Shown: piece by piece, positions 1 to 64,000 of the stretch
How the letters are laid out: the number at the start of each line of letters is the position of its first letter
Position numbering within the stretch: position 1 is the first letter of the stretch
DNA from: a virus
Taxonomy: Duplodnaviria > Heunggongvirae > Uroviricota > Caudoviricetes
IMG/VR virus record: IMGVR_UViG_2778261139_000002
Location: 22,595-86,594 of that record
Length of the DNA stretch: 64,000 bases
Reading direction: 5' to 3' (one strand)
Notes under the pieces: model-generated
Database searches by the model: none
What the model was told of the DNA's origin: nothing
What the model saw: only the letters and a program-made list of their open reading frames with translations
Program-made: the position numbers and the translations under genes

Positions 1-203
1 TACAGGGAATAAGTGACGCAGACCGACGACGTGAAGAAATTGAGGCTGCGAACAAACAGATGGCGGCGCAACAGAAAGCGCAGAACAAGCAGAATATCGG
101 TACGGGCATTGGTACGGGGGCGGCTATTGGCGCATCCGTTGGTGGTCCTGTTGGTGCTGTTGCTGGTGCAGTAATTGGCGGCATTGCTGGTTCTTTGTTT
201 TAA
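1..203 (+). CDS. C-terminal end of an upstream protein with glycine-zipper tail (partial CDS)
   Basis: Open frame 3 to stop at 201-203; translation ends ...NIGTGIGTGAAIGASVGGPVGAVAGAVIGGIAGSLF; RBS-like GGAGTGGTG precedes next gene. Confidence 0.5.
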   Translation, partial: QGISDADRRREEIEAANKQMAAQQKAQNKQNIGTGIGTGAAIGASVGGPVGAVAGAVIGGIAGSLF

Positions 204-213
204 GGAGTGGTGA

Positions 214-1479
214 ATGAGCGGATTTGCACAGGGGTTACTTGCCGGATTCAGCACCGTTGACCAGGCAATGACCCGTCGTAAGGAGCTTGGTCTGCGTGAA
301 GCACAGCTTGCCCGGCAACAGAAAAATAACGAGCGCGATTTTGAATTTGCGCAGTCTCAGTTTGAGCACCGGAAAGAGAATGATCAGCGTACATATGATC
401 TTAATGTCAGGAATGCTGACCGTGAATATGCGCTGAAAGAGAGGGAACACAAAGCAGCGCAGAATTATCGAAATGCGTCACTGGGTATGGAGCAGCAGCG
501 ACTCCAGTTGCAGAAATACAACCAGCGACGGCTTGAGTATAACGATATGCTGGCGCGCGATCAGCCTGTGATGGCTGCGCTTGGAAAGGCTGTGGATGCT
601 GGTGATCGGGATGCGGCAATGCGTCTTTACGGGCAGTTGTCAGAGGGTAATCCGCTGAGGCTGATGGCGAATGATGGCTATGCAGCGAAAGCGGGGCAGG
701 CCGTGAACAACCTGCAGAAAATCTTTGATGATAAGCCGGACAGGGCGATTGCTTCGCTGAATACCCCGGAAAATCTCGATGTGCTTTCCGGCGTGTTTGC
801 CCCGGAACTACAACAGCGTATTGGCATGCCTGATTCAACCGGGGAAAAGACAATAAAAGAGGCCAGGATTGGCAGTATCGTACCGGCGCAGCAGGAAGGG
901 TACGTACTTATTGGTCTTGATCTCACATACAGCGATGGCTCCACCGCGCATAAACCTGTAACAGAATACGGCAGTGCACATCCTGATGATCAAACCGTGC
1001 TGGCGATACCCGTTGATAAGGCTGTCGCTCTTGTCAGGGATCGCAGTAAATTCGCGGAAATTTCGAAAAATTACGGTTATTTCATGCCGAAGCAGCAGGG
1101 ACTTTCTCTGAAAGAGCTTCAGAAGGGGGCCAGCAACGTAGCGGCGGAGGCGATCAAGAATGGCGGTAATGCTCAGGCTGCGGTGGATGAATATTATGCT
1201 GCGACTGGTTCACAACCGCATCAACAGAAAATTCAGCAACAAAAACTTCAGCAACAGGTTATCAACTGGGCGGGAGATGATCCTGATAAGCTGTCATTTG
1301 CCAGAAATGTAGCGGCCCGTCAGCCTGAAATGCTGGAACCTCAGAATCAGAAATTGCTGGAGAACGGGTATGCGAATTTTCTCCGTATTCAAAAGGCCAG
1401 GGGGGAACAGGCCAGAGATGAAAGTGCTTCATCTGCATCTCAGTTTATCCGTGGACTGAAACAGAATTACGCCCAGTAA
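214..1479 (+). CDS. Hypothetical coiled-coil-rich protein, 421 aa (possible virion/late protein)
   Basis: Long ORF with AAGGAG 6 nt upstream of ATG; Gln/Arg/Glu-rich predicted coiled-coil composition; no family recognised. Confidence 0.6.
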   Translation: MSGFAQGLLAGFSTVDQAMTRRKELGLREAQLARQQKNNERDFEFAQSQFEHRKENDQRTYDLNVRNADREYALKEREHKAAQNYRNASLGMEQQRLQLQKYNQRRLEYNDMLARDQPVMAALGKAVDAGDRDAAMRLYGQLSEGNPLRLMANDGYAAKAGQAVNNLQKIFDDKPDRAIASLNTPENLDVLSGVFAPELQQRIGMPDSTGEKTIKEARIGSIVPAQQEGYVLIGLDLTYSDGSTAHKPVTEYGSAHPDDQTVLAIPVDKAVALVRDRSKFAEISKNYGYFMPKQQGLSLKELQKGASNVAAEAIKNGGNAQAAVDEYYAATGSQPHQQKIQQQKLQQQVINWAGDDPDKLSFARNVAARQPEMLEPQNQKLLENGYANFLRIQKARGEQARDESASSASQFIRGLKQNYAQ

Positions 1480-1511
1480 TTCACGATATTCCATTAATAC
1501 CATTTCCTGAT

Positions 1512-1538
1512 GCCCGGCCATTGTGCCGGGTTTTTTTA
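1512..1538 (+). terminator. Rho-independent terminator/attenuator hairpin followed by T7 tract
   Basis: CCCGGC-cattgt-GCCGGG followed by TTTTTTT, directly upstream of the giant ORF RBS. Confidence 0.5.
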
Positions 1539-1548
1539 TGGAGTCTGT

Positions 1549-4500
1549 ATGGCCTATTCAGAGGAACAGCGTCCTGAGGCGCAACTCGGTAACCAGAATC
1601 GTAACAGCCTGAACATTCAGCAACCCGGCGAAACTGACAGCTATGAAGCATTTTTCTCTGATCCGAATCGCTGGAAGGATAACAGTACGTCGTTCAGCCT
1701 GGGCGATGTATTGCCAACAATGGGTAAAGGTTTCGCCCAGTCCGTCCGGGGAACAGGGGAAATGGCCCGTGGACTCGGTGATGCGATGATTCAGAGCCCG
1801 GTAAAAACAGGGGTGCGTATTTTAAATGAGTTCAGCCGTATGGGGCTGCCGGGTGTCGCAACTGTGCAGGATATTTTTGCCGGTGGCAGCAGGGGGGCTG
1901 ATGAGGTCATCGATACCCTGCCTGATGGCAAAAACGCGGTTACTGATACTGTCGGTAAAGGTCTGAAGGCAACCGGTAAGGCTGTCAGTGATGGTGCTAA
2001 AGCCTCGGATGAATGGCTGACCGATAATATGTCGCCGGGTGCTGTGCGTGCGCTGAATACGCCAATGAGTGAAGGCTATGATGATCCCGCAGTCTGGCTG
2101 ACGAAGGGGATGAATTTTGTCGGTGCCGTTGCGGCAGATGTGTTTGCTGGCGGTGTGGCTAAAAAGGTGGGTGATGTCACACTGCGAAAAATGCTGACCG
2201 CCGGGCTGGAGAAAAAATACATCGCGGCAGGGATGCAGCCGGAAAGAGCCACGGCACTGGCAGCAGACGCTGTCGATAAAAAAATGCCGGATTTATTCCG
2301 GGCGGGCCTGATCACCCATTCCACAGCCAGTGCACAGGGGCAGAGTGCAATGGCGGCAGCAGATGCTGTTCTTAATGCGGATTACTCTGAGCTGGCGCAG
2401 TCACCGAAATTTCAGCAGACGTTTTTGTCCATTGACGCCGACCCGCAGCACGCACAGCTTACTGATCGCCAGAAAATGGACCTGGCAAAAGAGCGTGTGG
2501 CTGATGAGGTGCGTGCGCAACTGGCAACCGATCCTCAGTTGCTGGCTGTGAATGCCATGGCGGCAAAACTGGGCGATGCTCAGTTGCTTAATCTGGCGAT
2601 GCGGGGCACGGCGAATACCGTTAAAAGCGGCATGATCAGAAACGCCACTGAACAGGGGGCGATTAATGCGGCGCAGGGCGGCTATTCACGCTATCAGGAA
2701 AACATGGCACTGCGTGATACCGCCGGAATGGATGTGTCGCCGTGGGAGGGCGTGGCTGACGCAACGATCGAAGGTGCAGCCCTTGGTGCTGCGATGGGGG
2801 CACCATTCGGTGCGGTTGCCGGATATCGTGGCAGACGTCAGGCGGCAGATGAAGCCGCCATGCGTGAGGCTGAAGTCGTACAGCAGGACGACGCAGCCCC
2901 GCAACCAGAATCTGTTGATCCGGTGGCGCAGCATCGTGAATCCATGCAGGGGATGAATCGCGAGCAGCTTCTGGAGCAGTATGCTGATGCGGATATGGCG
3001 ACAGAGGGTGACGCATCCGCAACTCATCGCCGGGAAGCCGCCAGCCAGCTGTTGAATGAACTGGACGAACAGGCGAAGCGACAGGCTGTGATGAATGAGC
3101 TGAAGGCGAAGCCGCGTTCTGAACTGCTTGAGGAATACCGCAGACTCAGCCAGAAAGAGGGGCGCACCGAGACTGAAGAACAACAGTTTCAGGCAATACG
3201 AGAAGTCATTCGCCCACAACAGGAAGTGACGCCGGAAGCACAGTCACAGTCTGAAAATGCGGAGGATGGTAACGGGAGCATTTACCCGACGGTGCGGTTC
3301 CGGGACCCGAATGAAGTCCGCATTGAAATTAACGGGAATGGTGCGTCCAGACCAGCGGAACGCATTGAAAAGGTGCGCCCGGACAACCGTTATTTCACGG
3401 ATGAGAAAAGCGCCATGGGGAGTGATGTTTTCCGTAATGCCGCCGCCACCGGCCTGAAACCGTCCGTAGTGAAGAAAGGCGAGAATCAGTATGCCGTTGA
3501 AATGGATAATCCTGCGTTCTCTGAAAATGTGGCAACGGAAACCATTAACACCCTGGCTGACGGAGAGCGTATTGCTGATGCTGACCCGATGGAGCAGCCC
3601 GCGTTCATGCGTGACCCGCGATTCCGTGGTTTCACGGGGGATGATACGGAGGTACAGGCCCGCCTTGCCCGTGGCAACGCGCCGACGGCGGAGGAGCTTG
3701 TACGTTCACAGATGGCTGAAGGTGATGCCGGTCCGACAGCACAGGAGTTAACTGAGCGTCCGCGTCTGCCCGCCCCCGGCGATATTCATCCCGGACAGGG
3801 ATATCCGTTACCGGGAGAGGTGGCGCGTACGCCGGATGAGAATCAGGCCGGACGTGGTGGTCGTTTTACCACAACCGGTGAGGTTAAGGGCCAGAGTTTC
3901 CAGAAAGGACGCGGCCCGGCACAGGAAAACGCCGCTGGTCGCCAGGGGGAAATACTGGAGGGCGAAACTGTTCGTCGTGGTCTGCCGTCACCGGATGAGC
4001 AGAGTGTTACCGCCCCGGTACGTGAAGGTCTACCGGCTCCTGACATTACACACAATGTCCGCATGCCTCAGCCTGAACAGCTTCCCCGAACTGTTCGCAA
4101 CTCATTACCTGAGCTGGCACAGCAGGCAGAAGTACGCCGACAGACAGGAGAAGTTCGCGACATCCCGCATGCTGAAACAACAGCACATGAGTCTGAAACA
4201 GTTGCTGCTACTGATGGTGAAGGTGCCGCACGCGGAGGTGTTGCCGGGGGCAAAAAAATTGAAGACTTTGGCGAGGAAATTAAAGGGGCAGCCAAACACC
4301 GTTATGCACAGCTTGCTGAAACACTGGGTAAAACGCTGGAAGACAGGGATTATGCCACGCAGCCGCTGAGCAAACTGTTCCCGAAACCGGACTACGCAAA
4401 ACTGGCGAACGAAGGTGCCGATGCTGACACTCTGGCAATGATAGCTCTGTATCGTAGCGATATTCCGGCGAAGACGAAACACAATACGGCAGGCTGGGGG

Positions 4501-7500
4501 GAGAGCATAAAAAAAGTACGACACAGTGTATCGGAAATGCTGAACGGAACGGTCAGCGCGAAACGCCTCGCAGAATGGATGGAAGGTAGAATGCCCTCCC
4601 GTTACGCGGATACCTGGCAACTGTTACGCACTCTGCCACCCTCACAGATGGACAGGGCTTCTGCTTATCGGGTGGTATCGGGTGTGTATCAGGCGGCAGG
4701 AGGGAAGCGTTACGATCCGCCACAGAAACTTTATTCACTGCGCAATAAGGACAATAAGGGGAGTAACCTCTTTTTCTCGGAAAGCAGGGATGAATTACTG
4801 GCAAAGGCGAAAGTCTGGTTTGCAGAGCAGGAGGAAAAATCACAGGCGAAAGGTGATGAAAAAACAGCACCGTCACCGGATGACAAAATCCGCTTTGACG
4901 TTTACCGGAATACCCGCAGTGGCGATATTTTTATCGCTTACGGTAAAAACAAAATGCGGGTGAGAGGTGGCTTTAAGTCAGCCAGTGATGCGCGTAAGTA
5001 CATTGATTCACATCGTGATGAGCTTGTTCGTCATGTGAAGGATATGCGGGAGATTTCGCGTGAGGAGCAGCGTAACGCCACCAACCGCGACCGTACCGGA
5101 CCAGAACGCCGTAAAGGGGATGTTTCACCGGAGCAGTTCAGTGATGCGTTTGGTTTCCGTGGTGTGCAGTTTGGTAACTACGTGGAAGGTCCGCGTCGTC
5201 AGGCTGATTTGAACCGGGCTTATGACTCGCTGCATGACCTTGCGGAAGTACTGAATGTACCGACAAAAGCGCTTTCCCTGAACGGTCGTCTTGGCCTGGC
5301 ATTTGGTGCCCGTGGTAAGGGTAAGGCGGCGGCACACTATGAGTCAGGTGAGGTGGCAATCAACCTGACAAAAGGTAACGGACCGGGGGCGCTGGCGCAC
5401 GAATGGTTCCATTCACTGGATAATTATTTTGGTCGTTATGACGTTTCCACTGACGGGAAGATTACGTCAGGTGGCGACTTTATGACGGAAGCACAGCGTG
5501 CCAGGCGCGTATTTAAAGACGGCAGGTATGTTGATGCTGAATATCCGGTACGTCAGGAGGTTTACGACGCTTTTAAAGGTGTGATTCAGGCCATTAAAAA
5601 CAGTGACATGCCGCGTCGTTCAGCGCTTCTCGATGAGGTGCGCTCAAAACCGTACTGGTCAACGGATGTTGAAATGGCGGCACGTGCCTTTGAGCGTTAT
5701 GTTCAGGATAAGGCGCGTATGGCTGGCGTGGAGAATGATTATCTGGTCAATATCCGTAAGGCACCTGAGCACAACACAGATAACACTTGGGCTTATCCGA
5801 CGAATGCGGAACTGGATGGCGGTATTCGTGAGGCATTCGATCACCTGTTCCGCACCCTGAAAACCCGTGAGACGGACAAGGGCGTTGCGTTTTATTCCCG
5901 TAAGGGCGTTACCCGCACACCTGAAGGTAATCTCATTTCGGATGTTAACCGTAGTGCGGAAGCCAAAGGCAGCCCGGTCCCGCAGGTTGAAGCGGTTGCC
6001 CGTGGCGTGATGAGCGGCATTAAGGACAGTGACCTGAAGGTCCGTGTGGTGAAGTCACAGAAAGAGGCTGAAGCGCTGGCGGGTGAATCGTTCGACGGTT
6101 ACGGCAGGGTGCACGCATTCTATCGTCCGGATAAACGAGAAATTGTCCTGGTGGCGGATAACATCCCTGACGGGCGGACCGTACGCGAGAAGTTGCGTCA
6201 CGAGATTATCCACCATGCCATGGAGCATGTTGTCACGCCAGCGGAATATCAGACGATTATCAAAACCGTGCTGAAAACCCGCGACAGTGATAACGCCACC
6301 ATCCGTGAAGCATGGCGTAAGGTTGATGCGTCCTATGGTAAGGAATCACCGGAAGTACAGGCGGGTGAATTTCTGGCACATATGGCGGAGAAACAGCCGA
6401 ATAAATTCGTGGCGGCATGGGAGCGTGTTGTTGCCCTGGTCAAAGGGGTACTGCGTCGTACGGGGTTACTGAAACCGACGGAACTGAACGATATCAGACT
6501 TGTTCGCGAGACCATCCGTACGTTAGGCCAGCGTGTGCGGGAAGGTTACACGCCGCGTGAGGATGGCGCGGGCGCATCGTCTCAGTACTCCCGTAGTGGT
6601 AAACCTGATCCGTTCAAAGTGCCGGAAGGTGAGGGTGAACGTTATCGCGATGACCTTGCCAGAATGATGAAATCTCTGCGTACCACAGATTTAACGGTAA
6701 ACATCGGGCGTACGCCGCCGGTATTGCGTCACCTTGGTGCACCGGATTTGCCGCTGGTTATTTCCCGCGATACTGTGCGGAAGGCCACCAATGGTGTGAA
6801 ACATGTGGTGCCGATGGATGTTATCGAGAGACTACCGGAACTGATGCACGATCCGGATGCAATTTACCGTTCCGCGACAGAAAGAAATGCGGTTGTGATG
6901 CTGCTTGATGCCGTGGATAAAAATGGTGATCCGGTAGTGTCTGCGGTGCATATGAAGGCAACCCAAAAACTTCTGGAAGTTAACCGTATTGCTTCTGTTT
7001 ACGGAACGGAAAACGGGAAAAAACTGAAGAGTATGGAAATGGCTGGCTTAACATTATACAGGAGAGAAAAACTAAACCCTGATGGTTCTCTGTACAGAGG
7101 GCTCCAATTGCCCAAAGATGAGCACTCCCGTCAGGGTTCTGCGGATAAAATACTCTATCCTGAAGATATTCGCAAGGGGCCGTATTACTCCCGTACCAGC
7201 AGTCTGACACCGGAAGAGACAATTGCATCGCGTTTTGTGCGCCAGATGCAGGATAAATTCCAGGTGCTGAAAGCTGTTCAGGAGAATATCCGTAAAACTG
7301 GTGGAAAAATAGACGACAGTAACAACGCTTATATGGCGGAAGAACTCTTCCACGGGAAGGCGGAAAACGACCTGAACGTGATGAAGGAGCGCTACGTTCA
7401 GCCACTGGCTAAATTACTGGCGGACTACAAAATTGCGCAGGCCGATCTGGATGAGTACCTCTACGCCCGTCACGCGCCGGAACGTAACGCGCATATCGCG

Positions 7501-9930
7501 AAAATCAACCCGAAAATGCCGGACGGCGGTTCGGGGATGACCAACGCGGAAGCGGCGGAAATCATGCAGCGTGTACGTAACAGCGGCAAACAGGCACAGT
7601 ATGACCGTCTGGCAGGGATTGTTGACGATATGCTGGCCCGTCGCCGTGAGCTTATCCGTGAGGCCGGACTGGAAGAGAGCGGTGTGGTGGATGCTTGGCA
7701 GAACGCCTACCGTTACTACGTTCCCTTGAAAGGGCAGGATGTTGACGGTGTGGTGTCACTGCCCCGTACAGGTAAGGGCTTCACCATCGGTGGGCGTGAA
7801 AGTAAGCAGGCCATGGGGCGTGCATCCCGCGCACAGTCTCCGTCCACTCAGGCGATACAGGACTTGAGCGAATCGCTGATCCGCAGTCGCAAAAATGAAG
7901 TGGGTAACGCCTTCCTGAAGCTGGTGCAGGATAATCCCGATAAGGATTACTGGCAGGTATTCACTGATGACAGACCGGATACCATGCGTGTGATTGCAGA
8001 GCGCAAGGACCAGGAAACTGGTGAAACCATTCGCGAAGTTGTCGAGCGTCCGGTGGCGATGGCAATGATGGCAGACCGGTACTTCACCACCAAAAAGAAC
8101 GGCAAAACGTACTACATCAAACTCCATGATCCGCGCCTGATGCGTGCGATGAAGAATATGGGACCGGAAACCAGTAACGCAGTAATCCGTACGCTGGGGA
8201 AAGTTAACCGCTTCCTGGCAACGGTGAACACGTCGTATAACCCGGAATTCCTGGTCAGTAACTTTATCCGTGACGTGCAGACAGCGGTGATGAATCTGAA
8301 GGCGGAGCAGGGAAGGAGCGACGGCAAACTGAAAGGGCTGGATAACTTATCCGCACTGGCTGTGGTGAAAGACAGCCGTTCTGCTATGTCAGCCGTATAC
8401 GCCAGTCTGCGTGGCAAAAACCTCACGGGCAAAGGTGCGCAGTGGCAGAAGGTGTGGAAAGAGTTTGTTGAGGACGGAGGTAAAACCGGCTGGTTTAACA
8501 TGGGTGACCTTGAAGGCCAGCAGAAGGAAATGGATCGCCTTGTATCGCTGGCGAAGGGAGGATGGAAAGGCCAGAGTATCGGTGCATGGAATTCGTTCCT
8601 TAACCTTGTCGAGGATGCCAACGGGGCGGTTGAAAATGCTCTGCGTCTTTCTGCCTATAAACACGCCCGTGATGCCGGTTTGTCACGCCAGCAGGCGGCG
8701 TCTCTTGCCAAAAACATGACGGTGAACTTTAATCGTCGTGGTGAGCAGGGAGCGCTGATGAACTCGCTGTATATGTTTGCCAACGCCAGCATTCAGGGGA
8801 CGGCAAACCTGGTGAGAACGCTCGGACATCTTAATGGCGACGGGCCGTTACTGGAGCGCCTTCGCTGGAAGAATCTCAATGTACCGCAGAAAATCGCGCT
8901 TGCAGCTGTGGGTGCGGGTTATCTGCTTGGCTCGCTTAACCGCAGTGTTGCGGGGGAGGATGATGACGGGGTTAACTGGTATGACAAGGTGCCGTCTCAT
9001 GTGAAAGAGCGTAACCTCGTCATTATGAAATCGGTGTTCGGGGGCAAGGCCGGAGAGTACTGGAGTATTCCTCTGCCTTACGGGTACAACGTTTTCTTCC
9101 TGCTCGGGCATACTGCTGAAGGTGTGGCGGCAGGTGACCTGACGGCGTCCCGTGCTGCCGGTAATGTTGTCGGTGGTATCCTGGGGGCATTCAGTCCTGT
9201 GGGCAGTGAAACGTCGGAAACACTGTCCGGGGCATTGCTGAAAAATGCAGCGCCGACCATTCTGCGTCCGTTTGCGAACCTTGCCATGAATGAAAACTTC
9301 ATGGGGGCGCAGATTTACCAGGAGAACATGCCGTTTGGTACACCAAAACCTGACAGCCAGCTGGGAAGACGTTCAACGCCAGAAGCGTACAAGGCGTTTG
9401 CATCCTGGCTGAATGCGTTCTCAGGTGGCAGCCAGTATCGTCCCGGCGCGGTGGATATCACACCGGAATCGCTGAAATTCTGGATTGACTATATCTCCGG
9501 AGGGACAGGGCGCTTCATTTCCAAAACCACGGATGCGGCGGTGAAATCGCTGAATGGTATTGATATACCGGAGCAGCAGGTGCCTTTCCTGGGGAAAATT
9601 TCAGGTGAGGTGATGCCGTATACTGACCAGCAGAAGATGTACGACCGGATGACAGAGGTCGCGCAGTATCACGCAGAGCTGAAGAGTCTGAGCGGTGCAG
9701 AAAGAACGGCATTCATTGACGAGAACAACGGAAAATTGTCGATGAACGGGCTTATGCAGGATACCCGGAAGAGACTGAAGGATTTGCGCAAACAGCGCGA
9801 TGCCATTTATGCCGACAGTTCTCTCAGTCTGGCGCAGCAGGCGGCGATAGTGAAATCGGTAGAGCGGGATATGAAGGTTGCCGTGGATCGCTTTAACCGC
9901 GAGTACAACAAAAAAGTGGGAGTGGATTAA
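1549..9930 (+). CDS. Giant multidomain protein, 2793 aa, with two HExxH zincin-like motifs (polyvalent virion/injected protein candidate; function unknown)
   Basis: Uninterrupted 8.4 kb ORF; start moved from tabulated 1510 to ATG 1549 (GGAG 5 nt upstream; 1510 lies in terminator hairpin); motifs ALAHEWFHSLD (~nt 5398) and LRHEIIHHAMEH (~nt 6199). Confidence 0.8.
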   Translation: MAYSEEQRPEAQLGNQNRNSLNIQQPGETDSYEAFFSDPNRWKDNSTSFSLGDVLPTMGKGFAQSVRGTGEMARGLGDAMIQSPVKTGVRILNEFSRMGLPGVATVQDIFAGGSRGADEVIDTLPDGKNAVTDTVGKGLKATGKAVSDGAKASDEWLTDNMSPGAVRALNTPMSEGYDDPAVWLTKGMNFVGAVAADVFAGGVAKKVGDVTLRKMLTAGLEKKYIAAGMQPERATALAADAVDKKMPDLFRAGLITHSTASAQGQSAMAAADAVLNADYSELAQSPKFQQTFLSIDADPQHAQLTDRQKMDLAKERVADEVRAQLATDPQLLAVNAMAAKLGDAQLLNLAMRGTANTVKSGMIRNATEQGAINAAQGGYSRYQENMALRDTAGMDVSPWEGVADATIEGAALGAAMGAPFGAVAGYRGRRQAADEAAMREAEVVQQDDAAPQPESVDPVAQHRESMQGMNREQLLEQYADADMATEGDASATHRREAASQLLNELDEQAKRQAVMNELKAKPRSELLEEYRRLSQKEGRTETEEQQFQAIREVIRPQQEVTPEAQSQSENAEDGNGSIYPTVRFRDPNEVRIEINGNGASRPAERIEKVRPDNRYFTDEKSAMGSDVFRNAAATGLKPSVVKKGENQYAVEMDNPAFSENVATETINTLADGERIADADPMEQPAFMRDPRFRGFTGDDTEVQARLARGNAPTAEELVRSQMAEGDAGPTAQELTERPRLPAPGDIHPGQGYPLPGEVARTPDENQAGRGGRFTTTGEVKGQSFQKGRGPAQENAAGRQGEILEGETVRRGLPSPDEQSVTAPVREGLPAPDITHNVRMPQPEQLPRTVRNSLPELAQQAEVRRQTGEVRDIPHAETTAHESETVAATDGEGAARGGVAGGKKIEDFGEEIKGAAKHRYAQLAETLGKTLEDRDYATQPLSKLFPKPDYAKLANEGADADTLAMIALYRSDIPAKTKHNTAGWGESIKKVRHSVSEMLNGTVSAKRLAEWMEGRMPSRYADTWQLLRTLPPSQMDRASAYRVVSGVYQAAGGKRYDPPQKLYSLRNKDNKGSNLFFSESRDELLAKAKVWFAEQEEKSQAKGDEKTAPSPDDKIRFDVYRNTRSGDIFIAYGKNKMRVRGGFKSASDARKYIDSHRDELVRHVKDMREISREEQRNATNRDRTGPERRKGDVSPEQFSDAFGFRGVQFGNYVEGPRRQADLNRAYDSLHDLAEVLNVPTKALSLNGRLGLAFGARGKGKAAAHYESGEVAINLTKGNGPGALAHEWFHSLDNYFGRYDVSTDGKITSGGDFMTEAQRARRVFKDGRYVDAEYPVRQEVYDAFKGVIQAIKNSDMPRRSALLDEVRSKPYWSTDVEMAARAFERYVQDKARMAGVENDYLVNIRKAPEHNTDNTWAYPTNAELDGGIREAFDHLFRTLKTRETDKGVAFYSRKGVTRTPEGNLISDVNRSAEAKGSPVPQVEAVARGVMSGIKDSDLKVRVVKSQKEAEALAGESFDGYGRVHAFYRPDKREIVLVADNIPDGRTVREKLRHEIIHHAMEHVVTPAEYQTIIKTVLKTRDSDNATIREAWRKVDASYGKESPEVQAGEFLAHMAEKQPNKFVAAWERVVALVKGVLRRTGLLKPTELNDIRLVRETIRTLGQRVREGYTPREDGAGASSQYSRSGKPDPFKVPEGEGERYRDDLARMMKSLRTTDLTVNIGRTPPVLRHLGAPDLPLVISRDTVRKATNGVKHVVPMDVIERLPELMHDPDAIYRSATERNAVVMLLDAVDKNGDPVVSAVHMKATQKLLEVNRIASVYGTENGKKLKSMEMAGLTLYRREKLNPDGSLYRGLQLPKDEHSRQGSADKILYPEDIRKGPYYSRTSSLTPEETIASRFVRQMQDKFQVLKAVQENIRKTGGKIDDSNNAYMAEELFHGKAENDLNVMKERYVQPLAKLLADYKIAQADLDEYLYARHAPERNAHIAKINPKMPDGGSGMTNAEAAEIMQRVRNSGKQAQYDRLAGIVDDMLARRRELIREAGLEESGVVDAWQNAYRYYVPLKGQDVDGVVSLPRTGKGFTIGGRESKQAMGRASRAQSPSTQAIQDLSESLIRSRKNEVGNAFLKLVQDNPDKDYWQVFTDDRPDTMRVIAERKDQETGETIREVVERPVAMAMMADRYFTTKKNGKTYYIKLHDPRLMRAMKNMGPETSNAVIRTLGKVNRFLATVNTSYNPEFLVSNFIRDVQTAVMNLKAEQGRSDGKLKGLDNLSALAVVKDSRSAMSAVYASLRGKNLTGKGAQWQKVWKEFVEDGGKTGWFNMGDLEGQQKEMDRLVSLAKGGWKGQSIGAWNSFLNLVEDANGAVENALRLSAYKHARDAGLSRQQAASLAKNMTVNFNRRGEQGALMNSLYMFANASIQGTANLVRTLGHLNGDGPLLERLRWKNLNVPQKIALAAVGAGYLLGSLNRSVAGEDDDGVNWYDKVPSHVKERNLVIMKSVFGGKAGEYWSIPLPYGYNVFFLLGHTAEGVAAGDLTASRAAGNVVGGILGAFSPVGSETSETLSGALLKNAAPTILRPFANLAMNENFMGAQIYQENMPFGTPKPDSQLGRRSTPEAYKAFASWLNAFSGGSQYRPGAVDITPESLKFWIDYISGGTGRFISKTTDAAVKSLNGIDIPEQQVPFLGKISGEVMPYTDQQKMYDRMTEVAQYHAELKSLSGAERTAFIDENNGKLSMNGLMQDTRKRLKDLRKQRDAIYADSSLSLAQQAAIVKSVERDMKVAVDRFNREYNKKVGVD

Positions 9931-10053
9931 CAGAAATGGCCCCGTACGGAAGTGCGGGGCTGATTAAGGAATAAACACACATTAACCTGTAATAACCGGA
10001 GCTATTAACATATAGTCAGAAAGAGTATTTCATGTGAGACAGAGAGCCGATTT

Positions 10054-10245
10054 ATGTTTAATGAAGAAAAAGTTGCGCAAATGGCAGCGTATTTGCTGAA
10101 AAAGCATGGCGGATCTATGCGTTTCATTAAGCTGATGAAGCTGATGTATCTCTCTGACCGCAAAGCAATGGAGTCTTTAACCGGGAAGGGGAGAGGTTTG
10201 AATGCTCCCCCACAATTCCCCGGCATCAAATCTCCATGCAGGTGA
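10054..10245 (+). pseudogene. Possible N-terminal remnant of a phage-associated (Panacea/DUF4065-like) gene
   Basis: 63-codon ORF; first ~40 aa (MFNEEKVAQMAAYLLKKHGGSMRFIKLMKLMYLSDRKAM) resemble the N terminus of that family from memory, then low-complexity tail; lies in convergent gap. Confidence 0.25.
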
Positions 10246-10331
10246 ACTATTTTACCCCCAGCGGCAAATCGCAAAAACAATCAGTGCGATCGAAATGGCA
10301 GCCACTACAATTGCAAATGCTTCAGGCTAGG

Positions 10332-11258
10332 TCATTGGCGTACCTCCTTCGGCGGTTCTGGTAGCGGCATCCAGTGGGTTACTTCTTTGAGATGCAGGTC
10401 TTCGCCATCACCGTCATCCCAAGTGGGATTGCCATCATTAAACCAGTCGCCATATACGCCGACCTGAGTGTTGGGGATGCTTGGTGGGTAGTTGTTTTTA
10501 AAGTCAGCTGCTAACACATAGTATTGTCGCTCTCCCATTTCTGGCATTCGATCACTACAGCTTATCCAACCATCCGGAGTTACCGGAACTGGCGGAACGG
10601 CTGTTTGCTCTCGAACGTCATTAGTCGCTATCGGTTCTGCTGCCAACTGACTGGCATATTTGTTAATGGTAACGATAAGCTCTTGCTCAGCCTCATCCAG
10701 ACAATCACCGATACCTCGCCTGTCACCGTCAAAATCATCGAAATCGGCACGAATCTTGGCAACCTTCTGGATTGCGGACAACACCTCACTAGGAATTACC
10801 GGATAGTTGGTTGACGTTTCCGCGATTTCCCGAAAATTATTGGTTGACGAATTCTTGTTTTCCCGAAAGTTTCCGGACTGAAGCATGGCGGCGCGGCAGG
10901 CATTCCAGCCTCTTACCTCTGCAATAGCGGCAACCGCATCAACCGCGTACATGCTAAGAGGATTAGGCATTGGTTTTTCTTCCGGTACTACTGGTGCTGG
11001 AGGGGCGGCGTAAATGCCCTCTATCACTAAATGTTTGCGCTCAAAATCATCTGGCTCTCGATGATATACGTAACTCCAATCACCAAGGTTATCATTGCGC
11101 CTGCAACGGAAACCTATCGGCTCGGCTTCCAGCGCTGCCAGAGCAATTCGTGCCAGTTCTTCCGCTTCTTCTGCTGGCAGTACAACGTTGCTACCAGGTC
11201 CGTATGTTTCGCGCCACTGTTTGATTGTCAGCAGTCGCCCTTTGGTAATAGTGATCAT
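10332..11258 (-). CDS. Phage protein with C-terminal DUF551-like motif, 308 aa
   Basis: ORF; C-terminal ...HLKEVTHWMPLPEPPK resembles the DUF551 signature; translationally coupled to upstream gene. Confidence 0.55.
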   Translation of the reverse strand: MITITKGRLLTIKQWRETYGPGSNVVLPAEEAEELARIALAALEAEPIGFRCRRNDNLGDWSYVYHREPDDFERKHLVIEGIYAAPPAPVVPEEKPMPNPLSMYAVDAVAAIAEVRGWNACRAAMLQSGNFRENKNSSTNNFREIAETSTNYPVIPSEVLSAIQKVAKIRADFDDFDGDRRGIGDCLDEAEQELIVTINKYASQLAAEPIATNDVREQTAVPPVPVTPDGWISCSDRMPEMGERQYYVLAADFKNNYPPSIPNTQVGVYGDWFNDGNPTWDDGDGEDLHLKEVTHWMPLPEPPKEVRQ

Positions 11259-11770
11259 GCCGCGTTTCCTTCTTTCTTATTAACAATCACACCGTCATAT
11301 ATTTCATTAAGGTGCCCCCTCAACTCCATGCGCCTTAATGCAGATAACATGTAATCGCATTCAACCTGCTTATTTCCAGTAAATGGCTTATCGTCAGGAT
11401 TACCCCAACAGCAATTACCCTTGGGCCACCCATGTACTTTCCGTACTCTTCCGTTAACAACGTGAAGTAACCCCCAGCCAGCTGGTAAATCCTCAATTGA
11501 AATAATTCCCGGCTCACTAATAAAGAATCGCCAGTCGCCCATTCCAAGAGACGGATTTTTACGAAAACGCTTTTTTCTATCTGCTAACAAGTCAGCACGA
11601 GAACACTTCGCCTCTATCAGGCATGATGCTGAATTTCTGAATCCCATAGCATCTGGCTGTTCTCCGGTACTGGTTACAGCTATAAAGCGGTCATGAAAAC
11701 AAACCTTGAACCCGTTGCGCTTAAGGAACTTGTACGCAATCTGACAGAGTTCGCGGTGTGTTAGCGCCAT
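11255..11770 (-). CDS. Hypothetical protein, 171 aa, possible PD-(D/E)xK nuclease fold
   Basis: ORF with 4-nt overlap to next gene; D...EAK arrangement (PDAMGF...CLIEAKCSRAD) noted by eye only. Confidence 0.5.
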   Translation of the reverse strand: MALTHRELCQIAYKFLKRNGFKVCFHDRFIAVTSTGEQPDAMGFRNSASCLIEAKCSRADLLADRKKRFRKNPSLGMGDWRFFISEPGIISIEDLPAGWGLLHVVNGRVRKVHGWPKGNCCWGNPDDKPFTGNKQVECDYMLSALRRMELRGHLNEIYDGVIVNKKEGNAA

Positions 11771-11875
11771 ATCACTCTCCTTTGATGCCAGTGTTTACAA
11801 CCTGACAAGCCTCTTTGAGCACCCAGTCAACAGCGTCTTTCCATGCTCCGGTTTCGGCTGGCGGATTCTCACGTT

Positions 11876-12466
11876 TTACCTGCTCATAGAAGCCAGTCCT
11901 TCCGGCACTACTGGCGATGGCTGTTTAGCTTCTAAATCAGCAATTCTGTCAACCACGGCATCGACAGCATCTGAAAAACTGAAACAGTTACTCCACTCAG
12001 GCCTATCCCCGGTTGCTGCAAAGTACATATCAGCTAAAGCAGACTCAGCATGGTCACGCTCATTAATGAGTTGCTCTTCGCTTTTCTCCAGTTCTGCAAT
12101 GCGCTTACTTCCATCCGCGATTACACCCTCGTAATATTCACGCTGCTCGTTGAGTTTTGATTTTGCTGCTTCCAGCTCAACGCGCAGCTTCCCTACCGTT
12201 AGCGCAATATCCTCGTTCTCCTGGTCGCGTGATTTGATGTATTGCTGGTTTCTTTCCCGTTCATCCAGCAGTGCCAAGACGGTAGCCGGATTGGCTGCTG
12301 CTATGAATCGCTTATTGGCGCGATTATCTGTTCCTGAGCATGATGCTATGTAGTAATTGGCGTTCAGTCCGGCATTGGCAATAACCCCATAGTCATCAGT
12401 ACACCATTCGCCTGGTGTTGCATTTTCTGCCGCCAGCCGCAGTGCTTGATAGCTAACTCCGTTCAC
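11876..12466 (-). CDS. Ead/Ea22-like prophage protein, 196 aa
   Basis: N-terminal ATPGEW motif and central coiled coil typical of Ead/Ea22-like proteins. Confidence 0.55.
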   Translation of the reverse strand: MNGVSYQALRLAAENATPGEWCTDDYGVIANAGLNANYYIASCSGTDNRANKRFIAAANPATVLALLDERERNQQYIKSRDQENEDIALTVGKLRVELEAAKSKLNEQREYYEGVIADGSKRIAELEKSEEQLINERDHAESALADMYFAATGDRPEWSNCFSFSDAVDAVVDRIADLEAKQPSPVVPEGLASMSR

Positions 12467-12684
12467 TTCACACCTCTCTGTTTGTTGATAAGTTCAATAT
12501 CCTGCTGGCAACTTGCGCAAGCTCGGCATCCACGAACAGCCAGGCGTCGCCGCTCATCTATCGGATCGCCACACTCGCAACAATGAGTAGCAGATGGGGC
12601 ATTACTATCGGATTTGTATTTTTGCAGGGAGAGATTGCGCTGCAATTCTTCGATTTCAGCGGCATTGTCGACGATATCTGCCAT
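12463..12684 (-). CDS. TraR/DksA-family C4 zinc-finger protein, 73 aa
   Basis: CECGDPIDERRR...CRACASC four-cysteine motif at C terminus; size typical of phage TraR. Confidence 0.65.
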   Translation of the reverse strand: MADIVDNAAEIEELQRNLSLQKYKSDSNAPSATHCCECGDPIDERRRLAVRGCRACASCQQDIELINKQRGVK

Positions 12685-12731
12685 TTTCCTTTCCTTCAGG
12701 CATGAAAAAAGGAGCCGAAGCTCCTTTGGTA

Positions 12732-13361
12732 TCAGAATTCAAATTGTCTTGCCCGCAGGCTTTTCAGCATTGGCATGGCCCGCTGGATAACGGAACTTGA
12801 CATGTCGAGACGTGTTACCTCCCTCAGTAGCGCGTCTCTGTTCTTCGTCACCATGTAGATGGTCTCAAACGCAATGTCATACAGCTTGTTCGTGTATGAG
12901 GAGTTCAGCTCTTTCATAATGGGATACAGGTGTTTGCTGATGTCCTGGGCTTTTTCCATCCAGAGCTGCATGTAGCAAAGGAGGATGATTTCCTCGGCTG
13001 TGAATTGCGGCTGTGGTTCTGCTTGTACTGGCTGAATGTTGCGAAGTTTCTTTTCGCACTCGATGAAGTAGCGGCGTATCTGGCGGCCTTTTTCGTTACG
13101 TTCAACCATCGCAAGCTCTTTGGCTGTGTCGAGGGTGAGGTGGTAATCCTTGCGGCGGCGGCCTGGAGTTTTCGCCAAATTTGGCGAAAATAGAATGTAG
13201 TCTAAATTTTCTACGAATCCATACTCGTTTAGCCTGGCCCGTATCCAGTTAGAAAAATCTTTACCTACCTCTAAAAATCCATGCAAATCACGCGCGTTCA
13301 CCAGAAGCGTAGGTTCATTTGAGATTGTACCTTCAAACACAGGGATGAGTTGAGTGGTCAT
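12732..13361 (-). CDS. AntA/AntB-like antirepressor-domain protein, 209 aa
   Basis: N-terminal LIPVFEG...ARDLHGFLEV...FSNWI pattern recalled from the AntA N-terminal domain; last gene before element end. Confidence 0.5.
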   Translation of the reverse strand: MTTQLIPVFEGTISNEPTLLVNARDLHGFLEVGKDFSNWIRARLNEYGFVENLDYILFSPNLAKTPGRRRKDYHLTLDTAKELAMVERNEKGRQIRRYFIECEKKLRNIQPVQAEPQPQFTAEEIILLCYMQLWMEKAQDISKHLYPIMKELNSSYTNKLYDIAFETIYMVTKNRDALLREVTRLDMSSSVIQRAMPMLKSLRARQFEF

Positions 13362-13698
13362 GATGACCTCCTTATTTGTTTAGTTTATAACCGCCAGTTA
13401 GTAGCTGGCGGTCGGGTGTCAACTGAGCCAAATAAGAAGCTCTGGGCATATTCCCCTTGCGGGTGTTGTATTACGCCTCTCCACCCGACCTTTGTACGGA
13501 TGTAACTATGCCAAATTGCAGGCATAAAAAAGCCGCAAAGCTATCGGGTGCGGAGACCGCTTATTTGTTCAGTGCGATCAGTATGCGATAGCTCTGACGG
13601 ATTTGTCAAATCGTGCAGTAACATCCTTTTCTTCCTTGCCATTTCTCAATGATGACAAAGGGTGGATTCGGATTGGTATTGGGACAAAAGTGAGACAC

Positions 13699-13732
13699 AC
13701 AAAGCTTTGCATCGGCTTACAAAGCTTTGCAT
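13699..13732. repeat. Two 14-bp direct repeats (ACAAAGCTTTGCAT) 20 bp apart, each containing the 10-bp palindrome CAAAGCTTTG
   Basis: Exact copies at 13699-13712 and 13719-13732, about 80 bp inside the inferred element end. Confidence 0.7.
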
Positions 13733-13776
13733 GTTTTTCAATGTTGGGACGTGTGAGCGCAGAAATGACGGGCTAT

Positions 13777-13890
13777 CTAATTGATTTTAAACGATACGTA
13801 ACCAACTTTAAAATCTTTGCACGCCAGTTCGCAGGTTTTACAGCCAGTACAGCGGCTGGAATCGATAAAAAATCCATATTGTGTGGTCAT
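13777..13890 (-). pseudogene. ynfG: ynfG 5-prime fragment (4Fe-4S subunit gene truncated by the mobile element)
   Basis: Translation MTTQYGFFIDSSRCTGCKTCELACKD matches the recalled YnfG/DmsB-type N terminus, then diverges and stops after 37 codons; start 10 bp after ynfF stop. Confidence 0.7.
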
Positions 13891-13900
13891 GGGCTACTCC

Positions 13901-16327
13901 TTAAACCTTTTCGATCTGGACAAGATTGCTGTGCGACGGGTTTCCCTTTGCCAGCGGTGAAGGGCGGTGAGAGGTCAGAATATTGATACTGCCGCCGTGA
14001 TCGACCCGGTCACCAAACATATCCGCTTTAAGCCACGCACCTTGCCCGATGGCGGTAACGCCAGGCAGAATACGCGGAGTCACTTTTGCGGCAATCAGCA
14101 TTTCTCCATTATTGTTAAATACCCGCACGGTATCGCCATGACGGATACCGCGTGCCTGAGCATCAATGGGGTTGATCCACACCTCTTGTGGGCAGGCCTG
14201 CTGTAACACATCAATATTGCCGTAGCTGGAGTGGGTACGCGCTTTGTAGTGGAAGCCCGTTAACTGCAGTGGATAGGTTTTCCGCAGGGGATCGTCCCAG
14301 CCATCAAAACCTGGGGTATACGCAGGAAGGGGATGAATAATTTCATCTTTTTTCAATTCCCAGGTATCTGCAATCTTCGCCAGTCGTTCCGAATAAATTT
14401 CGATTTTCCCCGAAGGTGTTTTCAACGGGTTTGCCTGTGGATCTTCACGGAATGCGCGGAAAGCGACGTAGTGTTCTTCCGGGCATTTTTTCTTAAAGAT
14501 CCCGGTCGTTTTCATCTCCTCGTAGTCGGGCATCTCAGGGTTACGTTCCTTCGTTTTCGCATGGAGATATTTGATCCATTCATGCTGACTGCGACCTTCA
14601 GTAAAGGTTTGATAAACGTCTGGTCCTAAGCGTTTGGCGACTTCACTCAGCATCCAGTAGATGGGTTTGCGTTCAAATTTTGCTGAGGTTGCGGGTTGGG
14701 CGAGGATCACATAGCCCATATTCCCTGCAGATTCATGAGAGATAAGGTCTTCTTGCTCTGTTGGCATCAGGTCGGGCAACAGGATATCGCAATACTTAGC
14801 CGAGGCCGTCATGAAGTGGTCAATGCCAACAATCATCTCGCACTTGCTGTCATCCTGAAGCACCTCATGGGTGTGATTGATGTCGCCATGTTGATTGATC
14901 AATGTGTTACTGGCGTAGCACCATAAAAACTTGATGGGGACATCCAGTTTTTCTTTTCCACGAACACCATCACGGGTCGCGGTCATTTCCTTACCATGGT
15001 CGATGGCATCTGTCCATGTAAAGACGGAAATCTGCGTTTTAACAGGGTTCTCAAGCATCGGGAACCATTCTACCCCCAGATCCCAGCTACCTTCGCGTAC
15101 ACCTGAGTTGCCGCCGTTTATGCCGACGTTACCGGTGAGAACGGAAAGCATGGCAATAGCGCGGGACGTTTGCTCGCCGTTGGAATGTCGTTGTGGCCCC
15201 CAACCCTGACAAATATAAGCAGGTTTTGCTGAACCGATCTCTCGTGCCAACTGGATAATTTTTTCTGCCGGGATGCTGGTGATTTTTGCTGCCCATTCCG
15301 GCGTTTTAGCTATGCCGTCAGGCCCTTCGCCCAGAATATAGGCTTTATAATGCGCGTTACGTGGTGCGTTGGCGGGCAGAGTTTTTTCATCGTAACCAAC
15401 ACAATATTTGTCGAGAAATGGCTGATCGACCATGTTTTCAGTAATCAGTACCCAGGCAATCGCACAGGCCAGTGCGCCATCGGTGCCTGGGCGAATGGGC
15501 AGCCATTCATCTTCACGCCCGGCAGCTGTGTCGTTATAACGTGGATCGATGACGATCATGCGTGCGTTTGAACGTTCGCGGGCTTGCTCGACGTAGTAAG
15601 TGACACCACCGCCGCTCATCCGCGTTTCTGCCGGGTTATTTCCGAACATAACGACCAGTTTCGTATTGGCGATATCATCCGGGCTGTTGCCATCATTGGC
15701 ACCGAACATATAACTCATTGCGGCACTGATCTGTGCGGTACTGTAGCTGCCATAGCGACTGAGAAAACCACCGCAAGAGTTCATCAGACGGTACGGGACG
15801 TTTGAGTTGGTGATGTTTCCGCCATCTACGCCTGTTCCGTACAGGACATGTACAGCCTCATTGCCGTAATCTTTCAGGATCCGCCGAAGATTATCACTGA
15901 TGGTATCCAGGGCTTCGTCCCAACTTATCCGTTCAAATTTACCTTCACCGCGCTTGCCGACGCGCTTCATGGGATATTTCAACCTATCAGGATGATTCAT
16001 CCGTCGGCGGATAGAGCGCCCGCGTAAACACGCTCGAACCTGATGGTTACCGTAGACGTCGTCACCTGTCGTATCAGACTCCACCCAGTACACGGTGTCA
16101 TCTTTCACATGCAAACGTAACAGACAGCGGCTCCCGCAGTTAACGGTGCAGGAACTCCAGACCGCTTTCTCTTCTACCGGAGCCTCTGCCGCCCGGACCA
16201 TTTGGGAAAATGGCAGAGTGAAAGCACTGCTTGCCAGCGCAAGACTGCCAAGTGCGGAGGTTTTCATCAGACTTCTACGGCTGATTTCAGCCTTCATGAG
16301 CGCCTCTGTGGTATGGATTTTCATCAT
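13901..16327 (-). CDS. ynfF: Molybdopterin oxidoreductase catalytic subunit (DmsA paralogue) with Tat signal
   Basis: 808-aa ORF; twin-arginine SRRSLMK signal, Cys cluster CTVNCGSRC, DmsA-family length; position distal to ynfE. Confidence 0.9.
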   Translation of the reverse strand: MMKIHTTEALMKAEISRRSLMKTSALGSLALASSAFTLPFSQMVRAAEAPVEEKAVWSSCTVNCGSRCLLRLHVKDDTVYWVESDTTGDDVYGNHQVRACLRGRSIRRRMNHPDRLKYPMKRVGKRGEGKFERISWDEALDTISDNLRRILKDYGNEAVHVLYGTGVDGGNITNSNVPYRLMNSCGGFLSRYGSYSTAQISAAMSYMFGANDGNSPDDIANTKLVVMFGNNPAETRMSGGGVTYYVEQARERSNARMIVIDPRYNDTAAGREDEWLPIRPGTDGALACAIAWVLITENMVDQPFLDKYCVGYDEKTLPANAPRNAHYKAYILGEGPDGIAKTPEWAAKITSIPAEKIIQLAREIGSAKPAYICQGWGPQRHSNGEQTSRAIAMLSVLTGNVGINGGNSGVREGSWDLGVEWFPMLENPVKTQISVFTWTDAIDHGKEMTATRDGVRGKEKLDVPIKFLWCYASNTLINQHGDINHTHEVLQDDSKCEMIVGIDHFMTASAKYCDILLPDLMPTEQEDLISHESAGNMGYVILAQPATSAKFERKPIYWMLSEVAKRLGPDVYQTFTEGRSQHEWIKYLHAKTKERNPEMPDYEEMKTTGIFKKKCPEEHYVAFRAFREDPQANPLKTPSGKIEIYSERLAKIADTWELKKDEIIHPLPAYTPGFDGWDDPLRKTYPLQLTGFHYKARTHSSYGNIDVLQQACPQEVWINPIDAQARGIRHGDTVRVFNNNGEMLIAAKVTPRILPGVTAIGQGAWLKADMFGDRVDHGGSINILTSHRPSPLAKGNPSHSNLVQIEKV

Positions 16328-16384
16328 TACTCACTTATTGCTTTTCAAACAAAATGTCATGCCAGAATTTATGGTTGTCGTGGG

Positions 16385-18811
16385 TTATATTTTTTCGATC
16401 TCGACCAGATTAGTGTGCTGCGGGTTTCCCTTCGCCAGTGGTGAAGGGCGCAGAGTGGTTAGCGTATTCACACAGCCGCCATGGTCGATTTTATCGCCAG
16501 ACATATTGGCCTCGTGCCAGGCTCCCTGGCCCATAGCGCTAACTCCAGGGAGAATACGTGGTGTTACTTTGGCTGGTAGCCGAACTTCGCCACGATGGTT
16601 AAACACCCGCACCATATCGCCGTTGGCAATCCCACGTTTCTGCGCATCTATAGGGTTGATCCACACCTCCTGACGGCAGGCAGCCTTCAGGAGATCAATA
16701 TTGCCGTAGGTCGAGTGAGTACGGGATTTGTAATGGAAACCAAACAGTTGCAGTGGGAAGGTTCTACGTTCAGGGGAGTTCCAGCCTTCAAAGGTTGAGG
16801 CATAAACTGGCAATGGGCTTATCACTTCATCTTTTTCCAGTTCCCAGGTACGGGCAATTTCCGCCAGCCTGCTGGAATAAATTTCAATCTTACCGGAAGG
16901 CGTTTTAAGTGGATTTGCCTCGGGGTCGTCACGAAATGCTTTGTAGGCGACAAAATGGCCATTGGGATCTTTACGCTTATAGATACCCATTTTTTTCAGT
17001 TCGTCGTAAGACGGTAACGCCGGATCTTTGGCAAGCATTTTGGCGTACAGATGTTGTAACCATTGTTCCTGCGTGCGACCTTCTGTGAACTTTTGATAGA
17101 CGTCAGGTCCAAGACGTTTCGCGACTTCACTCAGGATCCAGTAAATCGGTTTGCGTTCGAATTTTTCGCTGGTGACAGGCTGGAGGAAAATGAGATATCC
17201 CATGTTACCGGCGTAGTCGTTAGGAATAATATCTTCCTGCTCAACGGTCATCAGGTCTGGCAGCAGAATGTCGGCATATTTTGCCGATGAGGTCATAAAG
17301 TTTTCGATGATCACAATCATTTCGCATTTCGATTCGTCCTGCAGAATTTCATGCGTTTTGTTGATGTCAGAATGCTGATTAACGAGGGTATTTCCCGCGT
17401 AGTTCCAGATGAACTTAATGGGCACATCCAGTTTATCTTTGCCGCGGACGCCGTCGCGGATTGCCGTCATTTGCGGACCATGATCGATAGCATCTGTCCA
17501 GCTGAAGCAGGAGATTGACGTTTTGACCGGATTATCCAGCACCGGCAGGCGTTCTATGGTAATGGTATAGGTCGATTCACGCGCGCCACTATTTCCGCCG
17601 CTGATGCCGACATTGCCCGTCAAAATAGGTAACATAGCAATAGCGCGTGCAGTCAGTTCGCCGTTTGCCTGGCGTTGCGGCCCCCAGCCCTGGCAGATAT
17701 AAGCGGGTTTTGCTGTGCCAATTTCACGCGCCAGTTTGATGATACGGTCTACCGGGATACCGGTAATTTGCGAAGCCCACTGCGGCGTTTTCGCTGTGTT
17801 ATCATCACCTTCACCAAGAATATAGGCTTTATAGTGACCATTTTTGGGTGCATCTGCGGGTAAGGTTTTTTCGTCATAGCCGACGCAGTATTTATCGAGA
17901 AAAGGTTGATCAACGAGATTTTCGTTAATCAATACCCAGGCAATACCCGCAACCAGCGCGGCATCGGTGCCCGGGCGAATAGGGAGCCATTCATCTTCAC
18001 GACCAGCAGCCGTATCGGTATATCGCGGATCGATAACAATCATTTTGGCGTTCGATTTCTCGCGCGCTTTTTCAAGAAGATAAGTGATGCCACCGCCGCT
18101 CATGCGGGTTTCTGCCGGGTTGTTACCAAACATCACGACCAGCTTGCTGTTTTCAATATCCGTGGTGCTGTTGCCATCATTACTGCCGTAGGTGTAGGGC
18201 ATGGCACAGGAAATTTGCGCGGTGCTGTAGGAGCCATACTGATTGAGTGAACCGCCGTAGCAGTTCATCAGGCGTTTGACCGCCGAGGCTGATGGCGAAG
18301 AGCGGGTCATATTGCCGCCAACAATCCCCGAAGAGTACTGAATATATACAGCCTCATTGCCATATTGTTCGACGGTTTTTTTCAGGCTACTGGCGATAGT
18401 ATCCAGGGCTTCATCCCAGCTAATCCGTTCGAATTTGCCTTCACCGCGTGTACCCACGCGTTTCATTGGGTAATTCAAGCGATCGGGATGATTAATACGC
18501 CGGCGGATGGAGCGACCGCGCAAACAGGCGCGTACCTGATGGTTGCCGTACTCATCGCTGCCGGTATTGTCAGTTTCCACCCAGGTCACTTCATTATCTT
18601 TAACATGTAGACGAAGTGCACAGCGGCTACCACAGTTGACGGAACAGGCACCCCAGATCACTTTTTCGCTGGCCTGTTGTACCGTTGCCGCTGCACTGCG
18701 CAGGGTGAACGGTAAAGAAAAACCGCCTGCAGCCAGCGCCAGAGAACCTATCGCGGTTGATTTAACGAGTGTTCTGCGGCTGATGCCCACCATTCGGTCA
18801 TTTTTGGACAT
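16385..18811 (-). CDS. ynfE: Molybdopterin oxidoreductase catalytic subunit (DmsA paralogue) with Tat signal
   Basis: 808-aa ORF, SRRTLVK Tat motif, tandem paralogue of ynfF. Confidence 0.9.
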   Translation of the reverse strand: MSKNDRMVGISRRTLVKSTAIGSLALAAGGFSLPFTLRSAAATVQQASEKVIWGACSVNCGSRCALRLHVKDNEVTWVETDNTGSDEYGNHQVRACLRGRSIRRRINHPDRLNYPMKRVGTRGEGKFERISWDEALDTIASSLKKTVEQYGNEAVYIQYSSGIVGGNMTRSSPSASAVKRLMNCYGGSLNQYGSYSTAQISCAMPYTYGSNDGNSTTDIENSKLVVMFGNNPAETRMSGGGITYLLEKAREKSNAKMIVIDPRYTDTAAGREDEWLPIRPGTDAALVAGIAWVLINENLVDQPFLDKYCVGYDEKTLPADAPKNGHYKAYILGEGDDNTAKTPQWASQITGIPVDRIIKLAREIGTAKPAYICQGWGPQRQANGELTARAIAMLPILTGNVGISGGNSGARESTYTITIERLPVLDNPVKTSISCFSWTDAIDHGPQMTAIRDGVRGKDKLDVPIKFIWNYAGNTLVNQHSDINKTHEILQDESKCEMIVIIENFMTSSAKYADILLPDLMTVEQEDIIPNDYAGNMGYLIFLQPVTSEKFERKPIYWILSEVAKRLGPDVYQKFTEGRTQEQWLQHLYAKMLAKDPALPSYDELKKMGIYKRKDPNGHFVAYKAFRDDPEANPLKTPSGKIEIYSSRLAEIARTWELEKDEVISPLPVYASTFEGWNSPERRTFPLQLFGFHYKSRTHSTYGNIDLLKAACRQEVWINPIDAQKRGIANGDMVRVFNHRGEVRLPAKVTPRILPGVSAMGQGAWHEANMSGDKIDHGGCVNTLTTLRPSPLAKGNPQHTNLVEIEKI

Positions 18812-18910
18812 AACTCACTCCCTGTTCTTTATCGTTATATAAATGTTTATATATTGAATATTTAGCGCGCTAACAATAGAGGGAGTCTACCCATTTTGGG
18901 TTAAGAATTA

Positions 18911-18924
18911 TTAATCCATATCAA
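18911..18924. promoter_or_regulatory. Possible FNR-type site (TTAAT-N4-ATCAA) upstream of ynfE
   Basis: One mismatch to TTGAT-N4-ATCAA, ~100 bp upstream of the ynfE start; purely motif-based. Confidence 0.25.
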
Positions 18925-19009
18925 TAGAAGGGTATGAGTAATAAGGTGGGATTATGTTGTATGTTCAAATCGCCGGATGTGTCGTATCCGGCGTTCAGTC
19001 GATAATGTA

Positions 19010-19315
19010 TTACTGCGGTTCGGCAGGCGCGCCATCCTGGGTAGACTGCGCGGGAGCAGAGACGTTACCGCTGGTGGTGCGGGTATAGAGAATTTTATGC
19101 GTATCATTAGCGCAATGGCCGACGACCTGGGAATCAGGCTGATCAACCTGGTCATTGGGTACAATACTTAACGTGAAGCTGCTTTCGGGTACGCCATTAT
19201 TGATAATGCGCTGTGATATATCGCTCTGTATGCGCTCACAGGATCCCGGCGCGGCGAGTACCACGGGTGAGGCGAGGGCGAGCAGAAGCGCGGCACAGCA
19301 GGTTGAGAGTTTCAT
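19010..19315 (-). CDS. ynfD: Small secreted protein YnfD (DUF1161-type)
   Basis: Signal peptide MMKLSTCCAALLLALASPVVLA; 101 aa; start taken at internal Met of the tabulated ORF. Confidence 0.8.
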   Translation of the reverse strand: MKLSTCCAALLLALASPVVLAAPGSCERIQSDISQRIINNGVPESSFTLSIVPNDQVDQPDSQVVGHCANDTHKILYTRTTSGNVSAPAQSTQDGAPAEPQ

Positions 19316-19422
19316 CATAAGCTCCTTACGCGAAGATAACTTCTTTAAGCATAGCATTTAACGTGTAAAGTACTGTATTTGCTACTATGATTGAGAATCA
19401 TCTCTACTCTCTGGTGACTGTT

Positions 19423-20133
19423 GTGAAATACAAATTACTACCATGCTTACTCGCGATATTCCTCACAGGATGTGACCGCACAGAGGTAACACTTTCATTT
19501 ACCCCTGAGATGGCCAGTTTCTCTAATGAATTCGATTTTGATCCGCTGCGTGGTCCGGTAAAAGATTTCACTCAGACATTAATGGATGAGCAAGGTGAAG
19601 TGACGAAACGTGTTTCTGGGACTTTGTCGGAAGAAGGCTGTTTTGATTCACTCGAATTACTGGATCTGGAAAATAATACCGTGGTCGCTCTGGTACTGGA
19701 TGCCAATTATTACCGTGATGCCGAGACGCTGGAGAAGAGAGTACGTTTACAGGGAAAATGCCAGCTAGCAGAATTACCTTCTGCCGGGGTGAGTTGGGAA
19801 ACCGATGATAATGGCTTCGTGATTAAAGCCAGCAGCAAACAAATGCAGATGGAATATCGCTATGATGATCAGGGTTATCCGCTGGGTAAAACCACGAAAA
19901 GTAACGACAAAACATTATCTGTCAGCGCCACGCCATCAACGGATCCGATCAAAAAATTAGATTACACAGCGGTTACTTTACTGAATAATCAACGAGTTGG
20001 TAATGTAAAACAGAGCTGTGAATATGACAGTCACGCCAATCCGGTGGACTGTCAGCTGATCATTGTTGATGAAGGAGTAAAACCCGCCGTCGAACGGGTT
20101 TACACCATCAAAAATACGATCGATTATTATTAA
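19423..20133 (+). CDS. ynfC: Lipoprotein YnfC
   Basis: Lipobox LTGC; GTG start at 19423 gives 236 aa beginning (M)KYKLLPCLLAIFLTGC; tabulated ATG 19387 is probably too far upstream. Confidence 0.8.
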   Translation: MKYKLLPCLLAIFLTGCDRTEVTLSFTPEMASFSNEFDFDPLRGPVKDFTQTLMDEQGEVTKRVSGTLSEEGCFDSLELLDLENNTVVALVLDANYYRDAETLEKRVRLQGKCQLAELPSAGVSWETDDNGFVIKASSKQMQMEYRYDDQGYPLGKTTKSNDKTLSVSATPSTDPIKKLDYTAVTLLNNQRVGNVKQSCEYDSHANPVDCQLIIVDEGVKPAVERVYTIKNTIDYY

Positions 20134-20135
20134 TG

Positions 20136-20696
20136 CTATTGTGCGGTCGGCTTCAGGAGAGTCTGACCCGGTGTTTTGTGCTCTGCCAGATACTGATGCT
20201 GGAATATACACATGCGAATGGCATTACGATATTGACCATTAATAAAGAACTCGTGCATCAATTCACCTTCAACCGTAAAGCCAAGCTTGCGGTAAATGTG
20301 AATCGCTTTTTCATTCTCTTTATCGACGATCAGATACAGCTTATAGAGATTGAGAACGGTGAAGCCATAGTCCATTGCTAATTTGGCGGCACGGGTTGCC
20401 AGACCTTTCCCCTGATACTCCGGGGAGATAATTATCTGAAATTCTGCCCGGCGATGTACATGGTTAATTTCCACCAGCTCCACCAGACCGGCTTTTTCGC
20501 CGTCACATTCCACCACAAAGCGTCGTTCGCTCTGATCGTGAATATGCTTATCATACAGATCAGAGAGTTCAACAAAGGCTTCGTAGGGTTCCTCAAACCA
20601 GTAACGCATCACACTGGCGTTATTGTCGAGTTGATGTACATAGCGTAAATCTTCACGCTCCAGCGGGCGTAGCTTAACACTGTGGGCGCTTGGCAT
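20136..20696 (-). CDS. speG: Spermidine N1-acetyltransferase
   Basis: 186-aa GNAT protein, sequence recognised ([29 protein letters not shown]...). Confidence 0.9.
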
Positions 20697-20730
20697 AACG
20701 TGTCCTTACATTCCTTAAATCAATAACAGG

Positions 20731-21072
20731 TTAGGGGGTAATAACGCGGCCAGTTCGACGGTCCAGGCAGCGCAAAGTATTTGGCTCCCAGTAGGCATTG
20801 ATGTTGGCGCTTTGCTCACATTTATCGCGGTTATCAAAAGCGGCGTCGGCTTTATCCCACTCTTTTTCAGTGCGTTTATTCACTTTCTGACGCAGATTGC
20901 GCGTGTCATTCCATTGCTCTTTTTCCATAGCGGCGTGCTGGCGGCTTTGTGCACTGTCGCCAGACTCAATCACCAGTTTGTTAGTTTCGGCATGAACAGT
21001 TGTGCTCAGTGCCAGTGCGCAAGGCAGCAGAAAAGCGAGCAGGCCGATTCGTTTGCTGAGAGTGATTTTCAT
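20731..21072 (-). CDS. ynfB: UPF0482-type secreted protein YnfB
   Basis: 113 aa with signal peptide; conserved position between speG and ynfA. Confidence 0.85.
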
Positions 21073-21206
21073 AATTCATTCCCTGTATGAATGATTAAAG
21101 GAGATTCTACACCATCCACTGCGAACGCAAAACGTACCAGGAGGGTGTTTATATTGATGATATTATGTCGCCCTATAACTATACATGATGTCAATAAGTG
21201 ACAAAG

Positions 21207-21533
21207 ATGATTAAAACAACGTTACTATTTTTTGCTACTGCGCTGTGTGAAATTATTGGATGCTTTCTGCCCTGGTTGTGGTTAAAACGAAACGCCAGTA
21301 TCTGGCTGTTGCTTCCGGCGGGGATTTCACTGGCGCTGTTTGTCTGGTTGTTAACGTTGCATCCAGCGGCGAGTGGGCGTGTTTACGCGGCTTATGGTGG
21401 CGTTTATGTCTGCACGGCGTTGATGTGGCTGCGCGTTGTGGATGGCGTGAAACTGACTCTTTATGACTGGACGGGTGCGTTGATTGCGCTTTGCGGCATG
21501 TTGATCATTGTTGCGGGCTGGGGGCGCACGTAG
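21207..21533 (+). CDS. ynfA: Small inner-membrane protein YnfA (UPF0060)
   Basis: 108 aa from internal Met MIKTTLLFF; four hydrophobic segments. Confidence 0.85.
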
Positions 21534-21738
21534 GAACATAAATCCATTTTATCAATAAGATAAGAGGAAGTGTCAGCTGACAAAAGGTATTCTATTTCAT
21601 CTTTTGTCAACCATTCACAGCGCAAATATACGCCTTTTTTTGTGATCACTCCGGCTTTTTTCGATCTTCATACTTGTATGGTAGTAGCTCAGTTGCGTAG
21701 ATTTCATGCATCACGACAAGCGATGCAAGGAATCGAAC

Positions 21739-22953
21739 ATGAAGATCGTAAAGGCTGAAGTTTTTGTTACCTGTCCGGGGCGTAATTTCGTCACATTAAA
21801 AATCACCACTGAGGACGGTATTACGGGCCTTGGGGATGCCACCCTCAATGGACGTGAGCTTTCCGTGGCCTCTTATTTGCAGGATCACCTTTGTCCGCAG
21901 CTTATTGGTCGCGATGCGCACCGTATCGAAGATATCTGGCAGTTTTTCTATAAAGGTGCTTACTGGCGTCGCGGTCCGGTTACGATGTCGGCCATTTCAG
22001 CGGTTGATATGGCGCTGTGGGATATTAAAGCCAAAGCTGCCAACATGCCGCTTTACCAGTTACTCGGCGGCGCGTCTCGTGAAGGGGTGATGGTTTATTG
22101 CCATACCACCGGTCACAGTATTGATGAAGCTCTGGATGATTATGCCCGTCATCAGGAGCTGGGATTCAAAGCCATCCGCGTGCAGTGCGGAATCCCTGGT
22201 ATGAAAACCACCTACGGCATGTCGAAAGGTAAAGGTCTGGCTTATGAACCCGCAACCAAAGGACAGTGGCCGGAAGAGCAGCTGTGGTCGACGGAGAAAT
22301 ACCTCGATTTCATGCCGAAATTGTTTGACGCGGTACGTAACAAGTTTGGTTTTAATGAACATTTGCTGCATGACATGCACCATCGCTTAACGCCTATTGA
22401 AGCGGCGCGCTTTGGTAAAAGCATTGAAGATTATCGCATGTTCTGGATGGAAGACCCGACGCCTGCAGAAAACCAGGAATGCTTCCGTCTCATTCGCCAA
22501 CATACCGTCACACCCATCGCAGTGGGTGAAGTCTTCAACAGCATCTGGGACTGCAAACAACTGATTGAAGAGCAACTCATCGATTATATCCGCACCACGC
22601 TGACCCATGCAGGCGGAATTACCGGTATGCGCCGGATTGCCGATTTTGCTTCGCTGTATCAGGTACGTACTGGCTCACACGGTCCTTCCGATTTGTCACC
22701 AGTCTGCATGGCTGCAGCGCTGCACTTTGATCTGTGGGTCCCCAATTTCGGTGTCCAGGAATACATGGGTTATTCCGAACAAATGCTCGAAGTCTTCCCG
22801 CACAACTGGACTTTCGATAACGGCTATATGCATCCGGGAGACAAACCGGGTCTTGGCATCGAATTCGATGAAAAGCTGGCGGCGAAATATCCCTATGAAC
22901 CTGCTTATCTACCAGTCGCACGTCTGGAAGATGGCACGCTGTGGAACTGGTAA
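21739..22953 (+). CDS. rspA: Starvation-sensing protein RspA (enolase-superfamily dehydratase)
   Basis: 404 aa from [27 protein letters not shown]; enolase-superfamily composition. Confidence 0.9.
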
Positions 22954-22964
22954 GGAGTAAGATA

Positions 22965-23984
22965 ATGAAAAGCATATTAATTGAAAAACCGAATCAACTG
23001 GCGATTGTCGAACGTGAAATACCCACCCCGTCAGCGGGTGAAGTACGAGTAAAAGTGAAACTTGCCGGAATTTGTGGTTCTGATAGCCATATTTATCGTG
23101 GGCATAATCCTTTTGCGAAATATCCGCGCGTCATTGGACATGAATTCTTTGGCGTCATTGATGCGGTGGGTGACGGCGTGGAAAGCGCCAGAGTCGGTGA
23201 ACGTGTTGCTGTCGATCCGGTGGTCAGCTGTGGGCATTGCTATCCGTGCTCTATAGGTAAACCGAACGTTTGTACGACACTTGCTGTATTAGGTGTGCAC
23301 GCTGACGGTGGTTTCAGTGAATATGCCGTGGTTCCGGCAAAAAATGCGTGGAAAATTCCTGAAGCAGTGGCCGATCAATATGCGGTGATGATCGAACCTT
23401 TTACCATTGCGGCTAACGTAACCGGACATGGTCAACCGACTGAAAATGATACCGTTCTGGTTTATGGTGCCGGTCCAATCGGCCTGACGATCGTTCAGGT
23501 ATTAAAAGGCGTCTATAACGTTAAAAATGTGATTGTTGCCGATCGCATTGATGAACGACTGGAAAAAGCGAAAGAGAGCGGGGCAGACAGGGCGATTAAT
23601 AACAGCCAGACACCGCTTGGCGAGATTTTCGCTGAAAAAGGCATCAAGCCGACATTAATTATCGATGCGGCTTGTCATCCTTCTATCCTGAAAGAGGCCG
23701 TAACGCTGGCTTCTCCAGCGGCACGTATTGTATTGATGGGCTTCTCCAGTGAACCGTCTGAAGTGATTCAGCAAGGAATTACCGGAAAAGAACTCTCTAT
23801 TTTCTCTTCACGCTTAAATGCAAATAAATTTCCGGTTGTTATCGACTGGTTAAGTAAAGGGTTAATTAAACCAGAAAAATTAATTACCCATACGTTTGAT
23901 TTCCAGCATGTTGCTGATGCCATTAGTTTATTTGAACAGGATCAAAAACATTGCTGCAAAGTCTTACTCACTTTTTCTGAATAA
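22965..23984 (+). CDS. rspB: Starvation-sensing protein RspB (zinc-dependent alcohol dehydrogenase family)
   Basis: 339 aa from MKSILIEKPN; GHEFFG and CGHCYPC zinc-ADH motifs. Confidence 0.9.
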   Translation: MKSILIEKPNQLAIVEREIPTPSAGEVRVKVKLAGICGSDSHIYRGHNPFAKYPRVIGHEFFGVIDAVGDGVESARVGERVAVDPVVSCGHCYPCSIGKPNVCTTLAVLGVHADGGFSEYAVVPAKNAWKIPEAVADQYAVMIEPFTIAANVTGHGQPTENDTVLVYGAGPIGLTIVQVLKGVYNVKNVIVADRIDERLEKAKESGADRAINNSQTPLGEIFAEKGIKPTLIIDAACHPSILKEAVTLASPAARIVLMGFSSEPSEVIQQGITGKELSIFSSRLNANKFPVVIDWLSKGLIKPEKLITHTFDFQHVADAISLFEQDQKHCCKVLLTFSE

Positions 23985-24041
23985 TACCAATAACGGCGAG
24001 TAAGTAGTACGCATCTTACCTCTTTTTTAGAGATAACCATT

Positions 24042-24137
24042 ATGACAATAGAAAAACATGAAAGAAGCACTAAGGATTTGGTGAAAGCAGCAGTATCGGG
24101 ATGGCTGGGCACTGCGCTTGAATTTATGGATTTCAAG
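24042..24137 (+). pseudogene. ydfJ: ydfJ 5-prime fragment (MFS transporter gene interrupted by the prophage)
   Basis: MTIEKHERSTKDLVKAAVSGWLGTALEFMDF then divergence and stop; ProP-like WFDF-type motif cut at the junction. Confidence 0.6.
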
Positions 24138-24171
24138 AGTCATACGTGTCAACTATTTGATAAATATTAAA

Positions 24172-25467
24172 TTAATTTTTCATTGCTTCGTTATGGGGCA
24201 TGGTTGGGGCAAACTCGCTTAACTGTGTATTTAACAAAGCTACCTGTGCATTATTGTTTTCAGACATCCATTTTCCGTATACCTGAAATACCATTTGCGC
24301 ATCTGCATGGCCCATCTGGTTTGCTATAAATGCCGGGTTAGCACCAGCTGTCAGCGACCAGCAGGCATAAGTATGTCTCGACTGATATGATTTTCGATGG
24401 CGGAGTCCGGCACGTTTTATCGCTGCGTCCCACATCTGCCTTATTGAGTCAACGGTAAAATGGTCACCATAATTTTTTACTCTCGCTGACACTTCAGGTT
24501 GAAAAACAAAGGTGCATTTATGTTTTTCTGTTCTGCCATACTCTCTGAGGTGAACATCAATGATATGCTCTTTGCTCAGTCTCGTTAATGTCATCTGACT
24601 CCGGAGAGCGTCGATTGCTGGCTTAATAAGATGAATGACCCGATTGGTTCCCGCCTGTGTTTTTGGTACCGTGAAACGGTCTTTTGCTAAATTTCTCCTG
24701 ATCATCATTGTTCCATTTTTCAGATCTATGTCCTCCCATCCAAGTGCACACAGCTCACCAGGGCGAACGCCAGTATAAACAGAAACACACCATAAATTTT
24801 TGGCTTGCTGATTTCTGCACGCATCGATAAGACGGATGAATTCCTCCCGCGAAAGAGGATCCGGAATGGTTCTTGATTCCTTTAATGGCGAGATCCCCTT
24901 AAACGGGTTATCTGCCAGGTAACCGTTATCAACACCAAACTGGAACACGGCGTTAAGATTTGTCATGTAATTATTTACAGTTACAGCCGATCTCCCTGGT
25001 TGTGTAACAATATAGTTACTTTTGGGGATCTGGTATCCAGTCAGTAGCTCTTTACGAACCTCCAGTAATTTTTCTTTATTAATCGATGAGGCAAGATTTT
25101 TTTCACCGATTATGCTCAGGATATTTTTGATGACGGCACGGTATGTGTTGAGTGATGTTTTTGCGACTTCAGTTTCTTTCAGTGCCAGAAATTTTTCAGC
25201 CAGTTCTTTTATGGTTAAATCTTGTCGGGTCTCACCAAATTTTTCCAGATTGCGTGAGGAGGGAAACTGTTTTGCATAGTCGAAAACACCAGTTTTTATT
25301 GCGTAACAAACAGAGGCGCGTAGCTCACCTGCAACGCGCCTGTTTTTTGCTGTGTCAGGAACCCCCAGGTTTTCCCTGACTCTTACGCCTTTATAAACAA
25401 ACCAGATACGTAATTTCCCTCCATGGTTTTCCACGCCTGTCGGATATTTCATTTCAACTTCTCTCAT
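24172..25467 (-). CDS. Tyrosine integrase (lambda Int family)
   Basis: 431-aa ORF; N-terminal arm-binding-type segment (KYPTGVENHGGKLRIWFVYKG) and C-terminal catalytic domain; true start may be the Met of MKYPTG. Confidence 0.85.
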   Translation of the reverse strand: MREVEMKYPTGVENHGGKLRIWFVYKGVRVRENLGVPDTAKNRRVAGELRASVCYAIKTGVFDYAKQFPSSRNLEKFGETRQDLTIKELAEKFLALKETEVAKTSLNTYRAVIKNILSIIGEKNLASSINKEKLLEVRKELLTGYQIPKSNYIVTQPGRSAVTVNNYMTNLNAVFQFGVDNGYLADNPFKGISPLKESRTIPDPLSREEFIRLIDACRNQQAKNLWCVSVYTGVRPGELCALGWEDIDLKNGTMMIRRNLAKDRFTVPKTQAGTNRVIHLIKPAIDALRSQMTLTRLSKEHIIDVHLREYGRTEKHKCTFVFQPEVSARVKNYGDHFTVDSIRQMWDAAIKRAGLRHRKSYQSRHTYACWSLTAGANPAFIANQMGHADAQMVFQVYGKWMSENNNAQVALLNTQLSEFAPTMPHNEAMKN

Positions 25468-25486
25468 TAGTTAGTGTGGCTTTTAG

Positions 25487-25738
25487 TCAAGTAAGATGAC
25501 GTCTTGGTCTTGCTGATGCCTGGCGCTCAATCCAGCGATCAATTTCTTCCAGGTTGTAAAAGCATGGACTGTTATCCCATGGCATACCGTCATGAGCGAC
25601 ATGCTTATATTCCCTTCCTTCCATAAACGATTTTTCCCGGGCCTTTTTTAACGTACCTTTTTTTATTCCTTTCAGCGCAATTAACTGCTCTTCGGATACC
25701 CATTTGCCGGGAGAGACAATCATGATTACTTCGCTCAT
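25487..25738 (-). CDS. Excisionase-like protein
   Basis: 83 aa, directly upstream of int on the same strand; KWVSEE...GTLKKAREKSFMEGREYKHV pattern recalled from excisionase-like proteins. Confidence 0.65.
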   Translation of the reverse strand: MSEVIMIVSPGKWVSEEQLIALKGIKKGTLKKAREKSFMEGREYKHVAHDGMPWDNSPCFYNLEEIDRWIERQASARPRRHLT

Positions 25739-25810
25739 CGATTTCTTTATCTCTTACATCAGACGAGCGCCGGTTGCAGAATACCAGTCACAACCGGCGA
25801 CAGTTGAACA

Positions 25811-28282
25811 TTAAGAATCAGCCTGACTCGGGATCAGTTTTTGCCAGATAACTGAAACGTATTTTGCCTGGTAACGGGCGTCATCAAGTGCATTATGGCG
25901 CTCACCTTCGAATGGAATAGCCGTTCTGGCATCGAAGTCTATGGCTTTCCCCAGCTCAACGATTGTGCGTACATCGCGATCGTTGTAGTAACGCCACGGG
26001 CAGGGGATCCCCTGCCGTTCGTATGAACGGCGCAAAATCGTGTTGTCGAAGTTGGCTCCATTTCCCCAAACCTGAACAAAAAATTCACCGGAGTTTTCGT
26101 CGATAAATTCCCGCAATTGTAACAGTGCATCATCTAACGGGATTTCATCGGTCATAATGGCAGATTGCGCTTCGCGTGATTGCTTAAGCCACCATTTAAT
26201 GGTGTCCCGATCAATGACTCCGCCAGCAGTTTCCAGATCGATAGTCTTACTAAATTCCGGTCCCATATCTCCGGTTTGCGGATCGAAAAATATTGCACCT
26301 ATTGAGATGATCGGGGCATCAGGATTTTTTCCCATGGTTTCAAGGTCGATCATTAGATGGTCACACGTCCTGCTGGTGGATGTGATTTCGTGATGACCGT
26401 TCACCTTAATTGGGTGATCTGCCGTCTCGCCAGTTTCATTATCGCTATTGTGATGCTGATTGCCGCCAGTGTTCTCCTTGTGTGGATGTTCAGCGCCTTC
26501 CATTTCCTCCGGATCATCTTCCTGAACTTCAACCTGATACTCTTCATCGAATGTTTCTTGGTATGTTGCGTCGCCCATCACCGCGCCACAATCAGGGCAG
26601 TTGCCGCCGCCGGTCTGACCGCAGGCGGTGCAGGCCTTTTCCACTTCCTGGTGCGCCACTGGTTCAGGCTGTTTCGTTTCTGGCTCGTTTTGTAACGCAT
26701 TTGGACTGTTTTGTTCCGCTTTTTGGTAGTTCCGTTCCGATTCATGCTGGTTCTGGTTCACAGAATCGCGGGTCTGGATCCCCTTAACCCATTTCGGATC
26801 ATTCGGGTCACTAATCCCTTCAACAAATTCACCACGTGATGCAGCAAGCAACTTATCGGCGTCAGGCTGGCTGATATTGGCTGCCTGCATAATTTTGTTT
26901 ACTTCGTCAGCGGTAACTTTTATCGGCTCTGGTTGTTCTGAATCTTCAGCGGTATCTACATTTTGCGGTAAGCCCGTGTATGTGCCATTTTTTCGGGCAA
27001 AATATTCTTCTTTTGTGATTTCAGTGGCGCCAGCAGCCACTGCCTTATCCAGACCAGAAAGTTTGTTTGCGCGACCGTATTTTTCTCCGTCCTTATCTGC
27101 GAAGAGGAAATAGAACGGCCCCTCACGCTCTACAGATGGTTCAGCTTCCGGCGCGGTTTCATTTTTTGGGATATCAGATACCTCAGTTTCCACTGCATCA
27201 GTTTGTGTTTCTGATGACTGGAGAACATCAACAGTGCCCAGGTCTGTTTCTTCATTCTCAAACACGCCCTTTGTCGTCAGGTATTCGCAGATATATTTGT
27301 TCAGTGCTACGGGATCTTTGTGAATGTCGATCGGACGCTCACGGACAAGGCCAAAAATAGTTTGGCGGTCGTAGCGAAGGGCATCAGGCTGTTTGCGCAT
27401 TGATGCCGAGATACGCTTCCAGTCTTCGCGGTCGTTGTCGATAACTTCTTTTTTTGCCCAGCGATGGATGCTGCCGTCAATGTTTCCGGCATCCACATCA
27501 CCAGGCCAGAGAGCGTAGGCCAGTTCGTCATCCAGTGTTTTCCATGTCTGCTTGTATTCGCGATGAATGGCAGCAATGACCGGGCTGATTTTTCCTGTTG
27601 AATTTTCAGTGTACTGTTGATTGGCTCTGGCGCGGGCGAGATCAACAACAGACGTGTATTTTCCGGTTTCCTTGCGTTCACCTTCGCGACGTTTTTTCCA
27701 GATGCGCATCTCTGCCTGAATTTCGGGCCATTTAGCACCAGGAATACATTTATGCTTAACCCACCCAATGGCGTGCAACTTAAGCTCCGGATACATGGCG
27801 TTAACTTCTGGCATTTTCATCAACGCTTCAACGATATGTCCGTCGAATGTTGCCATGTCTTCCTGCAACAATTCCTGTGCGCTAATAACCATATCAACGG
27901 TGATGTTTTCACATGTGTCGAACTTAACCATGACAGCGTTCTGTACTTCAGGGGCCAGCTTGTCAAAAGTGACGTTCATCGGATCGGATTCAGTCTCAAC
28001 CGGGACAAAAGAAGCAGACTCCTCATCCCAGCGGTTTTCCTGCATATATTCAGCATCCCATGAATCGAGGGCAGGGCGGGGTATGCCAGGTTTATCCTCG
28101 CAGACAATAAATTTATAAGCGCAGTCCTGAGCAGCCGGATAATGTTCCAGGAACTGCCAGTGAAATTTTGCTCGAGCACGGCGTTCGTCGCCAGCTTCAA
28201 TGGCTGTGGCTACAGCCACAGCGCCTTCTTCCCTTGTTGCCAGTTCGTCAGGAATAGCGGCGCAAATAAAGACTTTACTCAT
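25811..28282 (-). CDS. RecE-like exonuclease, 823 aa, with central zinc ribbon and C-terminal DEDDh-type 3-prime-5-prime exonuclease domain
   Basis: C-terminal DLETMG...ISIGAIFF...HNALDDARYQ motifs; CTACGQTGGGNCPDCG zinc ribbon; position corresponds to the ydfE pseudogene of Qin. Confidence 0.7.
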   Translation of the reverse strand: MSKVFICAAIPDELATREEGAVAVATAIEAGDERRARAKFHWQFLEHYPAAQDCAYKFIVCEDKPGIPRPALDSWDAEYMQENRWDEESASFVPVETESDPMNVTFDKLAPEVQNAVMVKFDTCENITVDMVISAQELLQEDMATFDGHIVEALMKMPEVNAMYPELKLHAIGWVKHKCIPGAKWPEIQAEMRIWKKRREGERKETGKYTSVVDLARARANQQYTENSTGKISPVIAAIHREYKQTWKTLDDELAYALWPGDVDAGNIDGSIHRWAKKEVIDNDREDWKRISASMRKQPDALRYDRQTIFGLVRERPIDIHKDPVALNKYICEYLTTKGVFENEETDLGTVDVLQSSETQTDAVETEVSDIPKNETAPEAEPSVEREGPFYFLFADKDGEKYGRANKLSGLDKAVAAGATEITKEEYFARKNGTYTGLPQNVDTAEDSEQPEPIKVTADEVNKIMQAANISQPDADKLLAASRGEFVEGISDPNDPKWVKGIQTRDSVNQNQHESERNYQKAEQNSPNALQNEPETKQPEPVAHQEVEKACTACGQTGGGNCPDCGAVMGDATYQETFDEEYQVEVQEDDPEEMEGAEHPHKENTGGNQHHNSDNETGETADHPIKVNGHHEITSTSRTCDHLMIDLETMGKNPDAPIISIGAIFFDPQTGDMGPEFSKTIDLETAGGVIDRDTIKWWLKQSREAQSAIMTDEIPLDDALLQLREFIDENSGEFFVQVWGNGANFDNTILRRSYERQGIPCPWRYYNDRDVRTIVELGKAIDFDARTAIPFEGERHNALDDARYQAKYVSVIWQKLIPSQADS

Positions 28283-28375
28283 TTTGTTTTAACCTCATGA
28301 CAGATTTAAGGATGAACAAATCCCTGCCATTGCTGGCATATAAGAATGAAACCGGATATTTATTACGGAACTGTT

Positions 28376-28567
28376 TTAAAGACCTGCCGGGATTTCGATA
28401 TTATCCTGGTGAATAACTTTATCGACCGGGTAACAGTTACCGGGAATTTTCTGTTCGGTTGCTGCAGTCATACACTCCTGCATTGTCCTGTGAACACTGA
28501 CTGCAATATCAACTGGCACTCCGGAAACAAGAAAAACTGTCAGAACAAGCGCAAATGCTGAATTCAT
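28376..28567 (-). CDS. ydfD: Small membrane/lysis protein YdfD
   Basis: 63 aa from MNSAFALVLTVFLVSGVPVD; hydrophobic N terminus; immediately downstream of dicB. Confidence 0.7.
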   Translation of the reverse strand: MNSAFALVLTVFLVSGVPVDIAVSVHRTMQECMTAATEQKIPGNCYPVDKVIHQDNIEIPAGL

Positions 28568-28752
28568 TGTGCACATCCTTTTGGCATCAGACGTAAACGA
28601 GCCAGCATTGAAACAATGCATATTTTATTTAATAGCTCCCGTTCTTGTTTTCTCTTGTTAATGGCATCTTCAGTAAATACAGGGTTACTGATAGTGACAC
28701 CAATTTCAAAACAACCTTCAGACGTATTAACGTTTGGTAATAACGTTTTCAT
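28564..28752 (-). CDS. dicB: Cell-division inhibitor DicB
   Basis: 62 aa MKTLLPNVNTSEGCFEIGVTISNPVFTEDAINKRKQERELLNKICIVSMLARLRLMPKGCAQ, recognised as DicB. Confidence 0.8.
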   Translation of the reverse strand: MKTLLPNVNTSEGCFEIGVTISNPVFTEDAINKRKQERELLNKICIVSMLARLRLMPKGCAQ

Positions 28753-28921
28753 TATCGCGTCCTCAACAATGAATTTTGTGATGCAGTGCCTGGTGCCTCC
28801 AGGTGACGTTAACCAGTTAACAATTAACGTCGGATACAGAGAATCCACCCATAACACTGTTTTTGGTTTTAACTGTTCCGCGTGCGCTTAGCCGTATTCA
28901 CCGCATCACAAAATTCACTTT

Positions 28922-28979
28922 AAAAAGGGCGGCAGAGCAGTCACGGAGTAAAACTGATACCGCCAAACGTCACCAGAAA
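28922..28979 (-). ncRNA. dicF: DicF small RNA (ftsZ-targeting sRNA processed from the dicB operon transcript)
   Basis: Minus-strand sequence TTTCTGGTGACGTTTGGCGGTATCAGTTTTACTCCGTGACTGCTCTGCCGCCCTTTTT matches recalled DicF with 3-prime hairpin and U tract. Confidence 0.75.
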
Positions 28980-29238
28980 ATTGATAACAGAGGGCGTTGC
29001 AGCGGGGTTGTCACTTAAGCGTATGGTCAACCTGACAACCCGGTGTCCTCAACGGGGAAGGAATAACCCCGCCATACTTACCGCCGCGCCATTTTGCGGG
29101 TTGCCACAACCGGAAGCGCACGGTCGAATTAAATTTAACGACACCGTACAGTGAGACGAACTTCGCCGTGCGCTTTCGTGTTGTGTGCCTGCTTTTAACC
29201 ACGTCAGGCGAGGTGGTATCCTTAAAATCACCACAGTT

Positions 29239-29814
29239 TTAAGGATTCATTAAGCAATGTCGCAACCACCAATAAATCCGCTTAAGAACATGAAAATTGA
29301 TTACTGGTATAAAGCTCTTACAGTTGTTGGCGCTGCGTTGTTTGTCTTTAATGGAACGTCTTTTTTTGACAGATATCCCGTTGTTCCATTGGGTTTTTTG
29401 TCCTCCGGCATCTTTTTTATTGGTTTGGGGGAGTGGATTAATCACCCTCTCATAGTGAGATTTATTGGTCCTGGAGTTTGGACTCGTGGATATAATCGTT
29501 CTTCGTGCGCACTCGGTATCATCTTCGACATACTTGGTTGTTTCCTGATTGTTACAGGAGTCGTCAAGTTCTTCTGATGTAAAACCGCAAATGGGGCACG
29601 TAACGGGAATTTTGAAAAGCGTTTCTCCGGGTTCCAGAACAAAATTTTCTGCGGTCTGATTTTGCTTCTCATATTTGTGCTCCGCGTCATTGTGAGAGCA
29701 CATTCTTATTCTGAGTGCCTGTTTAAACTCACTGAAGCTGAGAGCTTCTTCGCCTTCGGCAAGGCCTTCGAAGTATTCTTCGTAAGCCTTTTCCATGATT
29801 GTGTCGAAATCCAT
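29239..29814 (-). CDS. YdfB/YdfC-like early protein with Cys/His-rich region; only the N-terminal ~80 codons are convincing
   Basis: Start ATG 29814 coupled to ydfA stop (TGAtATG); beyond ~29577 the frame is antisense to the membrane ORF and K/N/Q-rich, so the true 3-prime end is uncertain. Confidence 0.4.
   Translation of the reverse strand: MDFDTIMEKAYEEYFEGLAEGEEALSFSEFKQALRIRMCSHNDAEHKYEKQNQTAENFVLEPGETLFKIPVTCPICGFTSEELDDSCNNQETTKYVEDDTECARRTIISTSPNSRTNKSHYERVINPLPQTNKKDAGGQKTQWNNGISVKKRRSIKDKQRSANNCKSFIPVINFHVLKRIYWWLRHCLMNP
29257..29577 (+). CDS. Predicted small membrane protein, 106 aa, three hydrophobic segments (moron candidate, antisense to the dicB operon)
   Basis: AAGGA 9 nt upstream of ATG; segments ALTVVGAALFVF, VVPLGFLSSGIFFIGLG, ALGIIFDILGCFLIVTGVV; overlaps the 3-prime part of a minus-strand ORF. 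Confidence 0.4.
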   Translation: MSQPPINPLKNMKIDYWYKALTVVGAALFVFNGTSFFDRYPVVPLGFLSSGIFFIGLGEWINHPLIVRFIGPGVWTRGYNRSSCALGIIFDILGCFLIVTGVVKFF

Positions 29815-29815
29815 A

Positions 29816-29971
29816 TCACTCACCTGAGTTTCTTTCCAGCCAGCGACGGGCACCATTTTCGGTTTTAAACGTTTTGCTTTTGGTATACGTCATCGCGGTG
29901 AACGTGCCGTCCTGGTTGGGGAACACGCCACATACCAGAGATTCGCTGTTGCCAAGATCGATAGTATCCAT
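29816..29971 (-). CDS. ydfA: Small protein YdfA
   Basis: 51 aa MDTIDLGNSESLVCGVFPNQDGTFTAMTYTKSKTFKTENGARRWLERNSGE; first gene after dicA on the same strand. Confidence 0.7.
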   Translation of the reverse strand: MDTIDLGNSESLVCGVFPNQDGTFTAMTYTKSKTFKTENGARRWLERNSGE

Positions 29972-30163
29972 GCTGACCTCATTTCCCCTTAACGCCGGGG
30001 TAGCGGAACTGTTTGCTGAGAACACCGTGCGGTGTCTTGATGGAGGTAATTTAGTTTTCTCATTATTTTTCGTCAAGGTTTTTTGATGAGAAAACTCAAG
30101 TGTTGGCGCAAGATAAAGCCAATACATTGAAATGTAAGGCTTTAAAATTTTGTGAAGGGATGA

Positions 30164-30571
30164 TTATTGATGCTTGTTGCGTTTGCGAGCCTCTAATAGC
30201 TCGGTGAACAGGCGATTAAAATTCTCAACGCGGGCGCGGAGTTCGCTGAGTTGTGCTTGTTGCTCTGATTTAGGAAGTGCGCGATACAAACGCAGCATCT
30301 CTAACTCATCTTCCGATAAGTCTAAGGCACTATCGAGTGAAACAGGGGGAGCTGGTGTTTTGTCCTCGTCGCCAAACAGTATCCAAGTTGGTGAACATTG
30401 CAATACCTCGGCGAGGCGATGCAAATTTTGCCCGCGCGGGGCTGTATGGTCACTTTCCCATAATGAAATTGATGAGCCAGATACGCCAGCAGCTTTGCTT
30501 AAACCGTTTTGACTTAAGCCTACCTGCTTACGTCTTTCTCTAATGCGTTGACCTAAAGTTTTCTCGTTCAT
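30164..30571 (-). CDS. dicA: HTH (XRE-family) repressor DicA-like, 135 aa
   Basis: HTH segment LSQNGLSKAAGVSGSSISLWE and C-terminal QCSPTWILFGDEDK...RARVENFNRLFTELLEARKR closely match recalled DicA; start at internal Met. Confidence 0.85.
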   Translation of the reverse strand: MNEKTLGQRIRERRKQVGLSQNGLSKAAGVSGSSISLWESDHTAPRGQNLHRLAEVLQCSPTWILFGDEDKTPAPPVSLDSALDLSEDELEMLRLYRALPKSEQQAQLSELRARVENFNRLFTELLEARKRNKHQ

Positions 30572-30648
30572 ATTTAGATATCTTAATAACCCTTGACTTG
30601 AGATTCCTTGAGTGATTAGCATTGAGAAAACTCAATATTGGAGGTGCG
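30572..30648. promoter_or_regulatory. Divergent dicA/dicC promoter-operator region
   Basis: 77-bp intergenic region with TTGACT -35-like hexamer and palindrome TTGAGaaaaCTCAA (30612-30625). Confidence 0.5.
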
Positions 30649-30876
30649 ATGTTTAAATCAGACGTAATTAATTTTTACGGTACGAAAGCCAAAGTAGCGA
30701 AAGCTGCTGGCGTTGACCCATCTGCTGTTTCTCAATGGCAAGAGCTGGTTCCTGAAGGTCGCGCGATGCGTCTACAGGAGGCATCTGGCGGCGAGCTTCT
30801 GTATGATCCCAAGGTTTATGACGAATATCGTAAGACGAAGCGGGCGGGGCGGTTGAACAATGAAAATCACTCCTGA
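30649..30876 (+). CDS. dicC: Cro-like regulator DicC
   Basis: 75 aa; C-terminal LVPEGRAMRLQEASGGELLYDPKVYDEYRKTKRAGRLNNENHS matches recalled DicC. Confidence 0.75.
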   Translation: MFKSDVINFYGTKAKVAKAAGVDPSAVSQWQELVPEGRAMRLQEASGGELLYDPKVYDEYRKTKRAGRLNNENHS

Positions 30877-31381
30877 ACAGGCTCGTGAGGCTCTGGATGC
30901 CTGGATATGTCGACCAGGAATGACACAGGAGCAGGCGACGATATTAATCACTGAAGCATTCTGGGCTTTGAAAGAGCGCCCGAACATCGATGTTCAGCGT
31001 GTCACAGATGAAGGTGGCGCGGTTGATCAGCGAGCACTTGGCGTTAATCGAGTGAAGATATTCGAACGCTGGAAGGCTATCGACACCAGGGATAAGCGTG
31101 AAAAGTTCACGGCGCTAGTGCCTGCAATTATGGAGGCTATTCGGATTAATGATTTCAGGTTGTATCGTGAAATTAGTGACGGAAAAAGCATCACGTACAT
31201 GATCGCCGGGTTAAACAAAGAATATGGCGATGTGGTGGAGTCCGGACTGCTTTTTGCTGATCCTGCCGTAGTGGATCGTGAAACTGACGAACTTATAGAA
31301 AAAGCAATTGCTTTCAAACTTGCGTATCGACAGCAATACCAACAAAAAGCTGGATGGAATTATGAGCCTTCTTTTTGCTGA
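30860..31381 (+). CDS. Hypothetical early protein, 173 aa
   Basis: ORF following dicC with short overlap; no family recognised. Confidence 0.5.
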   Translation: MKITPEQAREALDAWICRPGMTQEQATILITEAFWALKERPNIDVQRVTDEGGAVDQRALGVNRVKIFERWKAIDTRDKREKFTALVPAIMEAIRINDFRLYREISDGKSITYMIAGLNKEYGDVVESGLLFADPAVVDRETDELIEKAIAFKLAYRQQYQQKAGWNYEPSFC

Positions 31382-32327
31382 ACGCCCACTGGTTATAAAC
31401 ACACAGCTTGCGATGAAGATTGGCTTAAATGAAGCCATTGTGTTGCAGCAGTTGCATTACTGGTTGAGAGATACCAATTCCGGCATGGAATGTGATGGTG
31501 TTCGCTGGATTTACAACACAACGGAACAATGGCTGGAACAGTTCCCATTCTGGTCAGAGTCAACGTTAAAGCGCGCGTTTGCAAGTCTGAAAACGCTGGG
31601 GCTTTTGCGTTGTGAAAAGCTCAATAAATCAAAGCGCGATATGACCAATTTCTACACGATCAACTACGGGAGCGAGCTTTTAGATGGTGGCAAATTGAGC
31701 GAATCCATCGGTTTAAAATGCGCCGCTCCATCAGGTCAAAATGACACGATGGAAGAGGTCAAAATGAAACGCTCCATTGGTTCAAAACGACCCAATGTCA
31801 TCGGGTCAAAATGGCCTGATGATCTTACAGAGAATACAACAGAGATTACTACAGAGAATAAAAACACTTTTCGTCCGGAAGCTTCGCAACCGGACCCGCA
31901 GACCGCTGAACAGGATTTTTTAACCCGGAACCCCGACGCGGTTGTGTTTAGTGCGAAAAAACGCCAGTGGGGTAGCAGGGAGGATTTGGCGTGTGCGCAG
32001 TGGATTTGGGGGCGGATCGTGAACCTTTACGAACAGGCTGCCAGCGACGATGGAGAGATCATGCGACCAAAAGAGCCTAACTGGACAGCCTGGGCCAATG
32101 ACGTGCGCACAATGCGGATGCTGGATGGCAGAAGCCACAGACAAATTTGCGAAATGTTTGGTCGGGTACAGCGAGATCAATTCTGGGTAAAAAACATCAT
32201 GAGCCCGTCAAAACTCCGCGAAAAATGGGACGAACTGGTCATCCGCCTGGGACGTTCACCTGTAAAGCGTTGTGTGAATCATATTTCTGAACCGGATACA
32301 GAAATTCCGCCTGGTTTCAGGGGATAA
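31362..32327 (+). CDS. Phage replication initiation protein (replisome-organiser-type N-terminal domain)
   Basis: N-terminal LNEAIVLQQLHYWL... wHTH-like segment typical of phage replication initiators; position after cro-like gene; start taken at internal Met. Confidence 0.55.
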   Translation: MSLLFAERPLVINTQLAMKIGLNEAIVLQQLHYWLRDTNSGMECDGVRWIYNTTEQWLEQFPFWSESTLKRAFASLKTLGLLRCEKLNKSKRDMTNFYTINYGSELLDGGKLSESIGLKCAAPSGQNDTMEEVKMKRSIGSKRPNVIGSKWPDDLTENTTEITTENKNTFRPEASQPDPQTAEQDFLTRNPDAVVFSAKKRQWGSREDLACAQWIWGRIVNLYEQAASDDGEIMRPKEPNWTAWANDVRTMRMLDGRSHRQICEMFGRVQRDQFWVKNIMSPSKLREKWDELVIRLGRSPVKRCVNHISEPDTEIPPGFRG

Positions 32328-32367
32328 GTGTTGATTTTAGGGTATAAAGTAATGTTCAGGAGGACTT

Positions 32368-32787
32368 GTGGCAAAAGTTTTTACACAAGAAGAGCGGGAA
32401 AAAATTAAAGGGCAGGTGGTGGAACTCGTACGCCAGAGTGGGCGCGAGACGTTACGACAACTGGAAGCTAAAACTGGGGCAACAAGATATCTGATGAGCG
32501 TTCTGGCCAGAGAGCTGGTTGCCAGTGGCGATGTATACAGCTCTGGTTACGGGTTATTCCCGTCTGAACAGGCGCGTAAGGACTGGCAAAACGCCCGCAA
32601 AAAACTCTCGAGGGCAAAGGTGAAGAAACCTGCTGTGGTTGATCCGGACCTTATCTGGTCATTACCTGACGGAGAAATACGTCGCTACGACAGTCGTCTA
32701 AACATAATCTGTCGCGAGTGCCGGAAGGCAAGGAGAAGCAGGCTATTGTTAACATCAAGCTGTAATGTCCCCTTTGAACCATTCTAA
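32368..32787 (+). CDS. Hypothetical replication-region protein; C-terminal codons probably altered by the IS insertion
   Basis: 139-codon ORF whose last ~6 codons lie beyond the putative insertion point at 32768. Confidence 0.45.
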   Translation: MAKVFTQEEREKIKGQVVELVRQSGRETLRQLEAKTGATRYLMSVLARELVASGDVYSSGYGLFPSEQARKDWQNARKKLSRAKVKKPAVVDPDLIWSLPDGEIRRYDSRLNIICRECRKARRSRLLLTSSCNVPFEPF

Positions 32788-34497
32788 AATGTCCCCAGAC
32801 AATTCTCTGGGGGATTTTTCATGATCAAAGAGACTGTTACGATGAGTCATAAGGAACTCCACCGACTTCAGATTATTCAGGAGTCAATTAATCGACATAT
32901 TACTCAGGAACAAGCTGCGGCACGCATTGGCATTTCTATTCGGCAGGTTAAACGTCTGGTGCAACGGTATAGAAATGAAGGGCCTTCTGGTCTGGTTTCC
33001 CACCGACGTGGAAAGCGTCCTAATAATTCCTTTTCTACTGAATTCAGAGCAACAGTAATTTCACTCCTCAAAGGCCGTTACGCTGATTTTGGACCTACGT
33101 TTGCGTGCGAAAAATTGCGCGAGATACACGGTTTATCTTTATCCGTTGAAACTCTCAGAAAGTGGATGATAGAAGAGGGGTTATGGCGTGAACGCCGTCG
33201 TAAAATTGCCCGTATATATCAACGCCGCATGCGACGACCATCTTACGGTGAACTGATCCAGATTGATGGCTCACCTCATGACTGGTTTGAAAATCGAGGC
33301 CCCAGATGTACACTGATCGTTTTCATTGATGATGCCACCAGTGCGTTGATGGCGTTGCGTTTTGTGCCTGCTGAAACAACCCGGGCTTACATGGAAACCC
33401 TCCGGGGTTACCTTAATGATCATGGCGTACCGCTCGCTCTCTACTCTGATAGACACAGTATATTCAGGGTAAATAACCCAGAGCGGGAAGGTGAGCTGAC
33501 CCAGTTCACTCGTGCGATAAAGACACTGGGCATCGAGCCAATCCATGCCAACAGCCCGCAGGCAAAAGGGCGGGTAGAGCGCGCCAATCAGACACTACAG
33601 GACAGGCTGGTCAAAGAAATGCGGCTTCAGAATATCAGTGATATTGAAACAGCAAATGCATGGTTGCCGACCTTTATTGAAGCCTATAACAACCGGTTCT
33701 CTACGTCGCCTCGTACTACTGATAATGCTCATCTTGATGTGCACCATTCTGAAGAGGAACTGGGTTATATCTTCAGCCTACAGGCGAAGCGCGTTCTGTC
33801 TAAAAATCTCACTTTCCAGTACAAAAGCAGTGCGTTTCAGGTACGCAGTGAGGGCCGGGGATATCGACTTAGGCATTCGGTTGTTACTGTATGTGAGAAC
33901 TTTGACGGTGAAATTAACGTTCTGTATGACGGGAAAGCGCTGGGCTGGGAAAAGTATGTTGATGGCCCGGAGCCTATACCACTGGATGATGAAAAGAGTG
34001 TCCATGAACGAGTGGATAATGCCCGTATTGATTTACGCTCAAAATACTATGTTAAATCTAAAGCTGACCATCCCTGGCTTACGCGCCGAACGCAAAGTCA
34101 TCAGCAAGTTAAGCCCCCGAAGTTACCTAAAAAGAAGCCTGATCCCGATAAAATAGATTGAAACCAAGATCGATTCGGTTGAGTGCATATCCATTCATAG
34201 GGTAGATTCTTAAGTCGCGTTTCTGGTGTTCATTTTCGGGTGGTTTGTTACTTGTTTTACCGGGGATATGCCAGAAACGCGCTGAGTCAGTCTGGGCGGT
34301 GCGCGTAATGAGGCGTTATGGTAAATAGCCTATGCTAATGTCCGCTAAGAGCAAGAAGCGGAAGTTGGCAGTTTTGTGGACTGTCCCCACAAAAGTGACT
34401 ACAGAAATAGTTGCAATTCATAATTGATCATGGGTTGTCAGTTAAACTCGTGGCGATTTAAATAGACTAATTGGGAGTGCGTCCATTACTTATATCT
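32769..34497. mobile_element. Putative insertion sequence (~1.7 kb) carrying a single DDE transposase gene; ends approximate
   Basis: Transposase ORF flanked by 8-bp direct repeat TGTAATGT (32761-32768 and 34498-34505); terminal inverted repeats not identified by eye. Confidence 0.4.
32821..34161 (+). CDS. DDE-type transposase/integrase (rve-like core with N-terminal HTH), 446 aa; IS family not assigned
   Basis: N-terminal HTH (QEQAAARIGISIRQVKRLVQRY), central D...D...E-type core (IQIDGSPHDWF..., LYSDRHSIF..., ANSPQAKGRVERANQTLQDRL). Confidence 0.75.
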   Translation: MIKETVTMSHKELHRLQIIQESINRHITQEQAAARIGISIRQVKRLVQRYRNEGPSGLVSHRRGKRPNNSFSTEFRATVISLLKGRYADFGPTFACEKLREIHGLSLSVETLRKWMIEEGLWRERRRKIARIYQRRMRRPSYGELIQIDGSPHDWFENRGPRCTLIVFIDDATSALMALRFVPAETTRAYMETLRGYLNDHGVPLALYSDRHSIFRVNNPEREGELTQFTRAIKTLGIEPIHANSPQAKGRVERANQTLQDRLVKEMRLQNISDIETANAWLPTFIEAYNNRFSTSPRTTDNAHLDVHHSEEELGYIFSLQAKRVLSKNLTFQYKSSAFQVRSEGRGYRLRHSVVTVCENFDGEINVLYDGKALGWEKYVDGPEPIPLDDEKSVHERVDNARIDLRSKYYVKSKADHPWLTRRTQSHQQVKPPKLPKKKPDPDKID

Positions 34498-34597
34498 TGT
34501 AATGTTAACTATCAGAAATGATACAAAGATAATATGTCTTTAAAGAAAAGGCTGATGGCGAAAAGTGGCCCGATGAGGGCCACAATACGGCTGTCAC

Positions 34598-34930
34598 TTA
34601 GACGTAAATATCAATGGTGCCAGCGGTATTTGTATCGTCTTTTTTCTCTTCTTTTTTATCAGGCTGAACTGTCGCGTCTTTATTCTTTTTCTCTGCCTGC
34701 TGCCTTAACAACTGCTCCAGTTGAGCCCTGAGGCTTTCAATTTGCTTCTGTACCAATGCAGCCATTTCTTTTTTCTGCTGTGTCGTCATCCCCTCTTCCG
34801 ATGAGATTTTCCCAAGCTTTTCAGTCAGCACCTGAATTTGTCTTGTGATTTTGGCTATTTCTGATGTTCCTTCCGGGGCGGAGTTGTTTGAAATAACGGT
34901 TGAGGTATTTCCCTGAATTGTGACAGACAT
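34598..34930 (-). CDS. flxA: FlxA (flagellar-regulon protein)
   Basis: 110 aa MSVTIQGNTSTVISNNSAPEG...; sigma-28 promoter upstream. Confidence 0.85.
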   Translation of the reverse strand: MSVTIQGNTSTVISNNSAPEGTSEIAKITRQIQVLTEKLGKISSEEGMTTQQKKEMAALVQKQIESLRAQLEQLLRQQAEKKNKDATVQPDKKEEKKDDTNTAGTIDIYV

Positions 34931-34952
34931 AGATTTCTCCTTTTAAAAAAGC

Positions 34953-34979
34953 ACTATCGGCATGCACAAAAAAATCTTT
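34953..34979 (-). promoter_or_regulatory. Sigma-28 (FliA) promoter of flxA
   Basis: Minus strand reads TAAAGATT-N11-GCCGATAG, matching consensus TAAAGTTT-N11-GCCGATAA. Confidence 0.6.
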
Positions 34980-35132
34980 AATCGTATTTCTTGTGTCATT
35001 AATTGTTTGATGTTCAGATTGTTTTCCTCGCGGGCTGGCGCGCCTCAGAAAGTAAAGCTTGTTGACAGGGGTAAACGTTCGGCAATAATTTTCTGCCGCA
35101 TGCGGGTGTTGCATAAAACGTGCTACGTTCCT

Positions 35133-35438
35133 TTATCGACAGGTCAGGTCACCGCTCACCCGCCGACGAGAAAGCAACACTGACATGCTAAAGCAAAAAA
35201 TAGATGAATAAGTTGAGTTGTGCATATGTAGCCTGACCGTCACAAAGTATATGGTGTCTGTACCAGTAAGATGATGGCCGGACTCTTTAAAAGCGAGCTG
35301 ACCTGCACAATACAGGATGGACTTAGCAATGGCTGCTCCTGGCACAAAGCGGACAGTGATCACCGTTCTTACGACTACTTTCTGACTTCCTTCGTGACTT
35401 GCCCTAAGCATGTTGTAGTGCGATACTTGTAATGACAT
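35133..35438 (-). CDS. ydfV: Hypothetical prophage protein YdfV-like, 101 aa
   Basis: ORF at the position and size of ydfV between flxA and relB; sequence not independently recognised. Confidence 0.5.
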   Translation of the reverse strand: MSLQVSHYNMLRASHEGSQKVVVRTVITVRFVPGAAIAKSILYCAGQLAFKESGHHLTGTDTIYFVTVRLHMHNSTYSSIFCFSMSVLLSRRRVSGDLTCR

Positions 35439-35462
35439 TTGTAATTACAAGAGGTGTAAGAC

Positions 35463-35702
35463 ATGGGTAGCATTAACCTGCGTATTGACGATGAACTTAA
35501 AGCGCGTTCTTACGCCGCGCTTGAAAAAATGGGTGTAACTCCTTCTGAAGCGCTTCGTCTCATGCTCGAGTATATCGCTGACAATGAACGCTTGCCGTTC
35601 AAACAGACACTCCTGAGTGATGAAGATGCTGAACTTGTGGAGATAGTGAAAGAACGGCTTCGTAATCCTAAGCCAGTACGTGTGACGCTGGATGAACTCT
35701 GA
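35463..35702 (+). CDS. relB: Antitoxin RelB
   Basis: 79 aa MGSINLRIDDELKARSYAALEKMGVTPSEALRLMLEYIADNERLPF... recognised. Confidence 0.9.
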   Translation: MGSINLRIDDELKARSYAALEKMGVTPSEALRLMLEYIADNERLPFKQTLLSDEDAELVEIVKERLRNPKPVRVTLDEL

Positions 35703-35989
35703 TGGCGTATTTTCTGGATTTTGACGAGCGGGCACTAAAGGAATGGCGAAAGCTGGGCTCGACGGTACGTGAACAGTTGAAAAAGAAGCTGGTTGAAGTA
35801 CTTGAGTCACCCCGGATTGAAGCAAACAAGCTCCGTGGTATGCCTGATTGTTACAAGATTAAGCTCCGGTCTTCAGGCTATCGCCTTGTATACCAGGTTA
35901 TAGACGAGAAAGTTGTCGTTTTCGTGATTTCTGTTGGGAAAAGAGAACGCTCGGAAGTATATAGCGAGGCGGTCAAACGCATTCTCTGA
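35702..35989 (+). CDS. relE: mRNA interferase toxin RelE
   Basis: 95 aa MAYFLDFDERALKEWRKLGSTVREQLKKKL...; start overlaps relB stop (TGATG). Confidence 0.9.
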   Translation: MAYFLDFDERALKEWRKLGSTVREQLKKKLVEVLESPRIEANKLRGMPDCYKIKLRSSGYRLVYQVIDEKVVVFVISVGKRERSEVYSEAVKRIL

Positions 35990-36060
35990 ACCAAAGCATG
36001 ACATCTCTGTTTCGCACCGAAGGTGACACTTCTGCTTTGCGTTGACAGGAGAAGCAGGCT

Positions 36061-36216
36061 ATGAAGCAGCAAAAGGCGATGTTAATCGCCCTGATCGTCA
36101 TCTGTTTAACCGTCATAGTGACGGCACTGGTAACGAGGAAAGACCTCTGCGAGGTACGAATCCGAACCGGCCAGACGGAGGTCGCTGTCTTCACAGCTTA
36201 CGAACCTGAGGAGTAA
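36061..36216 (+). CDS. hokD: Hok-family membrane toxin HokD (RelF)
   Basis: 51-aa ORF below the ORF-track size cut-off: MKQQKAMLIALIVICLTVIVTALVTRKDLCEVRIRTGQTEVAVFTAYEPEE. Confidence 0.85.
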   Translation: MKQQKAMLIALIVICLTVIVTALVTRKDLCEVRIRTGQTEVAVFTAYEPEE

Positions 36217-36285
36217 GAGACCCGGCGGGGGAGAAATCCCTCGCCACCTCTGATGTGGCAGGCATCCTCAACGCACCCGCACTTA

Positions 36286-36310
36286 ACCCGCTTCGGCGGG
36301 TTTTTGTTTT
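36286..36310 (+). terminator. Rho-independent terminator after hokD
   Basis: CCCGC-ttcg-GCGGG followed by TTTTTGTTTTT. Confidence 0.6.
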
Positions 36311-36432
36311 TATTTTCAACGCGTTTGAAGTTCTGGACGGTGCCGGAATAGAATCAAAAATACTTAAGTAGCGCGCAGGGATAAGAGGGATGGTCCCTTA
36401 AAGGGGAGAGCTAATTATCCGGAAGGATTCTG

Positions 36433-36684
36433 ATGATGAACATCGAAGAACTGCGTAAAATTTTTTGTGAAGATGGCCTCTATGCTGTGTGCGTTGAAAA
36501 TGGAAATCTTGTTAGTCATTACCGCATTATGTGTTTGCGAAAGAATGGGGCTGCGTTAATTAATTTTGTGGATGCTCGGGTCACGGACGGATTTATCTTG
36601 CGCGAAGGTGAGTTTGTCACTTCATTACAGGCATTGAAAGAGATCGGAATAAAAGCTGGCTTTTCTGCTTTTTCAGGAGAATAA
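36433..36684 (+). CDS. rem: Rem-like prophage protein, 83 aa
   Basis: Size and position match rem of Qin (between hokD and ydfU); sequence not independently recognised. Confidence 0.6.
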   Translation: MMNIEELRKIFCEDGLYAVCVENGNLVSHYRIMCLRKNGAALINFVDARVTDGFILREGEFVTSLQALKEIGIKAGFSAFSGE

Positions 36685-36750
36685 ACTCATCTACAATCTT
36701 GCGCGGGGCTGAACTCCCGCTGAGTAACACCGTGCCACCGGAGAAAACCG

Positions 36751-37029
36751 ATGGCACGCAACGCAAAATATTACAATTCTGATAATTCGCCCGTTCTTGC
36801 CTGCACGCACGGGCGGTATTCTCACGCATTCAAGTCTGAATGGTTCCAGCACCCTCCATGCACTGCAGAACAGGCCGAATGGCTGATTCATTCTTACCGC
36901 AGGCGCGGGTTCGAGGTTAAGAAAGCTCTCAGTCTCGACTATCGGCACTGGATAATCTCTGTCAGGCTGCCTTATTCCGAACGCCCACCACGTGCGTCCC
37001 GCACTTTCCAGCAACGGATCTGGAGGTAA
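36751..37029 (+). CDS. Hypothetical protein, 92 aa
   Basis: ORF ending 1 nt before the inferred ydfU GTG start; no family recognised. Confidence 0.35.
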   Translation: MARNAKYYNSDNSPVLACTHGRYSHAFKSEWFQHPPCTAEQAEWLIHSYRRRGFEVKKALSLDYRHWIISVRLPYSERPPRASRTFQQRIWR

Positions 37030-37030
37030 C

Positions 37031-38080
37031 GTGCGGGTATTACTTAGACCTGTTCTGGTGCCTGAGCTTGGGCTGGTGGTCCTTAAGCCGGGCCGTGAAT
37101 CCATACAGATATTTCATAATCCTCGAGTGCTGGTGGAACCGGAACCAAAAAGCATGCGTAATCTGCCATCCGGAGTCGTTCCTGCCGTTCGCCAGCCGCT
37201 GGCGGAAGACAAAACATTGCTGCCGTTTTTTAGTAACGAACGGGTGATTCGTGCTGCTGGCGGCGTTGGCGCATTGTCCGACTGGCTATTACGTCATGTT
37301 ACATCCTGCCAGTGGCCTAATGGCGATTACCATCACACTGAAACAGTCATTCACCGTTATGGTACCGGCGCAATGGTGTTGTGCTGGCACTGCGACAACC
37401 AACTGCGTGACCAGACATCGGAATCACTGGAGCTGCTTGCTCAACAAAATCTGACAGCATGGGTGATTGACGTCATCCGTCACGCAATAAGCGGTACGCA
37501 GGAGCGGGAATTATCTTTGGCTGAATTATCCTGGTGGGCGGTCTGCAATCAGGTGGTGGATGCACTACCTGAGGCTGTATCGCGTCGTTCGCTGGGATTA
37601 CCAGCGGAAAAAATCTGCTCGGTGTACCGCGAAAGCGACATCGTACCGGGAGAGCAGACCGCCACCAGCATATTGAAACAACGCACAAAAAATCTTGCAC
37701 CGTTGCCTTACGCCCACCAGCAACAAAAATCACCACAGGAAAAGACGGTGGTAAGCATCACCGTTGATCCAGAGTCTCCGGAATCTTTCATGAAGCTGCC
37801 TAAACGTCGCCGCTGGGTTAAGGAGAAATACACACGTTGGGTTAAGACACAGCCGTGTGCTTGCTGCGGTATGCCAGCCGACGATCCGCATCATCTGATT
37901 GGTCACGGGCAGGGCGGAATGGGAACAAAAGCACATGATCTCTTTGTGTTGCCTTTGTGCAGAAAGCATCACAACGAGCTGCATACGGATACAGTGGCAT
38001 TTGAAGATAAGTATGGCTCCCAACTGGAGCTGATATTTCGTTTTATCGATCGCGCGCTGGCAATTGGCGTACTGGCGTAA
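37031..38080 (+). CDS. ydfU: DUF968-family prophage protein YdfU
   Basis: C-terminal CACCGMPADDPHHLIGHGQGGMGTKAHDLFVLPLCRKHHNELH motif; GTG start at 37031 inferred to give 349 aa. Confidence 0.7.
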   Translation: MRVLLRPVLVPELGLVVLKPGRESIQIFHNPRVLVEPEPKSMRNLPSGVVPAVRQPLAEDKTLLPFFSNERVIRAAGGVGALSDWLLRHVTSCQWPNGDYHHTETVIHRYGTGAMVLCWHCDNQLRDQTSESLELLAQQNLTAWVIDVIRHAISGTQERELSLAELSWWAVCNQVVDALPEAVSRRSLGLPAEKICSVYRESDIVPGEQTATSILKQRTKNLAPLPYAHQQQKSPQEKTVVSITVDPESPESFMKLPKRRRWVKEKYTRWVKTQPCACCGMPADDPHHLIGHGQGGMGTKAHDLFVLPLCRKHHNELHTDTVAFEDKYGSQLELIFRFIDRALAIGVLA

Positions 38081-38093
38081 GTGGAGAACGAGC

Positions 38094-38846
38094 ATGAACC
38101 TTGAAGCCTTACCAAAATATTACTCCCCAAAATCTCCAAAATTGAGCGATGACGCTCCAGCGACAGGCACCGGTTGTTTAACAATTACGGATGTAATGGC
38201 AGCGCAGGGGATGGTGCAGTCGAAAGCACCACTTGGGTTGGCCTTATTTCTGGCAAAAGTTGGTGTTCAGGACCCTCAGTTTGCGATTGAAGGCCTGCTA
38301 AATTACGCGATGGCACTGGATAACCCGACATTGAACAAATTGAGTGAAGAAATCCGGTTACAGATTATTCCTTACCTCGTGAGTTTTGCCTTTGCTGATT
38401 ACTCCAGGTCTGCGGCAAGTAAGGCTCGCTGTGAGCATTGTTCAGGTACGGGATTTTATAATGTATTGCGCGAAGTGGTGAAACACTACAGACGCGGGGA
38501 ATCTGTAATCAAGGAAGAATGGGTGAAGGAACTATGTCAGCATTGCCATGGTAAGGGCGAAGCCAGCACAGCGTGCAGAGGGTGTAAGGGTAAAGGGATT
38601 GTTCTGGATGAAAAAAGAACCCGGTTTCATGGCGTACCGGTATATAAGATTTGTGGGCGTTGTAATGGAAACCGGTTTAGTCGTTTACCGACCACGCTGG
38701 CACGACGTCATGTCCAGAAGCTGGTACCAGACCTGACCGATTATCAGTGGTATAAGGGGTATGCGGACGTCATTGGTAAACTGGTAACAAAGTGCTGGCA
38801 GGAAGAAGCATACGCGGAAGCGCAATTGAGGAAGGTGACGAGATAA
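38094..38846 (+). CDS. quuQ: Late-gene antiterminator Q (phage 21/82 type)
   Basis: 250 aa from MNLEALPKYY; Cys clusters CEHCSGTGF, CQHCHGKGE, CRGCKGKG, CGRCNG; position upstream of the late promoter region. Confidence 0.8.
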   Translation: MNLEALPKYYSPKSPKLSDDAPATGTGCLTITDVMAAQGMVQSKAPLGLALFLAKVGVQDPQFAIEGLLNYAMALDNPTLNKLSEEIRLQIIPYLVSFAFADYSRSAASKARCEHCSGTGFYNVLREVVKHYRRGESVIKEEWVKELCQHCHGKGEASTACRGCKGKGIVLDEKRTRFHGVPVYKICGRCNGNRFSRLPTTLARRHVQKLVPDLTDYQWYKGYADVIGKLVTKCWQEEAYAEAQLRKVTR

Positions 38847-38877
38847 ATGATTTTTGCTGAAGATGGCGACATGATGT

Positions 38878-38906
38878 TTGCATTCTTCAAAAAATATGGA
38901 TAAAAT
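38878..38906 (+). promoter_or_regulatory. Candidate Q-dependent late promoter (PR-prime-like)
   Basis: TTGCAT-N17-TAAAAT about 30 bp after the Q stop codon. Confidence 0.45.
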
Positions 38907-38952
38907 TTTTTCAACGATGGGCTTTGTATACCCGACGTTAAGAAAAAGTAGA

Positions 38953-38980
38953 AAACCCGCTGATGAGCGGGTTTTGTGCT
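38953..38980. terminator. Bidirectional rho-independent terminator (tR-prime-like on plus strand; cspF terminator on minus strand)
   Basis: ACCCGCT-gatg-AGCGGGT flanked by A tract upstream and T tract downstream. Confidence 0.6.
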
Positions 38981-39267
38981 TTAAATGGGGCAATGGTAAT
39001 GTTGAATCTCATCCCGGGACTCATGTCTGTTAACTTATTATTTAGCTGGTGACTTGGTTATTTGCCTGATGTTTAAAATGTTTTCTTCCAGTACAATGTC
39101 CCTAAACACAATGAGTCTGCTTATTATATTATTAGCAGAGCTATTACGGCCAAAGTACAGCATAAGCTTTTAAAGCCAATCAACCAGTCATCAAGACAGA
39201 CGGGGTTATTCATAAAAACTCTCCATGTGTGATCCGATGGGGCCTGAAATTAAAGCTTTAATATAGC

Positions 39268-39480
39268 TCATGAAAGGTAAACATTGGCAGCTGAAGGGCC
39301 ACGCAGACCATTTATCCGGCAAAATTCCACGCGTAATCCGGTGGTAATTTCTTCTGCATCGCGGAGATTGAGCGCTGAAACATGAAGCTGGACATCGATA
39401 CGACCATCGGATGGGGTGATAAGACCCTTGCCGCTTTTGCCGTCAAAGGTTTTGACAATTCCTGTCATTTTACGGGACAA
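39268..39480 (-). CDS. cspF: Cold-shock-domain protein, CspF/CspH type
   Basis: 70 aa [27 protein letters not shown]...[20 protein letters not shown]. Confidence 0.85.
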
Positions 39481-39780
39481 AAAAATTCCTTAATACTGAT
39501 AACTTGGCGCACTATACACACGTTCCTGAAGAAAGCTATAGTTTTTTGATGGGGTTGAAGATGGCTGGATGTCTAAAATAAACATTGCTTCATATGTTCA
39601 ACTATGCGTTAATGATTGCGTCGGTTTGAAGAACAGACGATATACGAAGTAGTTTACTAAAGCAGTTCTCATTTCAGGTGTTATTCACTTATTCCTTCTT
39701 TGAGTCTCTCCAATTAAGTACGAAGTCGTTTCTGTTATGCAAACCATTTATGCCGAAAGGCTCAAGTTAAGGAATGTAGA

Positions 39781-39996
39781 ATGTCAAATAAAATGACTGG
39801 TTTAGTAAAATGGTTTAACGCTGATAAAGGTTTCGGCTTTATTTCTCCTGTTGATGGTAGTAAAGATGTGTTTGTGCATTTTTCTGCGATTCAGAATGAT
39901 AATTATCGAACCTTATTTGAAGGTCAAAAGGTTACCTTCTCTATAGAGAGTGGTGCTAAAGGTCCTGCAGCAGCAAATGTCATCATTACTGATTAA
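39781..39996 (+). CDS. cspB: Cold-shock protein CspB
   Basis: 71 aa [71 protein letters not shown]; long 5-prime UTR-like leader. Confidence 0.9.
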
Positions 39997-40277
39997 AATT
40001 CATCGCTCGTCTGTATACGATAACGAAGAAGGCTGATGCCTGAGTAGAGATACGGACAGAGTAGTGAATATTGGATCTCTTTAATAAAAAGTAAGGAGGT
40101 CCAATACATGAAACAATGGCTAGCATATTTGGCAAAATCTTAATCAGGAAAAGTATGCTAACCATTGTGGTGAAGTGCAGGTTTGCTGCATGAATAGTTT
40201 TACAGCAGAAGCTAACTGCTGGCATGGCAAAACAAAGTGCGTAAGTGGATGACTCCCACAAAAAGCACCACAATCTC

Positions 40278-40300
40278 AAACCCGCTCAGGCGGGTTTTTT
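40278..40300 (+). terminator. Rho-independent terminator after cspB
   Basis: AACCCGC-tcag-GCGGGTT followed by TTTTTTATT. Confidence 0.6.
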
Positions 40301-40359
40301 ATTATCTGCTTTAAATATATTATTAAAATATAAAAAATACTTGTTACTAATAAAATCAA

Positions 40360-40530
40360 TCAGGCTACAGCTTTAAGATTTGTCTGGAATACTTTGTTGC
40401 AATGAGGGCAGATCAAAAGGGCACCTTTTTGTACTCTTGAAAAACTGTGTTCTGACTCTTGGGTGCAGTTTGGGCAGGAACATTTAACGAGATAATTACG
40501 GCGTGATTTTGAGTTTTTACGTTCTGACAT
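40360..40530 (-). CDS. Small zinc-ribbon protein, 56 aa (hypothetical)
   Basis: CSCPNC...CPHCNK four-Cys motif; start taken at internal Met MSERKNSK. Confidence 0.4.
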   Translation of the reverse strand: MSERKNSKSRRNYLVKCSCPNCTQESEHSFSRVQKGALLICPHCNKVFQTNLKAVA

Positions 40531-40749
40531 AGGCTTTTCCTGTATAAATGGCCGTATACAGTACACTAAATATGAAAACATTTCTCGTATTATTATTTTA
40601 TATATGACTTTCTTTCAAAATAATTACCCACATTTTTAATGTGTATGTTTTTTTAGCGCCGTTGAGAACAACGTGTGCTGTCAAAACTACCCCGTAGACT
40701 CCGATCTTTTCAAACATATTGCACCATCCGTGTACATCGGGGTGAGGAT

Positions 40750-40965
40750 ATGAAATCAATGGATAAGTTAACAACAGGTGTTGCCTATGGCACATCGGCG
40801 GGTAATGCTGGTTTCTGGGCATTGCAGTTACTCGATAAAGTAACTCCGTCACAGTGGGCTGCAATCGGTGTGCTGGGTAGCCTGGTTTTTGGCCTGCTGA
40901 CGTATCTGACAAATCTTTATTTCAAGATTAAAGAAGACAGGCGTAAGGCTGCGAGAGGAGAGTAA
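40750..40965 (+). CDS. Class II holin of the phage 21 S (pinholin) type with dual-start motif
   Basis: 71 aa [71 protein letters not shown]; two hydrophobic segments; Met1-Lys-Ser-Met4 dual start. Confidence 0.8.
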
Positions 40966-40969
40966 TCCA

Positions 40970-41277
40970 ATGACTCAAGACTATGAACTGGTTGTGAAAG
41001 GAGTCCGTAATTTTGAGAATAAAGTTACGGTAACTGTAGCCTTACAGGACAAAGAACGCTTTGACGGTGAAATTTTTGACCTGGATGTCGCCATGGACCG
41101 TGTTGAAGGAGCTGCGCTGGAGTTTTATGAGGCAGCAGCCAGAAGGAGCGTCCGGCAAGTCTTCCTGGAAGTAGCAGAAAAATTGTCAGAAAAAGTTGAG
41201 TCTTATCTGCAGCATCAGTACTCCTTTAAGATTGAAAATCCTGCCAATAAGCACGAGCGTCCTCATCATAAATATCT

Positions 41278-41281
<4 letters not shown>
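40970..41281 (+). CDS. ydfR: YdfR-like (DUF1327-type) protein between holin and endolysin
   Basis: 103 aa; position inside the lysis cassette as in Qin. Confidence 0.6.
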
Positions 41282-42305
<1,024 letters not shown>

Positions 42306-42667
42306 GGTAATATTAAATCGGAACATTTACATCGCGGAATGTAAAATTTGAATAAAAAGGACTCTTCCATGAGCCAAAATTCCTGAAATCTTAAGGGTAA
42401 GATAAAAGGTCTTAATCAGAATGACACGTTTTATTAATAAATAAAGCTATTCTTTCATTGCTGTGTTTTTCTTTACAAAAGTAATCCTTGCTATGGGTGG
42501 TTAATCATGCGTTAATGGTGTTCTGGTTTGTTACAAATTTATCTGAAGCAGTCATTGTTATAATTTTATTATTTGTACCTCTTGAGATTTCCTTGTTGGT
42601 TTTTCTCTCTGATATTTTTTTTCGGACCATTCTGCCCAAGGGCTAATTTCTTCAAAAGGTAATAATT

Positions 42668-42880
42668 ATGTCTAACAAAATGACTGGTTTAGTGAAATGG
42701 TTTAACCCTGAAAAAGGTTTTGGTTTCATCACGCCGAAAGATGGCAGCAAAGATGTGTTTGTCCATTTCTCAGCAATTCAGAGCAACGATTTCAAAACAT
42801 TAACTGAGAATCAGGAAGTTGAATTTGGTATTGAGAACGGACCTAAAGGTCCTGCCGCTGTTCATGTAGTGGCGCTTTGA
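42668..42880 (+). CDS. cspI: Cold-shock protein CspI
   Basis: 70 aa [70 protein letters not shown]. Confidence 0.9.
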
Positions 42881-43085
42881 GGTAGACAATATTACAAACC
42901 ATATTCACTTTAGATGCCCGTGTTGTCATGGTTCCCAGTATAGAACATCATCTTTTGATGTTTCTGACATGAATCCTTTCGGGGCAAAATGTATCTTTTG
43001 TAAATCAATGATGATTACATTTGATAATATTTCACAATACTTAAATGCCAGCCGTCTGTCGTTGGATTTAAAAAAGTGAAAATGA

Positions 43086-43108
43086 AGGCTCCTTCGGGAG
43101 CTTTTTTG
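43086..43108 (+). terminator. Rho-independent terminator after cspI
   Basis: GCTCC-ttcg-GGAGC followed by TTTTTT. Confidence 0.55.
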
Positions 43109-43151
43109 CTTGGTGTCTATTCGATGGATACTCACATACTACGGTAACATC

Positions 43152-43382
43152 ATGAAAAAAATCATAGTTTTTTTTAACTCTGAACCAGCAGTGGTAGTGC
43201 CAGCGATGACTGGAGTTAACACCATCATGCGTGAATATCCAAATGGCGAAAAAACACACCTTACTGTAATGGCCGCAGGGTTTCCATCTCTGACCGGAGA
43301 TCATAAAGTCATTTATGTAGCCGCGGATCGACATGTTACTTCAGAAGAAATTCTGGAAGCAGCAATAAGGCTCTTGAGTTGA
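43152..43382 (+). CDS. Hypothetical prophage protein, 76 aa
   Basis: ORF from internal Met MKKIIVFF; no family recognised. Confidence 0.4.
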   Translation: MKKIIVFFNSEPAVVVPAMTGVNTIMREYPNGEKTHLTVMAAGFPSLTGDHKVIYVAADRHVTSEEILEAAIRLLS

Positions 43383-43550
43383 TTTGATGCTATTGCATTG
43401 ATAATTCAGGAAAATTCTCTTTGTCTGTTTGTGTAAAATTTAGACTATCGTATGTTGATTATTGCGATGTTTCATCTTATCTTTTACACGTTTGCACCAT
43501 ATAATCGACTTACTGTGTAACTGGAAAGTCATAACAGACTAAAAGAGGAA

Positions 43551-43727
43551 ATGATGAATATTGAAGACTTAAAAACAAAAGCAGAAGCAGATATTTCTGA
43601 ATATATAACAAAAAAAATTATTGAACTTAAGAAAAAGACCGGGAAAGAAGTTACCAGTATTCAGTTTACCGCACGGGAAAAAATGACGGGTCTTGAAAGC
43701 TATGATGTCAAGATTAATTTAATCTGA
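43551..43727 (+). CDS. gnsB: GnsA/GnsB-family small protein
   Basis: 58-aa ORF below the ORF-track cut-off: MMNIEDLKTKAEADISEYITKKIIELKKKTGKEVTSIQFTAREKMTGLESYDVKINLI. Confidence 0.7.
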   Translation: MMNIEDLKTKAEADISEYITKKIIELKKKTGKEVTSIQFTAREKMTGLESYDVKINLI

Positions 43728-43878
43728 TGTATTCAATAATAAAATTTATCCATAAACCTCGTTTTTACGGGGTTTTGTTATATTTGAATGGTTCCGAATA
43801 TCTAAATCACAATTGTTGATGGTTTTTATTAAACCAATGCAGTCCGGCTCAGGAGTGAGAGAAGCCGGACGTTATGGT

Positions 43879-44310
43879 TTAGCGTGGTAAGATCTGTGTA
43901 GTTTTCTGGATGCTTTCAGTAATTTTCTGGATGCTTTCAGTAAATAGTAATGAGTTATCAAAGGCATAGTAATATCTTTGGTGTTCCTGGATATTTGTAA
44001 CCCATCGGAAAACTCCTGCTTTAGCAAGATTTTCCCTGTATTGTTGAAATGTGATTTCTTTTGATTTCAACTTATTATAGGAGGTCTCTATAAGATGTTT
44101 GTTTCTGGAGAATTTAACATTTACAACCTTTTTGAGTCCTTTTACTAACACTATGTTGTCGTTTTCTAACACAATGTGAATATTATCTGTGGCTAAATAG
44201 TAAATATAAAGTGAGACATTGTGACGTTTTAGCTCAGAATAAAATAATTCACAGTTTAAATCTTTACGCACTTGATCGAATATTTCTTTAAAAATGGCAG
44301 CCTGAGCCAT
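43879..44310 (-). CDS. ydfO: YdfO-like (DUF1398-type) protein carrying an in-frame 7-codon tandem duplication near the C terminus
   Basis: 143 aa from internal Met [19 protein letters not shown]...; C terminus ...[20 protein letters not shown]. Confidence 0.65.
43902..43943. repeat. Perfect 21-bp tandem duplication (2 x TTTTCTGGATGCTTTCAGTAA) inside the ydfO-like CDS
   Basis: Read directly: 43902-43922 and 43923-43943 identical. Confidence 0.95.
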
Positions 44311-44610
44311 TGGTAAACCTTCCATGTGATACGATGGCGCGTAGTTAGCATTATCGTGTTTATTGTTTCAATCTGGTCTGACCTCTTTGTGTTTTGTTGA
44401 TGATTTATGTCAAATATTAAGCCTGTTTTTAATGAATAGTGTTGATTGCGTAACAAAATTGAGCCTTGCTGGCATCCAGGAGGGATATGCAACCGACAGA
44501 TGTATGTAAGGTCGATGTACTCAAACTTTCATACTTTTCCTCTTTTATGCAGTAAGATTTGAAGTAATATTTTAACCGCTAGATGACGAGCAAACGCATG
44601 GAGCGACAAA

Positions 44611-44817
44611 ATGAATAAAGAACAATCTGCTGATGAACTCTCGTTGGATGTGATTCGTGTAAAAAATATGCTTAATAGCACCATTTCTATGAGTTACCCG
44701 GATGTTGTAATTGCATGTATAGAACATCAGGTGTCTCTGGAAGCATTCAGGGCAATTGAGGCAGCGTTGGTGAAGCACGATAAGAATTCGAAGGATTATT
44801 CCCTGGTGGTTGACTGA
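44611..44817 (+). CDS. Hypothetical prophage protein, 68 aa
   Basis: ORF with RBS-like GGAG upstream; no family recognised. Confidence 0.4.
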
Positions 44818-45141
44818 GCACCATAACTGCTAATCATTCAAACTATTTCACCTGTGACAGAGTCAATATCGCATTCTGTCACTGTCAGGCTAATACAGAG
44901 CTGCAATTCAACTACTGCAATGTCCTCGTAATTAGGTGAATTTACAATATCGTCCTGTTCGGATGCCGGTTGCATTGCTGAAGATGAGGCATTTATGGTT
45001 CGCATATTTTCCCCTCATGCTCGTCAGTCCTGTGCGTAGGAAGAAACAGGACACTCACACTAATTTGTGTGGGCATGCTGTGATGTCCTTCTGAATTATT
45101 CCTATGCCATTATGTAAAGCGCTGTATCAGATGCTCATCAC

Positions 45142-45165
45142 GGCTGTCAGGCTGTCAGGCTGTCG
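45142..45165. repeat. Three tandem octamers GGCTGTCA/GGCTGTCA/GGCTGTCG upstream of the cos-like element
   Basis: Read directly from sequence. Confidence 0.9.
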
Positions 45166-45184
45166 GGTCCTCCCGGTGGGGGCC

Positions 45185-45245
45185 CCTGCCACGGGGCGGG
45201 AGCGTCGCGGAAAAAGGCTAGTTTTTGAAATTTTATTCGTCATCA
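45185..45245. other. Candidate cos region (cosN-like GC-rich element GGGGCGGGAGCGTCGCGG, then TTCGTCAT) ~180 bp upstream of the terminase small-subunit gene
   Basis: Similarity by eye to lambda cosN (GGGCGGCGACCTCGCGG) and position relative to Nu1-like gene. Confidence 0.45.
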
Positions 45246-45379
45246 CCACTACTGTAATTTATTGATATTACAGTGGTTTTATTTTTATGGTGTCGATTCT
45301 GATTGTTTTTTGTTCATCACTAACACCGTTTGCCTAAAGTTGTTCGCAAGATGCATGTTTAAAACATTCTGGAGCGGGT

Positions 45380-45874
45380 ATGGATCGAGAGTTAAAAAAT
45401 CTGACGCTGAATATCAGTCAACTGGCGGCATTGTCAGGTGTACATCGCCAGACTGCTGCGGCAAGGCTGCAAAATCTACCCGTTGCAGGGGGGCATGAAA
45501 GCAACCTCAAGCTTTATCGGGTGGTTGATATTGTGTCGGCATTTCTGGCATTACCACCGCCGGTTGCAGAAGGCGAAATGGACGCGCATGAGCGCAAAGC
45601 CTGGTATCAGTCTGAACGTGAGCGTCTTAAGTTCGAACAGGAAACGGCACAACTCATTCCGGCCAGTGATGTCAGACGGGAGTTTGCCATCTGGGCAAAA
45701 GCGGTCGTGCAGGTGCTGGAGACATTACCGGATATTCTTGAACGTGACTGCGGTCTGCAGCCTGCCGCTGTGAGCCGTGTTCAGTCCATTATTGATGATC
45801 TGCGCGATCAGATAGCCCTGCGGGTGACTGAAGCAGGTGCGGATGATGAGGAGGAATTACAGCAGGAGGAGTAA
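45380..45874 (+). CDS. Terminase small subunit (Nu1-like)
   Basis: 164 aa, immediately upstream of and abutting the terminase large-subunit gene; HTH-like N terminus. Confidence 0.7.
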   Translation: MDRELKNLTLNISQLAALSGVHRQTAAARLQNLPVAGGHESNLKLYRVVDIVSAFLALPPPVAEGEMDAHERKAWYQSERERLKFEQETAQLIPASDVRREFAIWAKAVVQVLETLPDILERDCGLQPAAVSRVQSIIDDLRDQIALRVTEAGADDEEELQQEE

Positions 45875-47976
45875 TGCTGAATCAGGAAACCGCAAAGGCA
45901 GCACGAACCGATTCAGGTTATATCCTTCGCGCACCGAGACGAATGCGGGTTGCTGATGCCGTTGCTCAGTATATGCGGGTGCCTATGGGGGCAGGGAACT
46001 CAGTCCCGTGGGATCCGCTGGTGGCACCGTATGTTATTGAGCCTATGAACTGCCTGGCCTCGCGTGAATACGACGCAGTGATATTTGTTGGCCCGGCACG
46101 AACCGGCAAGACTATCGGCCTGATTGACGGCTGGGTGATTTACAACGTGATTTGCGATCCTGCTGATATGCTGATCATTCAGATGACGGAGGAAAAAGCC
46201 CGCGAACACTCCAAAAAACGACTCGCCAGAACGTTTCGCGTCAGCCCGGAAGTGGTCAGTCGCCTGAGTCCGAACAAAAATGACAACAACGTTTATGACA
46301 GAACATTCCTTGCTGGCAACTACCTGAAAATCGGCTGGCCGTCAGTCAATATCATGTCTTCATCAGATTATAAATGCGTGGCGCTGACGGATTATGACCG
46401 TTTTCCGGAAGATATTGATGGTGAGGGGGATGCCTTCTCTCTTGCCTCAAAACGTACCACCACATTTATGTCCAGTGGTATGACGCTGGTGGAGAGTTCC
46501 CCCGGCAGGGATGTGAAGGATGTGAAATGGCGACGGACTTCACCGCATGAGGCTCCACCAACCACGGGGATCCTGTCGCTCTATAACCGTGGCGATCGCC
46601 GTCGCTGGTACTGGCCCTGTCCACACTGTGGTGAGTATTTTCAGCCCTGCGGCGATGTGGTTGCTGGTTTCCGTGATATTGCCGATCCTGTGCTGGCAAG
46701 TGAGGCGGCTTATATTCAGTGTCCTTCCTGTTCAGGACGGATTTTGCCTGTACAAAAACGCGAGCTGAACGGACGTGGGGTCTGGTTACGGGATGGTGAA
46801 TCCATCAATGCAGATGGCAGTCGTTATGGTGATCCCCGGCGTTCACGTATTGCGTCATTCTGGATGGAGGGTCCGGCAGCTGCTTATCAGACACTCTCGC
46901 AACTCGTTTACAAACTGCTTACTGCAGAACAGGAATACGAGACAACCGGAAGTGAAGAGACACTCAAGACGGTTATCAATACCGACTGGGGATTACCTTA
47001 TCTTCCCCGCGCCAGCATGGAGCAACGAAAAAGTGAATTGCTTGAGCAGCGGGCAGAGCCAGTTCCTTCCCGCAGTGTGCCGGATGGCGTTAATTTCCTT
47101 GTGGCGACAGTGGATGTGCAGGCGGGACGTCATCGCCGTTTTGTGGTTCAGGTAACGGGCTATGGCAGCCGTGGCGAACGCTGGATTATTGATCGTTACA
47201 ACATCACGCAGTCATTGCGCGGTGACAGCGACGGGGAGAGCCAGCGAATTGATCCGGCCAGCTATCCGGAAGACTGGGATGTCCTGCTGACGGATGTTTT
47301 TCATAAAAGCTGGTCGCTGGCCTCCGATCCTTCTCAACAAATGCGACTGATGGCAATGGCGGTGGACTCCGGCGGTGAAGACGGGGTCACTGATAATGCC
47401 TATAAATTCTGGCGTCGTTGCCGTCGTGATGGCCTTGGTAAACGTATTTACCTGTTTAAGGGTGACAGCATCCGGCGCGCAAAACTGATCAGCCGTACAT
47501 TCCCTGATAACACCGGACGAACGGGCCGCCGGGCGCAGGCCGCAGGTGATGTGCCGCTCTGGCTTCTTCAGACGGATGCCCTGAAAGACCGGGTGAATAA
47601 CGCGTTATGGCGTGACTCGCCAGGTCCCGGCTATGTGCATTTCCCTGACTGGCTGGGGAGCTGGTTTTACGACGAACTGACGTATGAAGAGCGGAGCAGT
47701 GACGGGAAATGGAGTAAGCCGGGTCGCGGTGCCAACGAAGCTTTTGACCTGATGGTGTATGCCGAGGCTCTGGTCATTCTGCATGGATACGAAAAGATCC
47801 GCTGGCCGGATGCACCGGAGTGGGCGAGCCGGGAAACCTGGCTGGAGTGTGTCCCGGACAGTACCGAACCGTCACCCACACCGGAACCGGTATCCACGCC
47901 TGTTAAAAAACAAAAACGGAAGAAAACAGTAACTGACGATGTTAACCCCTGGCTGACTTCCGGAGGATGGTTATGA
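45874..47976 (+). CDS. Terminase large subunit (GpA family)
   Basis: 700 aa; Walker A-like VGPARTGKT; CPHCGE zinc-binding-type motif as in lambda gpA. Confidence 0.9.
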   Translation: MLNQETAKAARTDSGYILRAPRRMRVADAVAQYMRVPMGAGNSVPWDPLVAPYVIEPMNCLASREYDAVIFVGPARTGKTIGLIDGWVIYNVICDPADMLIIQMTEEKAREHSKKRLARTFRVSPEVVSRLSPNKNDNNVYDRTFLAGNYLKIGWPSVNIMSSSDYKCVALTDYDRFPEDIDGEGDAFSLASKRTTTFMSSGMTLVESSPGRDVKDVKWRRTSPHEAPPTTGILSLYNRGDRRRWYWPCPHCGEYFQPCGDVVAGFRDIADPVLASEAAYIQCPSCSGRILPVQKRELNGRGVWLRDGESINADGSRYGDPRRSRIASFWMEGPAAAYQTLSQLVYKLLTAEQEYETTGSEETLKTVINTDWGLPYLPRASMEQRKSELLEQRAEPVPSRSVPDGVNFLVATVDVQAGRHRRFVVQVTGYGSRGERWIIDRYNITQSLRGDSDGESQRIDPASYPEDWDVLLTDVFHKSWSLASDPSQQMRLMAMAVDSGGEDGVTDNAYKFWRRCRRDGLGKRIYLFKGDSIRRAKLISRTFPDNTGRTGRRAQAAGDVPLWLLQTDALKDRVNNALWRDSPGPGYVHFPDWLGSWFYDELTYEERSSDGKWSKPGRGANEAFDLMVYAEALVILHGYEKIRWPDAPEWASRETWLECVPDSTEPSPTPEPVSTPVKKQKRKKTVTDDVNPWLTSGGWL

Positions 47977-48185
47977 ACCAGAATGATATCGAAGCCATGA
48001 TTCAGCGTTATACGGAAGCTGAAATGGCGGTGCTGGACGGAAAATCCGTCACCTTTAATGGTCAGCAGATGACCATGGAAAACTTATCTGAGATCCGGCA
48101 GGGACGGCAGGAGTGGGAGCGCCGCCTTGCGGCTCTGATTACACGACGACGGGGGCATCCCGGGTACCGGCTGGCGAGGTTCTGA
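47967..48185 (+). CDS. Head-tail joining protein (gpW-like)
   Basis: 72 aa between terminase and portal, C-terminal RRRG motif as in lambda gpW. Confidence 0.6.
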   Translation: MVMNQNDIEAMIQRYTEAEMAVLDGKSVTFNGQQMTMENLSEIRQGRQEWERRLAALITRRRGHPGYRLARF

Positions 48186-49693
48186 TGGCAATTCTTGATG
48201 ATGTGATTGGCGTTTTTTCACCAGGATGGAAAGCGGCAAGGCTGCGTTCCCGTGCGGTGATCCAGGCTTATGAGGCCGTAAAAACGACACGGACACACAA
48301 AGCCCGGCGGGAAAACCGAACTGCCGACCAGTTAAGCCAGTACGGGGCCGTGTCGTTACGTGAGCAGGCCCGTTACCTTGATAACAACCACGATCTGGTT
48401 ATTGGTGTATTTGACAAGCTGGAAGAACGGGTGGTGGGGAAAAACGGGATTATTGTCGAGCCACATCCGGTATTACGCAATGGGGCCATTGCCCGTGATC
48501 TGGCAGCGGAGATACGCACCCGATGGAGTGAATGGTCTGTCAGTCCGGAAGTCACCGGGCAGTTTACCCGTCCGATGCTGGAACGTCTGATGCTGCGTAC
48601 CTGGCTGCGCGATGGTGAGGTGTTTGCCCAGATGGTTTCCGGGCGCATAAACAGCCTGACGCCTTCTGCCGGTGTTCATTTCTGGCTGGAGGCGCTCGAG
48701 CCGGACTTTATTCCCATGACCAGTGATGAGAGCAACAGGCTGAATCAGGGCGTGTTTGTTGATGACTGGGGGCGTCCCGAAAAATATCTGGTGTATAAAA
48801 GCCGTCCCGTATCCGGGCGGCAGATGGAAACCAAAGAAGTGGATGCAGAGCGAATGCTGCATCTTAAATTTGTTCGCCGTCTGCACCAGATGCGCGGGAC
48901 GTCTTTGTTGTCCGGTGTGCTGATCCGCCTCAGTGCCCTGAAAGAGTATGAAGATTCTGAGCTGACTGCAGCAAGGATCGCCGCTGCTCTGGGGATGTAC
49001 ATCCGGAAAGGCGACGGGCAGAGCTATGAACCGGATGGTAATGGCAGCAAGGAGAATGAACGCGAGCTTACCATTCAGCCAGGCATTATTTACGACGATC
49101 TGAAACCCGGCGAAGAAATCGGAATGGTGAAGTCGGATCGTCCCAATCCTAACCTTGAAACTTTTCGTAATGGTCAGTTGCGTGCCGTGGCGGCGGGCAG
49201 TCGTCTGAGTTTTTCCAGTACGGCACGCAACTATAACGGCACTTACAGCGCCCAGCGTCAGGAGCTGGTTGAATCCACTGATGGCTACCTGATCCTGCAG
49301 GACTGGTTTATTGGTGCCGTCACCCGCCCGATGTATCGTGCCTGGCTGAAACAGGCTGTGGCATCCGGTGTTATCAGGCTACCCCGCGATCTTGATCGTT
49401 CTTCACTGTATACCGCGGTGTATTCCGGACCGGTGATGCCGTGGATTGACCCTGTTAAGGAGGCTGAGGCCTGGAAAATTCAGATTCGTGGTGGAGCGGC
49501 GACAGAATCAGACTGGGTACGTGCAGGTGGTCGTAATCCGGATGATGTCAAACGTCGGCGCAAGGCCGAAATTGATGAAAACCGCAAGCTGGATCTGGTA
49601 TTTGATACCGATCCGGCCAGTGATAAAGGAGGCAGCAGTGCCGCAACGAAACGACAGGAGCCGCAGCACACCGACGACCAGTCCGAAGAATAA
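48185..49693 (+). CDS. Portal protein
   Basis: ~502 aa from MAILDDVIG; position after terminase/gpW; start overlaps gpW stop. Confidence 0.8.
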   Translation: MAILDDVIGVFSPGWKAARLRSRAVIQAYEAVKTTRTHKARRENRTADQLSQYGAVSLREQARYLDNNHDLVIGVFDKLEERVVGKNGIIVEPHPVLRNGAIARDLAAEIRTRWSEWSVSPEVTGQFTRPMLERLMLRTWLRDGEVFAQMVSGRINSLTPSAGVHFWLEALEPDFIPMTSDESNRLNQGVFVDDWGRPEKYLVYKSRPVSGRQMETKEVDAERMLHLKFVRRLHQMRGTSLLSGVLIRLSALKEYEDSELTAARIAAALGMYIRKGDGQSYEPDGNGSKENERELTIQPGIIYDDLKPGEEIGMVKSDRPNPNLETFRNGQLRAVAAGSRLSFSSTARNYNGTYSAQRQELVESTDGYLILQDWFIGAVTRPMYRAWLKQAVASGVIRLPRDLDRSSLYTAVYSGPVMPWIDPVKEAEAWKIQIRGGAATESDWVRAGGRNPDDVKRRRKAEIDENRKLDLVFDTDPASDKGGSSAATKRQEPQHTDDQSEE

Positions 49694-49706
49694 TTCCTGG
49701 TTCAGG

Positions 49707-51665
49707 ATGCAGGCAGGTCACCAGAGTGACGCGGATATTTATATTTATGACGAGATTGGTTTCTGGGGTGTTACAGCGAAGCAGTTTATCAGTGATCTGA
49801 ATGCACTGGGCGATATCACCCACATTAATCTCCATATTAATTCACCGGGTGGCGATGTCTTTGAAGGCATCGCCATTTTTAATGCACTGAAAACACATGG
49901 TGCGTCCATTACCGTTTATGTCGACGGTGTGGCGGCGTCAATGGCGTCGGTCATTGCGATGGTGGGAAACCCGGTCATTATGCCGGAAAACTCCTTCATG
50001 ATGATTCATAAACCATTTGGCTTTACGGGCGGTGATGCGGAGGACATGCGCACCTATGCCGACCTGCTCGATAAAGTTGAGGCGGTTCTGTTACCCGCTT
50101 ATGCACAGAAAACCGGGAAAACCACCGATGAAATTGCTGCCATGCTGGCGGATGAGACCTGGATGTCCGGTGCCGAATGTCTGGCACAGGGATTTGCTGA
50201 TCAGGTGACACCAGCCGTTAAGGCAATGGCATGTATTCAGTCAAAACGTACAGAGGAATTTAAAAAGATGCCGGAATCCATTCGAAACATGATTACTCCG
50301 CCACGCAACAGTGCTCCACGCGTACAGGATGATGAACCTGCAGCCTCCCGGACGCCAGTGCAGGCAGCAGCACCCGTGGTGGATGAAAACAGTATCCGTG
50401 CGCAGGTACTGGCAGAGCAAAAAGCGCGTGTAAACGGTATTAATGATCTGTTTGCCATGTTTGGCGGGCGTTATCAGACGCTGCAGGCCCAGTGTCTTGC
50501 CGATCCTGAATGTTCGCTGGAGCAGGCCCGTGAAAAGCTGTTGAACGAGATGGGGCGCGAGTCCACGCCATCCAATAAAAATACCCCGGCTCATATTTAT
50601 GCCGGTAACGGTAATTTTGTGGGGGACGGGATTCGCCAGGCGCTGATGGCGCGTGCCGGATTTGAAAAAACCGAACGTGATAATGTCTACAACGGGATGA
50701 CCCTGCGTGAATATGCCCGTATGTCACTAACTGAACGGGGTATTGGGGTTTCCGGTTATAACCCGATGCAGATGGTCGGTGCGGCGTTCACACACAGTAC
50801 GTCTGACTTCGGTAATATTCTGCTGGATGTTGCGAACAAAGCCATTCTGCAGGGCTGGGAAGATGCCCCTGAAACCTATGAACAGTGGACGCGGAAAGGT
50901 CAGTTGTCTGATTTTAAAATTGCCCATCGTGTGGGTATGGGGGGCTTCAGTGCTCTACGTCAGGTGCGTGAAGGGGCGGAATATAAATACGTCACCACCG
51001 GAGATAAACAGGCCACTATTGCACTGGCGACCTATGGCGAGCTGTTCAGTATCACCCGTCAGGCCATTATCAATGATGATCTGAATATGCTGACCGATGT
51101 CCCGATGAAACTGGGCCGTGCGGCGAAATCCACTATTGCCGATCTGGTTTATGCCATTCTGACGTCTAACCCGAAAATCTCCACAGATAATGTAAGTCTG
51201 TTCGATAAAGCGAAACATGCAAACGTACTGGAGAGCGCTGCAATGGACGTGGCATCGCTGGATAAAGCCCGCCAGTTGATGCGCGTTCAGAAAGAGGGGG
51301 AGCGTCATCTGAATATTCGTCCTGCGTTCGTACTGGTACCGACGGCGATGGAGTCTGTTGCTAACCAGGTCATTCGCTCCTCAAGTGTCAAGGGGGCTGA
51401 CATTAACGCCGGTATTATTAACCCGGTGAAAGATTTTGCGACCGTTATTGCAGAGCCTCGTCTTGATGATAACAGCCAGACCACCTTCTACCTGGCTGCG
51501 TCAAAAGGCTCCGATACGATTGAAGTGGCTTATCTCAACGGTGTGGATACGCCATATATTGATCAGATGGAGGGCTTCAGTGTGGATGGCGTGACAACGA
51601 AAGTGCGTATTGACGCCGGTGTCGCGCCAGTTGATCACCGCGGTCTGGTGAAATGTACGGCGTAA
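49707..51665 (+). CDS. Prohead protease (ClpP/S49-like) fused to major capsid protein, 652 aa
   Basis: N-terminal IYIYDEIGFWGV...INSPGGDVFEG protease-type motifs; long C-terminal capsid-like domain; start at Met right after portal stop. Confidence 0.75.
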   Translation: MQAGHQSDADIYIYDEIGFWGVTAKQFISDLNALGDITHINLHINSPGGDVFEGIAIFNALKTHGASITVYVDGVAASMASVIAMVGNPVIMPENSFMMIHKPFGFTGGDAEDMRTYADLLDKVEAVLLPAYAQKTGKTTDEIAAMLADETWMSGAECLAQGFADQVTPAVKAMACIQSKRTEEFKKMPESIRNMITPPRNSAPRVQDDEPAASRTPVQAAAPVVDENSIRAQVLAEQKARVNGINDLFAMFGGRYQTLQAQCLADPECSLEQAREKLLNEMGRESTPSNKNTPAHIYAGNGNFVGDGIRQALMARAGFEKTERDNVYNGMTLREYARMSLTERGIGVSGYNPMQMVGAAFTHSTSDFGNILLDVANKAILQGWEDAPETYEQWTRKGQLSDFKIAHRVGMGGFSALRQVREGAEYKYVTTGDKQATIALATYGELFSITRQAIINDDLNMLTDVPMKLGRAAKSTIADLVYAILTSNPKISTDNVSLFDKAKHANVLESAAMDVASLDKARQLMRVQKEGERHLNIRPAFVLVPTAMESVANQVIRSSSVKGADINAGIINPVKDFATVIAEPRLDDNSQTTFYLAASKGSDTIEVAYLNGVDTPYIDQMEGFSVDGVTTKVRIDAGVAPVDHRGLVKCTA

Positions 51666-51688
51666 ACGTCGCAGACAACAACTCTGAT

Positions 51689-51709
51689 GGCCCGTAAGGG
51701 CTTTTTTTG
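51689..51709 (+). terminator. Weak hairpin plus T tract after capsid gene
   Basis: GGCCC-gtaa-GGGC followed by TTTTTTT. Confidence 0.4.
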
Positions 51710-51751
51710 TACCTGAAATCAGCCCCTGAACGGGGCTGTGCGGAGACAGTT

Positions 51752-52075
51752 ATGGCAAAGAATTTTGTAGAAGAAGGAAAAACGGTGGCGATTGTTGCCA
51801 GTGCAGCCATCAGCAGCGGAGATCTGGTGCAGGTGGGCGATGTTTTTGCGGTGGCGCTGACCGATATTCCACAGGGTGAAACAGGCGACGGCATGACCGA
51901 AGGTGTGTTTATGCTGCCTAAGCTGAAAACGGATGACATGAAAACGGGTAAGAAGGTTTATCTGAAGTCCGGAAAAGTTCAGCTGACTAACAGCGGCTCT
52001 GATCCGCTGGTCGGGGTTGTCTGGGCAGATGCCGGAACCAGTGCAGAAGAAGTGCCGGTAAAACTCAATGTCTGA
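51752..52075 (+). CDS. Head-associated small protein (DUF2190-like), function uncertain
   Basis: 107 aa after capsid gene; GGAAAAACGGTGG-type RBS context. Confidence 0.5.
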   Translation: MAKNFVEEGKTVAIVASAAISSGDLVQVGDVFAVALTDIPQGETGDGMTEGVFMLPKLKTDDMKTGKKVYLKSGKVQLTNSGSDPLVGVVWADAGTSAEEVPVKLNV

Positions 52076-52343
52076 TCCCTTTTCCCGGCTGGCAGCGCGT
52101 ATGGATGCTATCACGGTTAGAAAGATGGGAAAGACAGCCTCGATTAATGATGTCGATATGACTGTGATCCCGGGAGAAACACTGGCAGAGCTGAATGCTC
52201 TGTCCGGACCTGCGGTCTCTCTGGTGGTGTTTTCTTCGGGATACCGCCCACGGCGCGGGGATCGCGTTGTTTATGACGGACAACAATGGACGGTCACACG
52301 GCATGAACGTTTTAACGGTAAGCCAATGATCTTTATTGAGTAA
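52068..52343 (+). CDS. Head-tail connector-type small protein, 91 aa
   Basis: Position between head and tail modules; overlapping start/stop with flanking genes. Confidence 0.5.
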   Translation: MSDPFSRLAARMDAITVRKMGKTASINDVDMTVIPGETLAELNALSGPAVSLVVFSSGYRPRRGDRVVYDGQQWTVTRHERFNGKPMIFIE

Positions 52344-52354
52344 AGAGGTGTGGG

Positions 52355-52933
52355 ATGAAGGGGCTTGAGAATGCCATCCGTAATCTGAACAGCCTTGATA
52401 CCCGTATGGTGCCACAGGCCAGCGCATGGGCGATAAACCGTGTGGCACAGAAAGCGGTCTCGGTCGCCACCCGGCAGGTTGCCGGGAATACCGTTGCGGG
52501 AGATAACCAGGTGAAAGGGATCCCCCTGAAACTGGTACGTCAGCGTGTCCGGGTGTTTAAAGCCAGTCCGTCAGGAAAAATGACGGCCAGGATCCGCGTT
52601 AACCGGGGCAATCTGCCCGCTATTAAGCTGGGGACAGCCCGGGTCAGACTGGCCCGGCGTGGTGGAAAACTGCAGTACCGTGGCAGTGTGCTGAAGGTGG
52701 GTAAATATCTTTTCCGGGATGCGTTTATTCAGCAACTGGCGAATGGTCGCTGGCATGTGATGCGGCGTATTGATGGCAAAAATCGTTACCCCATTGATGT
52801 GGTGAAAGTCCCGCTGTCCGGACCGCTGACACAGGCATTTGAAGATGCCCGCGACCGCATTATTGCTGCGGAAATGCCGAAACAGCTGGGGTATGCACTG
52901 AAACAACAACTGAGGTTATGGCTGACCCGATGA
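52355..52933 (+). CDS. Minor tail protein Z-like, 192 aa
   Basis: Length equals lambda gpZ; motifs RDAFIQQLANGRWHV and PIDVVKVPLSGPLTQAF recalled from gpZ family. Confidence 0.6.
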   Translation: MKGLENAIRNLNSLDTRMVPQASAWAINRVAQKAVSVATRQVAGNTVAGDNQVKGIPLKLVRQRVRVFKASPSGKMTARIRVNRGNLPAIKLGTARVRLARRGGKLQYRGSVLKVGKYLFRDAFIQQLANGRWHVMRRIDGKNRYPIDVVKVPLSGPLTQAFEDARDRIIAAEMPKQLGYALKQQLRLWLTR

Positions 52934-53331
52934 ACCGACATACACAAATCCGCCAGGCCGTACTGGCACGCCTTCGGGAACAGTGTGGAGACAGCGCCAC
53001 GTTTTTTGACGGGCTTCCGGCATTTATTGATGCGCAGGAACTGCCTGCCGTGGCGGTGTGGCTGAGTGATGCTCAGTACACCGGAAAAATGACGGATGAA
53101 GATGACTGGCAGGCTGTTCTGCATATTGCTGTCTTCATCCGGGCACAGGCACCGGATTCAGAGCTGGATATGTGGATGGAGAGCACCATTTTCCCGGCCC
53201 TGAATGATATACCGGCACTTTCCGGACTCATCGACACCCTGATCCCTCTCGGTTTTAACTATCAACGTGATAATGAGATGGCCACCTGGGCGATGGCGGA
53301 AATCACGTACCAGATCACGTACACGAATTAA
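52918..53331 (+). CDS. Tail terminator protein U-like, 137 aa
   Basis: Position immediately upstream of major tail protein; size close to lambda gpU. Confidence 0.6.
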   Translation: MADPMNRHTQIRQAVLARLREQCGDSATFFDGLPAFIDAQELPAVAVWLSDAQYTGKMTDEDDWQAVLHIAVFIRAQAPDSELDMWMESTIFPALNDIPALSGLIDTLIPLGFNYQRDNEMATWAMAEITYQITYTN

Positions 53332-53336
53332 AGGAG

Positions 53337-54086
53337 GTGGCAATGACCACACCAAATCCACTGGCAAAAACGAAAGGTGCGGGAACGACGTTCTGGATGT
53401 ACACCGGCAAGGGCGATGCGTTTGCGAACCCTTTATCGGACACTGACTGGCTGCGTCTTGCGATGGTGAAGGATCTGCAACCTGGCGAAATGACCGCTGA
53501 TGCAGAAGATGACACTTATCTCGATGATGAAGATGCAGACTGGAAAACGACAACCCAGGGGCAGAAATCCGTCGGTGATACTTCGGCGACGCTGGCCTGG
53601 CGTCCGGGTGACAGCGGGCAGAAAAAACTGGTTCAGTTGTTCGACTCCGGTGAAGTCTGCGCGTTTCGTATCAAATATCCCAACGGCACTGTTGATGTTT
53701 TCCGTGGCTGGCTGAGCTCACTGGGTAAAACCATTGCCTCAAAAGACGTGATGACCCGCACAGTGAAAATCAGCGGTGTGGGGCGTCCGTATCTGGCAGA
53801 GGAAGGCACTGAAACAGTGAGCGTTACCGGGCTGACGGTGGCACCGGCATCTGCCAGTGTAAAAGTGGGAGCAACCACCACGCTGACCTTTACAGTAAAA
53901 CCTGACGGAGCCAGTGACAAAGCGATCAGTGTGCATTCGACAGATCCACAGACTGCCACGGTGACCCTGAACGGGCTTGTGGCCACGGTGAAAGGCGTGA
54001 AGCAGGGCAGTGTCAGCATTGTGGGCATGACTTCTGACGGCGATTTTGTGGCAGTGGCTGCGGTGGCTGTCAGCGCCGCAGGTTAA
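53337..54086 (+). CDS. Major tail protein V with C-terminal Ig-like domain
   Basis: Clear similarity to lambda gpV (KGAGTT.W.Y.G.GD..ANPLSD.DW.RLA.VKDL.PGE.TA...DD.YLDDEDADW). Confidence 0.9.
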   Translation: MAMTTPNPLAKTKGAGTTFWMYTGKGDAFANPLSDTDWLRLAMVKDLQPGEMTADAEDDTYLDDEDADWKTTTQGQKSVGDTSATLAWRPGDSGQKKLVQLFDSGEVCAFRIKYPNGTVDVFRGWLSSLGKTIASKDVMTRTVKISGVGRPYLAEEGTETVSVTGLTVAPASASVKVGATTTLTFTVKPDGASDKAISVHSTDPQTATVTLNGLVATVKGVKQGSVSIVGMTSDGDFVAVAAVAVSAAG

Positions 54087-54106
54087 CAGGACGATACTCA
54101 TCATTT

Positions 54107-54130
54107 GCCCCGGTTATCCGGGGCTTTTTT
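54107..54130 (+). terminator. Rho-independent terminator after major tail gene
   Basis: GCCCCGG-ttat-CCGGGGC followed by TTTTTT. Confidence 0.65.
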
Positions 54131-54143
54131 GCAGGTGGAGAAC

Positions 54144-54533
54144 ATGATGTTTCTGAAACAGGGCACGTTTAATTATGAAAAGCAGTCCGTGGTGCTCAGT
54201 GAGCTGTCCGGGCTGCAGAGAATTGAATATCTGGCGTTTGTTCAGCAGCGAACGGCAAAGTTTGATGCCGAAGAGGGAGAACTGCCGGAGGCTGAACGAC
54301 AGATTGCTTTTCTGCGGATGGGGATGGATATCAATGCCTGGCTGGTTTCCCGCTCACTGTGGAATGCGGAACAGTCTCAGGATGTTGAGACGCTTTGCGC
54401 ATCCGTTATTACAACATGGTCGTATGATGCCCTGGGAGCGGGGGCGGAGATGGTTCTGTCGCTGAGCGGTATGGGAGTCATTGAGAATGCCGGGGATTTG
54501 GAGCATGAGGTGCTGACGCCGGAAAAGTCCTGA
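54144..54533 (+). CDS. Tail assembly chaperone G
   Basis: Similarity to lambda gpG (MFLK...LSELSGLQRIE.LA); start placed after terminator at ATGATG with GGTGGAG RBS. Confidence 0.8.
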   Translation: MMFLKQGTFNYEKQSVVLSELSGLQRIEYLAFVQQRTAKFDAEEGELPEAERQIAFLRMGMDINAWLVSRSLWNAEQSQDVETLCASVITTWSYDALGAGAEMVLSLSGMGVIENAGDLEHEVLTPEKS

Positions 54534-54541
54534 CGCGGGAA

Positions 54542-54871
54542 ATGCAGTTTGTCATGCGGCTTGCCCGGGAGTTCCGGCGGGCAGACTGGCGGCGGATGCT
54601 GTCGGAAATGTCGGCCACTGAGCTTGGTGAGTGGGGCGATTATTTCCGGATGCAGAGCTTCAGTGATGTGTGGATGGATGCGCAGTTTGCCTCGCTGAAG
54701 GCATTGATCGTGAGAATGGTGTCCGGTAGCAGTGATGCTGCGGTGGCTGATTTCAGCCTTTTACCGGAAGAGAACGGGATACCGGAGCGAACGGACGAAG
54801 AACTGATGCATCTTGGGGAAGGTATTTCCGGAGGTGTGCGTTATGGACCAGATAGCCAACTTGGTCATTGA
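54542..54871 (+). CDS. Tail assembly chaperone T segment, probably expressed as G-T fusion by -1 programmed frameshift
   Basis: ORF in -1 frame relative to G, open across the G stop; slippery-like GGAAAAG at 54521-54527. Confidence 0.6.
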   Translation: MQFVMRLAREFRRADWRRMLSEMSATELGEWGDYFRMQSFSDVWMDAQFASLKALIVRMVSGSSDAAVADFSLLPEENGIPERTDEELMHLGEGISGGVRYGPDSQLGH

Positions 54872-57800
54872 TTTGGGGATTGATGCGGCAGAGTTTAAAA
54901 ATGAAATTCCCCGTATCAAAAACCTTCTGAATGGTGCAGCCAGCGATGCAGAACGGTCTTCTGCCCGTATGCAGCGTTTTATGGAGCGTCAGACTCAGGC
55001 CGCCCGGCAGACAATGCAGGCGGCTTCTTCGGCTGCAACAGCCGCATCCGTCCATGCGCAGACGGTGGAGAAGAGCGCACAGGCTCATGAACGCATGGCC
55101 CGCGAGGTGGAGCAAACCCGCCAGCGTATGGAGGCACTGAGCCAGAAAATGCGCGAGGAACAGGCGCAGGCCATGGCTCTGGCGGAGGCTCAGGATAAAG
55201 CGGCTGCCGCGTTTTATCGTCAGATTGACAGTGTGAAACAGGCCAGTGCGGGGCTGCAGGAATTACAGCGTATTCAGCAGCAGATCCGACAGGCCAGAAA
55301 CAGTGGCGGGATTGGTCAGCAGGATTATCTGGCGCTGATTTCTGAGGTTACGGCGAAAACCCGTGTTCTTACGCAGGCTGAGGAAGAGGCTACCCGACAG
55401 AAAGTGGCGTTTATCCGTCAGCTTAAAGAGCAGGCAACCCGCCAGAATCTTTCTTCTTCTGAGTTGCTTCGTGCTAAGGCTGCCCAGCTGGGGGTAAGCA
55501 GTGCTGCAGAAGTGTATATCCGCAAAATGGAGCAGGCAGGAAAAGCCACGCATTCGCTGGGTCTGAAAAGTGCAGCGGCCCGCCAGGAGATTGGCGTTCT
55601 GATAGGTGAACTGGCCCGCGGCAATTTAGGGGCGCTGAGGGGATCCGGGATAACGCTGGCTAACCGTGCCGGATGGATAGACACTCTGATGTCACCGAAA
55701 GGCATGATGCTTGGCGGGGTTATTGGCGGTATTGCCGCGTCCGTCTATGGTCTGGGTAAAGCCTGGTATGACGGTCAGAAGGAGGGGGAAGAATTTAACC
55801 GCCAGTTGTCGCTGACGGGGCATTATGCCGGAGTCACTGCCGGGCAGCTGTGGACGCTCAGTCGTGCTATTTCCGGGAATGGTATCACGCAACATGCTGC
55901 AGCCGGTGCGCTGGCTCAGGTGGTGGGGAGTGGTGCATTTCGTGGAAACGATATCGGTATGGTGGCGAGAGCTGCCGCACAGATGGAGCGATCGGTTGGC
56001 CAGTCGGTCAGCGATACCATAAATCAGTTTAAGCGGCTGAAGGATGATCCTGTAAATGCCGCGAAGGCTCTGGACAATGAGCTGCATTTTCTTACTGCCA
56101 CTCAGCTTGAGCAGATACGTGTCCTTGGGGATCAGGGACGGTCCAGTGATGCTGCACGGATAGCCATGTCTGCACTGGCAGAGGAAACCGGTCGGCGTAC
56201 TGCGGATATTGATAATAACCTCAATGCGCTTGGCAGTACGCTGAAGTATCTGTCTGATTTGTGGAGTCGTTTCTGGGATGCGGCCATGAATATTGGTCGT
56301 GAAGACTCGCTGGATGAACAGATTGCCGCTTTACAGGAGAAAGTGTCGCGGGCGAAAAGACTCCCCTGGACGGCATCATCTTCTCAGGTTGAATACGATC
56401 AGCAGCGTCTTAACGATCTTCAGGAGAAAAAACGCCAGAAGGATTTGCAGGATGCAAAAGAGCAGGCAGAGCGGAATTATCAGGAGCAACAGAAACGACG
56501 TAATGCTGAAAATGCTGCACTGAACCGGATGAATGAAACGGAAGCAGCACGACATCAGCGTGAAATTGCGCGTATTAATTCCATGCAGTACGCCGATCAG
56601 GCTGTCAGGGATGCAGCGATACAACGTGAAAATGAACGTTACGAGAAAGCCCTGGCATCCGGTAAGAAAAAAACACGCGAACCCCGTAATGATGAGGCCA
56701 CCCGGTTATTGCTGCAGTACAGTCAGCAACAGGCACAGGTGGAAGGACAGATTGCTGCTGCCAGACAGTCAGCAGGCATTGCCACGGAAAGGATGACAGA
56801 AGCGCATAAACAGCTTCTGGCTCTGCAGCAGCGCATCAGCGACCTGGACGGGAAAAAACTGACGGCAGATGAAAAGAGTGTGCTGGCCCGTAAAGATGAA
56901 CTGATTCAGGCACTGACGCTGCTGGATGTAAAACAGCAGGAGCTTCAGAAACAGACGGCACTCAACGAGCTGAAGAAAAAAACAATTCAGCTGACCAGTC
57001 AACTGGCTGAAGAAGAGCGCGCTCAGCGTCAGCAACATGACCTGGATATCGCCACGGTGGGTATGGGTGATCAGCAGCGGCAGCGATATCAGGTACAACT
57101 GAGTCTTCGCCAGAAATACCAGCAACAGCTGGAGCAGTTGAGGCGGGATAGTGAGCAGAAAGGAACATATAACACGGATGACTACAGAAAGGCCGAGCAG
57201 GCGCTGACGGAGAGCCTGAACCGACAACTGAATGAGAATCGCCGTTACTGGCAACAGCTTGAAGTTGTGCAGGGTAACTGGAAAAACGGAGTCCTGCGTG
57301 CATTTCAGGATTTTACCGTGGATGCAGATAATACGGCAGGAACAGCAGAACAGGTGTTCTCGTCAGCCTTCAGCAACATGGGAAATGGCCTGGCAACTTT
57401 TGTCACTACCGGCAAACTCAATTTCAAATCCTTCACCTCTTCTGTGCTGTCAGATATGGCGAAAATCCTGGCGCAGGCAACCATGATGAAATCGATAAAA
57501 GGGATTGGCAGTGTGCTGGGATTTGATCTCAGCAGCCTTTCCCTGAATGCCAATGGGGGGATTTATCAGTCTGCTGATTTGAGTCGTTACAGTGGCACGG
57601 TGGTTAACCGTCCGACGTTTTTTGCTTTTGCAAAAGGCGCGGGTGTGATGGGGGAAGCGGGACCTGAAGCCATTCTGCCACTGCGTCGTGGTGCTGACGG
57701 TAAGCTGGGGGTTGTGGCGGATATTGGTGGTTCAGGTATGGCGATGTTTGCCCCGCAGTACAACATCGAGATCAATAACGATGGCACGAACGGGCAGATA

Positions 57801-57908
57801 GGTCCGGCTGCCCTGAAGGTGGTTTATGACCTTGGGAAAAAAGCGGCAGCGGACTTTATGCAACAGCAGGCCCGTGATGGTGGTCGGTTAAGTGGAGCAT
57901 ATCGGTAA
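54843..57908 (+). CDS. Tail tape measure protein (gpH-like)
   Basis: ~1021 aa, coiled-coil-rich, C-terminal INNDGTNGQIGPAALKVVYD shared with lambda gpH. Confidence 0.85.
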   Translation: MDQIANLVIDLGIDAAEFKNEIPRIKNLLNGAASDAERSSARMQRFMERQTQAARQTMQAASSAATAASVHAQTVEKSAQAHERMAREVEQTRQRMEALSQKMREEQAQAMALAEAQDKAAAAFYRQIDSVKQASAGLQELQRIQQQIRQARNSGGIGQQDYLALISEVTAKTRVLTQAEEEATRQKVAFIRQLKEQATRQNLSSSELLRAKAAQLGVSSAAEVYIRKMEQAGKATHSLGLKSAAARQEIGVLIGELARGNLGALRGSGITLANRAGWIDTLMSPKGMMLGGVIGGIAASVYGLGKAWYDGQKEGEEFNRQLSLTGHYAGVTAGQLWTLSRAISGNGITQHAAAGALAQVVGSGAFRGNDIGMVARAAAQMERSVGQSVSDTINQFKRLKDDPVNAAKALDNELHFLTATQLEQIRVLGDQGRSSDAARIAMSALAEETGRRTADIDNNLNALGSTLKYLSDLWSRFWDAAMNIGREDSLDEQIAALQEKVSRAKRLPWTASSSQVEYDQQRLNDLQEKKRQKDLQDAKEQAERNYQEQQKRRNAENAALNRMNETEAARHQREIARINSMQYADQAVRDAAIQRENERYEKALASGKKKTREPRNDEATRLLLQYSQQQAQVEGQIAAARQSAGIATERMTEAHKQLLALQQRISDLDGKKLTADEKSVLARKDELIQALTLLDVKQQELQKQTALNELKKKTIQLTSQLAEEERAQRQQHDLDIATVGMGDQQRQRYQVQLSLRQKYQQQLEQLRRDSEQKGTYNTDDYRKAEQALTESLNRQLNENRRYWQQLEVVQGNWKNGVLRAFQDFTVDADNTAGTAEQVFSSAFSNMGNGLATFVTTGKLNFKSFTSSVLSDMAKILAQATMMKSIKGIGSVLGFDLSSLSLNANGGIYQSADLSRYSGTVVNRPTFFAFAKGAGVMGEAGPEAILPLRRGADGKLGVVADIGGSGMAMFAPQYNIEINNDGTNGQIGPAALKVVYDLGKKAAADFMQQQARDGGRLSGAYR

Positions 57909-58237
57909 TGGAGACGTTTCACTGGAAAGTGCGCCCGGATATGAATGTGGTATCAGAGCCGAAAGTGGTGACAGTGAAGCTGGGCGATGGTTATGAACAG
58001 CGTCGTGCGGCGGGACTGAATAACCAGTTGTCGATTTACAGCGTGACGATACGTGTTCGTAAATGTGAACACCCATCTTTAAAAGCCTTTCTGGAACGGC
58101 ACGGTGGCGTCCGCGCATTTCAGTGGACGCCACCTTATGACTGGAAGCCGATCAGGGTGGTTTGTCGTAAATGGTCGGCAAGCGTGGGGGCGTTGTGGGT
58201 AACCATAACGGCAGATTTTGAACAGGTCGTGGCATAG
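57908..58237 (+). CDS. Minor tail protein M
   Basis: 109 aa, same length and position as lambda gpM. Confidence 0.85.
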   Translation: METFHWKVRPDMNVVSEPKVVTVKLGDGYEQRRAAGLNNQLSIYSVTIRVRKCEHPSLKAFLERHGGVRAFQWTPPYDWKPIRVVCRKWSASVGALWVTITADFEQVVA

Positions 58238-58246
58238 GAGGCTCTG

Positions 58247-58945
58247 ATGCAGGATATTCCACAGGAAACACATCATGAGACGACACGCCTCACTCAGTCA
58301 GCCCAGGTGGTGCTCTGGGAAATCGATCTGACAGAGGTCGGTGGTGAACGTTATTTTTTCTGTAATGAGCAGAACGAAAAAGGTGAGCCGGTTACCTGGC
58401 AGGGGCGGCAGTATCAGGCATACCCCATTCAGGGGACGGGATTTGAACTGAATGGCAAGGGCAGTGCTGCCCGTCCGACACTGACGGTTTCTAACCTGCA
58501 CGGCATGGTCACCGGGATGGCGGAAGATCTGCAGAGTCTGGTCGGCGGAACGGTGGTCCGGCGTAAGGTTTACGCCCGTTTTCTGGATGCGGTGAACTTC
58601 GTCAACGGAAACAGTGACGCCGATCCGGAGCAGGAGGTGATCAGCCGCTGGCGCATCGAGCAGTGCAGCGAACTGAGCGCGGTGAGTGCCTCTTTTGTAC
58701 TGTCCACGCCGACGGAAACGGACGGTGCCGTTTTTCCGGGGCGCATCATGCTGGCCAACACCTGCACCTGGACCTATCGCGGTGACGAGTGCGGTTATCA
58801 CGGTCCGGCGGTCGCGGATGAATATGATCAGCCGACGTCCGATATCACGAAGGATAAATGCAGCAAATGCCTGAGCGGCTGTAAGTTTCGCAATAACGTC
58901 GGCAACTTTGGCGGCTTCCTTTCCATTAACAAACTTTCGCAGTGA
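58247..58945 (+). CDS. Minor tail protein L
   Basis: 232 aa, same length and position as lambda gpL; C-terminal Cys cluster. Confidence 0.85.
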   Translation: MQDIPQETHHETTRLTQSAQVVLWEIDLTEVGGERYFFCNEQNEKGEPVTWQGRQYQAYPIQGTGFELNGKGSAARPTLTVSNLHGMVTGMAEDLQSLVGGTVVRRKVYARFLDAVNFVNGNSDADPEQEVISRWRIEQCSELSAVSASFVLSTPTETDGAVFPGRIMLANTCTWTYRGDECGYHGPAVADEYDQPTSDITKDKCSKCLSGCKFRNNVGNFGGFLSINKLSQ

Positions 58946-59694
58946 ATCCCATGACAGAGACAGAATCAGCGATTCTGGCGCACGCCCGGCGATGTGCGCC
59001 AGCGGAGTCGTGCGGCTTCGTGGTGAGAACACCGGAGGGGGAAAGATATTTTCCCTGCGTGAATATCTCTGGTGAGCCGGAGGCGTATTTCCGGATGTCG
59101 CCGGAGGACTGGCTGAGTGCAGAAATGCAGGGAGAGATTGTGGCGCTGGTCCACAGCCACCCCGGTGGTCTGCCCTGGCTGAGTGAGGCCGACCGGCGGC
59201 TGCAGGTGCAGAGTGATTTGCCGTGGTGGCTGGTCTGCCGGGGGGCGATTCATAAATTCCGCTGTGTGCCGCATCTCACCGGGCGGCGCTTTGAGCACGG
59301 GGTGACGGACTGTTACACGCTGTTCCGGGACGCTTACCATCTGGCGGGAATTGAGATGCCGGATTTTCATCGCGGGGATGACTGGTGGCGTCACGGCCAG
59401 AATCTCTATCTGGATAATATGGAGGCAACGGGGTTGTATCAGGTGCCGTTGTCAGCGGCCCAGCCGGGCGATGTGCTGCTGTGCTGTTTTGGTTCATCGG
59501 TGCCGAATCATGCCGCCATTTACTGTGGCGACGGCGAGCTGCTGCACCATATTCCTGAACAACTGAGTAAACGAGAGAGGTACACCGACAAATGGCAGCG
59601 ACGCACACACTCCCTCTGGCGTCACCGGGCATGGCACGCATCTGCCTTTACGGGGATTTGCAACGATTTGGTCGCCGTATCGACCTTCGTGTGA
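58942..59694 (+). CDS. Tail tip assembly protein K (JAB/MPN plus NlpC/P60-like domains)
   Basis: JAMM-type VHSHPGG motif; Cys/His later in sequence; position as lambda gpK. Confidence 0.85.
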   Translation: MNPMTETESAILAHARRCAPAESCGFVVRTPEGERYFPCVNISGEPEAYFRMSPEDWLSAEMQGEIVALVHSHPGGLPWLSEADRRLQVQSDLPWWLVCRGAIHKFRCVPHLTGRRFEHGVTDCYTLFRDAYHLAGIEMPDFHRGDDWWRHGQNLYLDNMEATGLYQVPLSAAQPGDVLLCCFGSSVPNHAAIYCGDGELLHHIPEQLSKRERYTDKWQRRTHSLWRHRAWHASAFTGICNDLVAVSTFV

Positions 59695-60239
59695 AAACGG
59701 GGGCTGAAGCCATCCGGGCACTGGCCACACAGCTCCCGGTGTTTCGTCAGAAACTGAATGAGGGCTGGTATCAGGTGCGCATTGCCGGGCGTGATGCAGG
59801 CGAAAATGAATTATCTGCCCGTCTTAATGAGCCGCTGGCAAATGGTGCCGTGATCCACATCGTGCCGCGTCTGGCGGGAGCTAAAAGTGGCGGTGTGTTT
59901 CAGGTGGTGCTTGGGGCGGCGCTGATTGCGGTGGCATGGTGGAACCCTGTGGGCTGGCTGGGGGCCGCGGCTGTATCGGGCATGTATGCGGCAGGGGCCA
60001 GTATGATCCTGGGCGGAGTGGCGCAGATGCTGGCACCGAAAGCCAGGACGCCCACGGCAGCCAGTACAGATAACGGCAAACAGAACACCTATTTCTCCTC
60101 ACTGGATAACATGGTTGCCCAGGGCAATGTTCTGCCTGTTCTGTACGGTGAAATGCGCGTGGGGTCACGTGTGGTTTCTCAGGAGATCAGCACGGCAGAC
60201 GAAGGGGATGGTGGTCAGGTTGTGGTGATTGGTCGCTGA
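59592..60239 (+). CDS. Tail tip assembly protein I
   Basis: Near-identical to recalled lambda gpI N terminus (MAATHTLPLASPGMARICLYGDLQRFGRRIDLRVKTGAEAIRALATQLP); overlaps end of K as in lambda. Confidence 0.85.
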   Translation: MAATHTLPLASPGMARICLYGDLQRFGRRIDLRVKTGAEAIRALATQLPVFRQKLNEGWYQVRIAGRDAGENELSARLNEPLANGAVIHIVPRLAGAKSGGVFQVVLGAALIAVAWWNPVGWLGAAAVSGMYAAGASMILGGVAQMLAPKARTPTAASTDNGKQNTYFSSLDNMVAQGNVLPVLYGEMRVGSRVVSQEISTADEGDGGQVVVIGR

Positions 60240-60296
60240 TGCAAAATGTTTTATGTGAAATCGCCTCCGGGCGGTTTTATCGTTTATGGAGCGTGA

Positions 60297-63698
<3,402 letters not shown>

Positions 63699-63716
63699 AT
63701 TTTATAACCCAGAACG

Positions 63717-63742
63717 GGCGTCAGAAATGACGCCTTTTTTAT
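63717..63742 (+). terminator. Rho-independent terminator after J
   Basis: GGCGTCA-gaaa-TGACGCC followed by TTTTTTATT. Confidence 0.6.
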
Positions 63743-63764
63743 TGCAGAAAAGCGAGAGGTAATT

Positions 63765-64000
63765 ATGCGTAAACTTTATGCCGCCATTTTGTCCGCAGCC
63801 ATTTGTCTGGCCGTATCCGGTGCGCCTGCATGGGCGTCTGAACATCAGTCCACGCTGAGCGCGGGGTATCTTCATGCCTCGACGAACGTCCCCGGCAGTG
63901 ATGATCTGAACGGGATTAACGTGAAATACCGTTATGAGTTTACGGACACACTGGGGCTGGTGACGTCATTCAGCTATGCAGGAGACAAGAATCGCCAGCT
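63765..64000 (+). CDS. lom: Lom-like outer membrane protein (Ail/PagC family), 5-prime partial in window
   Basis: MRKLYAAILSAAICLAVSGAPAWASEHQSTLSAGYLHASTNV... signal peptide and beta-barrel start; runs off window end. Confidence 0.8.
   Translation, partial: MRKLYAAILSAAICLAVSGAPAWASEHQSTLSAGYLHASTNVPGSDDLNGINVKYRYEFTDTLGLVTSFSYAGDKNRQ

Follow-up and report, generated by a model that had tools for sequence, protein, structure and literature searches.

What is a protein of 2,793 residues doing as the very last product of a prophage's late genes? The window examined here, a stretch of 64,000 nucleotides from a tailed virus record (Caudoviricetes; IMGVR_UViG_2778261139_000002), raises this question near its left end, where one uninterrupted reading frame spans some 8.4 kb. 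A preliminary description drawn from the letters alone had noted the frame and two HExxH zincin-type motifs in its translation, and had favored a virion-internal, ejection or host-takeover role over that of a tail fibre. To answer the question, we consider the identity of the gene, the domains of its product, what has been recorded of its counterparts in virions and mutants, and what it has in common with other giant phage proteins, before weighing the explanations that these observations allow.

The gene, its start and its identity

The frame is open on the plus strand from 1510 to 9930, as previously described, and a stop-free run of 2,793 random codons would arise with a chance of about 6e-59. 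The coding sequence adopted here (1549..9930, plus strand; 2,793 amino acids plus the stop, from the ORF list and translation) matches PHROG 616 from end to end. The alternative ATG at 1510 falls within a terminator-like hairpin (GCCCGGC-loop-GCCGGGT, 1512-1531) backed by a T-run that ends at 1538, and GGAG follows as ribosome-binding site at 1541-1544, the entire signal (1512..1544, plus strand) lying 5' of the ATG at 1549. A terminator scan of the hairpin returned a 7-bp stem with six G-C pairs and a T7 tail, and RNA folding gave -18.6 kcal/mol (z = -1.6). Both the placement of the upstream ATG inside a terminator and the preference for 1549 thus stand, and RefSeq (POCJ13 gp71) and the Sp5 literature make the identical choice, arriving at 2,793 amino acids.

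The gene is the final one of the late genes, preceded by a 421-aa ORF (214..1479, plus strand) and followed by convergent DUF551, Ea22 and AntA genes; this order agrees with the genomic context first proposed, namely a late gene ahead of a convergent module at the prophage end. Among 186 records of Stx-converting phages it is one gene, at 90-99% nucleotide identity over its full length, the value for POCJ13 being 98.9%. It is ORF80 of Sp5 (ECs1242), gp47 of phi24B and gp71 of POCJ13, and its host group is the short-tailed Stx phages of the subfamily Sepvirinae, in whose genomes it takes up about 14% of the length. The Sp5, phi24B and POCJ13 versions and the "LPD5 domain-containing protein" of 933W are each 2,793 aa long, and each is encoded at the end of the late operon. 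The present copy, in a prophage whose end adjoins ynfE/ynfF, differs from them in no material respect. Accordingly, the gene is real and essential and is not a new discovery, having been discussed for Sp5 (Mondal et al., 2016) and in a preprint of 2026 on phi24B.

Domains of the giant protein

The protein opens with an Ala/Gly-rich N-terminal domain (aa 1-440; 1549..2868, plus strand, as are all features below) in which hydropathy and GxxxG analysis point to two moderately hydrophobic, glycine-zipper-like segments (aa 187-207 and 407-426), Pfam matches to glycine zippers being faint. This domain is full-length in Stx-type phages only, with aa 279-408 also matching Vibrio and Aeromonas phages. 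It is followed by a linker (aa 441-1040; 2869..4668) of acidic character (net charge -25) in which Pro, Glu and Gln abound; this region had no Pfam match on tiles and is probably disordered. Downstream, Pfam recognizes LPD5 (PF18799, 4e-45; aa 1051-1200; 4699..5148), LPD1 (9e-24), MuF_C (3e-17) and LPD38 (3e-48), all above gathering cut-offs. These four families are among those by which polyvalent proteins were defined, LPD5 being listed there as potentially enzymatic (Iyer et al., 2017), and the earlier assignment to the polyvalent class is borne out by them. Indeed, the protein combines what characterizes that class: several unrelated domains including LPD families, a zincin-like metallopeptidase (MPTase) hub, a late-gene position and presence in the virion. 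The phage-type polyvalent proteins of Iyer et al. (2017) share with it the same giant multidomain build among virion genes as well as LPD5, LPD1, LPD38 and MuF_C/PBECR, and the Stx giant possesses both of the MPTase variants described there, one with an Asp three residues past HExxH and the other of the HExxxH type. The main text of that work mentions neither 933W, Stx phages nor cysteine.

The first motif, ALAHEWFHSLD (aa 1281-1291; 5389-5421), lies in a zincin-like domain (MPTase 1; aa 1182-1440; 5092..5868) that includes LPD1 (aa 1361-1440). Its putative active site reads H1284-E-W-F-H1288-S-L-D1291 (5398-5421), and H1284, E1285, H1288 and D1291 are invariant in 78 homologues, with H1263 and E1265 also conserved. 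The preliminary description could place the protein in no named family, and in this it has been superseded, as the NCBIfam model for CLCA_X (NF041907) aligns at E = 7.7e-44 across model positions 3-245 of 250. At 150 bits the match falls short of the 260 bits that the curated NCBI cut-off requires for naming a protein CLCA_X, so that on sequence grounds homology to the CLCA_X zincin family appears clear and a subfamily-level name unwarranted. CLCA_X in turn corresponds to the phage-type MPTase clade with an Asp three residues past HExxH; its consensus was written as HExxHxxxD (Lenart et al., 2013), and the sequences here read HExxHxxD. The CLCA_X family of Lenart et al. (2013) has in common with the Stx domain the HExxH-xx-D motif, a size of about 250 aa, an abundance of very long members and enrichment in phages and plasmids, and differs in that the Stx domain has LPD5 on one side and a second MPTase on the other.

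This second domain (MPTase 2; aa 1485-1690; 6001..6618) is zincin-like and of the HExxxH clade. It contains LRHEIIHHAMEH (aa 1549-1560; 6193-6228), in which the motif is R-H1551-E1552-I-I-H1555-H1556 (6199-6216), and E1607, A1610 and E1614 are invariant on a downstream helix, the predicted topology running from a beta-sheet through the active-site helix to the Glu-bearing helix. At E <= 1e-3, a search with this domain yielded 381 cluster representatives, almost all of them parts of proteins of 1,000-6,000 aa. Across 146 homologues the first His, the Glu, the second His and E1607 are kept in 144-146 and the canonical HExxH spacing is not: 138 have HExxxH, and HExxH occurs in six, which all belong to the Stx/Salmonella clade. 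The reading of this motif as HExxH, proposed at the outset, consequently holds within that clade and departs from the norm of the family. An HExxGH arrangement resembles the motif of M49/DPP III, and its spacing is presumably compatible with zinc binding.

Composition would lead one to expect 0.039 HExxH motifs in the protein, with a probability of 7e-4 for two or more. Independently of this estimate, both zincin-type motifs can be regarded as genuine and not fortuitous because they are conserved in the 78 and 146 homologues. The Pfam MPTase-PolyVal model matches neither domain, and no Pfam model spans either active site on ten overlapping tiles or in diverse members of both domains, which gave a faint match to Peptidase_M76 (E = 0.1-0.18).

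Between MPTase 2 and the C-terminus lies MuF_C, a PBECR domain of RNase fold (aa 1750-1837; 6796..7059). Together with the Pfam match, it retains the His of the N-terminal helix (H1752) and the C-terminal Ser/Thr (S1816) of the active PBECR clades; downstream of the domain, GLQ (aa 1851-1853) is likewise conserved. The "MuF-C metallopeptidase" of the 2026 preprint is therefore rejected, since MuF_C has the PBECR RNase fold and the HExxH motifs are elsewhere.

The remainder is a mostly helical C-terminal module of 914 aa (aa 1880-2793; 7186..9927), supported by tblastn, HMM and AF2 results, with LPD38 inside it (aa 2476-2681; 8974-9591). The Gly-rich hydrophobic stretches noticed earlier toward the C-terminus are indeed found here, AAVGAGYLLGSL at aa 2452-2463 and GNVVGGILGAF at aa 2538-2548, within segments at aa 2445-2465 and 2535-2553. 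An AF2 model (pLDDT 82.4, pTM 0.77) predicts a soluble, compactly folded body of helices that lacks classical transmembrane segments; Foldseek found no fold match for it in the PDB (best E 0.33). Sequence and profile searches of PDB chains with the whole protein, the CLCA_X core and MPTase 2 likewise gave no meaningful match. Pfam and PHROG searches found no tail fibre, collagen-repeat or tape-measure domains, and Pfam no RNA polymerase family. The absence of Walker A, helicase and methyltransferase motifs reported initially was upheld: no [AG]xxxxGK[ST] occurs anywhere in the protein, and Pfam finds no such domains. The methyltransferase and helicase pair that marks P1 DarB-like proteins is thus missing.

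The virion record and the relatives of the giant

Experimental work on the counterparts of this gene is informative with respect to its role. Deletion of ORF80 from Sp5 leaves excision and packaging intact and abolishes both plaques and lysogeny, and complementation restores function (Mondal et al., 2016); the mutant heads are filled with DNA at the wild-type packaging level and are non-infectious. In purified phi24B virions, gp47 accounts for 10,962 peptide-spectrum matches (PSMs), a number exceeded by the capsid protein alone, with peptides spanning aa 19 to aa 2645 all detected (28-95 PSMs), including peptides of the N-terminal domain (aa 19-41, 116 and 234) and of the linker. With PSMs per residue scaled to a portal of 12 copies, gp47 comes to about 23 copies, a crude spectral-count estimate. 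The protein is nevertheless absent from the cryo-EM model and unseen in negative stain, and in that model other gene products account for the portal, both adaptor rings, the nozzle, the needle and the fibres. In gel slices gp47 ran mainly above ~80 kDa, and the slices gave no evidence that it is processed by its MPTases inside the virion. Infectivity, accordingly, depends on the protein, whereas head assembly and DNA packaging do not; virions contain the polypeptide over its whole length, and it has no place in their ordered structure. The mutant phenotype, and the abundance of gp47 in virions together with its absence from a complete tail model, favor the virion-internal or ejection role suggested at first over a tail fibre. 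Ejection was also proposed in the 2026 preprint, based on the absence of gp47 from the density maps.

The gene upstream (214..1479), equivalent to Sp5 ORF79 and phi24B gp48, has a comparable record. ORF79 is essential with the same phenotype as ORF80 (Mondal et al., 2016), and gp48 gave 1,634 PSMs in virions. Its 421-aa product lacks cysteine, and PHROG 601 is common to it and to the gene preceding the giant of a Vibrio phage. It is probably a companion internal or ejection protein.

Much of the giant is peculiar to its lineage. MPTase 2 and the C-terminal 914 aa are common to giants of Vibrio, Ralstonia, Burkholderia and Methanosarcina (MetMV) viruses: tblastn with the C-terminal module finds the Vibrio (42%), MetMV (29%), Ralstonia and Burkholderia giants, local HMM matches concur, and in all four MPTase 2 lies upstream of the module. 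Each of these distant giants has exactly one HExx(x)H, within MPTase 2, which is HExxH in three and HExxxH in one. The "DarB-like" giants of Bcep22, BcepIL02 and JC1 and the Ralstonia giants of GP4/Gervaise type share with the Stx protein MPTase 2 and the LPD38-containing module. Giants of the Bcep22 and Ralstonia types are likewise cysteine-free, and their genes close the structural module, after a gene for a virion protein of about 500 aa; gp69, the giant of the Bcep22-like phage JC1, had the second-highest score in virion mass spectrometry. Their other domains are an SLT lytic transglycosylase, an Eco57I-type methylase, a helicase and LPD3, none of which occurs in the Stx protein, which has LPD5, CLCA_X with LPD1, and MuF_C instead. 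From this we infer a division into a chassis, comprising MPTase 2 and the C-terminal module, and a lineage-specific payload made up of the domains outside it. An autonomous gene for the C-terminal module, hinted at by database proteins of about 900-1,000 aa, was considered and dropped because the one inspected (P0156, in a degraded prophage of ~15 kb) is probably a truncated remnant.

Composition sets these proteins apart as well. The Stx, Vibrio, Burkholderia and Ralstonia giants contain no cysteine in a total of 14,959 aa, homologues of the C-terminal module contain four in 40,084 aa, and 100 of 122 giants with MPTase 2 have none. The known ejection proteins T7 gp15 and gp16, P22 gp7, gp20 and gp16, and N4 gp50 likewise contain none, with other T7, P22 and N4 virion proteins at 0.55-0.79% Cys. 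A search of the literature turned up nothing on cysteine depletion in such proteins.

The likeness to these systems extends beyond cysteine. T7 gp14/15/16 and P22 gp7/16/20 are, like the Stx giant, internal to the virion, dispensable for head filling and needed for infectivity; the Stx phages differ in that one polypeptide of 305 kDa takes the place of three smaller ones and carries additional enzymatic domains. N4 gp50, the virion RNA polymerase, is similarly giant (3,500 aa), cysteine-free and encoded among virion genes, and both N4 and phi24B have T=9 capsids. Its N-terminal region has been assigned to injection, its middle to an enzymatic payload and its MPTase-containing C-terminal region to encapsidation (Iyer et al., 2017), and it differs from the Stx giant in having an RNA polymerase domain. 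Similarity is not evident in sequence: HMM scores for the ejection proteins of T7, P22 and N4 are at noise level, HMM and phmmer searches gave no more than 6 bits for those of T7 and P22, the module HMM did not detect gp50 (E = 5), and the MPTase similarity to gp50 is weak (hhalign probability 37%). This want of sequence or fold likeness to the ejection proteins of T7, P22 and N4, along with the predicted compactness and solubility of the C-terminal module, speaks against an ejection reading.

Probable ejection and its alternatives

We consider it probable, with moderate confidence, that the gene encodes a giant polyvalent internal virion protein of short-tailed Stx phages that is packed in the head and ejected with the DNA. 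Some 10-40 copies would be packed with the DNA inside the T=9 capsid; upon release of the tail needle at infection, the protein would exit through the portal and tail channel, unfolded and free of disulphides, and would cross the envelope together with or ahead of the DNA. The chassis (aa 1485-1690 and 1880-2793) would perform the essential role, namely incorporation into the head, formation of a passage across the envelope or both, and the N-terminal domain, LPD5, the CLCA_X zincin with LPD1 and the inserted MuF_C/PBECR domain would constitute a payload acting on the envelope or in the cell, possibly cut free by the zincin domains. A more elaborate version, in which about twenty copies of an injected polyprotein process themselves, is tentative and, we believe, rather doubtful. 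Here the universally conserved MPTase 2 would cut the chain, with GLQ (aa 1851-1853) as a candidate site, and thereby free the C-terminal module to build a conduit, while the CLCA_X peptidase/LPD5 unit and an active PBECR RNase would be directed at envelope or RNA targets of the host. If this version were true, phage proteins that cross the periplasm could in general be predicted from sequence alone by their complete lack of cysteine, and the same mark would identify an ejection cassette in the final five late genes of Stx phages.

On non-restricting hosts, a phage can do without accessory antirestriction proteins of the P1 DarB kind. This is pertinent to an unlikely alternative, that the giant is purely an injected anti-defence or host-takeover effector in the manner of P1 DarB or T4 Alt, essential only in that it neutralizes a host function and with no mechanical part in DNA delivery. 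Its polyvalent-protein domains, a PBECR domain that retains His and Ser, the PHROG match to "DarB-like antirestriction" (aa 2351-2681) and the early-phase effector model of Iyer et al. (2017) are all in keeping with such a role. The DarB-like match, however, falls wholly inside the LPD38-containing module, methyltransferase and helicase domains are lacking, and the loss of plaques and lysogeny upon deletion is harsher than would be expected for accessory antirestriction proteins. Moreover, what is kept across distant hosts is the non-enzymatic C-terminal module and one MPTase, not the effector-like domains.

The original interpretation of the Sp5 gene, a tail-assembly factor or structural part of the tail, perhaps as an energy-using AAA+ machine, we regard as quite improbable. 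Mondal et al. (2016) inferred a role in tail assembly, contrary to an ejection reading, from the failure of the DNA-filled mutant heads to bind anti-tail-fibre antibody, and reported a match to COG1483. The antibody result is negative and its data are not shown in that paper, the loss of an internal protein could destabilize tail attachment indirectly, and other proteins make up the whole of the phi24B tail model. The AAA+/COG1483 suggestion itself fails because the protein has no Walker A motif, and Pfam, NCBIfam and PHROGs provide no ATPase family. Least likely of all, to the point of being hard to credit, is an internal head body or DNA-organizing core (condensation, pressure control or plugging of the portal) that is left behind or passively released. 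An abundant head protein that cryo-EM fails to resolve would suit such a core, and the preprint speaks of "internal tail contents" acting as one; DNA is nonetheless packaged at the wild-type level when the protein is missing, and conserved hydrolase active sites are hard to square with a passive body. The complete absence of cysteine, shared with proteins proven to be ejected, argues instead for passage through the periplasm.

Two points of the literature are corrected by this analysis: the protein is not an AAA+ ATPase, and its MuF_C domain is of RNase fold and not a metallopeptidase. The cysteine-free signature may help to spot ejected phage proteins from sequence alone, the survey behind it being small. 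For the short-tailed Stx phages, which disseminate Shiga toxin genes through E. coli and Shigella, a conserved chassis would be separable from a swappable payload, with H1284/E1285, H1551/E1552 and H1752 as the targets for mutation.

Identity of the giant gene

The plus-strand frame at 1510-9930 is uninterrupted and encodes 2,793 residues from ATG 1549, a length that cannot be attained by chance (~6e-59). As the preliminary description had proposed, the start is best placed at this ATG and not at 1510, since the latter sits in a terminator-like hairpin (1512-1531, followed by a T-run), a GGAG precedes ATG 1549 at 1541-1544, and ATG 1549 is also the start given in RefSeq and in the Sp5 literature. 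Counted with its tail of seven T, the hairpin (1512..1538, +) is rated strong and lies inside the late operon, between a 421-aa gene and the giant gene, where it may govern how much of each product is made relative to the other, or require Q antitermination for read-through. The giant gene is the last of this operon (RefSeq), and convergent DUF551, Ea22 and AntA genes lie between it and the prophage end, at ~13.4-13.9 kb in the window and adjoining ynfE/ynfF. Farther along (~45,800..64,000, +) stands another, unrelated group of large ORFs on one strand (700, 526, 739, 1,031 and 1,132 aa) that resembles the giant gene in G+C content and GC skew and has the look of a long-tailed lambdoid prophage's late region.

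The feature is already known. By Megablast, the full 8.4 kb recurs in 186 phage records with 90-99% identity; every one of these is from a Stx-converting or closely related short-tailed phage (e.g., POCJ13, 933W, VT2-Sakai/Sp5, phi24B and Shigella phage 75/02). The gene is the same as Sp5 ORF80 (ECs1242) and phi24B gp47, carries the RefSeq product name 'LPD5 domain-containing protein', and encodes a member of the phage-type polyvalent proteins. Several GenBank records break it into 2-8 'hypothetical proteins' or call spurious antisense ORFs within it (e.g., vb_24B_50c, 51c and 52c); those misannotated are the phi24B record and hits H3, H11, H20 and H41. The 'putative leader peptide' of the phi24B record belongs to the hairpin region upstream. 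The gene is essential for infectivity and dispensable for head filling: an Sp5 ORF80 deletion mutant excises and packages its DNA as well as the wild type and has heads of normal appearance, but gives neither plaques nor lysogeny, a defect that can be complemented (Mondal et al., 2016).

Predicted metallopeptidases and the C-terminal module

The N-terminal region (aa 1-440) is Ala/Gly-rich with two Gly-zipper-like segments and is followed by an acidic linker (aa 441-1040) rich in Pro, Glu and Gln, in which no domain match was found. Pfam matches, all well above threshold, place LPD5 at aa 1051-1200, LPD1 at aa 1361-1440, MuF_C at aa 1750-1837 and LPD38 at aa 2476-2681, families that were set up for polyvalent proteins (Iyer et al., 2017); MuF_C is a PBECR domain of RNase fold. 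The Gly-rich hydrophobic strings reported earlier were located at aa 2452-2463 and 2538-2548, and the two HExxH strings at aa 1284-1288 and 1551-1555, outside all four Pfam matches and covered by no Pfam model. The protein's composition by itself makes two such motifs improbable (0.039 expected; P = 7e-4).

Motif 1 lies in a region (aa 1182-1437) covered almost end to end by NCBIfam NF041907, 'CLCA_X family protein' (E = 7.7e-44), at a score of 150 bits that falls below the curated 260-bit naming cut-off. The CLCA_X proteins are predicted zincin metalloproteases whose sister group is the self-cleaving CLCA_N domain; the family is enriched among phages and plasmids and includes many very long members (Lenart et al., 2013). 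The same clade is described as a phage-type MPTase in which strand 2 ends in a conserved His and HExxH is followed three residues later by an Asp (Iyer et al., 2017). Among 78 homologues below 75% identity, H1284, E1285, W1286, H1288 and D1291 of the motif are 100% conserved, as are H1263, E1265, N1272 and T1274 and the LPD1 residues D1362, Y1369, E1375, R1379 and E1382. LPD5, the core with motif 1 and LPD1 co-occur as a single module, which is also found as separate proteins of ~400-900 aa.

Motif 2 lies in a second domain, MPTase 2 (aa 1485-1690), for which an exhaustive HMMER search returned 381 cluster representatives (E <= 1e-3), with almost all matches mid-protein in proteins of 1,000-6,000 aa. 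E1552, the second His and E1607 are present in 146/146 sequences, H1551 in 144, and A1610 and E1614 in 135. The spacing is HExxxH in 138/146; HExxH occurs only in six Stx/Salmonella-type sequences, because a one-residue deletion yields 'HEIIHH'. A HEXXXH MPTase clade with a bent helix, exactly like this family, has been described (Iyer et al., 2017). Spacing and conserved residues together indicate that motif 2 is a conserved, functional-looking putative site whose canonical spelling is particular to the Stx/Salmonella clade. Entries at lower Z were YbeY, Spartan, minigluzincins, neprilysin, Wss1, IrrE and thermolysin.

The C-terminal 914 residues (C-module, aa 1880-2793) are the most widely shared part of the protein. 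Their tblastn matches include Vibrio podophages (42% identity), the Methanosarcina virus MetMV (29%), Ralstonia GP4/Gervaise-type phages and the Burkholderia Bcep22/BcepIL02 'DarB-like' giants, always within proteins of 3,000-4,700 aa that, in the three bacterial phages, are encoded by the final gene of the structural module. Local HMMs place MPTase 2 immediately before the C-module in the Vibrio, Burkholderia and Ralstonia giants and further upstream in MetMV, and find CLCA_X and MuF_C in none of the four; each has exactly one HExx(x)H, located in MPTase 2. SLT, an Eco57I-type methylase and LPD3 occur in both the Burkholderia and the Ralstonia giants, and a helicase domain was detected in the Burkholderia protein as well; the rest of the Vibrio and MetMV giants holds nothing recognisable in Pfam. 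With MPTase 2 and the C-module common to all four and the rest differing, we read these two as a putative constant chassis, and the remaining parts as exchangeable payload. The Stx protein carries MuF_C as an insertion between its two chassis parts. Immediately behind MuF_C, at the payload/chassis boundary (aa 1851-1853, nt ~7099-7107), stands a GLQ tripeptide that is kept in nearly all of 75 homologues, distant ones included; purely as speculation, it could be a processing site.

The C-module structure, predicted with good confidence (pLDDT 82.4, pTM 0.77), is compact and mostly helical with one small beta-domain; it has no fold match in the PDB, and the module has no classical transmembrane segment. 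MetMV, an archaeal virus, encodes MPTase 2 and the C-module in a 3,002-aa protein (4584..13592 of its record; HMM E = 2e-190), so the module is not confined to hosts with a Gram-negative envelope. P0156, a 'stand-alone' LPD38 protein of 981 aa (Amphritea MAG, locus 10001..12946), is encoded in a degraded prophage of ~15 kb that lacks structural genes. This makes it probable that some of the short C-module relatives in databases are what is left of giant genes after truncation.

Virion content and absence of cysteine

In phi24B, gp47 is present in purified virions but in no cryo-EM or negative-stain density, and its authors proposed an encapsidated ejection protein (2026 preprint). Their supplementary table gives it 10,962 spectral matches, exceeded only by the capsid protein. 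Its peptides run from aa 19-41 to aa 2645 (28-95 matches each), and thus the entire chain is in the particle, outside the ordered structure. Counts are highest in the first four gel slices, ahead of the slice where the 724-aa portal peaks, and tail into later ones; as gp47 is mainly of high molecular weight, there is no sign of in-particle processing, and any processing would come after ejection. Matches per residue, normalised to 12 portal copies, give roughly 23 gp47 copies by a method that is about right for spike, nozzle and adaptor 1, gives twice the true value for the needle and about two thirds for the capsid protein, and is five-fold off for adaptor 2. Mass spectrometry also identifies related giants as virion proteins; in JC1, the giant gp69 has the second-highest score.

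The giant protein contains zero cysteine, as do its Vibrio (3,066 aa), Burkholderia (4,667 aa) and Ralstonia (4,433 aa) counterparts; MetMV's, with three, is the sole cysteine-containing member of the five giants examined. Thirty-six C-module homologues hold four cysteines in 40,084 residues, and 100/122 MPTase-2-containing proteins of at least 1,000 aa hold none. Stand-alone LPD5-CLCA_X homologues have 0.48% and neighbouring prophage genes 1-4%. The established ejection proteins T7 gp15 and gp16 and P22 gp7, gp20 and gp16 also lack cysteine, and so do three virion proteins of N4, namely gp50 (the injected virion RNAP, 3,500 aa), gp51 and gp52. In T7 and P22, the remaining virion proteins have 0.55% and 0.79%, respectively, and the non-virion proteins 0.7-1.1%. 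From this small survey, which is no proof, we infer that such proteins must travel unfolded along the tail channel and across the oxidising periplasm, with selection against disulphide trapping. Cysteine is not mentioned by Iyer et al. (2017), and a literature search found nothing on its depletion in ejection proteins.

The last five Stx-type late-operon genes (218, 148, 83, 421 and 2,793 aa; POCJ13 gp67-gp71, 9288..20382 of that record, ending at 9930 in the window) all lack cysteine, and most late genes further upstream contain it. All five phi24B products were detected in virions (2026 preprint), and together they may form an 'ejection cassette'. The 421-aa gene (214..1479, +) is Sp5 ORF79, essential and with the same phenotype as the giant gene, and phi24B gp48, with 1,634 spectral matches in virions (~37 copies, a rough estimate). 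The preprint labels gp48 'Transcription factor?' and seems to have dismissed it as contamination; gp48 probably represents a second protein of the internal or ejection type.

Encapsidation, tail assembly and anti-defence

The chief alternative is that the protein takes part in tail assembly. Mondal et al. (2016) placed ORF80 in 'tail formation' by exclusion, and a negative antibody result, not displayed in their paper, and a COG hit speak for it. That hit is unsupported by the sequence: our motif scan found no Walker A, in keeping with the preliminary description, and their suggested AAA+ ATPase is rejected. Moreover, the phi24B cryo-EM tail model is complete without the giant protein, which is hard to reconcile with a tail role. 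A purely anti-defence effector does not explain the loss of both plaques and lysogeny or the conservation of a non-enzymatic C-module.

What the preliminary description observed is confirmed in full, and its interpretation is supported. The best-supported reading is an encapsidated polyvalent protein that would be ejected with the DNA. Its predicted hydrolase active sites are conserved, and its putative chassis is common to virion-associated proteins. The chassis may serve in conduit formation or head incorporation, the MPTases in self-processing, and the payload would supply peptidase and RNase activities. The protein would work like the ejection proteins of T7 and P22 and N4 gp50, but without detectable homology (HMM scores were at noise, and hhalign gave the N4 MPTase region only 37% probability against MPTase 2). 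It carries neither methylase nor helicase, so the features that define a DarB-like protein are missing.

To the prior record this analysis adds family assignments for both HExxH domains, with motif 2 normally HExxxH, the chassis/payload dissection and the cysteine-free signature. It also makes two corrections to the literature: the protein is no AAA+ ATPase, and the 'MuF-C metallopeptidase' of the preprint is a mislabel, MuF_C not being a metallopeptidase and the HExxH motifs lying elsewhere.

Follow-up and report, generated by a model that had tools for sequence, protein, structure and literature searches.

Where does the mobile element that interrupts the ynfEFGH-dmsD operon end, what is it, and what becomes of the genes that it cuts off? 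These questions arise from a stretch of 64,000 nucleotides (the window) assigned to a Caudoviricetes record of IMG/VR, in which phage DNA passes directly into Escherichia coli host DNA. A preliminary description held that the element ends inside ynfG, that the operon is cut after its two catalytic-subunit genes, and that ynfG, ynfH, and dmsD are missing from their expected position. The element is indeed a temperate phage whose end lies in ynfG, and the cut falls after ynfE and ynfF as described.

On the host side, ynfE (16385..18811, minus strand) is an intact, uninterrupted open reading frame (ORF) of 808 codons in the ORF list and is annotated as ynfE in matching genomes. The 808-codon ynfF (13901..16327, minus strand; stop at 13901-13903), also intact, is the last of the host operon genes that the window contains whole. 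An ATG at 13888-13890, 10 bp past the ynfF stop as its coordinates confirm, opens the stub ynfG' (13777..13890, minus strand), which reads MTTQYGFFIDSSRCTGCKTCELACKDFKVGYVSFKIN followed by a stop, 37 codons in all. Residues 1-28 are identical to full-length YnfG of strain 07-4299 (205 aa, WP_000213028.1), which begins MTTQYGFFIDSSRCTGCKTCELACKDFKDLGPEV, and the YnfG N terminus given in the preliminary description was correct. Divergence, previously estimated at about 27 codons, falls exactly at codon 29 (D to V); 28 native YnfG codons (13807-13890) are followed by 9 phage-derived codons and the stop. The stub has the N-terminal sequence and first CxxCxxCxxxC motif of a YnfG/DmsB-type four-cluster [4Fe-4S] electron-transfer subunit, and its ORF stops after codon 37, short of the approximately 205 aa with all four cysteine groups that define such a protein. 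For the identical stretch in E. coli 2009C-3133, the PGAP label is "4Fe-4S binding protein, incomplete, missing C-terminus," and in RefSeq the two halves of ynfG are already marked incomplete.

The boundary itself can be placed to within a few bases. When intact ynfG is aligned with the window junction and with the integrase-side junction taken from a related complete genome, TTTAAAG is the sole sequence common to all three. This 7-bp core (overlap) of attR lies at 13806..13812, read on the ynfG-sense strand, and spans ynfG codons 27-29. The true end of the element is this core and not position 13362, which is merely the start of the antirepressor gene ant; the DNA from 13362 to 13805 is noncoding phage sequence composed of an attP arm and the ant leader. 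We searched 5,426 complete E. coli genomes with a 206-bp probe across the window junction at a threshold of at least 80% coverage. The attR junction is present in 82 of these genomes (about 1.5%), and in approximately 5,200 others the match begins only at base 107 of the probe (window position 13806). The junction is therefore neither a chance match nor an assembly artefact. An attL-type junction with the remainder of ynfG was found in 89 of the 5,426 genomes, consistent with the 82 for attR.

Next to the core lies the P' arm of attP (13610..13805, minus strand), containing two GTCCCA(A/C) repeats (13745-13750 and 13680-13685) that are candidate arm-type Int sites, together with a 17-bp hairpin (13695-13734) that folds at -22.7 kcal/mol (z = -4.7). 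Because Stx phages that use other sites match the window only up to 13609, the stretch 13610-13805 can be recognized as the integrase-specific arm. The reconstructed attP holds four same-orientation copies of GTCCCA(A/C), at -103, -92, +62, and +127 of the core, against a background of 0.22 per kb, and from this arrangement we infer that the repeats would act as arm-type integrase sites. Window positions 13519-13805 are 96.5% identical to the final 287 bases of the Shigella phage POCJ13 record, whose last base corresponds to window position 13805, and both prophage ends coincide to the base with the ends of that record on either side of the core. The attR site thus joins the 5' part of ynfG, through the TTTAAAG core, to the P' arm of POCJ13. 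Several other candidate features were rejected: the window contains no tRNA gene as an integration target, a subthreshold mir-19 match at 13693-13736 corresponds to nothing more than the 17-bp hairpin, and a putative strong intrinsic terminator at 13518-13580 folds no better than shuffled sequences (z = -0.12).

Phage-type DNA had been described past the stub, and Pfam matches bear this out. The gene ant (12732..13361, minus strand) encodes an AntA/P22_AR_C antirepressor (AntA, 1.1e-26; P22_AR_C, 8.4e-07) and is codirectional with ynfEF. It is followed on the same strand by a TraR/DksA zinc finger gene (12463-12684), an Ead/Ea22 gene (11876-12466), an ORF of unnamed function (11255-11770), and a gene for a DUF551 protein (10332-11258), an uninterrupted ORF of 308 codons with the same length as POCJ13 gp74. 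Transcription of these accessory genes (10332..12684) runs from the right prophage end inward, and their order is that of POCJ13 gp74-gp78. RefSeq splits the sequence-identical DUF551 region of 2009C-3133 into three fragments or pseudogenes, which is probably an annotation quirk and not real decay. The end of the phage late region (1..9930) comprises a 421-aa ORF (214-1479, plus strand) and, closing the late operon, a 2806-aa polyvalent protein (1510-9930, plus strand; Pfam LPD38, LPD5, LPD1, and MuF_C). This large protein has near-identical counterparts in POCJ13 (gp71, LPD5 domain-containing protein) and in the other matched Stx phages.

The closest phage is POCJ13 (NC_025434, Diegovirus, Sepvirinae), with 98.7% identity over 93% of window positions 1-13790; this identity and the Pfam content show that the right prophage end carries the late and accessory genes of Sepvirinae. 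The core, the P' arm, and the late and accessory genes are shared with POCJ13, Shigella phage 75/02 Stx, and the ynfG Stx1a prophages of E. coli 2009C-3133 and RM10410. One difference lies near the attachment site: the window and 2009C-3133 carry a single module of an sRNA and ant, whereas an extra approximately 535 bp between ant and the att arm give POCJ13 (within 4106-5266 of its 57000-62699 segment) and many ynfG lysogens a second, partial antA module. The difference looks like a deletion or duplication that arose by recombination between the repeated RNA modules. Another viral locus (L053) has two copies of the RNA motif.

Taken with the attR site, these matches make it very probable that window positions 1-13812 are the attR-end part of a POCJ13-like, Stx-type, short-tailed temperate prophage (Sepvirinae) integrated at the ynfG core. 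A tyrosine integrase would have carried out site-specific recombination into the 7-bp TTTAAAG at codons 27-29, an insertion that leaves the 28-codon ynfG stub fused to 9 phage codons at the attR end. Splitting of ynfG by Stx1-phage integration is an already published and fairly common event. The gene is the integration site of the Stx1 phages POCJ13 in Shigella flexneri and 75/02 in Shigella sonnei (PMC5447701), of a 62.5-kb Stx1a prophage in E. coli RM10410 (PMC10562709), and of an stx1a prophage in CIDM-EC20-1974 (bioRxiv 10.1101/2024.05.07.593058).

The window stops inside the prophage, and the far end was seen only in the sister genome of E. coli 2009C-3133 (NZ_CP013025.1). Window positions 1-13900 are 100.0% identical to this genome in one piece, and an ungapped comparison runs without mismatch up to base 14167. 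On the host side, mismatches to 2009C-3133 number 14-26 per kb (1.4-2.6%) from 14168 to approximately 24000 and 9 per kb over the next 2 kb. Positions 13901-24100 are instead 100% identical to strain 07-4299 and to other, unrelated lineages, and among the complete E. coli genomes of RefSeq there is none with 100% identity to phage and host portions alike. The window therefore presents the same phage in another chromosomal background, and its far end is read by analogy. The identity that continues 355 bp past the core to 14167 might suggest that host flank was transferred along with the prophage; we set this aside as uninformative, as the 07-4299 backbone is also identical there, and the first 100 bp of the host flank are invariant in more than 5,000 genomes.

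The prophage of 2009C-3133 is complete, approximately 61 kb long, and of the Stx1a type. It encodes int, exo/bet/gam, N, a cI-type repressor, cro, cII, replication and nin functions, Q, and both the A and B subunits of stx1a, followed by late genes for lysis, terminase, portal, an N4-gp56-type capsid, and tail; an stx region of the prophage in the window would fall before the first base of the window. At the far end, also beyond the region covered by the window, a POCJ13-type tyrosine integrase (Pfam Phage_integrase domain) stands beside the remainder of ynfG, and the integrase-side junction together with int (1,288 bp) is 99.6% identical to POCJ13. The gene order is int, 'ynfG (540 bp), intact ynfH, and intact dmsD. 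The preliminary description had allowed that ynfG might resume at the other end of the element, and the missing part was located there in the sister genome, next to the integrase and not rebuilt: PGAP calls 'ynfG a pseudogene with a missing N terminus, its remaining 177 codons lying approximately 61 kb from the stub. The earlier reading, which spoke of dmsD loss, holds in part. YnfG is destroyed and the operon is split, but in 2009C-3133 dmsD is not lost; ynfH and dmsD are displaced there, not deleted.

A phage that splits a gene may carry a replacement for the end that it removes, in which case a functional ynfG would be reconstituted at the integrase side. The reconstructed attP does resemble attB over approximately 25 bp to the left of the core (17 of 25 bases identical), as expected of the relic of a duplicated gene end. 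The frame that enters 'ynfG in 2009C-3133, however, reads N, a stop, and then NELSSRFQVVSNNFKDLGPEV; the stop lies 13 codons before the junction, the possible starts are GTG only, and the entering frame contains neither the first CxxCxxCxxxC motif nor any of the four N-terminal cysteines, in keeping with the pseudogene call by PGAP. With an in-frame stop and no cysteine motif, a ynfG rebuilt by phage sequence was rejected for the sister genome, and we regard reconstitution as exceedingly improbable. In the sister genome, integration has left 177 codons of ynfG, together with ynfH and dmsD, some 61 kb away beside the integrase, and nothing at that site makes up for the missing N terminus of YnfG.

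The window holds only 13.8 kb of phage DNA, and PGAP calls several right-end genes fragments in the identical sequence of 2009C-3133, both of which would suit a decayed prophage remnant with a deletion reaching into ynfH and dmsD, so that the downstream genes would be truly lost in the strain from which the window came. Against such a remnant, the 13.8 kb match a complete 61-kb Stx1a prophage at 100% identity and must therefore have been acquired recently; the reading frames of Ant, TraR, the DUF551 protein (308 aa), and the 2806-aa protein are all open; and attL junctions with the ynfG remainder are as common as attR junctions (89 versus 82 genomes). True loss of ynfH and dmsD is accordingly very unlikely. 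The identity of the 7-bp core at both junctions also means that excision would be precise, and the target is a conditionally used anaerobic operon. These two properties could fit "active lysogeny," a reversible switch in which regulated excision restores ynfG and the operon for anaerobic selenate or S-oxide respiration. Yet in the sister genome the element is an entire Stx phage competent for lysis, regulated excision without lysis finds no support, and ynfG is intact in approximately 98% of E. coli genomes, which together make such a switch hardly credible.

For an ordinary integrated prophage, the arrangement of genes suggests several consequences for the host. A lysogen would make no functional YnfG, and precise excision would be expected to restore the gene. 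Selenate reduction and DmsA maturation may be affected in turn. The downstream genes ynfH and dmsD would be uncoupled from the ynfE promoter and transcribed only by read-through from int or from internal promoters. Both genes follow int directly and share its strand, and the 52 bp that separate the int stop codon from the core in 2009C-3133 showed no terminator-like structure, so that read-through from int is possible. The Stx phages of the 933W type in wrbA and the Stx1 phage at yehV/mlrA are likewise lambdoid, use a tyrosine integrase, and split a nonessential host gene (see also the site table of PMC10562709); the ynfG phage differs from them in integrase specificity and target gene. Because ynfG lies in the interior of an operon of five genes, insertion at this site also raises the question of polarity on ynfH-dmsD. 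Transcription of the ynfEFGH-dmsD operon is predicted to respond to anaerobiosis (PMC5203670), and DmsD, encoded downstream of ynfEFGH, is needed for maturation of DmsABC (PMC12096835). Partial compensation for YnfG by DmsB is conceivable if the two are paralogues. Lubitz and Weiner reportedly described them as such in 2003.

A second, lambdoid prophage (24172-64000) adjoins rspB, and an island of approximately 10 kb of host DNA from ynfF to rspB is sandwiched between the two prophages. This second prophage begins with an ORF for a 431-aa integrase (24172-25467) and an 823-aa exonuclease (25811-28282) and continues with terminase, portal, and tail genes as far as the end of the window. It includes DicF (28927-28978, minus strand) and two cspA-thermoregulator matches (39620-40012 and 42522-42907), and no ORF of stx size is visible between 24172 and 64000. 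Its position beside rspB is one that we take to be that of Qin in K-12.

Between the attP arm and ant, the phage leader holds a structured RNA. A full-length match to Rfam RF02221 (sRNA-Xcc1; model positions 1-87) occupies 13402..13490 on the minus strand at 69.1 bits versus a gathering threshold of 53, and the element consists of two hairpins and the stem that closes them; 41 nt separate its end from the start codon of ant, which lies downstream. A consensus scan predicts a sigma-70-like promoter, TTGACA-18-CATACT (13580..13609, minus strand; 10/12), as a candidate for driving the sRNA-ant unit. The hairpin 2 segment GAGCUUCUUAUUUG, with the loop CUUAUUUG, is complementary to two target words on either side of the element. 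The upstream copy, ACUGAACAAAUAAG (13560..13573, minus strand; repeats D3 and I9), is complementary to the hairpin 2 loop, with a duplex energy of -18.2 kcal/mol versus -10.8 +/- 2.8 for shuffled sequences. The downstream copy, ACUAAACAAAUAAGGAGGUC (13365..13384, minus strand), includes the ant Shine-Dalgarno sequence and the word ACUAAACAAAUAAGGAGG at 13367-13384; the target beside the Shine-Dalgarno sequence is CAAAUAAG, 13 of 14 bases are complementary to the hairpin 2 segment (repeat I3), and the duplex energy is -18.8 kcal/mol versus -9.7 +/- 2.7 shuffled. A different candidate regulator of ant, the microRNA-size RNA 24B_1 of Phi24B, was rejected: the 20-nt sequence attributed to it has no match in the window even at 3 mismatches, and its published location between lom and vb_24B_43 would fall outside the window.

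This layout of promoter, upstream target, 87-nt RNA, downstream target over the ribosome-binding site, and antirepressor is like that of P1/P7 c4 and N15 CA. Those RNAs fall in the Rfam family C4 (RF01695, with c4-a1b1/isrK), whereas the window element belongs to RF02221, which is listed without a clan in the Rfam scan output; no C4 match was obtained at E <= 1 in 13300-13900, and the element is not a member of that family. In the same scan, the N15 region upstream of the anti-immunity genes scores as isrK/c4-a1b1 and then C4, with the N15 CA RNA at 78.8 bits. Most likely, the sRNA-Xcc1 element acts in the manner of c4, an antisense RNA that covers the ribosome-binding site of ant.

Pairing of this kind can be followed across the family. 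A conserved 22-mer of sRNA-Xcc1 retrieved 95 distinct instances in viral contigs, and all 18 of 18 that were rescanned are RF02221. Counting a complement as at least 7 nt matching the locus's own hairpin 2, and taking hairpins from other loci as the control, we found a complement in the 45 nt before the downstream start codon for 56% of the 95 loci (control, 2.8%) and in an 80-nt upstream window for 74% (control, 5.9%). The 95 loci use at least 27 different target words, which indicates many independent covariation events, and the downstream sites adjoin the Shine-Dalgarno sequence. A second block, at the junction 3' of hairpin 2, covaries likewise in many loci. Antirepressor-type N-terminal domains (KilA-N, AntA, Bro-N, pRha, P22_AR_N, or ORF6N) occur in 58 of 68 downstream ORFs. 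In one viral contig (L036, 2422-3753, plus strand), isrK, C4, sRNA-Xcc1, and an ORF6N antirepressor-type gene are followed by isrK and C4 again, so that two RNA families alternate within one anti-immunity region. From covariation and gene context, we consider it likely that RF02221 represents a widespread c4-like immunity RNA that would gate antirepressor translation in many phages. Where the literature consulted touches on the function of sRNA-Xcc1, it refers to Chen et al. 2011 and presents the RNA as one linked to virulence in Xanthomonas; the title of that paper calls it integron encoded. In the literature consulted, no stated link between sRNA-Xcc1 and c4-like control of ant was found, nor did the consulted part of a 2025 phage sRNA review contain a c4-type or sRNA-Xcc1-type RNA paired with a Stx-phage ant.

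Integration at ynfG fixes the orientation of the prophage and hence places the ant unit directly downstream of ynfEF in the same direction, such that host read-through could enter the anti-immunity unit. A broader proposal follows this arrangement: RF02221 would be c4-like, read-through from the ynfE promoter would feed the unit, and anaerobic conditions in the gut would alter the proportion of sRNA to Ant and thereby Stx-phage induction. The 17-bp hairpin at 13695-13734 and the antisense RNA are candidate barriers between ynfEF and ant. Physiological coupling of ynfE transcription with the ant unit is unlikely, and the proposal as a whole is quite improbable.

In practice, the ynfF-ynfG'-ant junction is a marker for a POCJ13-type, often stx1a-bearing, prophage, from which loss of YnfG function and possibly a change in dmsD expression can be predicted. 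The sRNA-Xcc1 module is the sole feature of the interval that might repay more work, as a testable control point for prophage induction. An RNA family that the literature consulted on its function treats as Xanthomonas virulence linked would appear to behave in phages as a c4-type antirepressor gate, the ant gene of Stx phages included.

Follow-up and report, generated by a model that had tools for sequence, protein, structure and literature searches.

A probably functional Qin-type prophage in ydfJ of Escherichia coli SC475, a fuller mosaic relative of the cryptic K-12 prophage Qin

According to a published survey (PMC6379469), about half of Escherichia coli strains (48%) have a prophage at the Qin site, with sizes between 11 and 97 kb. 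The PPydfJ prophages of STEC occupy the same locus and have supplied a defined att sequence of 18-19 bp, together with an attP-containing PCR amplicon from PPydfJ-R of O26:H11 strain 11368 (Nakamura et al. 2021, PMC8112680). Qin-type phages have also been isolated already, with the same integrase and att site as the prophage described here. HannyBb (PP925841, 45.3 kb) and Tritos (OV696610, 46.4 kb) share its attP, int, xis, exonuclease and late-module type, and the repressor and cII-like protein of HannyBb are identical to those of our prophage, but both phages lack an insertion sequence (IS) and the flxA, ydfV, relBE block, have an intact DUF977 gene and carry another terS/cos module (42% amino-acid identity in TerS). 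PhiR42_1 (PV340562), regarded as a propagated phage on the strength of its GenBank record (complete phage genome, host ECOR13; a literature search found no paper on the origin of PhiR42_1 and ECOR13), has the same attP and int and the same ISEsa1-like IS followed by flxA, ydfV, relBE, hokD, rem, ydfU, Q, lysis genes and gnsB (98.4% identity); it differs from our prophage in having lambda-type head genes (Nu1, A, W, B, C, D, E), another immunity allele, an intact DUF977 gene and ~2 kb of extra sequence before the IS. Phage mEp460_ev081 (LR597641), which the literature describes as functional and as carrying homologues of dicB, dicF, dicAC and rem, was compared by BLAST only and matches over 56% of the early half at 95.5%, annotated integrase and exonuclease included. 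Phage mEp460 (NC_019716) is 98% identical from terS to J and in Lom, with every protein full length, whereas its integrase, immunity region and replication module are unrelated. The element is therefore of an ordinary, documented kind, ydfJ prophages and functional Qin-like phages having been published already.

The window, by which we mean the whole 64,000-nucleotide stretch of DNA analysed, is 100% identical to the minus strand of the chromosome of E. coli SC475 (NZ_LR778148.1), an isolate from water in the USA. We read it as containing most of a 45.8-kb lambdoid temperate phage that is inserted in ydfJ and probably still functional, and K-12 Qin as the remnant of such a phage; to this explanation as a whole we assign a probability of about 0.9. 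Downstream of rspA and rspB lies a 5' fragment of ydfJ (24042-24134, + strand; 31 codons) that retains its own promoter and terminates in the 16-bp attL core TGAATTTATGGATTTC (24119-24134), which with its flanks reads GCGCT-TGAATTTATGGATTTC-AAGAG. The frame continues into phage DNA, so that the open reading frame at 24042-24170 (+) encodes MTIEKHERSTKDLVKAAVSGWLGTALEFMDF followed by 11 phage-derived codons; the start of the ydfJ fragment is the ATG annotated in K-12 as 'ynfP'. The first-pass annotation had the ydfJ fragment ending at ~24135 and the 3' end of a tyrosine integrase gene following directly. The former proved exact to the base, and the latter is a 431-amino-acid frame on the minus strand (24172-25467) whose stop codon stands 37 bp beyond the core. 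The attR core, TGAATTATGGATTTC, lies outside the window at extended coordinates 69936-69950 (NZ_LR778148.1 ~3612991-3613005; with flanks, CCTG-TGAATTATGGATTTC-CAGTT), the right end of the prophage having been taken from that public record and not from the window. Measured from core to core the prophage is ~45.8 kb long, its right end being ~6 kb past the window end, and the RefSeq annotation of the same record gives the phage genes as a single block, with rspB and int at one end and ynfT at the other, and then a ydfJ flagged 'missing N-terminus'.

Several observations show that the ydfJ junctions are exact. The attP of HannyBb and PhiR42_1 reads CCTG-TGAATTATGGATTTC-AAGAG (the attP junction predicted for an excised SC475 prophage would be CCTGTGAATTATGGATTTCAAGAG), the Tritos core differing by one base, and a B-O-P'/P-O-B' scheme fits attL, attR, the reconstructed attB and the attP sites of HannyBb, Tritos and PhiR42_1. 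Window positions 23835-24134 joined to the distal ydfJ of the same genome gave 600 nt that are 100% identical to an annotated uninterrupted ydfJ in many genomes (for example O104:H4), and the rejoined chromosomal arms hold an open frame for the 455-amino-acid YdfJ MFS transporter; failure of the two halves to rejoin in frame was tested for and not found. The insertion point is the core TGAATT(T)ATGGATTTC at the 5' end of ydfJ that defines Qin-type elements, and the attL and attR cores of K-12 Qin (NC_000913.3 1632277-1652745) in ydfJ are identical to those of SC475, in agreement with the placement at the Qin site first proposed for this prophage. No tRNA gene was detected in the window, either as an alternative integration target or as phage cargo, and a second att core or a second int gene was sought inside the element and not found. 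In the mechanism that we propose, integrase-mediated recombination between the phage attP (TGAATTATGGATTTC) and the chromosomal attB (TGAATTTATGGATTTC) would have inserted a single 45.8-kb lambdoid temperate phage genome within codons 26-31 of ydfJ, the site and the integrase family being those of the cryptic prophage Qin of K-12.

A different element occupies the start of the window. Positions 1-13805 represent the end of another prophage or mobile element inserted in ynfG, as O157 strain 493/89, in which ynfG, ynfH and dmsD are intact, aligns to the window only from 13806, inside ynfG. This element encodes a 2,806-amino-acid polyvalent protein (1510-9930) with LPD38, LPD5, LPD1 and MuF_C domains, a DUF551 protein, an Ead/Ea22-like protein and an AntA/P22-type antirepressor, and an Rfam match to sRNA-Xcc1 (13402-13490, -; 69.1 bits, gathering score 53) lies just inside the junction with ynfG. 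It is presumably the first of the two prophages that the first-pass annotation had counted.

The left arm of the ydfJ prophage is intact where that of K-12 Qin is broken. The tyrosine integrase (Pfam Arm-DNA-bind_2 and Phage_integrase) is 99.1% identical to that of HannyBb over all 431 residues and represents in full length what K-12 has as the pseudogene intQ; it belongs to the IntQ family, with 98.8% nucleotide identity to the K-12 rspB-intQ segment as far as the IS2 breakpoint, and the K-12 match to the integrase ends at 25331, where IS2 starts. It is followed by an excisionase gene (25487-25738, -; RefSeq annotation) whose product is 100% identical to HannyBb Xis, and by the gene for an 823-amino-acid exonuclease (25811-28282, -) with a C-terminal Rv2179c-like 3'-5' exonuclease domain and 99.6% identity to HannyBb. 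The early-left dicBF operon (28376-28978, -; RefSeq annotation) comprises ydfD, dicB and the DicF sRNA (28927-28978, -; Rfam match, 76.7 bits). A 205-amino-acid frame of unassigned function (29239-29856, -; phrog_35040, no Pfam match) sits where K-12 and Tritos have ydfC and is 98.5% identical to its HannyBb counterpart.

The immunity region (30164-31381; RefSeq annotation with domain and PHROGs matches) encodes a DicA-type short HTH repressor (30164-30622, -), a Cro/DicC-like protein (30649-30876, +) and a cII-like/YdaT-family protein (30860-31381, +). The dicA/dicC type of immunity is accompanied by the annotated dicB and ydfD, by DicF and by a Rem protein that is 100% identical to that of K-12. 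The repressor is 100% identical to that of HannyBb; immunity specificity probably differs from that of K-12, because the repressor is a DicA homologue with only 57% identity to K-12 DicA. The next gene (31362-32327, +) encodes a 321-amino-acid replication initiator with an O-like N-terminal part and a DnaD-like loader C-terminal part (phrog_391, 'O-like', at 1e-92; 97.5% to HannyBb), which is absent from K-12 by deletion.

Beyond the IS described below, flxA, ydfV, relBE, hokD, rem (36433-36684), ydfU and the antiterminator gene Q (38094-38846) occupy 34598-38846 in the RefSeq annotation, with 98.5% identity to K-12 Qin and 98.4% to PhiR42_1. They are followed at 39620-44325 (RefSeq annotation) by cspB/cspF, the lysis cassette, cspI, ynfN, gnsB and a DUF1398 gene. 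The lysis cassette consists of essD (40750-40965), ydfR, rrrQ (41278-41811) and rzpQ (41808-42305), and compared with HannyBb its holin and lysozyme are 100% identical and its Rz protein 98.8%. Full-length Rfam matches to the cspA thermoregulator occur at cspB (39620-40012, +; 158.8 bits) and cspI (42522-42907, +; 112.8 bits). The late operon (45355-63698, +), recognized by Pfam domains and homology to mEp460, contains terS (DUF1441; 45380-45874, +), terL, adaptor, portal, a ClpP-capsid fusion, tail genes and J (60300-63698, +), and downstream of J, beyond the window, lie lom, stf, tfa, pin, ydfK and ynfT.

Aligned with K-12 Qin, the SC475 prophage is collinear and 96-99% identical at the nucleotide level wherever K-12 retains sequence, and the shared order takes in dicBF, ydfA/B, dicC, ydfW, flxA, relBE, hokD, rem, ydfU, Q, the csp genes, the lysis cassette, gnsB, tfaQ, pinQ and ydfK; the first-pass annotation had noticed this Qin gene order. 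The coordinate comparison with K-12 that it had suggested, carried out here, reveals three blocks missing from K-12. The first (25332-27515) comprises the 5' part of int, xis and the 3' two-thirds of the exonuclease gene. An IS2 remnant lies there in K-12, whose integrase is the same as that of SC475 but a pseudogene, and all that is left of the exonuclease gene is its 5' end, ydfE, which encodes an N-terminal remnant of the 823-amino-acid protein. The second (31140-33976) is a clean deletion of 2,837 bp, the flanking K-12 coordinates being adjacent, in which the replication initiator and DUF977 disappeared along with the greater part of the cII-like gene and of the IS transposase. K-12 ydfX corresponds to the first 93 codons of the cII-like/YdaT-family gene and K-12 ydfW, read in the transposase frame, to the final 49 transposase codons, and the one 2,837-bp deletion joined them (K-12 L002 20175-20637). 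The third (44389-66694) amounts to ~22 kb and includes the entire packaging, head and tail region. The alignment shows K-12 Qin as the remainder of such a phage after three losses: an IS2-associated one affecting int, xis and exo, a 2.8-kb deletion that fused what is left of the cII-like gene (ydfX) with the 3' end of the IS transposase (ydfW), and the replacement or loss of ~22 kb of late genes. The description of the element as a fuller relative of cryptic Qin consequently stands, with the refinement that, judged by its modules, it is a mosaic relative. A direct, intact ancestor of K-12 Qin was considered and rejected, as the terS type, immunity allele and ydfC region differ: K-12 has the Nu1-type nohA where the SC475 prophage has a DUF1441-type small terminase, and ydfC where SC475 has the 205-amino-acid frame.

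Isolated phages cover most segments of the prophage at 95-99%: HannyBb from 24119 to 32727 (99.0% nucleotide identity) and from 67808 to 69953 (98.7%), PhiR42_1 from 32718 to 44388 with the IS included (98.4%), Tritos from 39278 to 45193 (98.0%) and mEp460 from 45355 to 63316 (98.0%), while within 63317-67807 the identity to mEp460 is 94.5% over Lom and the initial ~840 nt of stf. The late region aligns with mEp460 as one block of 97.96% nucleotide identity in which the 19 proteins from TerS to Lom are full length with no frameshift. Single in-frame HSPs were obtained for 37 of 38 HannyBb proteins and for 19 of 20 mEp460 late proteins, the exception in mEp460 being Stf, which gave no protein match. 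Four HannyBb alignments are partial, each with an evident cause: TerL (first 19 residues missing) and TerS (42%) through another terS/terL-N module, Stf (first 122 residues) through a differing distal part, and DUF977 through the C-terminus clipped by the IS. Beyond the window, stf (64429-67344) is an open frame of 971 codons in the RefSeq annotation; its distal part has no full-length counterpart among the isolated phages, as only the first ~840 nt (mEp460) or the first 122 codons (HannyBb) match. A module of terS, the cos region and the N-terminus of terL (45268-45972) is swapped relative to HannyBb and Tritos (TerS 42% amino-acid identity) and is of the mEp460/phi458 type at 98-99%, the remaining terL being 87% identical to HannyBb; on these identities the swap is a textbook co-varying mosaic joint.

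Measured against the isolated phages, int, xis, the immunity genes, the O-like initiator, Q, the lysis genes and the packaging, head and tail genes are shown to be open and full length. The RefSeq annotation contains no late-gene pseudogenes, and late-gene frameshifts, which the first-pass annotation had named as the observation that would overturn its view, were looked for in the alignments to HannyBb and mEp460 without any being found. The genes it had listed as missing or decayed in K-12 were all found: the 823-amino-acid exonuclease, the replication gene, the lysis cassette, the terminase and the head and tail genes. With its essential genes full length, both att sites intact and a length of 45.8 kb (44.5-48.7 kb in related phages), the element has the properties of a complete genome, and it has probably kept the ability to excise, to replicate and to form virions.

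The part of the prophage that bears most directly on this prediction is an ISEsa1-like element of the IS1202 family, ~1,648 bp long (32719-34366, +), whose ends were set by the limits of homology to plasmid copies and by the PhiR42_1 junction. Its transposase gene (32821-34161, +) is intact and encodes 446 amino acids that match NCBIfam NF033594 (ISNCY/IS1202-group) with 464 bits (cutoff 250) over model positions 1-365 of 368; the Pfam domains HTH_28/HTH_32 and rve_3 fit the N-terminal HTH domains and the DDE/RNase H core of the single large transposase (about 440 amino acids) that typifies the IS1202 family and its ISEsa1 subgroup. ISEsa1 itself is listed with 1609 bp, a 439-amino-acid transposase and no target duplication (PMC10132070). 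Copies on Phytobacter and Enterobacter plasmids are 99.3% identical and span exactly 32719-34366, and the IS of PhiR42_1 begins at the same left limit within other left-flanking sequence. Elements of the ISEsa1 subgroup characteristically end in TGT...ACA, within imperfect inverted repeats, and make no target site duplication; in this IS neither repeat finding nor a local alignment of one end with the reverse-complemented other end turned up convincing terminal inverted repeats. RefSeq splits the open 446-codon transposase frame into a truncated or 'partial transposase' and a separate 'YdfW', the annotated ydfW being the last 49 transposase codons. On plasmids of Enterobacter, Salmonella and E. 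coli the IS is accompanied by the neighbouring phage flxA flank (32719-34700, 99.0-99.5% identity), and on other plasmids it stands alone (32719-34366); judging from these matches, a piece of a Qin-type phage has apparently moved with the IS on to plasmids.

The gene that the IS affects is that for a DUF977 protein, also named 'Ren-like' or LygF (32368-32787, +; Pfam DUF977, phrog_142). Homology to all isolated phages ends at 32727 within this gene and therefore IS-side sequence replaces its last ~20 codons; the gene and the IS end overlap by 8-9 bp (TGCCGGAAG), and no duplication was observed. In PhiR42_1 an intact DUF977 gene is followed by ~2 kb of accessory genes (a methyltransferase and small ORFs), absent from SC475, and then by the same IS, and GTGCC-G/A-AAG is common to the junction sequences of both. 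The SC475 arrangement may thus have arisen from a PhiR42_1-like one by a deletion that was guided by microhomology or lay next to the IS. Interruption of a replication gene by the IS was considered and rejected: the O-like gene (31362-32327) is intact, and the 3' end of DUF977 alone is affected. The earlier suggestion that an IS in the replication region might disable the prophage was therefore right in that the IS adjoins the replication gene, but that gene is uninterrupted. An essential role for DUF977 is unlikely, because PHROGs classes it as a 'Ren-like exclusion protein' in the moron category. The IS is probably not disabling and would be a tolerated passenger, since only DUF977 is clipped, PhiR42_1 also carries the IS and the population data given below point to spread. 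We caution that, relative to PhiR42_1 with its additional ~2 kb, an unrecognised essential function could conceivably have been lost, or that the IS could have a polar effect on Q expression.

The control of induction appears to differ from that of lambda. In the repressor, of 135-152 amino acids, HTH domains were found and no S24 peptidase domain, so it does not belong to the SOS-inducible lambda/P22 type, and the prophage part of the window contains no canonical LexA box (CTGT-N8-ACAG). SOS control of rem or another prophage gene through such a box was rejected on finding both window matches outside the prophage. In K-12, dicBp is reported to be unresponsive to mitomycin C and under the control of the antirepressor Rem (bioRxiv 10.1101/2023.04.14.536235), the K-12 Rem protein being reported as the antirepressor of DicA. 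Induction of the SC475 prophage would thus probably proceed via the Rem antirepressor and not via RecA cleavage of the repressor. A mitomycin C assay may be uninformative for this prophage, and a negative result would not demonstrate a defect, because the repressor is without an S24 domain, there is no canonical LexA box in the prophage part of the window and dicBp of K-12 is reportedly under Rem control.

The main competitor to a functional prophage is a structurally complete one in which an IS-associated rearrangement or a point mutation blocks replication or late expression. The truncated DUF977, the lost ~2 kb of nin-like region and the 1.65 kb of foreign DNA in the transcript path from PR to Q would be its substance, and the prophage would persist only through vertical descent and recombination. 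Many ydfJ-site prophages have been called defective in published surveys (PMC6379469), and the missing LexA box and cleavable repressor leave no obvious induction route. The rspB-ydfJ'-int-xis junction occurs in 2,644 of 5,426 complete genomes, which agrees with the published 48% prevalence (PMC6379469), and the ydfJ site is unoccupied in ~2,011; at least 80% of the early half of the prophage is present in 269 of the complete genomes, and strain 11368 covers 97% of that half at 98.2% identity. The exact DUF977::IS junction was found in 105 of the 5,426 genomes and in 0 of 50,697 phage records, and therefore no isolated phage has precisely this arrangement, a point in favour of a blocked prophage. 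Against it, the essential ORFs are all intact, and PhiR42_1, a propagated phage, has the same IS, flxA and ydfV in the path to Q.

A comparison of two different strains weighs further against a block. Between SC475 and O157 strain 493/89, the 10.3 kb of chromosome to the left of attL contains 139 differences (98.65% identity), whereas the prophage from attL to 40091, IS included, contains 8 differences in 16 kb (99.95% identity); the last difference in the flank is at 24059 and the next at 26636, so that identity switches at attL. We read this as independent, recent, site-specific acquisition of the IS-bearing form because the break in divergence coincides with the att core, as such acquisition predicts, and the contrast would otherwise be hard to account for. 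Late-region identity between the two strains is 98.07%, in keeping with the recombination that is common among lambdoid prophages. The comparison is moderate evidence for an IS-bearing phage that is infectious now or was so recently, although the low divergence from 493/89 could in principle stem from helper-assisted transfer instead of autonomous infectivity. Taking both sides together, we consider a blocked prophage unlikely, at perhaps the level of a serious minority view. A tandem composite of at least two prophages, for which one might cite the clusters of two to four elements at ydfJ documented in STEC, including some O157 and O26 strains (PMC8112680), and mosaic modules with different best-matching phages, is very improbable and was rejected, given that only one integrase, immunity region, Q gene, lysis cassette and late operon lie between attL and attR, that 45.8 kb compares with 44.5-48.7 kb in the compared phages and that the alignments hold no internal copy of the att core; nor were the tandem clusters, T3SS effector loci or IS-inactivated integrases that are frequent in STEC PPydfJ prophages seen here.

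A complete, probably functional temperate phage in ydfJ accordingly remains our preferred reading, and it is mainly of use for annotation, beyond which its significance is small. The SC475 prophage serves as a clean reference from which the losses of K-12 Qin can be read, and it explains K-12 ydfX, ydfW, ydfE and ynfP as remnants of deletion or insertion: three are gene 5' ends (ydfX of the cII-like gene, ydfE of the exonuclease gene and ynfP of ydfJ), and ydfW is the 3' end of an IS1202-family transposase gene. These origins, the mis-split transposase annotation and the evidence for the IS as a tolerated passenger are small additions to what was known. For studies of dicBF and Rem regulation, SC475-like strains provide the natural full-length context. 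A stronger proposition, on which we are evenly divided, sees in the SC475 element a Qin-type phage that is infectious at present, with an intact, possibly active ISEsa1-like IS as stable cargo and with plasmid spread of the IS-flxA segment. If this were true, the phage would be a vehicle that moves the IS together with dicBF, relBE, hokD and csp genes between E. coli lineages, and fragments of the IS-flxA junction would have moved on to plasmids of Enterobacter, Salmonella and E. coli.

Follow-up and report, generated by a model that had tools for sequence, protein, structure and literature searches.

The cluster of DicF, dicB, and ydfD on the minus strand of this 64,000-nt stretch of viral DNA (hereafter the window, to which all coordinates refer) raises the question of whether it is a working toxic operon, with DicF cut from a longer transcript and the whole held silent by a repressor, or whether DicF is a gene of its own in incidental surroundings, or the cluster a relic in a decaying prophage. 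Having identified the parts, examined how well the RNA elements are conserved and how they fold, and mapped the arrangement of operators and promoter, we are highly confident that this is an ordinary working dicBF operon of a Qin-type prophage, from whose transcript endonucleases release DicF and which is repressed by a DicA-family protein. The cluster as such is already known: work in K-12 and EHEC covers all of the essentials, and the DNA is identical in many sequenced E. coli genomes.

A preliminary reading made from the sequence alone (the sequence-only reading) had recognized DicF on the minus strand together with a 3' hairpin and U tract, and each of these features is confirmed. The Rfam family RF00039 matches 28978-28927 (minus strand) with 76.7 bits (gathering score 48, E 3.6e-15), spanning model positions 1-52 of 52 with all consensus pairs formed and zero non-standard pairs. 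The 53-nt sRNA (28927-28979) extends one 5' base beyond the Rfam match, and when it is aligned with K-12 dicF (b1574), as that reading had proposed, 53 of 53 positions are identical, without a mismatch in either of the two target-pairing regions. Its terminator hairpin (28964-28928; fold -15.9 kcal/mol) is followed by a UUUUU tract at 28926-28922, the same tract as in K-12, which makes up an intrinsic terminator with an Hfq-type 3' end. The sequence context of the 5' end, AAU|UUUCUGG, appears to fit an RNase E-type preference, which Chao et al. reportedly gave in 2017 as RN|WUU. There is a single DicF copy within the 64 kb window. Its allele is the commonest (69 loci) among the 121 compared, namely the present locus and 120 further DicF loci collected from IMG/VR. 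A duplex was computed with K-12 ftsZ, in which AGUUUUACUCCG pairs with CGGAGAGAAACU over the Shine-Dalgarno sequence, but its energy is not significant, being equalled by 39 of 500 shuffles; for the K-12 RNA, which is identical, pairing with ftsZ has been established by experiment (PMC5069750).

Downstream of DicF, the two protein-coding genes are likewise those that had been named, on the evidence of profile matches above the cut-offs and alignment with K-12. The gene for the MinC-dependent division inhibitor, dicB (62 aa; 28564-28752, minus strand), matches Pfam PF05358 (136.8 bits, cut-off 27) and NCBIfam NF049927 (132.8 bits, cut-off 100) over its full length and has one synonymous difference from K-12, the protein being identical. 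The start of ydfD (63 aa; 28376-28567, minus strand) overlaps the dicB stop codon as ATGA; its product, which PGAP calls 'lysis protein YdfD', matches Pfam DUF1482 (PF07358) with 88.7 bits (cut-off 25) and is identical to K-12 YdfD at 61 of 63 residues, the substitutions being V6A and E17V. Both genes are found in the same order and at the same spacing in 107 of 111 other, independent DicF loci.

The sequence upstream of DicF had been described as ~250 bp of GC-rich DNA with several strong hairpins, consistent with the processing that releases DicF. GC content is indeed raised, although only modestly (52-55% over 28900-29199, as compared to 39-46% in the flanks), and about 215 of the 250 nt constitute a conserved leader (28980-29197, minus strand), while the sequence upstream of ~29197 belongs to a different mosaic module. 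Between ~29143 and DicF the leader differs from K-12 at a single position, and the similarity is weaker from there up to ~29197. Among 77 distinct leader-plus-DicF sequences, the block from ~29197 to DicF has a mean column identity of 92%, whereas at least three unrelated classes of sequence can directly precede it: 82 loci have the ydfC type, 30 share the type found here, 4 have a third type, and 7 have others. Conserved across these unrelated junctions, the pre-DicF leader moves together with DicF as a single module.

Two open reading frames, of 63 and 61 aa (29202-29011 and 29234-29049), run through this region, and the deposited genome of phage HannyBb carries CDS annotations there for hypothetical proteins of 62 and 29 aa; the leader might accordingly be read as encoding small proteins, with its RNA structure a by-product. 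To this we give hardly any credence. A 1-nt C4/C5 length polymorphism within the frames is common (60 versus at least 29 loci), and one of the HannyBb CDSs overlaps DicF itself. Given a length polymorphism of this kind, a protein-coding role of the leader is ruled out, and the HannyBb CDS calls over the leader and DicF are artefacts.

As RNA, the stretch 29240-28915 folds with -116 kcal/mol (z -2.76; 0 of 100 shuffles equally stable). In the MFE folds the leader begins with a long basal stem with a variable apex (29104-29178, minus strand; inverted repeats I2 and I7), in which ~29178-29160 pairs with 29126-29104. Nearly all of 33 distinct variants keep the base of this stem, which is weakened in three rare ones, although the apex comes in at least eight sequence versions among them. 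At a second leader hairpin (29073-51), one lineage carries a replacement sequence, which again folds into a 7-bp hairpin. The example singled out in the sequence-only reading, GGGTTGTCA-N19-TGACAACCC, is a perfect 9-bp repeat around a 19-nt loop, as described, but its arms lie at 29041-29033 and 29013-29005 (minus strand; inverted repeat I5), so that the hairpin occupies 29041-29005 and not 29015-29052, a displacement of ~10 nt; it folds with -14.9 kcal/mol (z -2.0) and is nearly invariant across the 77 variants. Two-sided compensatory changes were found at 0 of 63 predicted pairs (RNAalifold, 77 distinct leader sequences; covariation term -0.25), and because the element is too conserved for such a test, covariation neither supports nor contradicts the leader fold. 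The structure rests instead on thermodynamics, conservation, one-sided G-C/G-U changes, hairpin-preserving module swaps, and the folds of individual variants.

How DicF is released from such a leader has been worked out in K-12, in which RNase III generates the 5' end of a 190-nt DicF precursor and RNase E generates the 5' end of the 53-nt form; an internal promoter was not found, and both DicF species require both RNases (PMC10448788). The basal stem is the probable RNase III substrate that gives the precursor its 5' end, with a cut near 29110-29116. This estimate is reached either by measuring 190 nt upstream from the 3' end of DicF or by placing the +813/814 site (PMC10448788) relative to a transcription start that we infer to lie downstream of the -10 element, and it falls in the 3' arm of the stem; exact cut positions in the window are thus projected from product lengths as quoted in later papers. 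(A study of RNase III targets, PMC6212723, mentions DicF in passing, its main text being without site coordinates.) The earlier proposal that the hairpins mark the processing region stands in its general form, given RNase III and RNase E cleavage in K-12, but the particular hairpin cited for it, at 29041-29005, lies inside the 190-nt precursor and is not the mapped cleavage site.

The same observations bear on whether DicF could be an independent gene, transcribed from a promoter of its own, with the hairpins upstream being incidental; we regard this as very unlikely. An older study did suggest an extra promoter, but, as PMC10448788 relates it, upstream of dicB rather than of DicF. For the identical sequence, no internal promoter was detected and DicF depended on RNase III and RNase E (PMC10448788). 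Our promoter scan of the minus strand over 28980-29240 returned no sigma-70-like or promoter-like site, and leader and DicF are conserved as a block across mosaic junctions, as described above.

The sequence between DicF and dicB (28753-28926, minus strand), near-identical to that of K-12, is predicted to form a structured dicB leader, consisting of a long-range helix and two inner hairpins. The helix, of ~30 bp, has its 5' arm at 28926-28899 and its 3' arm at ~28794-28760, encloses hairpins at 28831-28805 and 28803-28789, and contains a 19-nt inverted repeat that is 95% complementary (28917-28899 with 28788-28770). It begins in the U tract of DicF and reaches as far as GAGGA (28764-28760), the dicB Shine-Dalgarno sequence, 7 nt before the ATG. 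None of 200 shuffles folds as stably (0/200). With a z of -5.24, this is the strongest structure in the interval; it was absent from the sequence-only reading. A consensus of 51 distinct spacer variants retains the helix, and among them one of its pairs changes from C-G to U-G (11 variants) or U-A (2 variants).

According to a review (PMC9438474) of Faubladier et al. 1990, a 72-nt DicF species has an alternative 3' end made by RNase III on full-length transcripts. On the length quoted there, this species would end near 28908, in the middle of the spacer helix, with which an RNase III origin would fit well. The expected ends of the 190-nt species and, on that review's account, of the 72-nt species thus both lie inside the two helices, the basal stem and the spacer.

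The spacer also resembles an Rfam family, STnc100 (RF02076), with whose full 206-position model it aligns, sharing a common outer helix and a CACC-GGAGGCACC-GGCAC hairpin. The score of 34.6 bits is below the gathering score of 47, so membership was rejected and the match is treated as a resemblance only. STnc100 differs in its setting as well: it is a prophage sRNA of the late region, downstream of stx2 in Stx phages, whereas the spacer belongs to an early-left operon.

A further reading of the spacer helix, which adds to the main explanation and does not replace it, is that on read-through transcripts it hides the dicB ribosome-binding site, and that RNase III cleavage or melting is needed for DicB to be translated. 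This is possible, though we consider it somewhat doubtful. In its favour are the extent of the helix from the U tract as far as GAGGA with a z of -5.24, its conservation in 51 variants with one pair going from C-G through U-G to U-A, and the RNase III product of 72 nt that, going by the reviewed length, maps to mid-helix; a partner cut on the opposite arm would presumably leave a dicB mRNA beginning ~25-29 nt before the ATG. Over the Shine-Dalgarno sequence itself, however, the helix is weak: its last seven pairs, formed with the U tract, are for the most part U-G and U-A.

The operon in which these RNA elements are embedded reads, on the minus strand, ydfA, a ydfB remnant, the leader, DicF, dicB, and ydfD. 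The first gene, ydfA (51 aa; 29816-29971, minus strand), was identified by Pfam DUF1391 (96.2 bits) and by PGAP annotation of identical DNA. Of ydfB there is a remnant (29713-29814, minus strand), whose first ~34 codons match K-12 ydfB and which PGAP calls a partial ydfB pseudogene; in the alignment with K-12, its open reading frame continues into unrelated sequence as far as 29239, and a match to phrog_2061 is confined to residues 1-34. From about codon 34 of ydfB to about 29200, ~520 nt have replaced the end of K-12 ydfB and all of ydfC.

Within this replacement, antisense to the operon and in the place of ydfC, an open reading frame on the plus strand (29257-29577) encodes a 106-aa protein with three TM segments. 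Sixty homologues were found, of ~100-110 aa and down to 34% identity, in Yersinia, Herminiimonas, Reinekea, and metagenomes, and the motifs IDYWYKA and GLGEWINHPL are invariant among them. In the one diverged E. coli-type copy of the locus, the plus frame shows 7 synonymous and 4 non-synonymous substitutions, versus 2 and 9 in the opposite frame. Taken together, the homologues, the invariant motifs, and the substitution pattern in the plus frame indicate that this is a real gene. PGAP left it unannotated, and no family for its product was found in Pfam, PHROGs, PADLOC, or NCBIfam. A match of phrog_35040 to a 205-aa open reading frame on the minus strand was set aside: since the substitutions fit the plus frame, we regard the 3' two-thirds of the minus-strand frame as a shadow of the plus-strand gene. 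The neighbourhoods of the distant homologues are informative in Yersinia only, where the gene lies tail-to-tail with a prophage HTH repressor and beside a YdaS/Cro gene. Directly upstream of the 106-aa gene, the promoter scan returned only weak, below-threshold matches on the plus strand. Located between the operon promoter and DicF, the antisense gene could alter transcription of the operon relative to K-12. The allele bearing the insert covers at least 80% of our 1.6-kb query around the cluster in 787 of 5426 complete genomes, so that an unannotated conserved membrane-protein gene is hereby flagged inside the operon in ~15% of complete E. coli genomes.

Control by a DicA-like repressor, which the sequence-only reading had also proposed, agrees with what was found upstream of ydfA, where operator copies accompany the promoter, and with a repressor of the DicA subfamily. 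The repressor gene (135 aa; 30164-30571, minus strand) matches NCBIfam NF007257, 'transcriptional repressor DicA', with 239 bits (cut-off 101). Its product is 57% identical to K-12 DicA, with the divergence mostly in the HTH (DNA-binding) half, and carries Pfam HTH_3 as its only domain, no match to a peptidase domain being found, in keeping with the DicA type of lambdoid immunity region, whose repressor is not RecA-cleavable; the neighbouring Cro-like protein is 70% identical to DicC. The promoter scan placed a dicBp-like (PL-like) promoter at 30048-30099 (minus strand), upstream of ydfA, with a -35 element TTGACG (30076-30071) and a -10 element TAAATT (30053-30048) at 17-nt spacing, and operator copies at 30099-30086 and 30063-30050 flank and overlap it. 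A perfect copy of the operator, TTGAGTTTTCTCAA, lies at 30622-30635 (minus strand), between the repressor gene and the Cro/DicC-like gene. Mismatches to TTGAGTTTTCTCAA number 0 at 30622-35, 1 at 30086-99, and 2 at 30050-63, and these three, all in the two regulatory regions, are the only matches with two mismatches or fewer, every other match in the 64 kb having three; the total number of matches is that expected by chance, and the argument rests on the location of the close ones.

Operators of the K-12 type, TTAGTCATAACTAA, are absent here, yet the layout of promoter and operators is that of K-12 dicBp, in which the K-12 operator lies in the spacer and the -10 element. The locus thus appears to carry a different immunity type on the same scaffold, its immunity specificity differing from that of K-12 DicA. 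Control by the DicA-family repressor is supported by this analysis, and it is from the promoter/operator layout that we infer repression here. Elsewhere in the window, rem (36433-36681, plus strand) was located by tblastn, with 83 of 83 residues identical to K-12 Rem, an antirepressor that relieves DicA repression in K-12 (PMC10448788).

These parts can be assembled into a mechanism, for which the cleavages, the repression, and the toxicity are adopted from experiments in K-12, where the sequence is identical or nearly so. In the lysogen, the DicA-family repressor, bound to the operators beside and within the promoter that precedes ydfA, would keep the operon almost silent. Once repression is lifted, a single transcript would cover ydfA and the ydfB remnant and continue across the pre-DicF leader and DicF. 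RNase III would cut in the long stem at the start of the leader, yielding the 190-nt precursor, and RNase E at AAU|UUU, yielding the 53-nt 5' end, while the 3' end would be formed either by DicF's own terminator or, on read-through transcripts, by an RNase III cut in the spacer helix, giving the 72-nt form. The read-through transcripts would carry dicB and ydfD as well. DicF would then block ftsZ translation, DicB would direct MinC to the septum, and YdfD would lead to lysis, and from these three activities filamentation and death would be expected upon derepression. The toxicity that had been ascribed to the derepressed cluster is thus to be expected from the K-12 experiments.

Derivation of an sRNA from a longer mRNA by early termination and RNase E trimming is shared with SroC, CpxQ, and SdhX (PMC9438474). 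DicF differs from these in also using RNase III, at two flanking long helices, and in lying inside its operon rather than at its end.

The antisense gene and the spacer helix could be combined into a scheme of two safety locks on the toxic genes, in which the 106-aa gene damps leaky operon transcripts and the helix closes the dicB site until RNase III cuts; we put this forward as speculation and think it rather unlikely. Were the first lock to exist, the 106-aa gene would be expressed in the lysogen, and convergent transcription or antisense RNA would act before transcripts reach DicF. Were the second to exist, the output of DicF and that of DicB could be set separately.

What kind of element carries the operon is indicated by the layout of the window. 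Positions 1 to ~13.6 kb hold the end of a different, POCJ13/Stx-like prophage; from ~13.6 to 24 kb follow the host genes ynfE/F and rspAB, the Qin site in K-12; and lambda-like head and tail genes occupy ~40.7 to 64 kb, up to the window end. The PGAP annotation of an identical chromosome gives the gene order as integrase, excisionase, an 823-aa exonuclease, ydfD, dicB, partial ydfB, and ydfA, and beyond ydfA an HTH repressor, a Cro-family gene, a YdaT-family gene, and a replication gene. From this layout, with host genes of the Qin site on one side and lambda-like head and tail genes on the other, we identify the cluster as the dicBF operon, in early-left (PL-like) position, of a lambdoid E. 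coli prophage of the Qin type that is apparently complete.

The closest described system is the Qin dicBF operon of K-12 (ydfABC-dicF-dicB-ydfDE), with which gene order, promoter position, chromosomal site, and rem are the same. Here, however, ydfB is truncated or fused, ydfC is replaced, and the repressor, the Cro/DicC protein, and the operator sequence have diverged. Downstream, where K-12 has the IS2-disrupted ydfE and intQ, the present prophage carries the full 823-aa exonuclease gene, xis, and int; it looks complete, while Qin is cryptic. In O157:H7, the prophages (CP-933 and Sp islands) have the same sRNA and operon in a lambdoid setting, and multiple dicF copies have been described (PMC5069750), as opposed to the one in this window.

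The 1.6 kb around the cluster are 100% identical in many complete E. coli chromosomes and present at 99.9% in an O157:H7 strain with the exact allele; some part of this query is matched in 4740 of 5426 complete genomes. Parts of the module were also found in 57 phage records. Phages HannyBb (PP925841), Tritos (OV696610), mEp460, Stx-converting phages, and PPompW have the same DicF-dicB-ydfD-exonuclease order. Most of these phages carry the ydfC-type module (68% query coverage), unlike the present locus, but HannyBb is 99.6% identical across the whole 1.6 kb, the ydfC replacement included. In that genome DicF is unannotated, with spurious CDSs on top of it.

It could still be argued that the prophage is decaying, like Qin of K-12, and that the cluster survives in it as a silent relic of no further use to a phage, since it occupies the Qin site beside rspB and ynfE/F and since the same genes sit in a cryptic prophage in K-12. 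We consider this improbable: integrase, excisionase, exonuclease, immunity region, replication genes, and head and tail genes are all in place up to the window end, and the module recurs at 99.6% identity in HannyBb and in the 57 phage records.

What the analysis contributes to the picture of a known operon is a coordinate map that ties the published products of 190 and 53 nt, and that of 72 nt as reported in review, to conserved RNA helices. Its least ordinary elements would be the unannotated antisense membrane-protein gene and a possible RNase III-dependent unmasking of the dicB site. A 2016 survey of ~2,000 phage genomes found neither DicF nor DicB, and the operon was viewed as a feature of defective prophages (PMC5069750); the present-day phage collection contradicts that absence. 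Since the cluster occurs in a prophage that appears complete, and also in phage genomes on deposit, dicBF probably serves phages as a functioning early operon and is not merely a domesticated relic.

The prophage that carries the DicF-dicB-ydfD cluster covers approximately 24000-64000 of the window and occupies the Qin site of K-12, adjoining rspB and ynfE/F. Because it encodes an integrase, an excisionase, an exonuclease of full length (823 aa), and head and tail proteins resembling those of lambda, it appears to be an intact prophage related to the cryptic Qin. Two plus-strand matches to the cspA-type thermoregulator (39620-40012, 158.8 bits, and 42522-42907, 112.8 bits) point to two prophage-borne cold-shock protein genes; csp genes are also present in K-12 Qin. 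A match to Rfam sRNA-Xcc1 (RF02221; 69.1 bits; 13402-13490, minus strand) sits at the edge of the neighboring POCJ13/Stx-like prophage, which spans the window from 1 to about 13.6 kb.

Instead of the TTAGTCATAACTAA-type operators of K-12, the motif TTGAGTTTTCTCAA, specific to the present immunity type, is found in the same places with respect to the promoters (30050-30099 and 30622-30635). The antirepressor gene rem (36433-36681, plus strand) encodes a product that matches K-12 Rem at 83 of 83 residues, whereas the DicA-family repressor, its putative target here, is only 57% identical to K-12 DicA.

In the place of ydfC, antisense within the dicBF operon, lies a conserved gene for a 106-aa protein with three transmembrane segments (29257-29577, plus strand), which PGAP leaves unannotated. 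No family match to the protein was found in Pfam, PHROGs, PADLOC or NCBIfam. The motifs IDYWYKA and GLGEWINHPL are invariant between it and homologs in Yersinia, Reinekea and Herminiimonas, and in Yersinia the gene has a prophage repressor as its neighbor. The allele with this gene is present in about 15% of complete E. coli genomes.

DicF is without annotation in the deposited record of phage HannyBb (PP925841), in which two hypothetical-protein CDSs are instead placed over the non-coding leader and DicF itself (3667-3960). Two IMG/VR loci in our comparison, L011 and L111, contain a rare DicF variant in which the 5' half is retained, whereas the terminator stem-loop differs (GGCGGCATCTGTTTGCCCATGAACTGATGTCCGCC); the L011 leader also lacks the RNase III stem.

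The strongest structuring anywhere in the interval is in the spacer between DicF and dicB (28753-28926, minus strand; z -5.24), where a helix of approximately 30 bp begins at the U tract of DicF and reaches the Shine-Dalgarno sequence of dicB. An overlapping stretch (28720-28929, minus strand) matches STnc100, a prophage sRNA usually located downstream of stx2, over its full length, with a score below the Rfam gathering score of 47 (34.6 bits; E 3e-5, 2.4 kb searched). A 72-nt DicF species is known to be an RNase III product (PMC9438474); its 3' end would fall near 28908, in the middle of the spacer helix, and RNase III cleavage of this helix might unmask the dicB ribosome-binding site.

Follow-up and report, generated by a model that had tools for sequence, protein, structure and literature searches.

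A small membrane-protein gene of temperate phages and the antisense frame that appears to be kept open across it in a prophage early operon

Introduction

Long antisense overlapping genes are a matter of dispute in bacteria and phages. The majority of the candidates are young, and expression data are all that speaks for them. In the Rac prophage, with the gene order racR-ydaG-ydaF-sieB-kilR, sieB is read from the plus strand, and the gene described here is found at a SieB-like location, antisense near the immunity region. In Pseudomonas phage Fc02 the ORFs olg1 and olg2 are expressed in the lysogen and lie beside the repressor gene, and gene 10, which is second in the early lytic operon, overlaps olg1 on the opposite strand. 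Both Olg1 and Gp10 exclude superinfecting phages (PMC9936078). In E. coli K-12 the promoter dicBp and the dicBF operon are repressed by DicA (PMC10448788).

Here we describe a pair of fully nested antisense ORFs from a stretch of 64,000 nucleotides of a viral record (IMGVR_UViG_2778261139_000002), referred to below as the window. No description of the locus was retrieved by literature searches, and it is not mentioned in a bioRxiv survey of antisense overlapping genes.

The locus and its relation to K-12 Qin

The window is a Qin/Rac-like lambdoid prophage of E. coli with matches of 100% identity in many E. coli chromosomes, and the ORF pair lies in its early-left dicBF operon. The order on the minus strand is the DicA-like repressor gene, a dicBp-like promoter, ydfA, the minus-strand ORF (minus ORF), DicF, dicB, ydfD and the exonuclease gene. 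The ORF opposite (plus gene) is nested in the minus ORF.

30164 to 30571, minus strand: gene of the DicA-like helix-turn-helix repressor (PGAP annotation of an identical locus)
30048 to 30076, minus strand: sigma-70-like promoter at the dicBp position (TTGACG, 17 nt spacer, TAAATT)
29816 to 29971, minus strand: ydfA (DUF1391), upstream of the minus ORF (Pfam PF07151, 7.9e-27; PGAP)
29239 to 29814, minus strand: early-operon minus ORF of 191 aa, stop codon TAA at 29241-29239 (phrog_35040)
29257 to 29577, plus strand: plus gene for a three-helix membrane protein of 106 aa, stop codon included (ORF, homologues, motifs, AlphaFold2)
28927 to 28978, minus strand: DicF small RNA, downstream of the cassette on the operon strand (Rfam RF00039, 76.7 bits, E 1.7e-16)
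28564 to 28752, minus strand: dicB (Pfam PF05358, 9.6e-40; PGAP)

Pfam, Rfam and PGAP agree on ydfA, DicF and dicB as the flanking genes, as an earlier note on this DNA had stated. The two ORFs of that note were also found where it had placed them, namely 106 aa on the plus strand at 29257-29577 and 205 aa on the minus strand at 29239-29856. The length of 205 aa corresponds to a start at the upstream ATG 29856. The ydfB ATG at 29814, called as the start in some PGAP genomes and giving 191 aa, is likelier. The minus ORF is translationally coupled to ydfA. Early-left transcription through the cassette would start from the promoter at 30048-30076, which is recognized by its position only, since one site was found against 1.6 expected. 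The terminator scan gave a single weak terminator-like site (29754-29773), which is at chance level.

Alignment with the ydfA-dicF interval of K-12 clarifies the origin of the additional DNA. The homology to Qin spans ydfA and codons 1 to ~35 of ydfB, resumes near 29195-29240 and continues to dicF. The 3' end of K-12 ydfB together with ydfC is replaced in the window by a cassette of ~520 nt. The antisense insertion proposed in the earlier note has to be given up in favour of a module swap. Its several hundred extra bp hold in so far as the interval is longer in the window than in K-12 (837 vs 718 nt), but the ~520 nt take the place of K-12 sequence. YdfC (72 aa, MQKREPVIIAPDYTDDELYEW...) was sought in the window and is absent; it is present in the relatives P0067, P0069 and P0071, where cassette and ydfC occur together and are read as one ORF of 271 aa. 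Of 5426 complete E. coli genomes, 806 (15%) have the cassette, nearly always with at least 99% identity.

The plus gene encodes a member of a conserved membrane-protein family

The hydrophobic segments of the plus protein are at about residues 17-37, 41-58 and 82-106 according to hydropathy. The AlphaFold2 model (pLDDT 84.5, pTM 0.71) is formed by helices 17-32, 42-62 and 85-105 with a beta hairpin at residues 65-79. The three hydrophobic segments recognized earlier are found by both approaches, and the protein would accordingly be placed in the membrane by prediction. The AAGGA Shine-Dalgarno sequence is indeed present (29241-29245), but its spacing to the plus ATG is 11 nt and not 9 as had been given.

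Sixty homologues of the plus protein with 34-99% identity were found, including those from Yersinia, Herminiimonas, Reinekea, phage mEp390 and Burkholderia phage Bcep176. Throughout the family alignment two motifs, DYWYKA and GLGEWINHPL, do not vary. A profile search gave 451 cluster representatives, mostly of 100-115 aa, and the family was followed at 29 loci in several phyla; about 90 distinct genes were sampled from this family of ~450 clusters. The window protein has all hallmarks of the family: a length of ~100-115 aa, three hydrophobic helices, and the residues Tyr16, Trp17, Tyr18, Lys19 and Ala20 as well as Gly58, Asn62, His63 and Pro64. A tblastn search of 50,697 phage records with the plus proteins matched only HannyBb, mEp390 and Bcep176.

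Across the relatives the p-distance at plus codon positions 1, 2 and 3 is 0.36, 0.23 and 0.61, respectively. Among 177 E. coli-type loci the overlap contains 33 SNPs, of which 15 are synonymous, 17 nonsynonymous and one a stop in the plus frame. These patterns point clearly to purifying selection on the plus protein sequence within the overlap. The membrane-protein gene recognized in the earlier note is borne out by its conservation among relatives and by substitutions dominated by the third position. Judged by these comparisons, the family is a real and conserved family of membrane proteins, uncharacterised and previously unannotated.

The strand has been assigned differently by different annotators. 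The authors of the mEp390 and HannyBb records called the minus ORF, and the same ORF constitutes phrog_35040 (function unassigned), the sole library match at the locus among Pfam, PHROGs, NCBIfam and PADLOC. PGAP usually gives a ydfB pseudogene at window-type loci, sometimes the minus ORF of 191 aa, and in E. coli p10A the plus gene. Annotation pipelines and PHROGs thus choose different strands at one locus. If the choice of HannyBb, mEp390 and PHROGs were correct, only the minus ORF would be real and the plus ORF would be its shadow, which would suit the translational coupling of the minus ORF to ydfA. We regard this as extremely improbable: in many genomes the plus family occurs with 3-17 stops opposite to it in the antisense frame, substitutions are most frequent at the third position of the plus codons, the motifs and the hydrophobic pattern of three helices are conserved, and PGAP itself annotates the plus gene in p10A.

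The plus protein matches no model of Pfam (E≤0.1), PHROGs or NCBIfam. The PADLOC defence models gave no match at E≤0.1 for the plus product, the minus product or two relatives, and a Foldseek search of PDB and BFVD with the plus model gave none at E≤0.001. Connexin-like Foldseek matches of the plus model are weak and not meaningful. Taken with a comparison to SieB by hhalign (see below), the PADLOC, Pfam, PDB and BFVD searches reveal neither homology nor fold match to known exclusion or defence proteins.

Two branches of the family and their genomic contexts

The family is divided into two branches which differ in a loop motif, NGxGxLxxYP in subfamily A and LTVxLxGVxN in subfamily B. Subfamily A is phage-borne and includes the window gene. 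Members of subfamily B are located in chromosomal islands in the same orientation as their neighbours, and their mirror frame is interrupted by 3-17 stops. The neighbours of subfamily B are unrelated accessory genes (DUF5677, DUF4926, DUF4325/HATPase) and give no guilt-by-association lead.

The cassette of the phage-borne relatives is consistently antisense to the early operon and occupies one of two places. In the window, in L118-126 and in L211 it is on the left side beside the repressor. In mEp390, L212, L226, L224, L244, L250 and E. coli p10A it lies in the interval from cro to a cII/ymfL-like gene. In L129 the plus gene is preceded on the same strand by a repressor-like gene and two lipoprotein-like ORFs.

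The antisense frame is free of stop codons

The plus and minus frames are antisense codon for codon, with plus position 1 opposite minus position 3. Therefore only the plus codons TTA, CTA and TCA can stop the minus frame. In the window the absence of these codons is within chance, and significance comes only from the relatives: the probability of an open antisense frame is about 0.08 with local codon usage, and the same antisense frame is open in 17% of 107-codon windows taken from the window's own genes.

Subfamily A was divided into clusters with a difference of 0.45 or more at plus position 3; this is approximately synonymous saturation and serves as a proxy for the independence of lineages. 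In all 16 clusters the codon-aligned antisense frame has 0 stops, while 1.6-8 stops per lineage are expected from local codon usage. The other two antisense frames of the same clusters contain 1-16 stops. The set of 16 clusters had been selected for openness, and 16 of about 17 subfamily-A lineages is therefore the fairer count. The single exception is L211, in which the antisense overlap is still open over ~90 codons. In neighbouring genes such a frame is open with an empirical chance of 0.12-0.17 per lineage, which puts the probability of 16 open lineages out of ~17 at the order of 1e-12; the lineages have 41-53% GC.

The codons concerned are avoided in subfamily A and used in subfamily B:

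Leu encoded by TTA or CTA: 0 of 224 in subfamily A, 34% in subfamily B
Ser encoded by TCA: 0 of 69 in subfamily A, 21% in subfamily B
ACA, GCA and GGA: 27-29% in subfamily A, which is normal use; normal use in subfamily B

Once TTA and CTA are removed, the shares of the Leu codons are equal in the two subfamilies, with no sign that plus codon choice shapes the charge of the minus tail.

It could be argued that only the plus gene is real and that the long minus ORF is a shadow frame left open by chance and codon bias. For one sequence taken separately the chance of an open frame is indeed 0.08-0.17, antisense frames are trivially open in high-GC relatives, the minus tail is of low complexity and predicted to be disordered, and PGAP usually retains only the ydfB pseudogene here. 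Such an explanation is nevertheless very unlikely. It would have to produce 16 open frames in ~17 independent lineages of intermediate GC content (~1e-12 at 0.15 per lineage), with an avoidance confined to TTA, CTA and TCA and to one frame. In addition, it does not account for the conserved N-terminal peptides of the minus ORF, which vary by synonymous changes in the minus frame. Both frames are open and conserved across diverged relatives beyond chance. The earlier note had viewed the downstream part of the minus ORF as the mirror image expected of a membrane-protein gene; the passive character of this image is contradicted by the 16 of ~17 lineages and by the N-terminal peptide conserved outside the overlap. 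Very probably, the plus ORF is a genuine membrane-protein gene and the minus frame is selectively maintained in the phage-borne members. To judge from this comparison, both strands appear to be read.

The minus ORF is conserved at its ends

The minus ORF starts with the N terminus of YdfB, which is followed by a peptide with the CPxCG motif and by a hydrophilic tail antisense to the whole plus gene.

29713 to 29814, minus strand: part homologous to codons 1-34 of K-12 ydfB (PGAP: ydfB pseudogene, C terminus missing)
29578 to 29703, minus strand: cassette-borne N-terminal peptide FKIPVTCPICGF, not overlapping the plus gene (internal ATG at 29703-29701)

In the relatives the minus ORF starts 100-290 nt beyond the plus stop codon with a short conserved peptide outside the overlap, which is of two types. 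Type 1 has the pattern ..(F/Y)xPxxxCPxCG.. or ..IPxxCPxCG.. and is found in the window, L125, L118-121, L122-124 and Roseateles L011. In the window its CPICG is encoded at 29598-29584, 21 nt past the plus stop codon, and a CxxCG is at the same offset in the others. Type 2 has the pattern ..FFExLxxxxPGSVxIDxxxxxVTLIGW and is found in mEp390 and about ten other lineages. The aligned DNA of these peptides varies at third positions of the minus frame. Within the E. coli loci the minus-only part contains 24 SNPs, 10 synonymous and 14 nonsynonymous.

The overlap behaves differently. The same 33 SNPs of the 177 E. coli-type loci are distributed in the minus frame as 7 synonymous, 24 nonsynonymous and 2 stops. 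Among the positions of the minus codons it is position 1 that has the most substitutions. All four Pro codons occur in the GEWINHP motif, so that Arg, Gly or Trp appears in the mirror frame. The comparison gives no indication of a constraint on the sequence of the minus tail within the overlap beyond the open frame; stops are avoided, and the constraint lies in the flanking non-overlapping ends. The tail is hydrophilic (mean Kyte-Doolittle -1.12) with Asn, Lys, Ser and Arg as the commonest residues, in line with the earlier description. Residues 42-176 of the AlphaFold2 model of the minus product have pLDDT below 50, the alignment being a shallow one of 7 sequences, and the tail is predicted to be disordered. 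In E. coli, stops in the minus frame (2 alleles) and frameshift variants (P0073, P0075, P0076, P0079 and P0082) are of low frequency.

At the other end, the minus ORF of the relatives stops 18-39 nt upstream of the plus ATG. The last 7-12 minus codons are outside the plus CDS, and 35-41% of their codon differences are synonymous in two lineage groups. This excess is modest and is absent in two other lineage groups, one of which is that of the window.

These observations have to be considered together with the possibility that the minus ORF matters through its translation and not through its product. The ORF would then be a 'bridging' frame across a membrane-protein gene inserted backwards: ribosomes on the early transcript would prevent Rho-dependent polarity, attack by RNase or pairing with the plus mRNA, and the downstream early genes (cII/O-like ones, or dicF, dicB and the exonuclease gene) would stay expressed. 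A tail which is unconstrained in sequence and predicted to be disordered, with stop codons alone avoided, is what such a role would leave behind. In the cro-cII cassettes a gap of ~500 nt is occupied by the minus ORF, with 5-40 nt left between its end and the following gene, and the two unrelated types of N-terminal peptide together with the in-frame ydfB fusion suggest that any translated start suffices. On the other hand, the conservation of the N-terminal peptides as peptides is left unexplained, as is the synonymous excess at the minus C terminus in the two lineage groups mentioned above. Rac sieB lies antisense at the same operon position and has no bridging ORF, and in the window ~490 nt of RNA between the minus stop codon and dicB are untranslated anyway. 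Moreover, the antisense of a T-rich membrane-protein gene is A-rich and not C-rich, and would presumably be a poor site for loading of Rho. We regard a role of translation without a role of the product as the main rival reading, possible but less likely than not.

A real lytic-phase protein as the minus product is slightly favoured, because the ends of the ORF are conserved, the position of its stop codon is consistent and Fc02 provides a precedent. The cassette as a whole is best described as a nested antisense two-strand gene cassette of temperate phages; with the minus product counted as such a protein, this description is offered tentatively, as falling a little short of probable.

A conserved element precedes the plus gene

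An element upstream of the plus gene is almost invariant in the alignments:

29181 to 29246, unstranded: almost invariant element TTGTGTGCCTG..CCACnTCAGGCG..GGTGGTATCC, then inverted repeat ATCCTTAAAA/TTTTAAGGAT (alignments)

The inverted repeat contains the Shine-Dalgarno sequence of the plus gene and the stop codon of the minus ORF. Candidate -10 boxes of the plus gene are TGgTATCCT at 29214-29222 or TAAAAT at 29223-29228, and the promoter scan yielded no convincing sigma-70 promoter for this gene. Each of the six repressor-side lineages has a predicted hairpin, with differing sequences of the inner stem and weak z-scores. The folds of the individual lineages suggest that the hairpin covers the Shine-Dalgarno sequence. 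The consensus RNA fold of the element is without real covariation support because its pairs are invariant. In the Rfam search the only match besides DicF was a sub-threshold STnc100-like one, with nothing at the conserved element.

Proposed function of the cassette

We propose the following scheme. The plus strand would carry an old, sequence-constrained accessory gene for an inner-membrane protein of 106 aa with three helices, predicted to have the N terminus inside, the C terminus outside and the conserved GLGEWINHPL where helix 2 ends on the cytoplasmic side. The minus ORF of the early operon would be overlaid on this gene. It consists of the N-terminal peptide conserved outside the overlap, in the window fused in frame to ~35 residues of YdfB, and of a hydrophilic tail of ~110 aa derived from the mirror frame; the last part of the tail, which stops 18-39 nt before the plus ATG, is basic and hydrophobic. 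Those codons that would stop the minus frame (TTA, CTA and TCA) are very probably eliminated from the plus strand by selection.

The strand that is read would be set by the prophage repressor. In the lysogen the early promoter would be off, and only the plus gene could be expressed. Its product would be a membrane protein of use to the lysogen, most likely one of phage exclusion or defence, as is sieB in the same slot of Rac. Upon derepression, early transcription would run head-on through the plus gene and silence it, and the full-length minus polypeptide would then be made as a part of the lytic programme. The timing of expression of the two strands is deduced from their arrangement, and it is likewise by deduction that the minus polypeptide would matter as such and not just by being translated. 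That the plus protein acts in exclusion or defence is conceivable, although we would not call it probable; it is argued from the position of the gene and from the logic of genes which can be expressed while early promoters are repressed. In its full form the scheme implies that the same ~320 bp encode two functional proteins, a membrane protein of lysogeny and an early protein of the lytic phase, switched by the repressor and preserved in at least 16 synonymous-saturated lineages. This full form may be correct, but we hold it with less than even confidence.

If it is correct, few of the fully nested antisense gene pairs known from bacteria and their viruses would be as deeply conserved as this one. 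The support is comparative: a ban on three codons, specific to one frame, holds in many diverged lineages and does not extend to the non-phage branch of the family. The locus therefore allows a direct test of whether an open antisense frame is selected for, by mutations which stop one frame and are silent in the opposite one. It also brings to light a membrane-protein family that lacks annotation and is carried by 15% of the complete E. coli genomes, at the classic exclusion-gene slot of prophage immunity regions.

Comparison with known systems

SieB of Rac (b1353) shares slot and orientation with the plus gene, since both are downstream of the DUF1391 gene (ydaF/ydfA) and opposite to the repressor/early-left strand. 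Both products are small predicted prophage membrane proteins, of 162 aa in the case of SieB and 106 aa in the case of the plus protein. The plus protein was tried as a member of the SieB family and rejected: hhalign of the family alignment against Rac SieB gives a probability of 0.2, and Pfam no match at E≤0.1. The superinfection-exclusion or abortive-infection moron suggested in the earlier note remains a fair analogy of layout, but the gene does not belong to the SieB family. Furthermore, no ORF of the operon strand spans Rac sieB, in contrast to the plus gene.

The position in the operon between ydfA and dicF is common to the minus ORF and to ydfB/ydfC of K-12 Qin. K-12 YdfB has 42 aa and is followed by ydfC, whereas the minus ORF has only residues 1 to ~35 of YdfB and then enters the cassette. 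It can therefore not be considered as YdfB, in keeping with the pseudogene call of PGAP.

Long opposite-strand ORFs discarded by standard annotation are also known as pop/ompA, ano, asa and laoB of E. coli O157:H7 and as candidates in Pseudomonas. These are mostly young, taxonomically narrow and rest on expression data. In the window pair, on the contrary, the embedded gene is old and widely conserved, the enclosing ORF is overprinted, and the support is comparative, coming from the sequences of 16 lineages.

The strand-by-state logic of Fc02 agrees with that proposed for the window cassette. Fc02 is a Mu/B3-like transposable phage and the window prophage is lambdoid, and Olg1 is a soluble protein of 7.9 kDa. 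No homology between the two systems emerged from the tblastn search of the 50,697 phage records, in which Fc02 was not among the three phages matched. Deep conservation of the overlap is not reported in the Fc02 paper, in contrast to what is found for the window cassette.

Upstream element and neighbouring RNA genes

The stretch of about 50 nt located 5' of the plus gene, which encodes the predicted three-helix membrane protein, is nearly unchanged in the window and in the family loci L125, L126, L118, L122 and L211, while protein identity among these lineages is just 34-58%. The cross-lineage comparison places the following feature in the window:

29181-29246, 5' of the plus gene: near-invariant upstream element and predicted hairpin

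The element is built of interleaved repeats (GCCTG..CCAC..CAGGC..GTGG). It is followed by the predicted hairpin, which spans the Shine-Dalgarno sequence of the plus gene together with the stop codon of the minus ORF (the early-operon frame antisense to the plus gene) and whose inner stem varies by lineage. K-12 keeps the element in part, with a 12-nt deletion. A search of Rfam with 29181-29246 gave no match; the element may work either as a promoter/operator or as RNA.

Prophages of the P0013 type carry a tRNA gene, either Asn-GTT or Gly-CCC, about 125 nt 5' of the plus gene and directly 3' of the minus ORF stop:

L118 3794-3875, operon strand: tRNA gene
L119 3802-3875, operon strand: tRNA gene
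L120 3482-3563, operon strand: tRNA gene
L121 3794-3875, operon strand: tRNA gene

Window positions 28720-28929 (minus strand), covering the DicF-dicB spacer and the 5' end of dicB, match the Rfam family STnc100 below threshold (34.6 bits, E 3.7e-5; the family's gathering score is 47).

Variation of the two frames in relatives

Variants breaking one of the frames occur at low frequency (P0073, P0075, P0076, P0079, P0082 and P0066 among the E. coli relatives; L116 and L271; the Shigella locus L031). The minus frame is stopped by two SNP alleles in E. coli relatives, and frameshifts in its N-terminal part lead to an 82-aa alternative frame (29442-29690); in the Shigella flexneri copy (L031) it is the plus gene that is broken. 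The E. coli prophages P0067, P0069 and P0071 possess both the cassette and ydfC, and here the minus frame runs into ydfC to form a single ORF of 271 aa.

Genomic surroundings

PGAP annotation of an identical E. coli locus (L001) contains a partial ISEsa1-family transposase pseudogene at 7043-7501 (approximately window 32842 onward), a few kb right of the immunity region, and the prophage may be disrupted at this site. The Arcobacter sp. chromosome NZ_CP182343.1 harbors three identical copies of a gene of subfamily B, the non-phage branch (L020, L021 and L022), and the geometry of the 5-kb match is identical at each copy. The pattern points to a mobile element or prophage that is repeated in this genome. 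Other subfamily-B loci (L013, L025, L030 and others) are flanked by variable accessory genes, namely DUF5677, DUF4926 and HATPase with a STAS-like DUF4325 protein, neighbourhoods typical of variable islands.

At L129 (IMG/VR 3300004176_000001, about 1000-3330) the plus gene lies 3' of a gene for a repressor-like HTH protein and a pair of lipoprotein-like ORFs, all on one strand, and this arrangement resembles a lysogeny operon of the cI-rexAB type.
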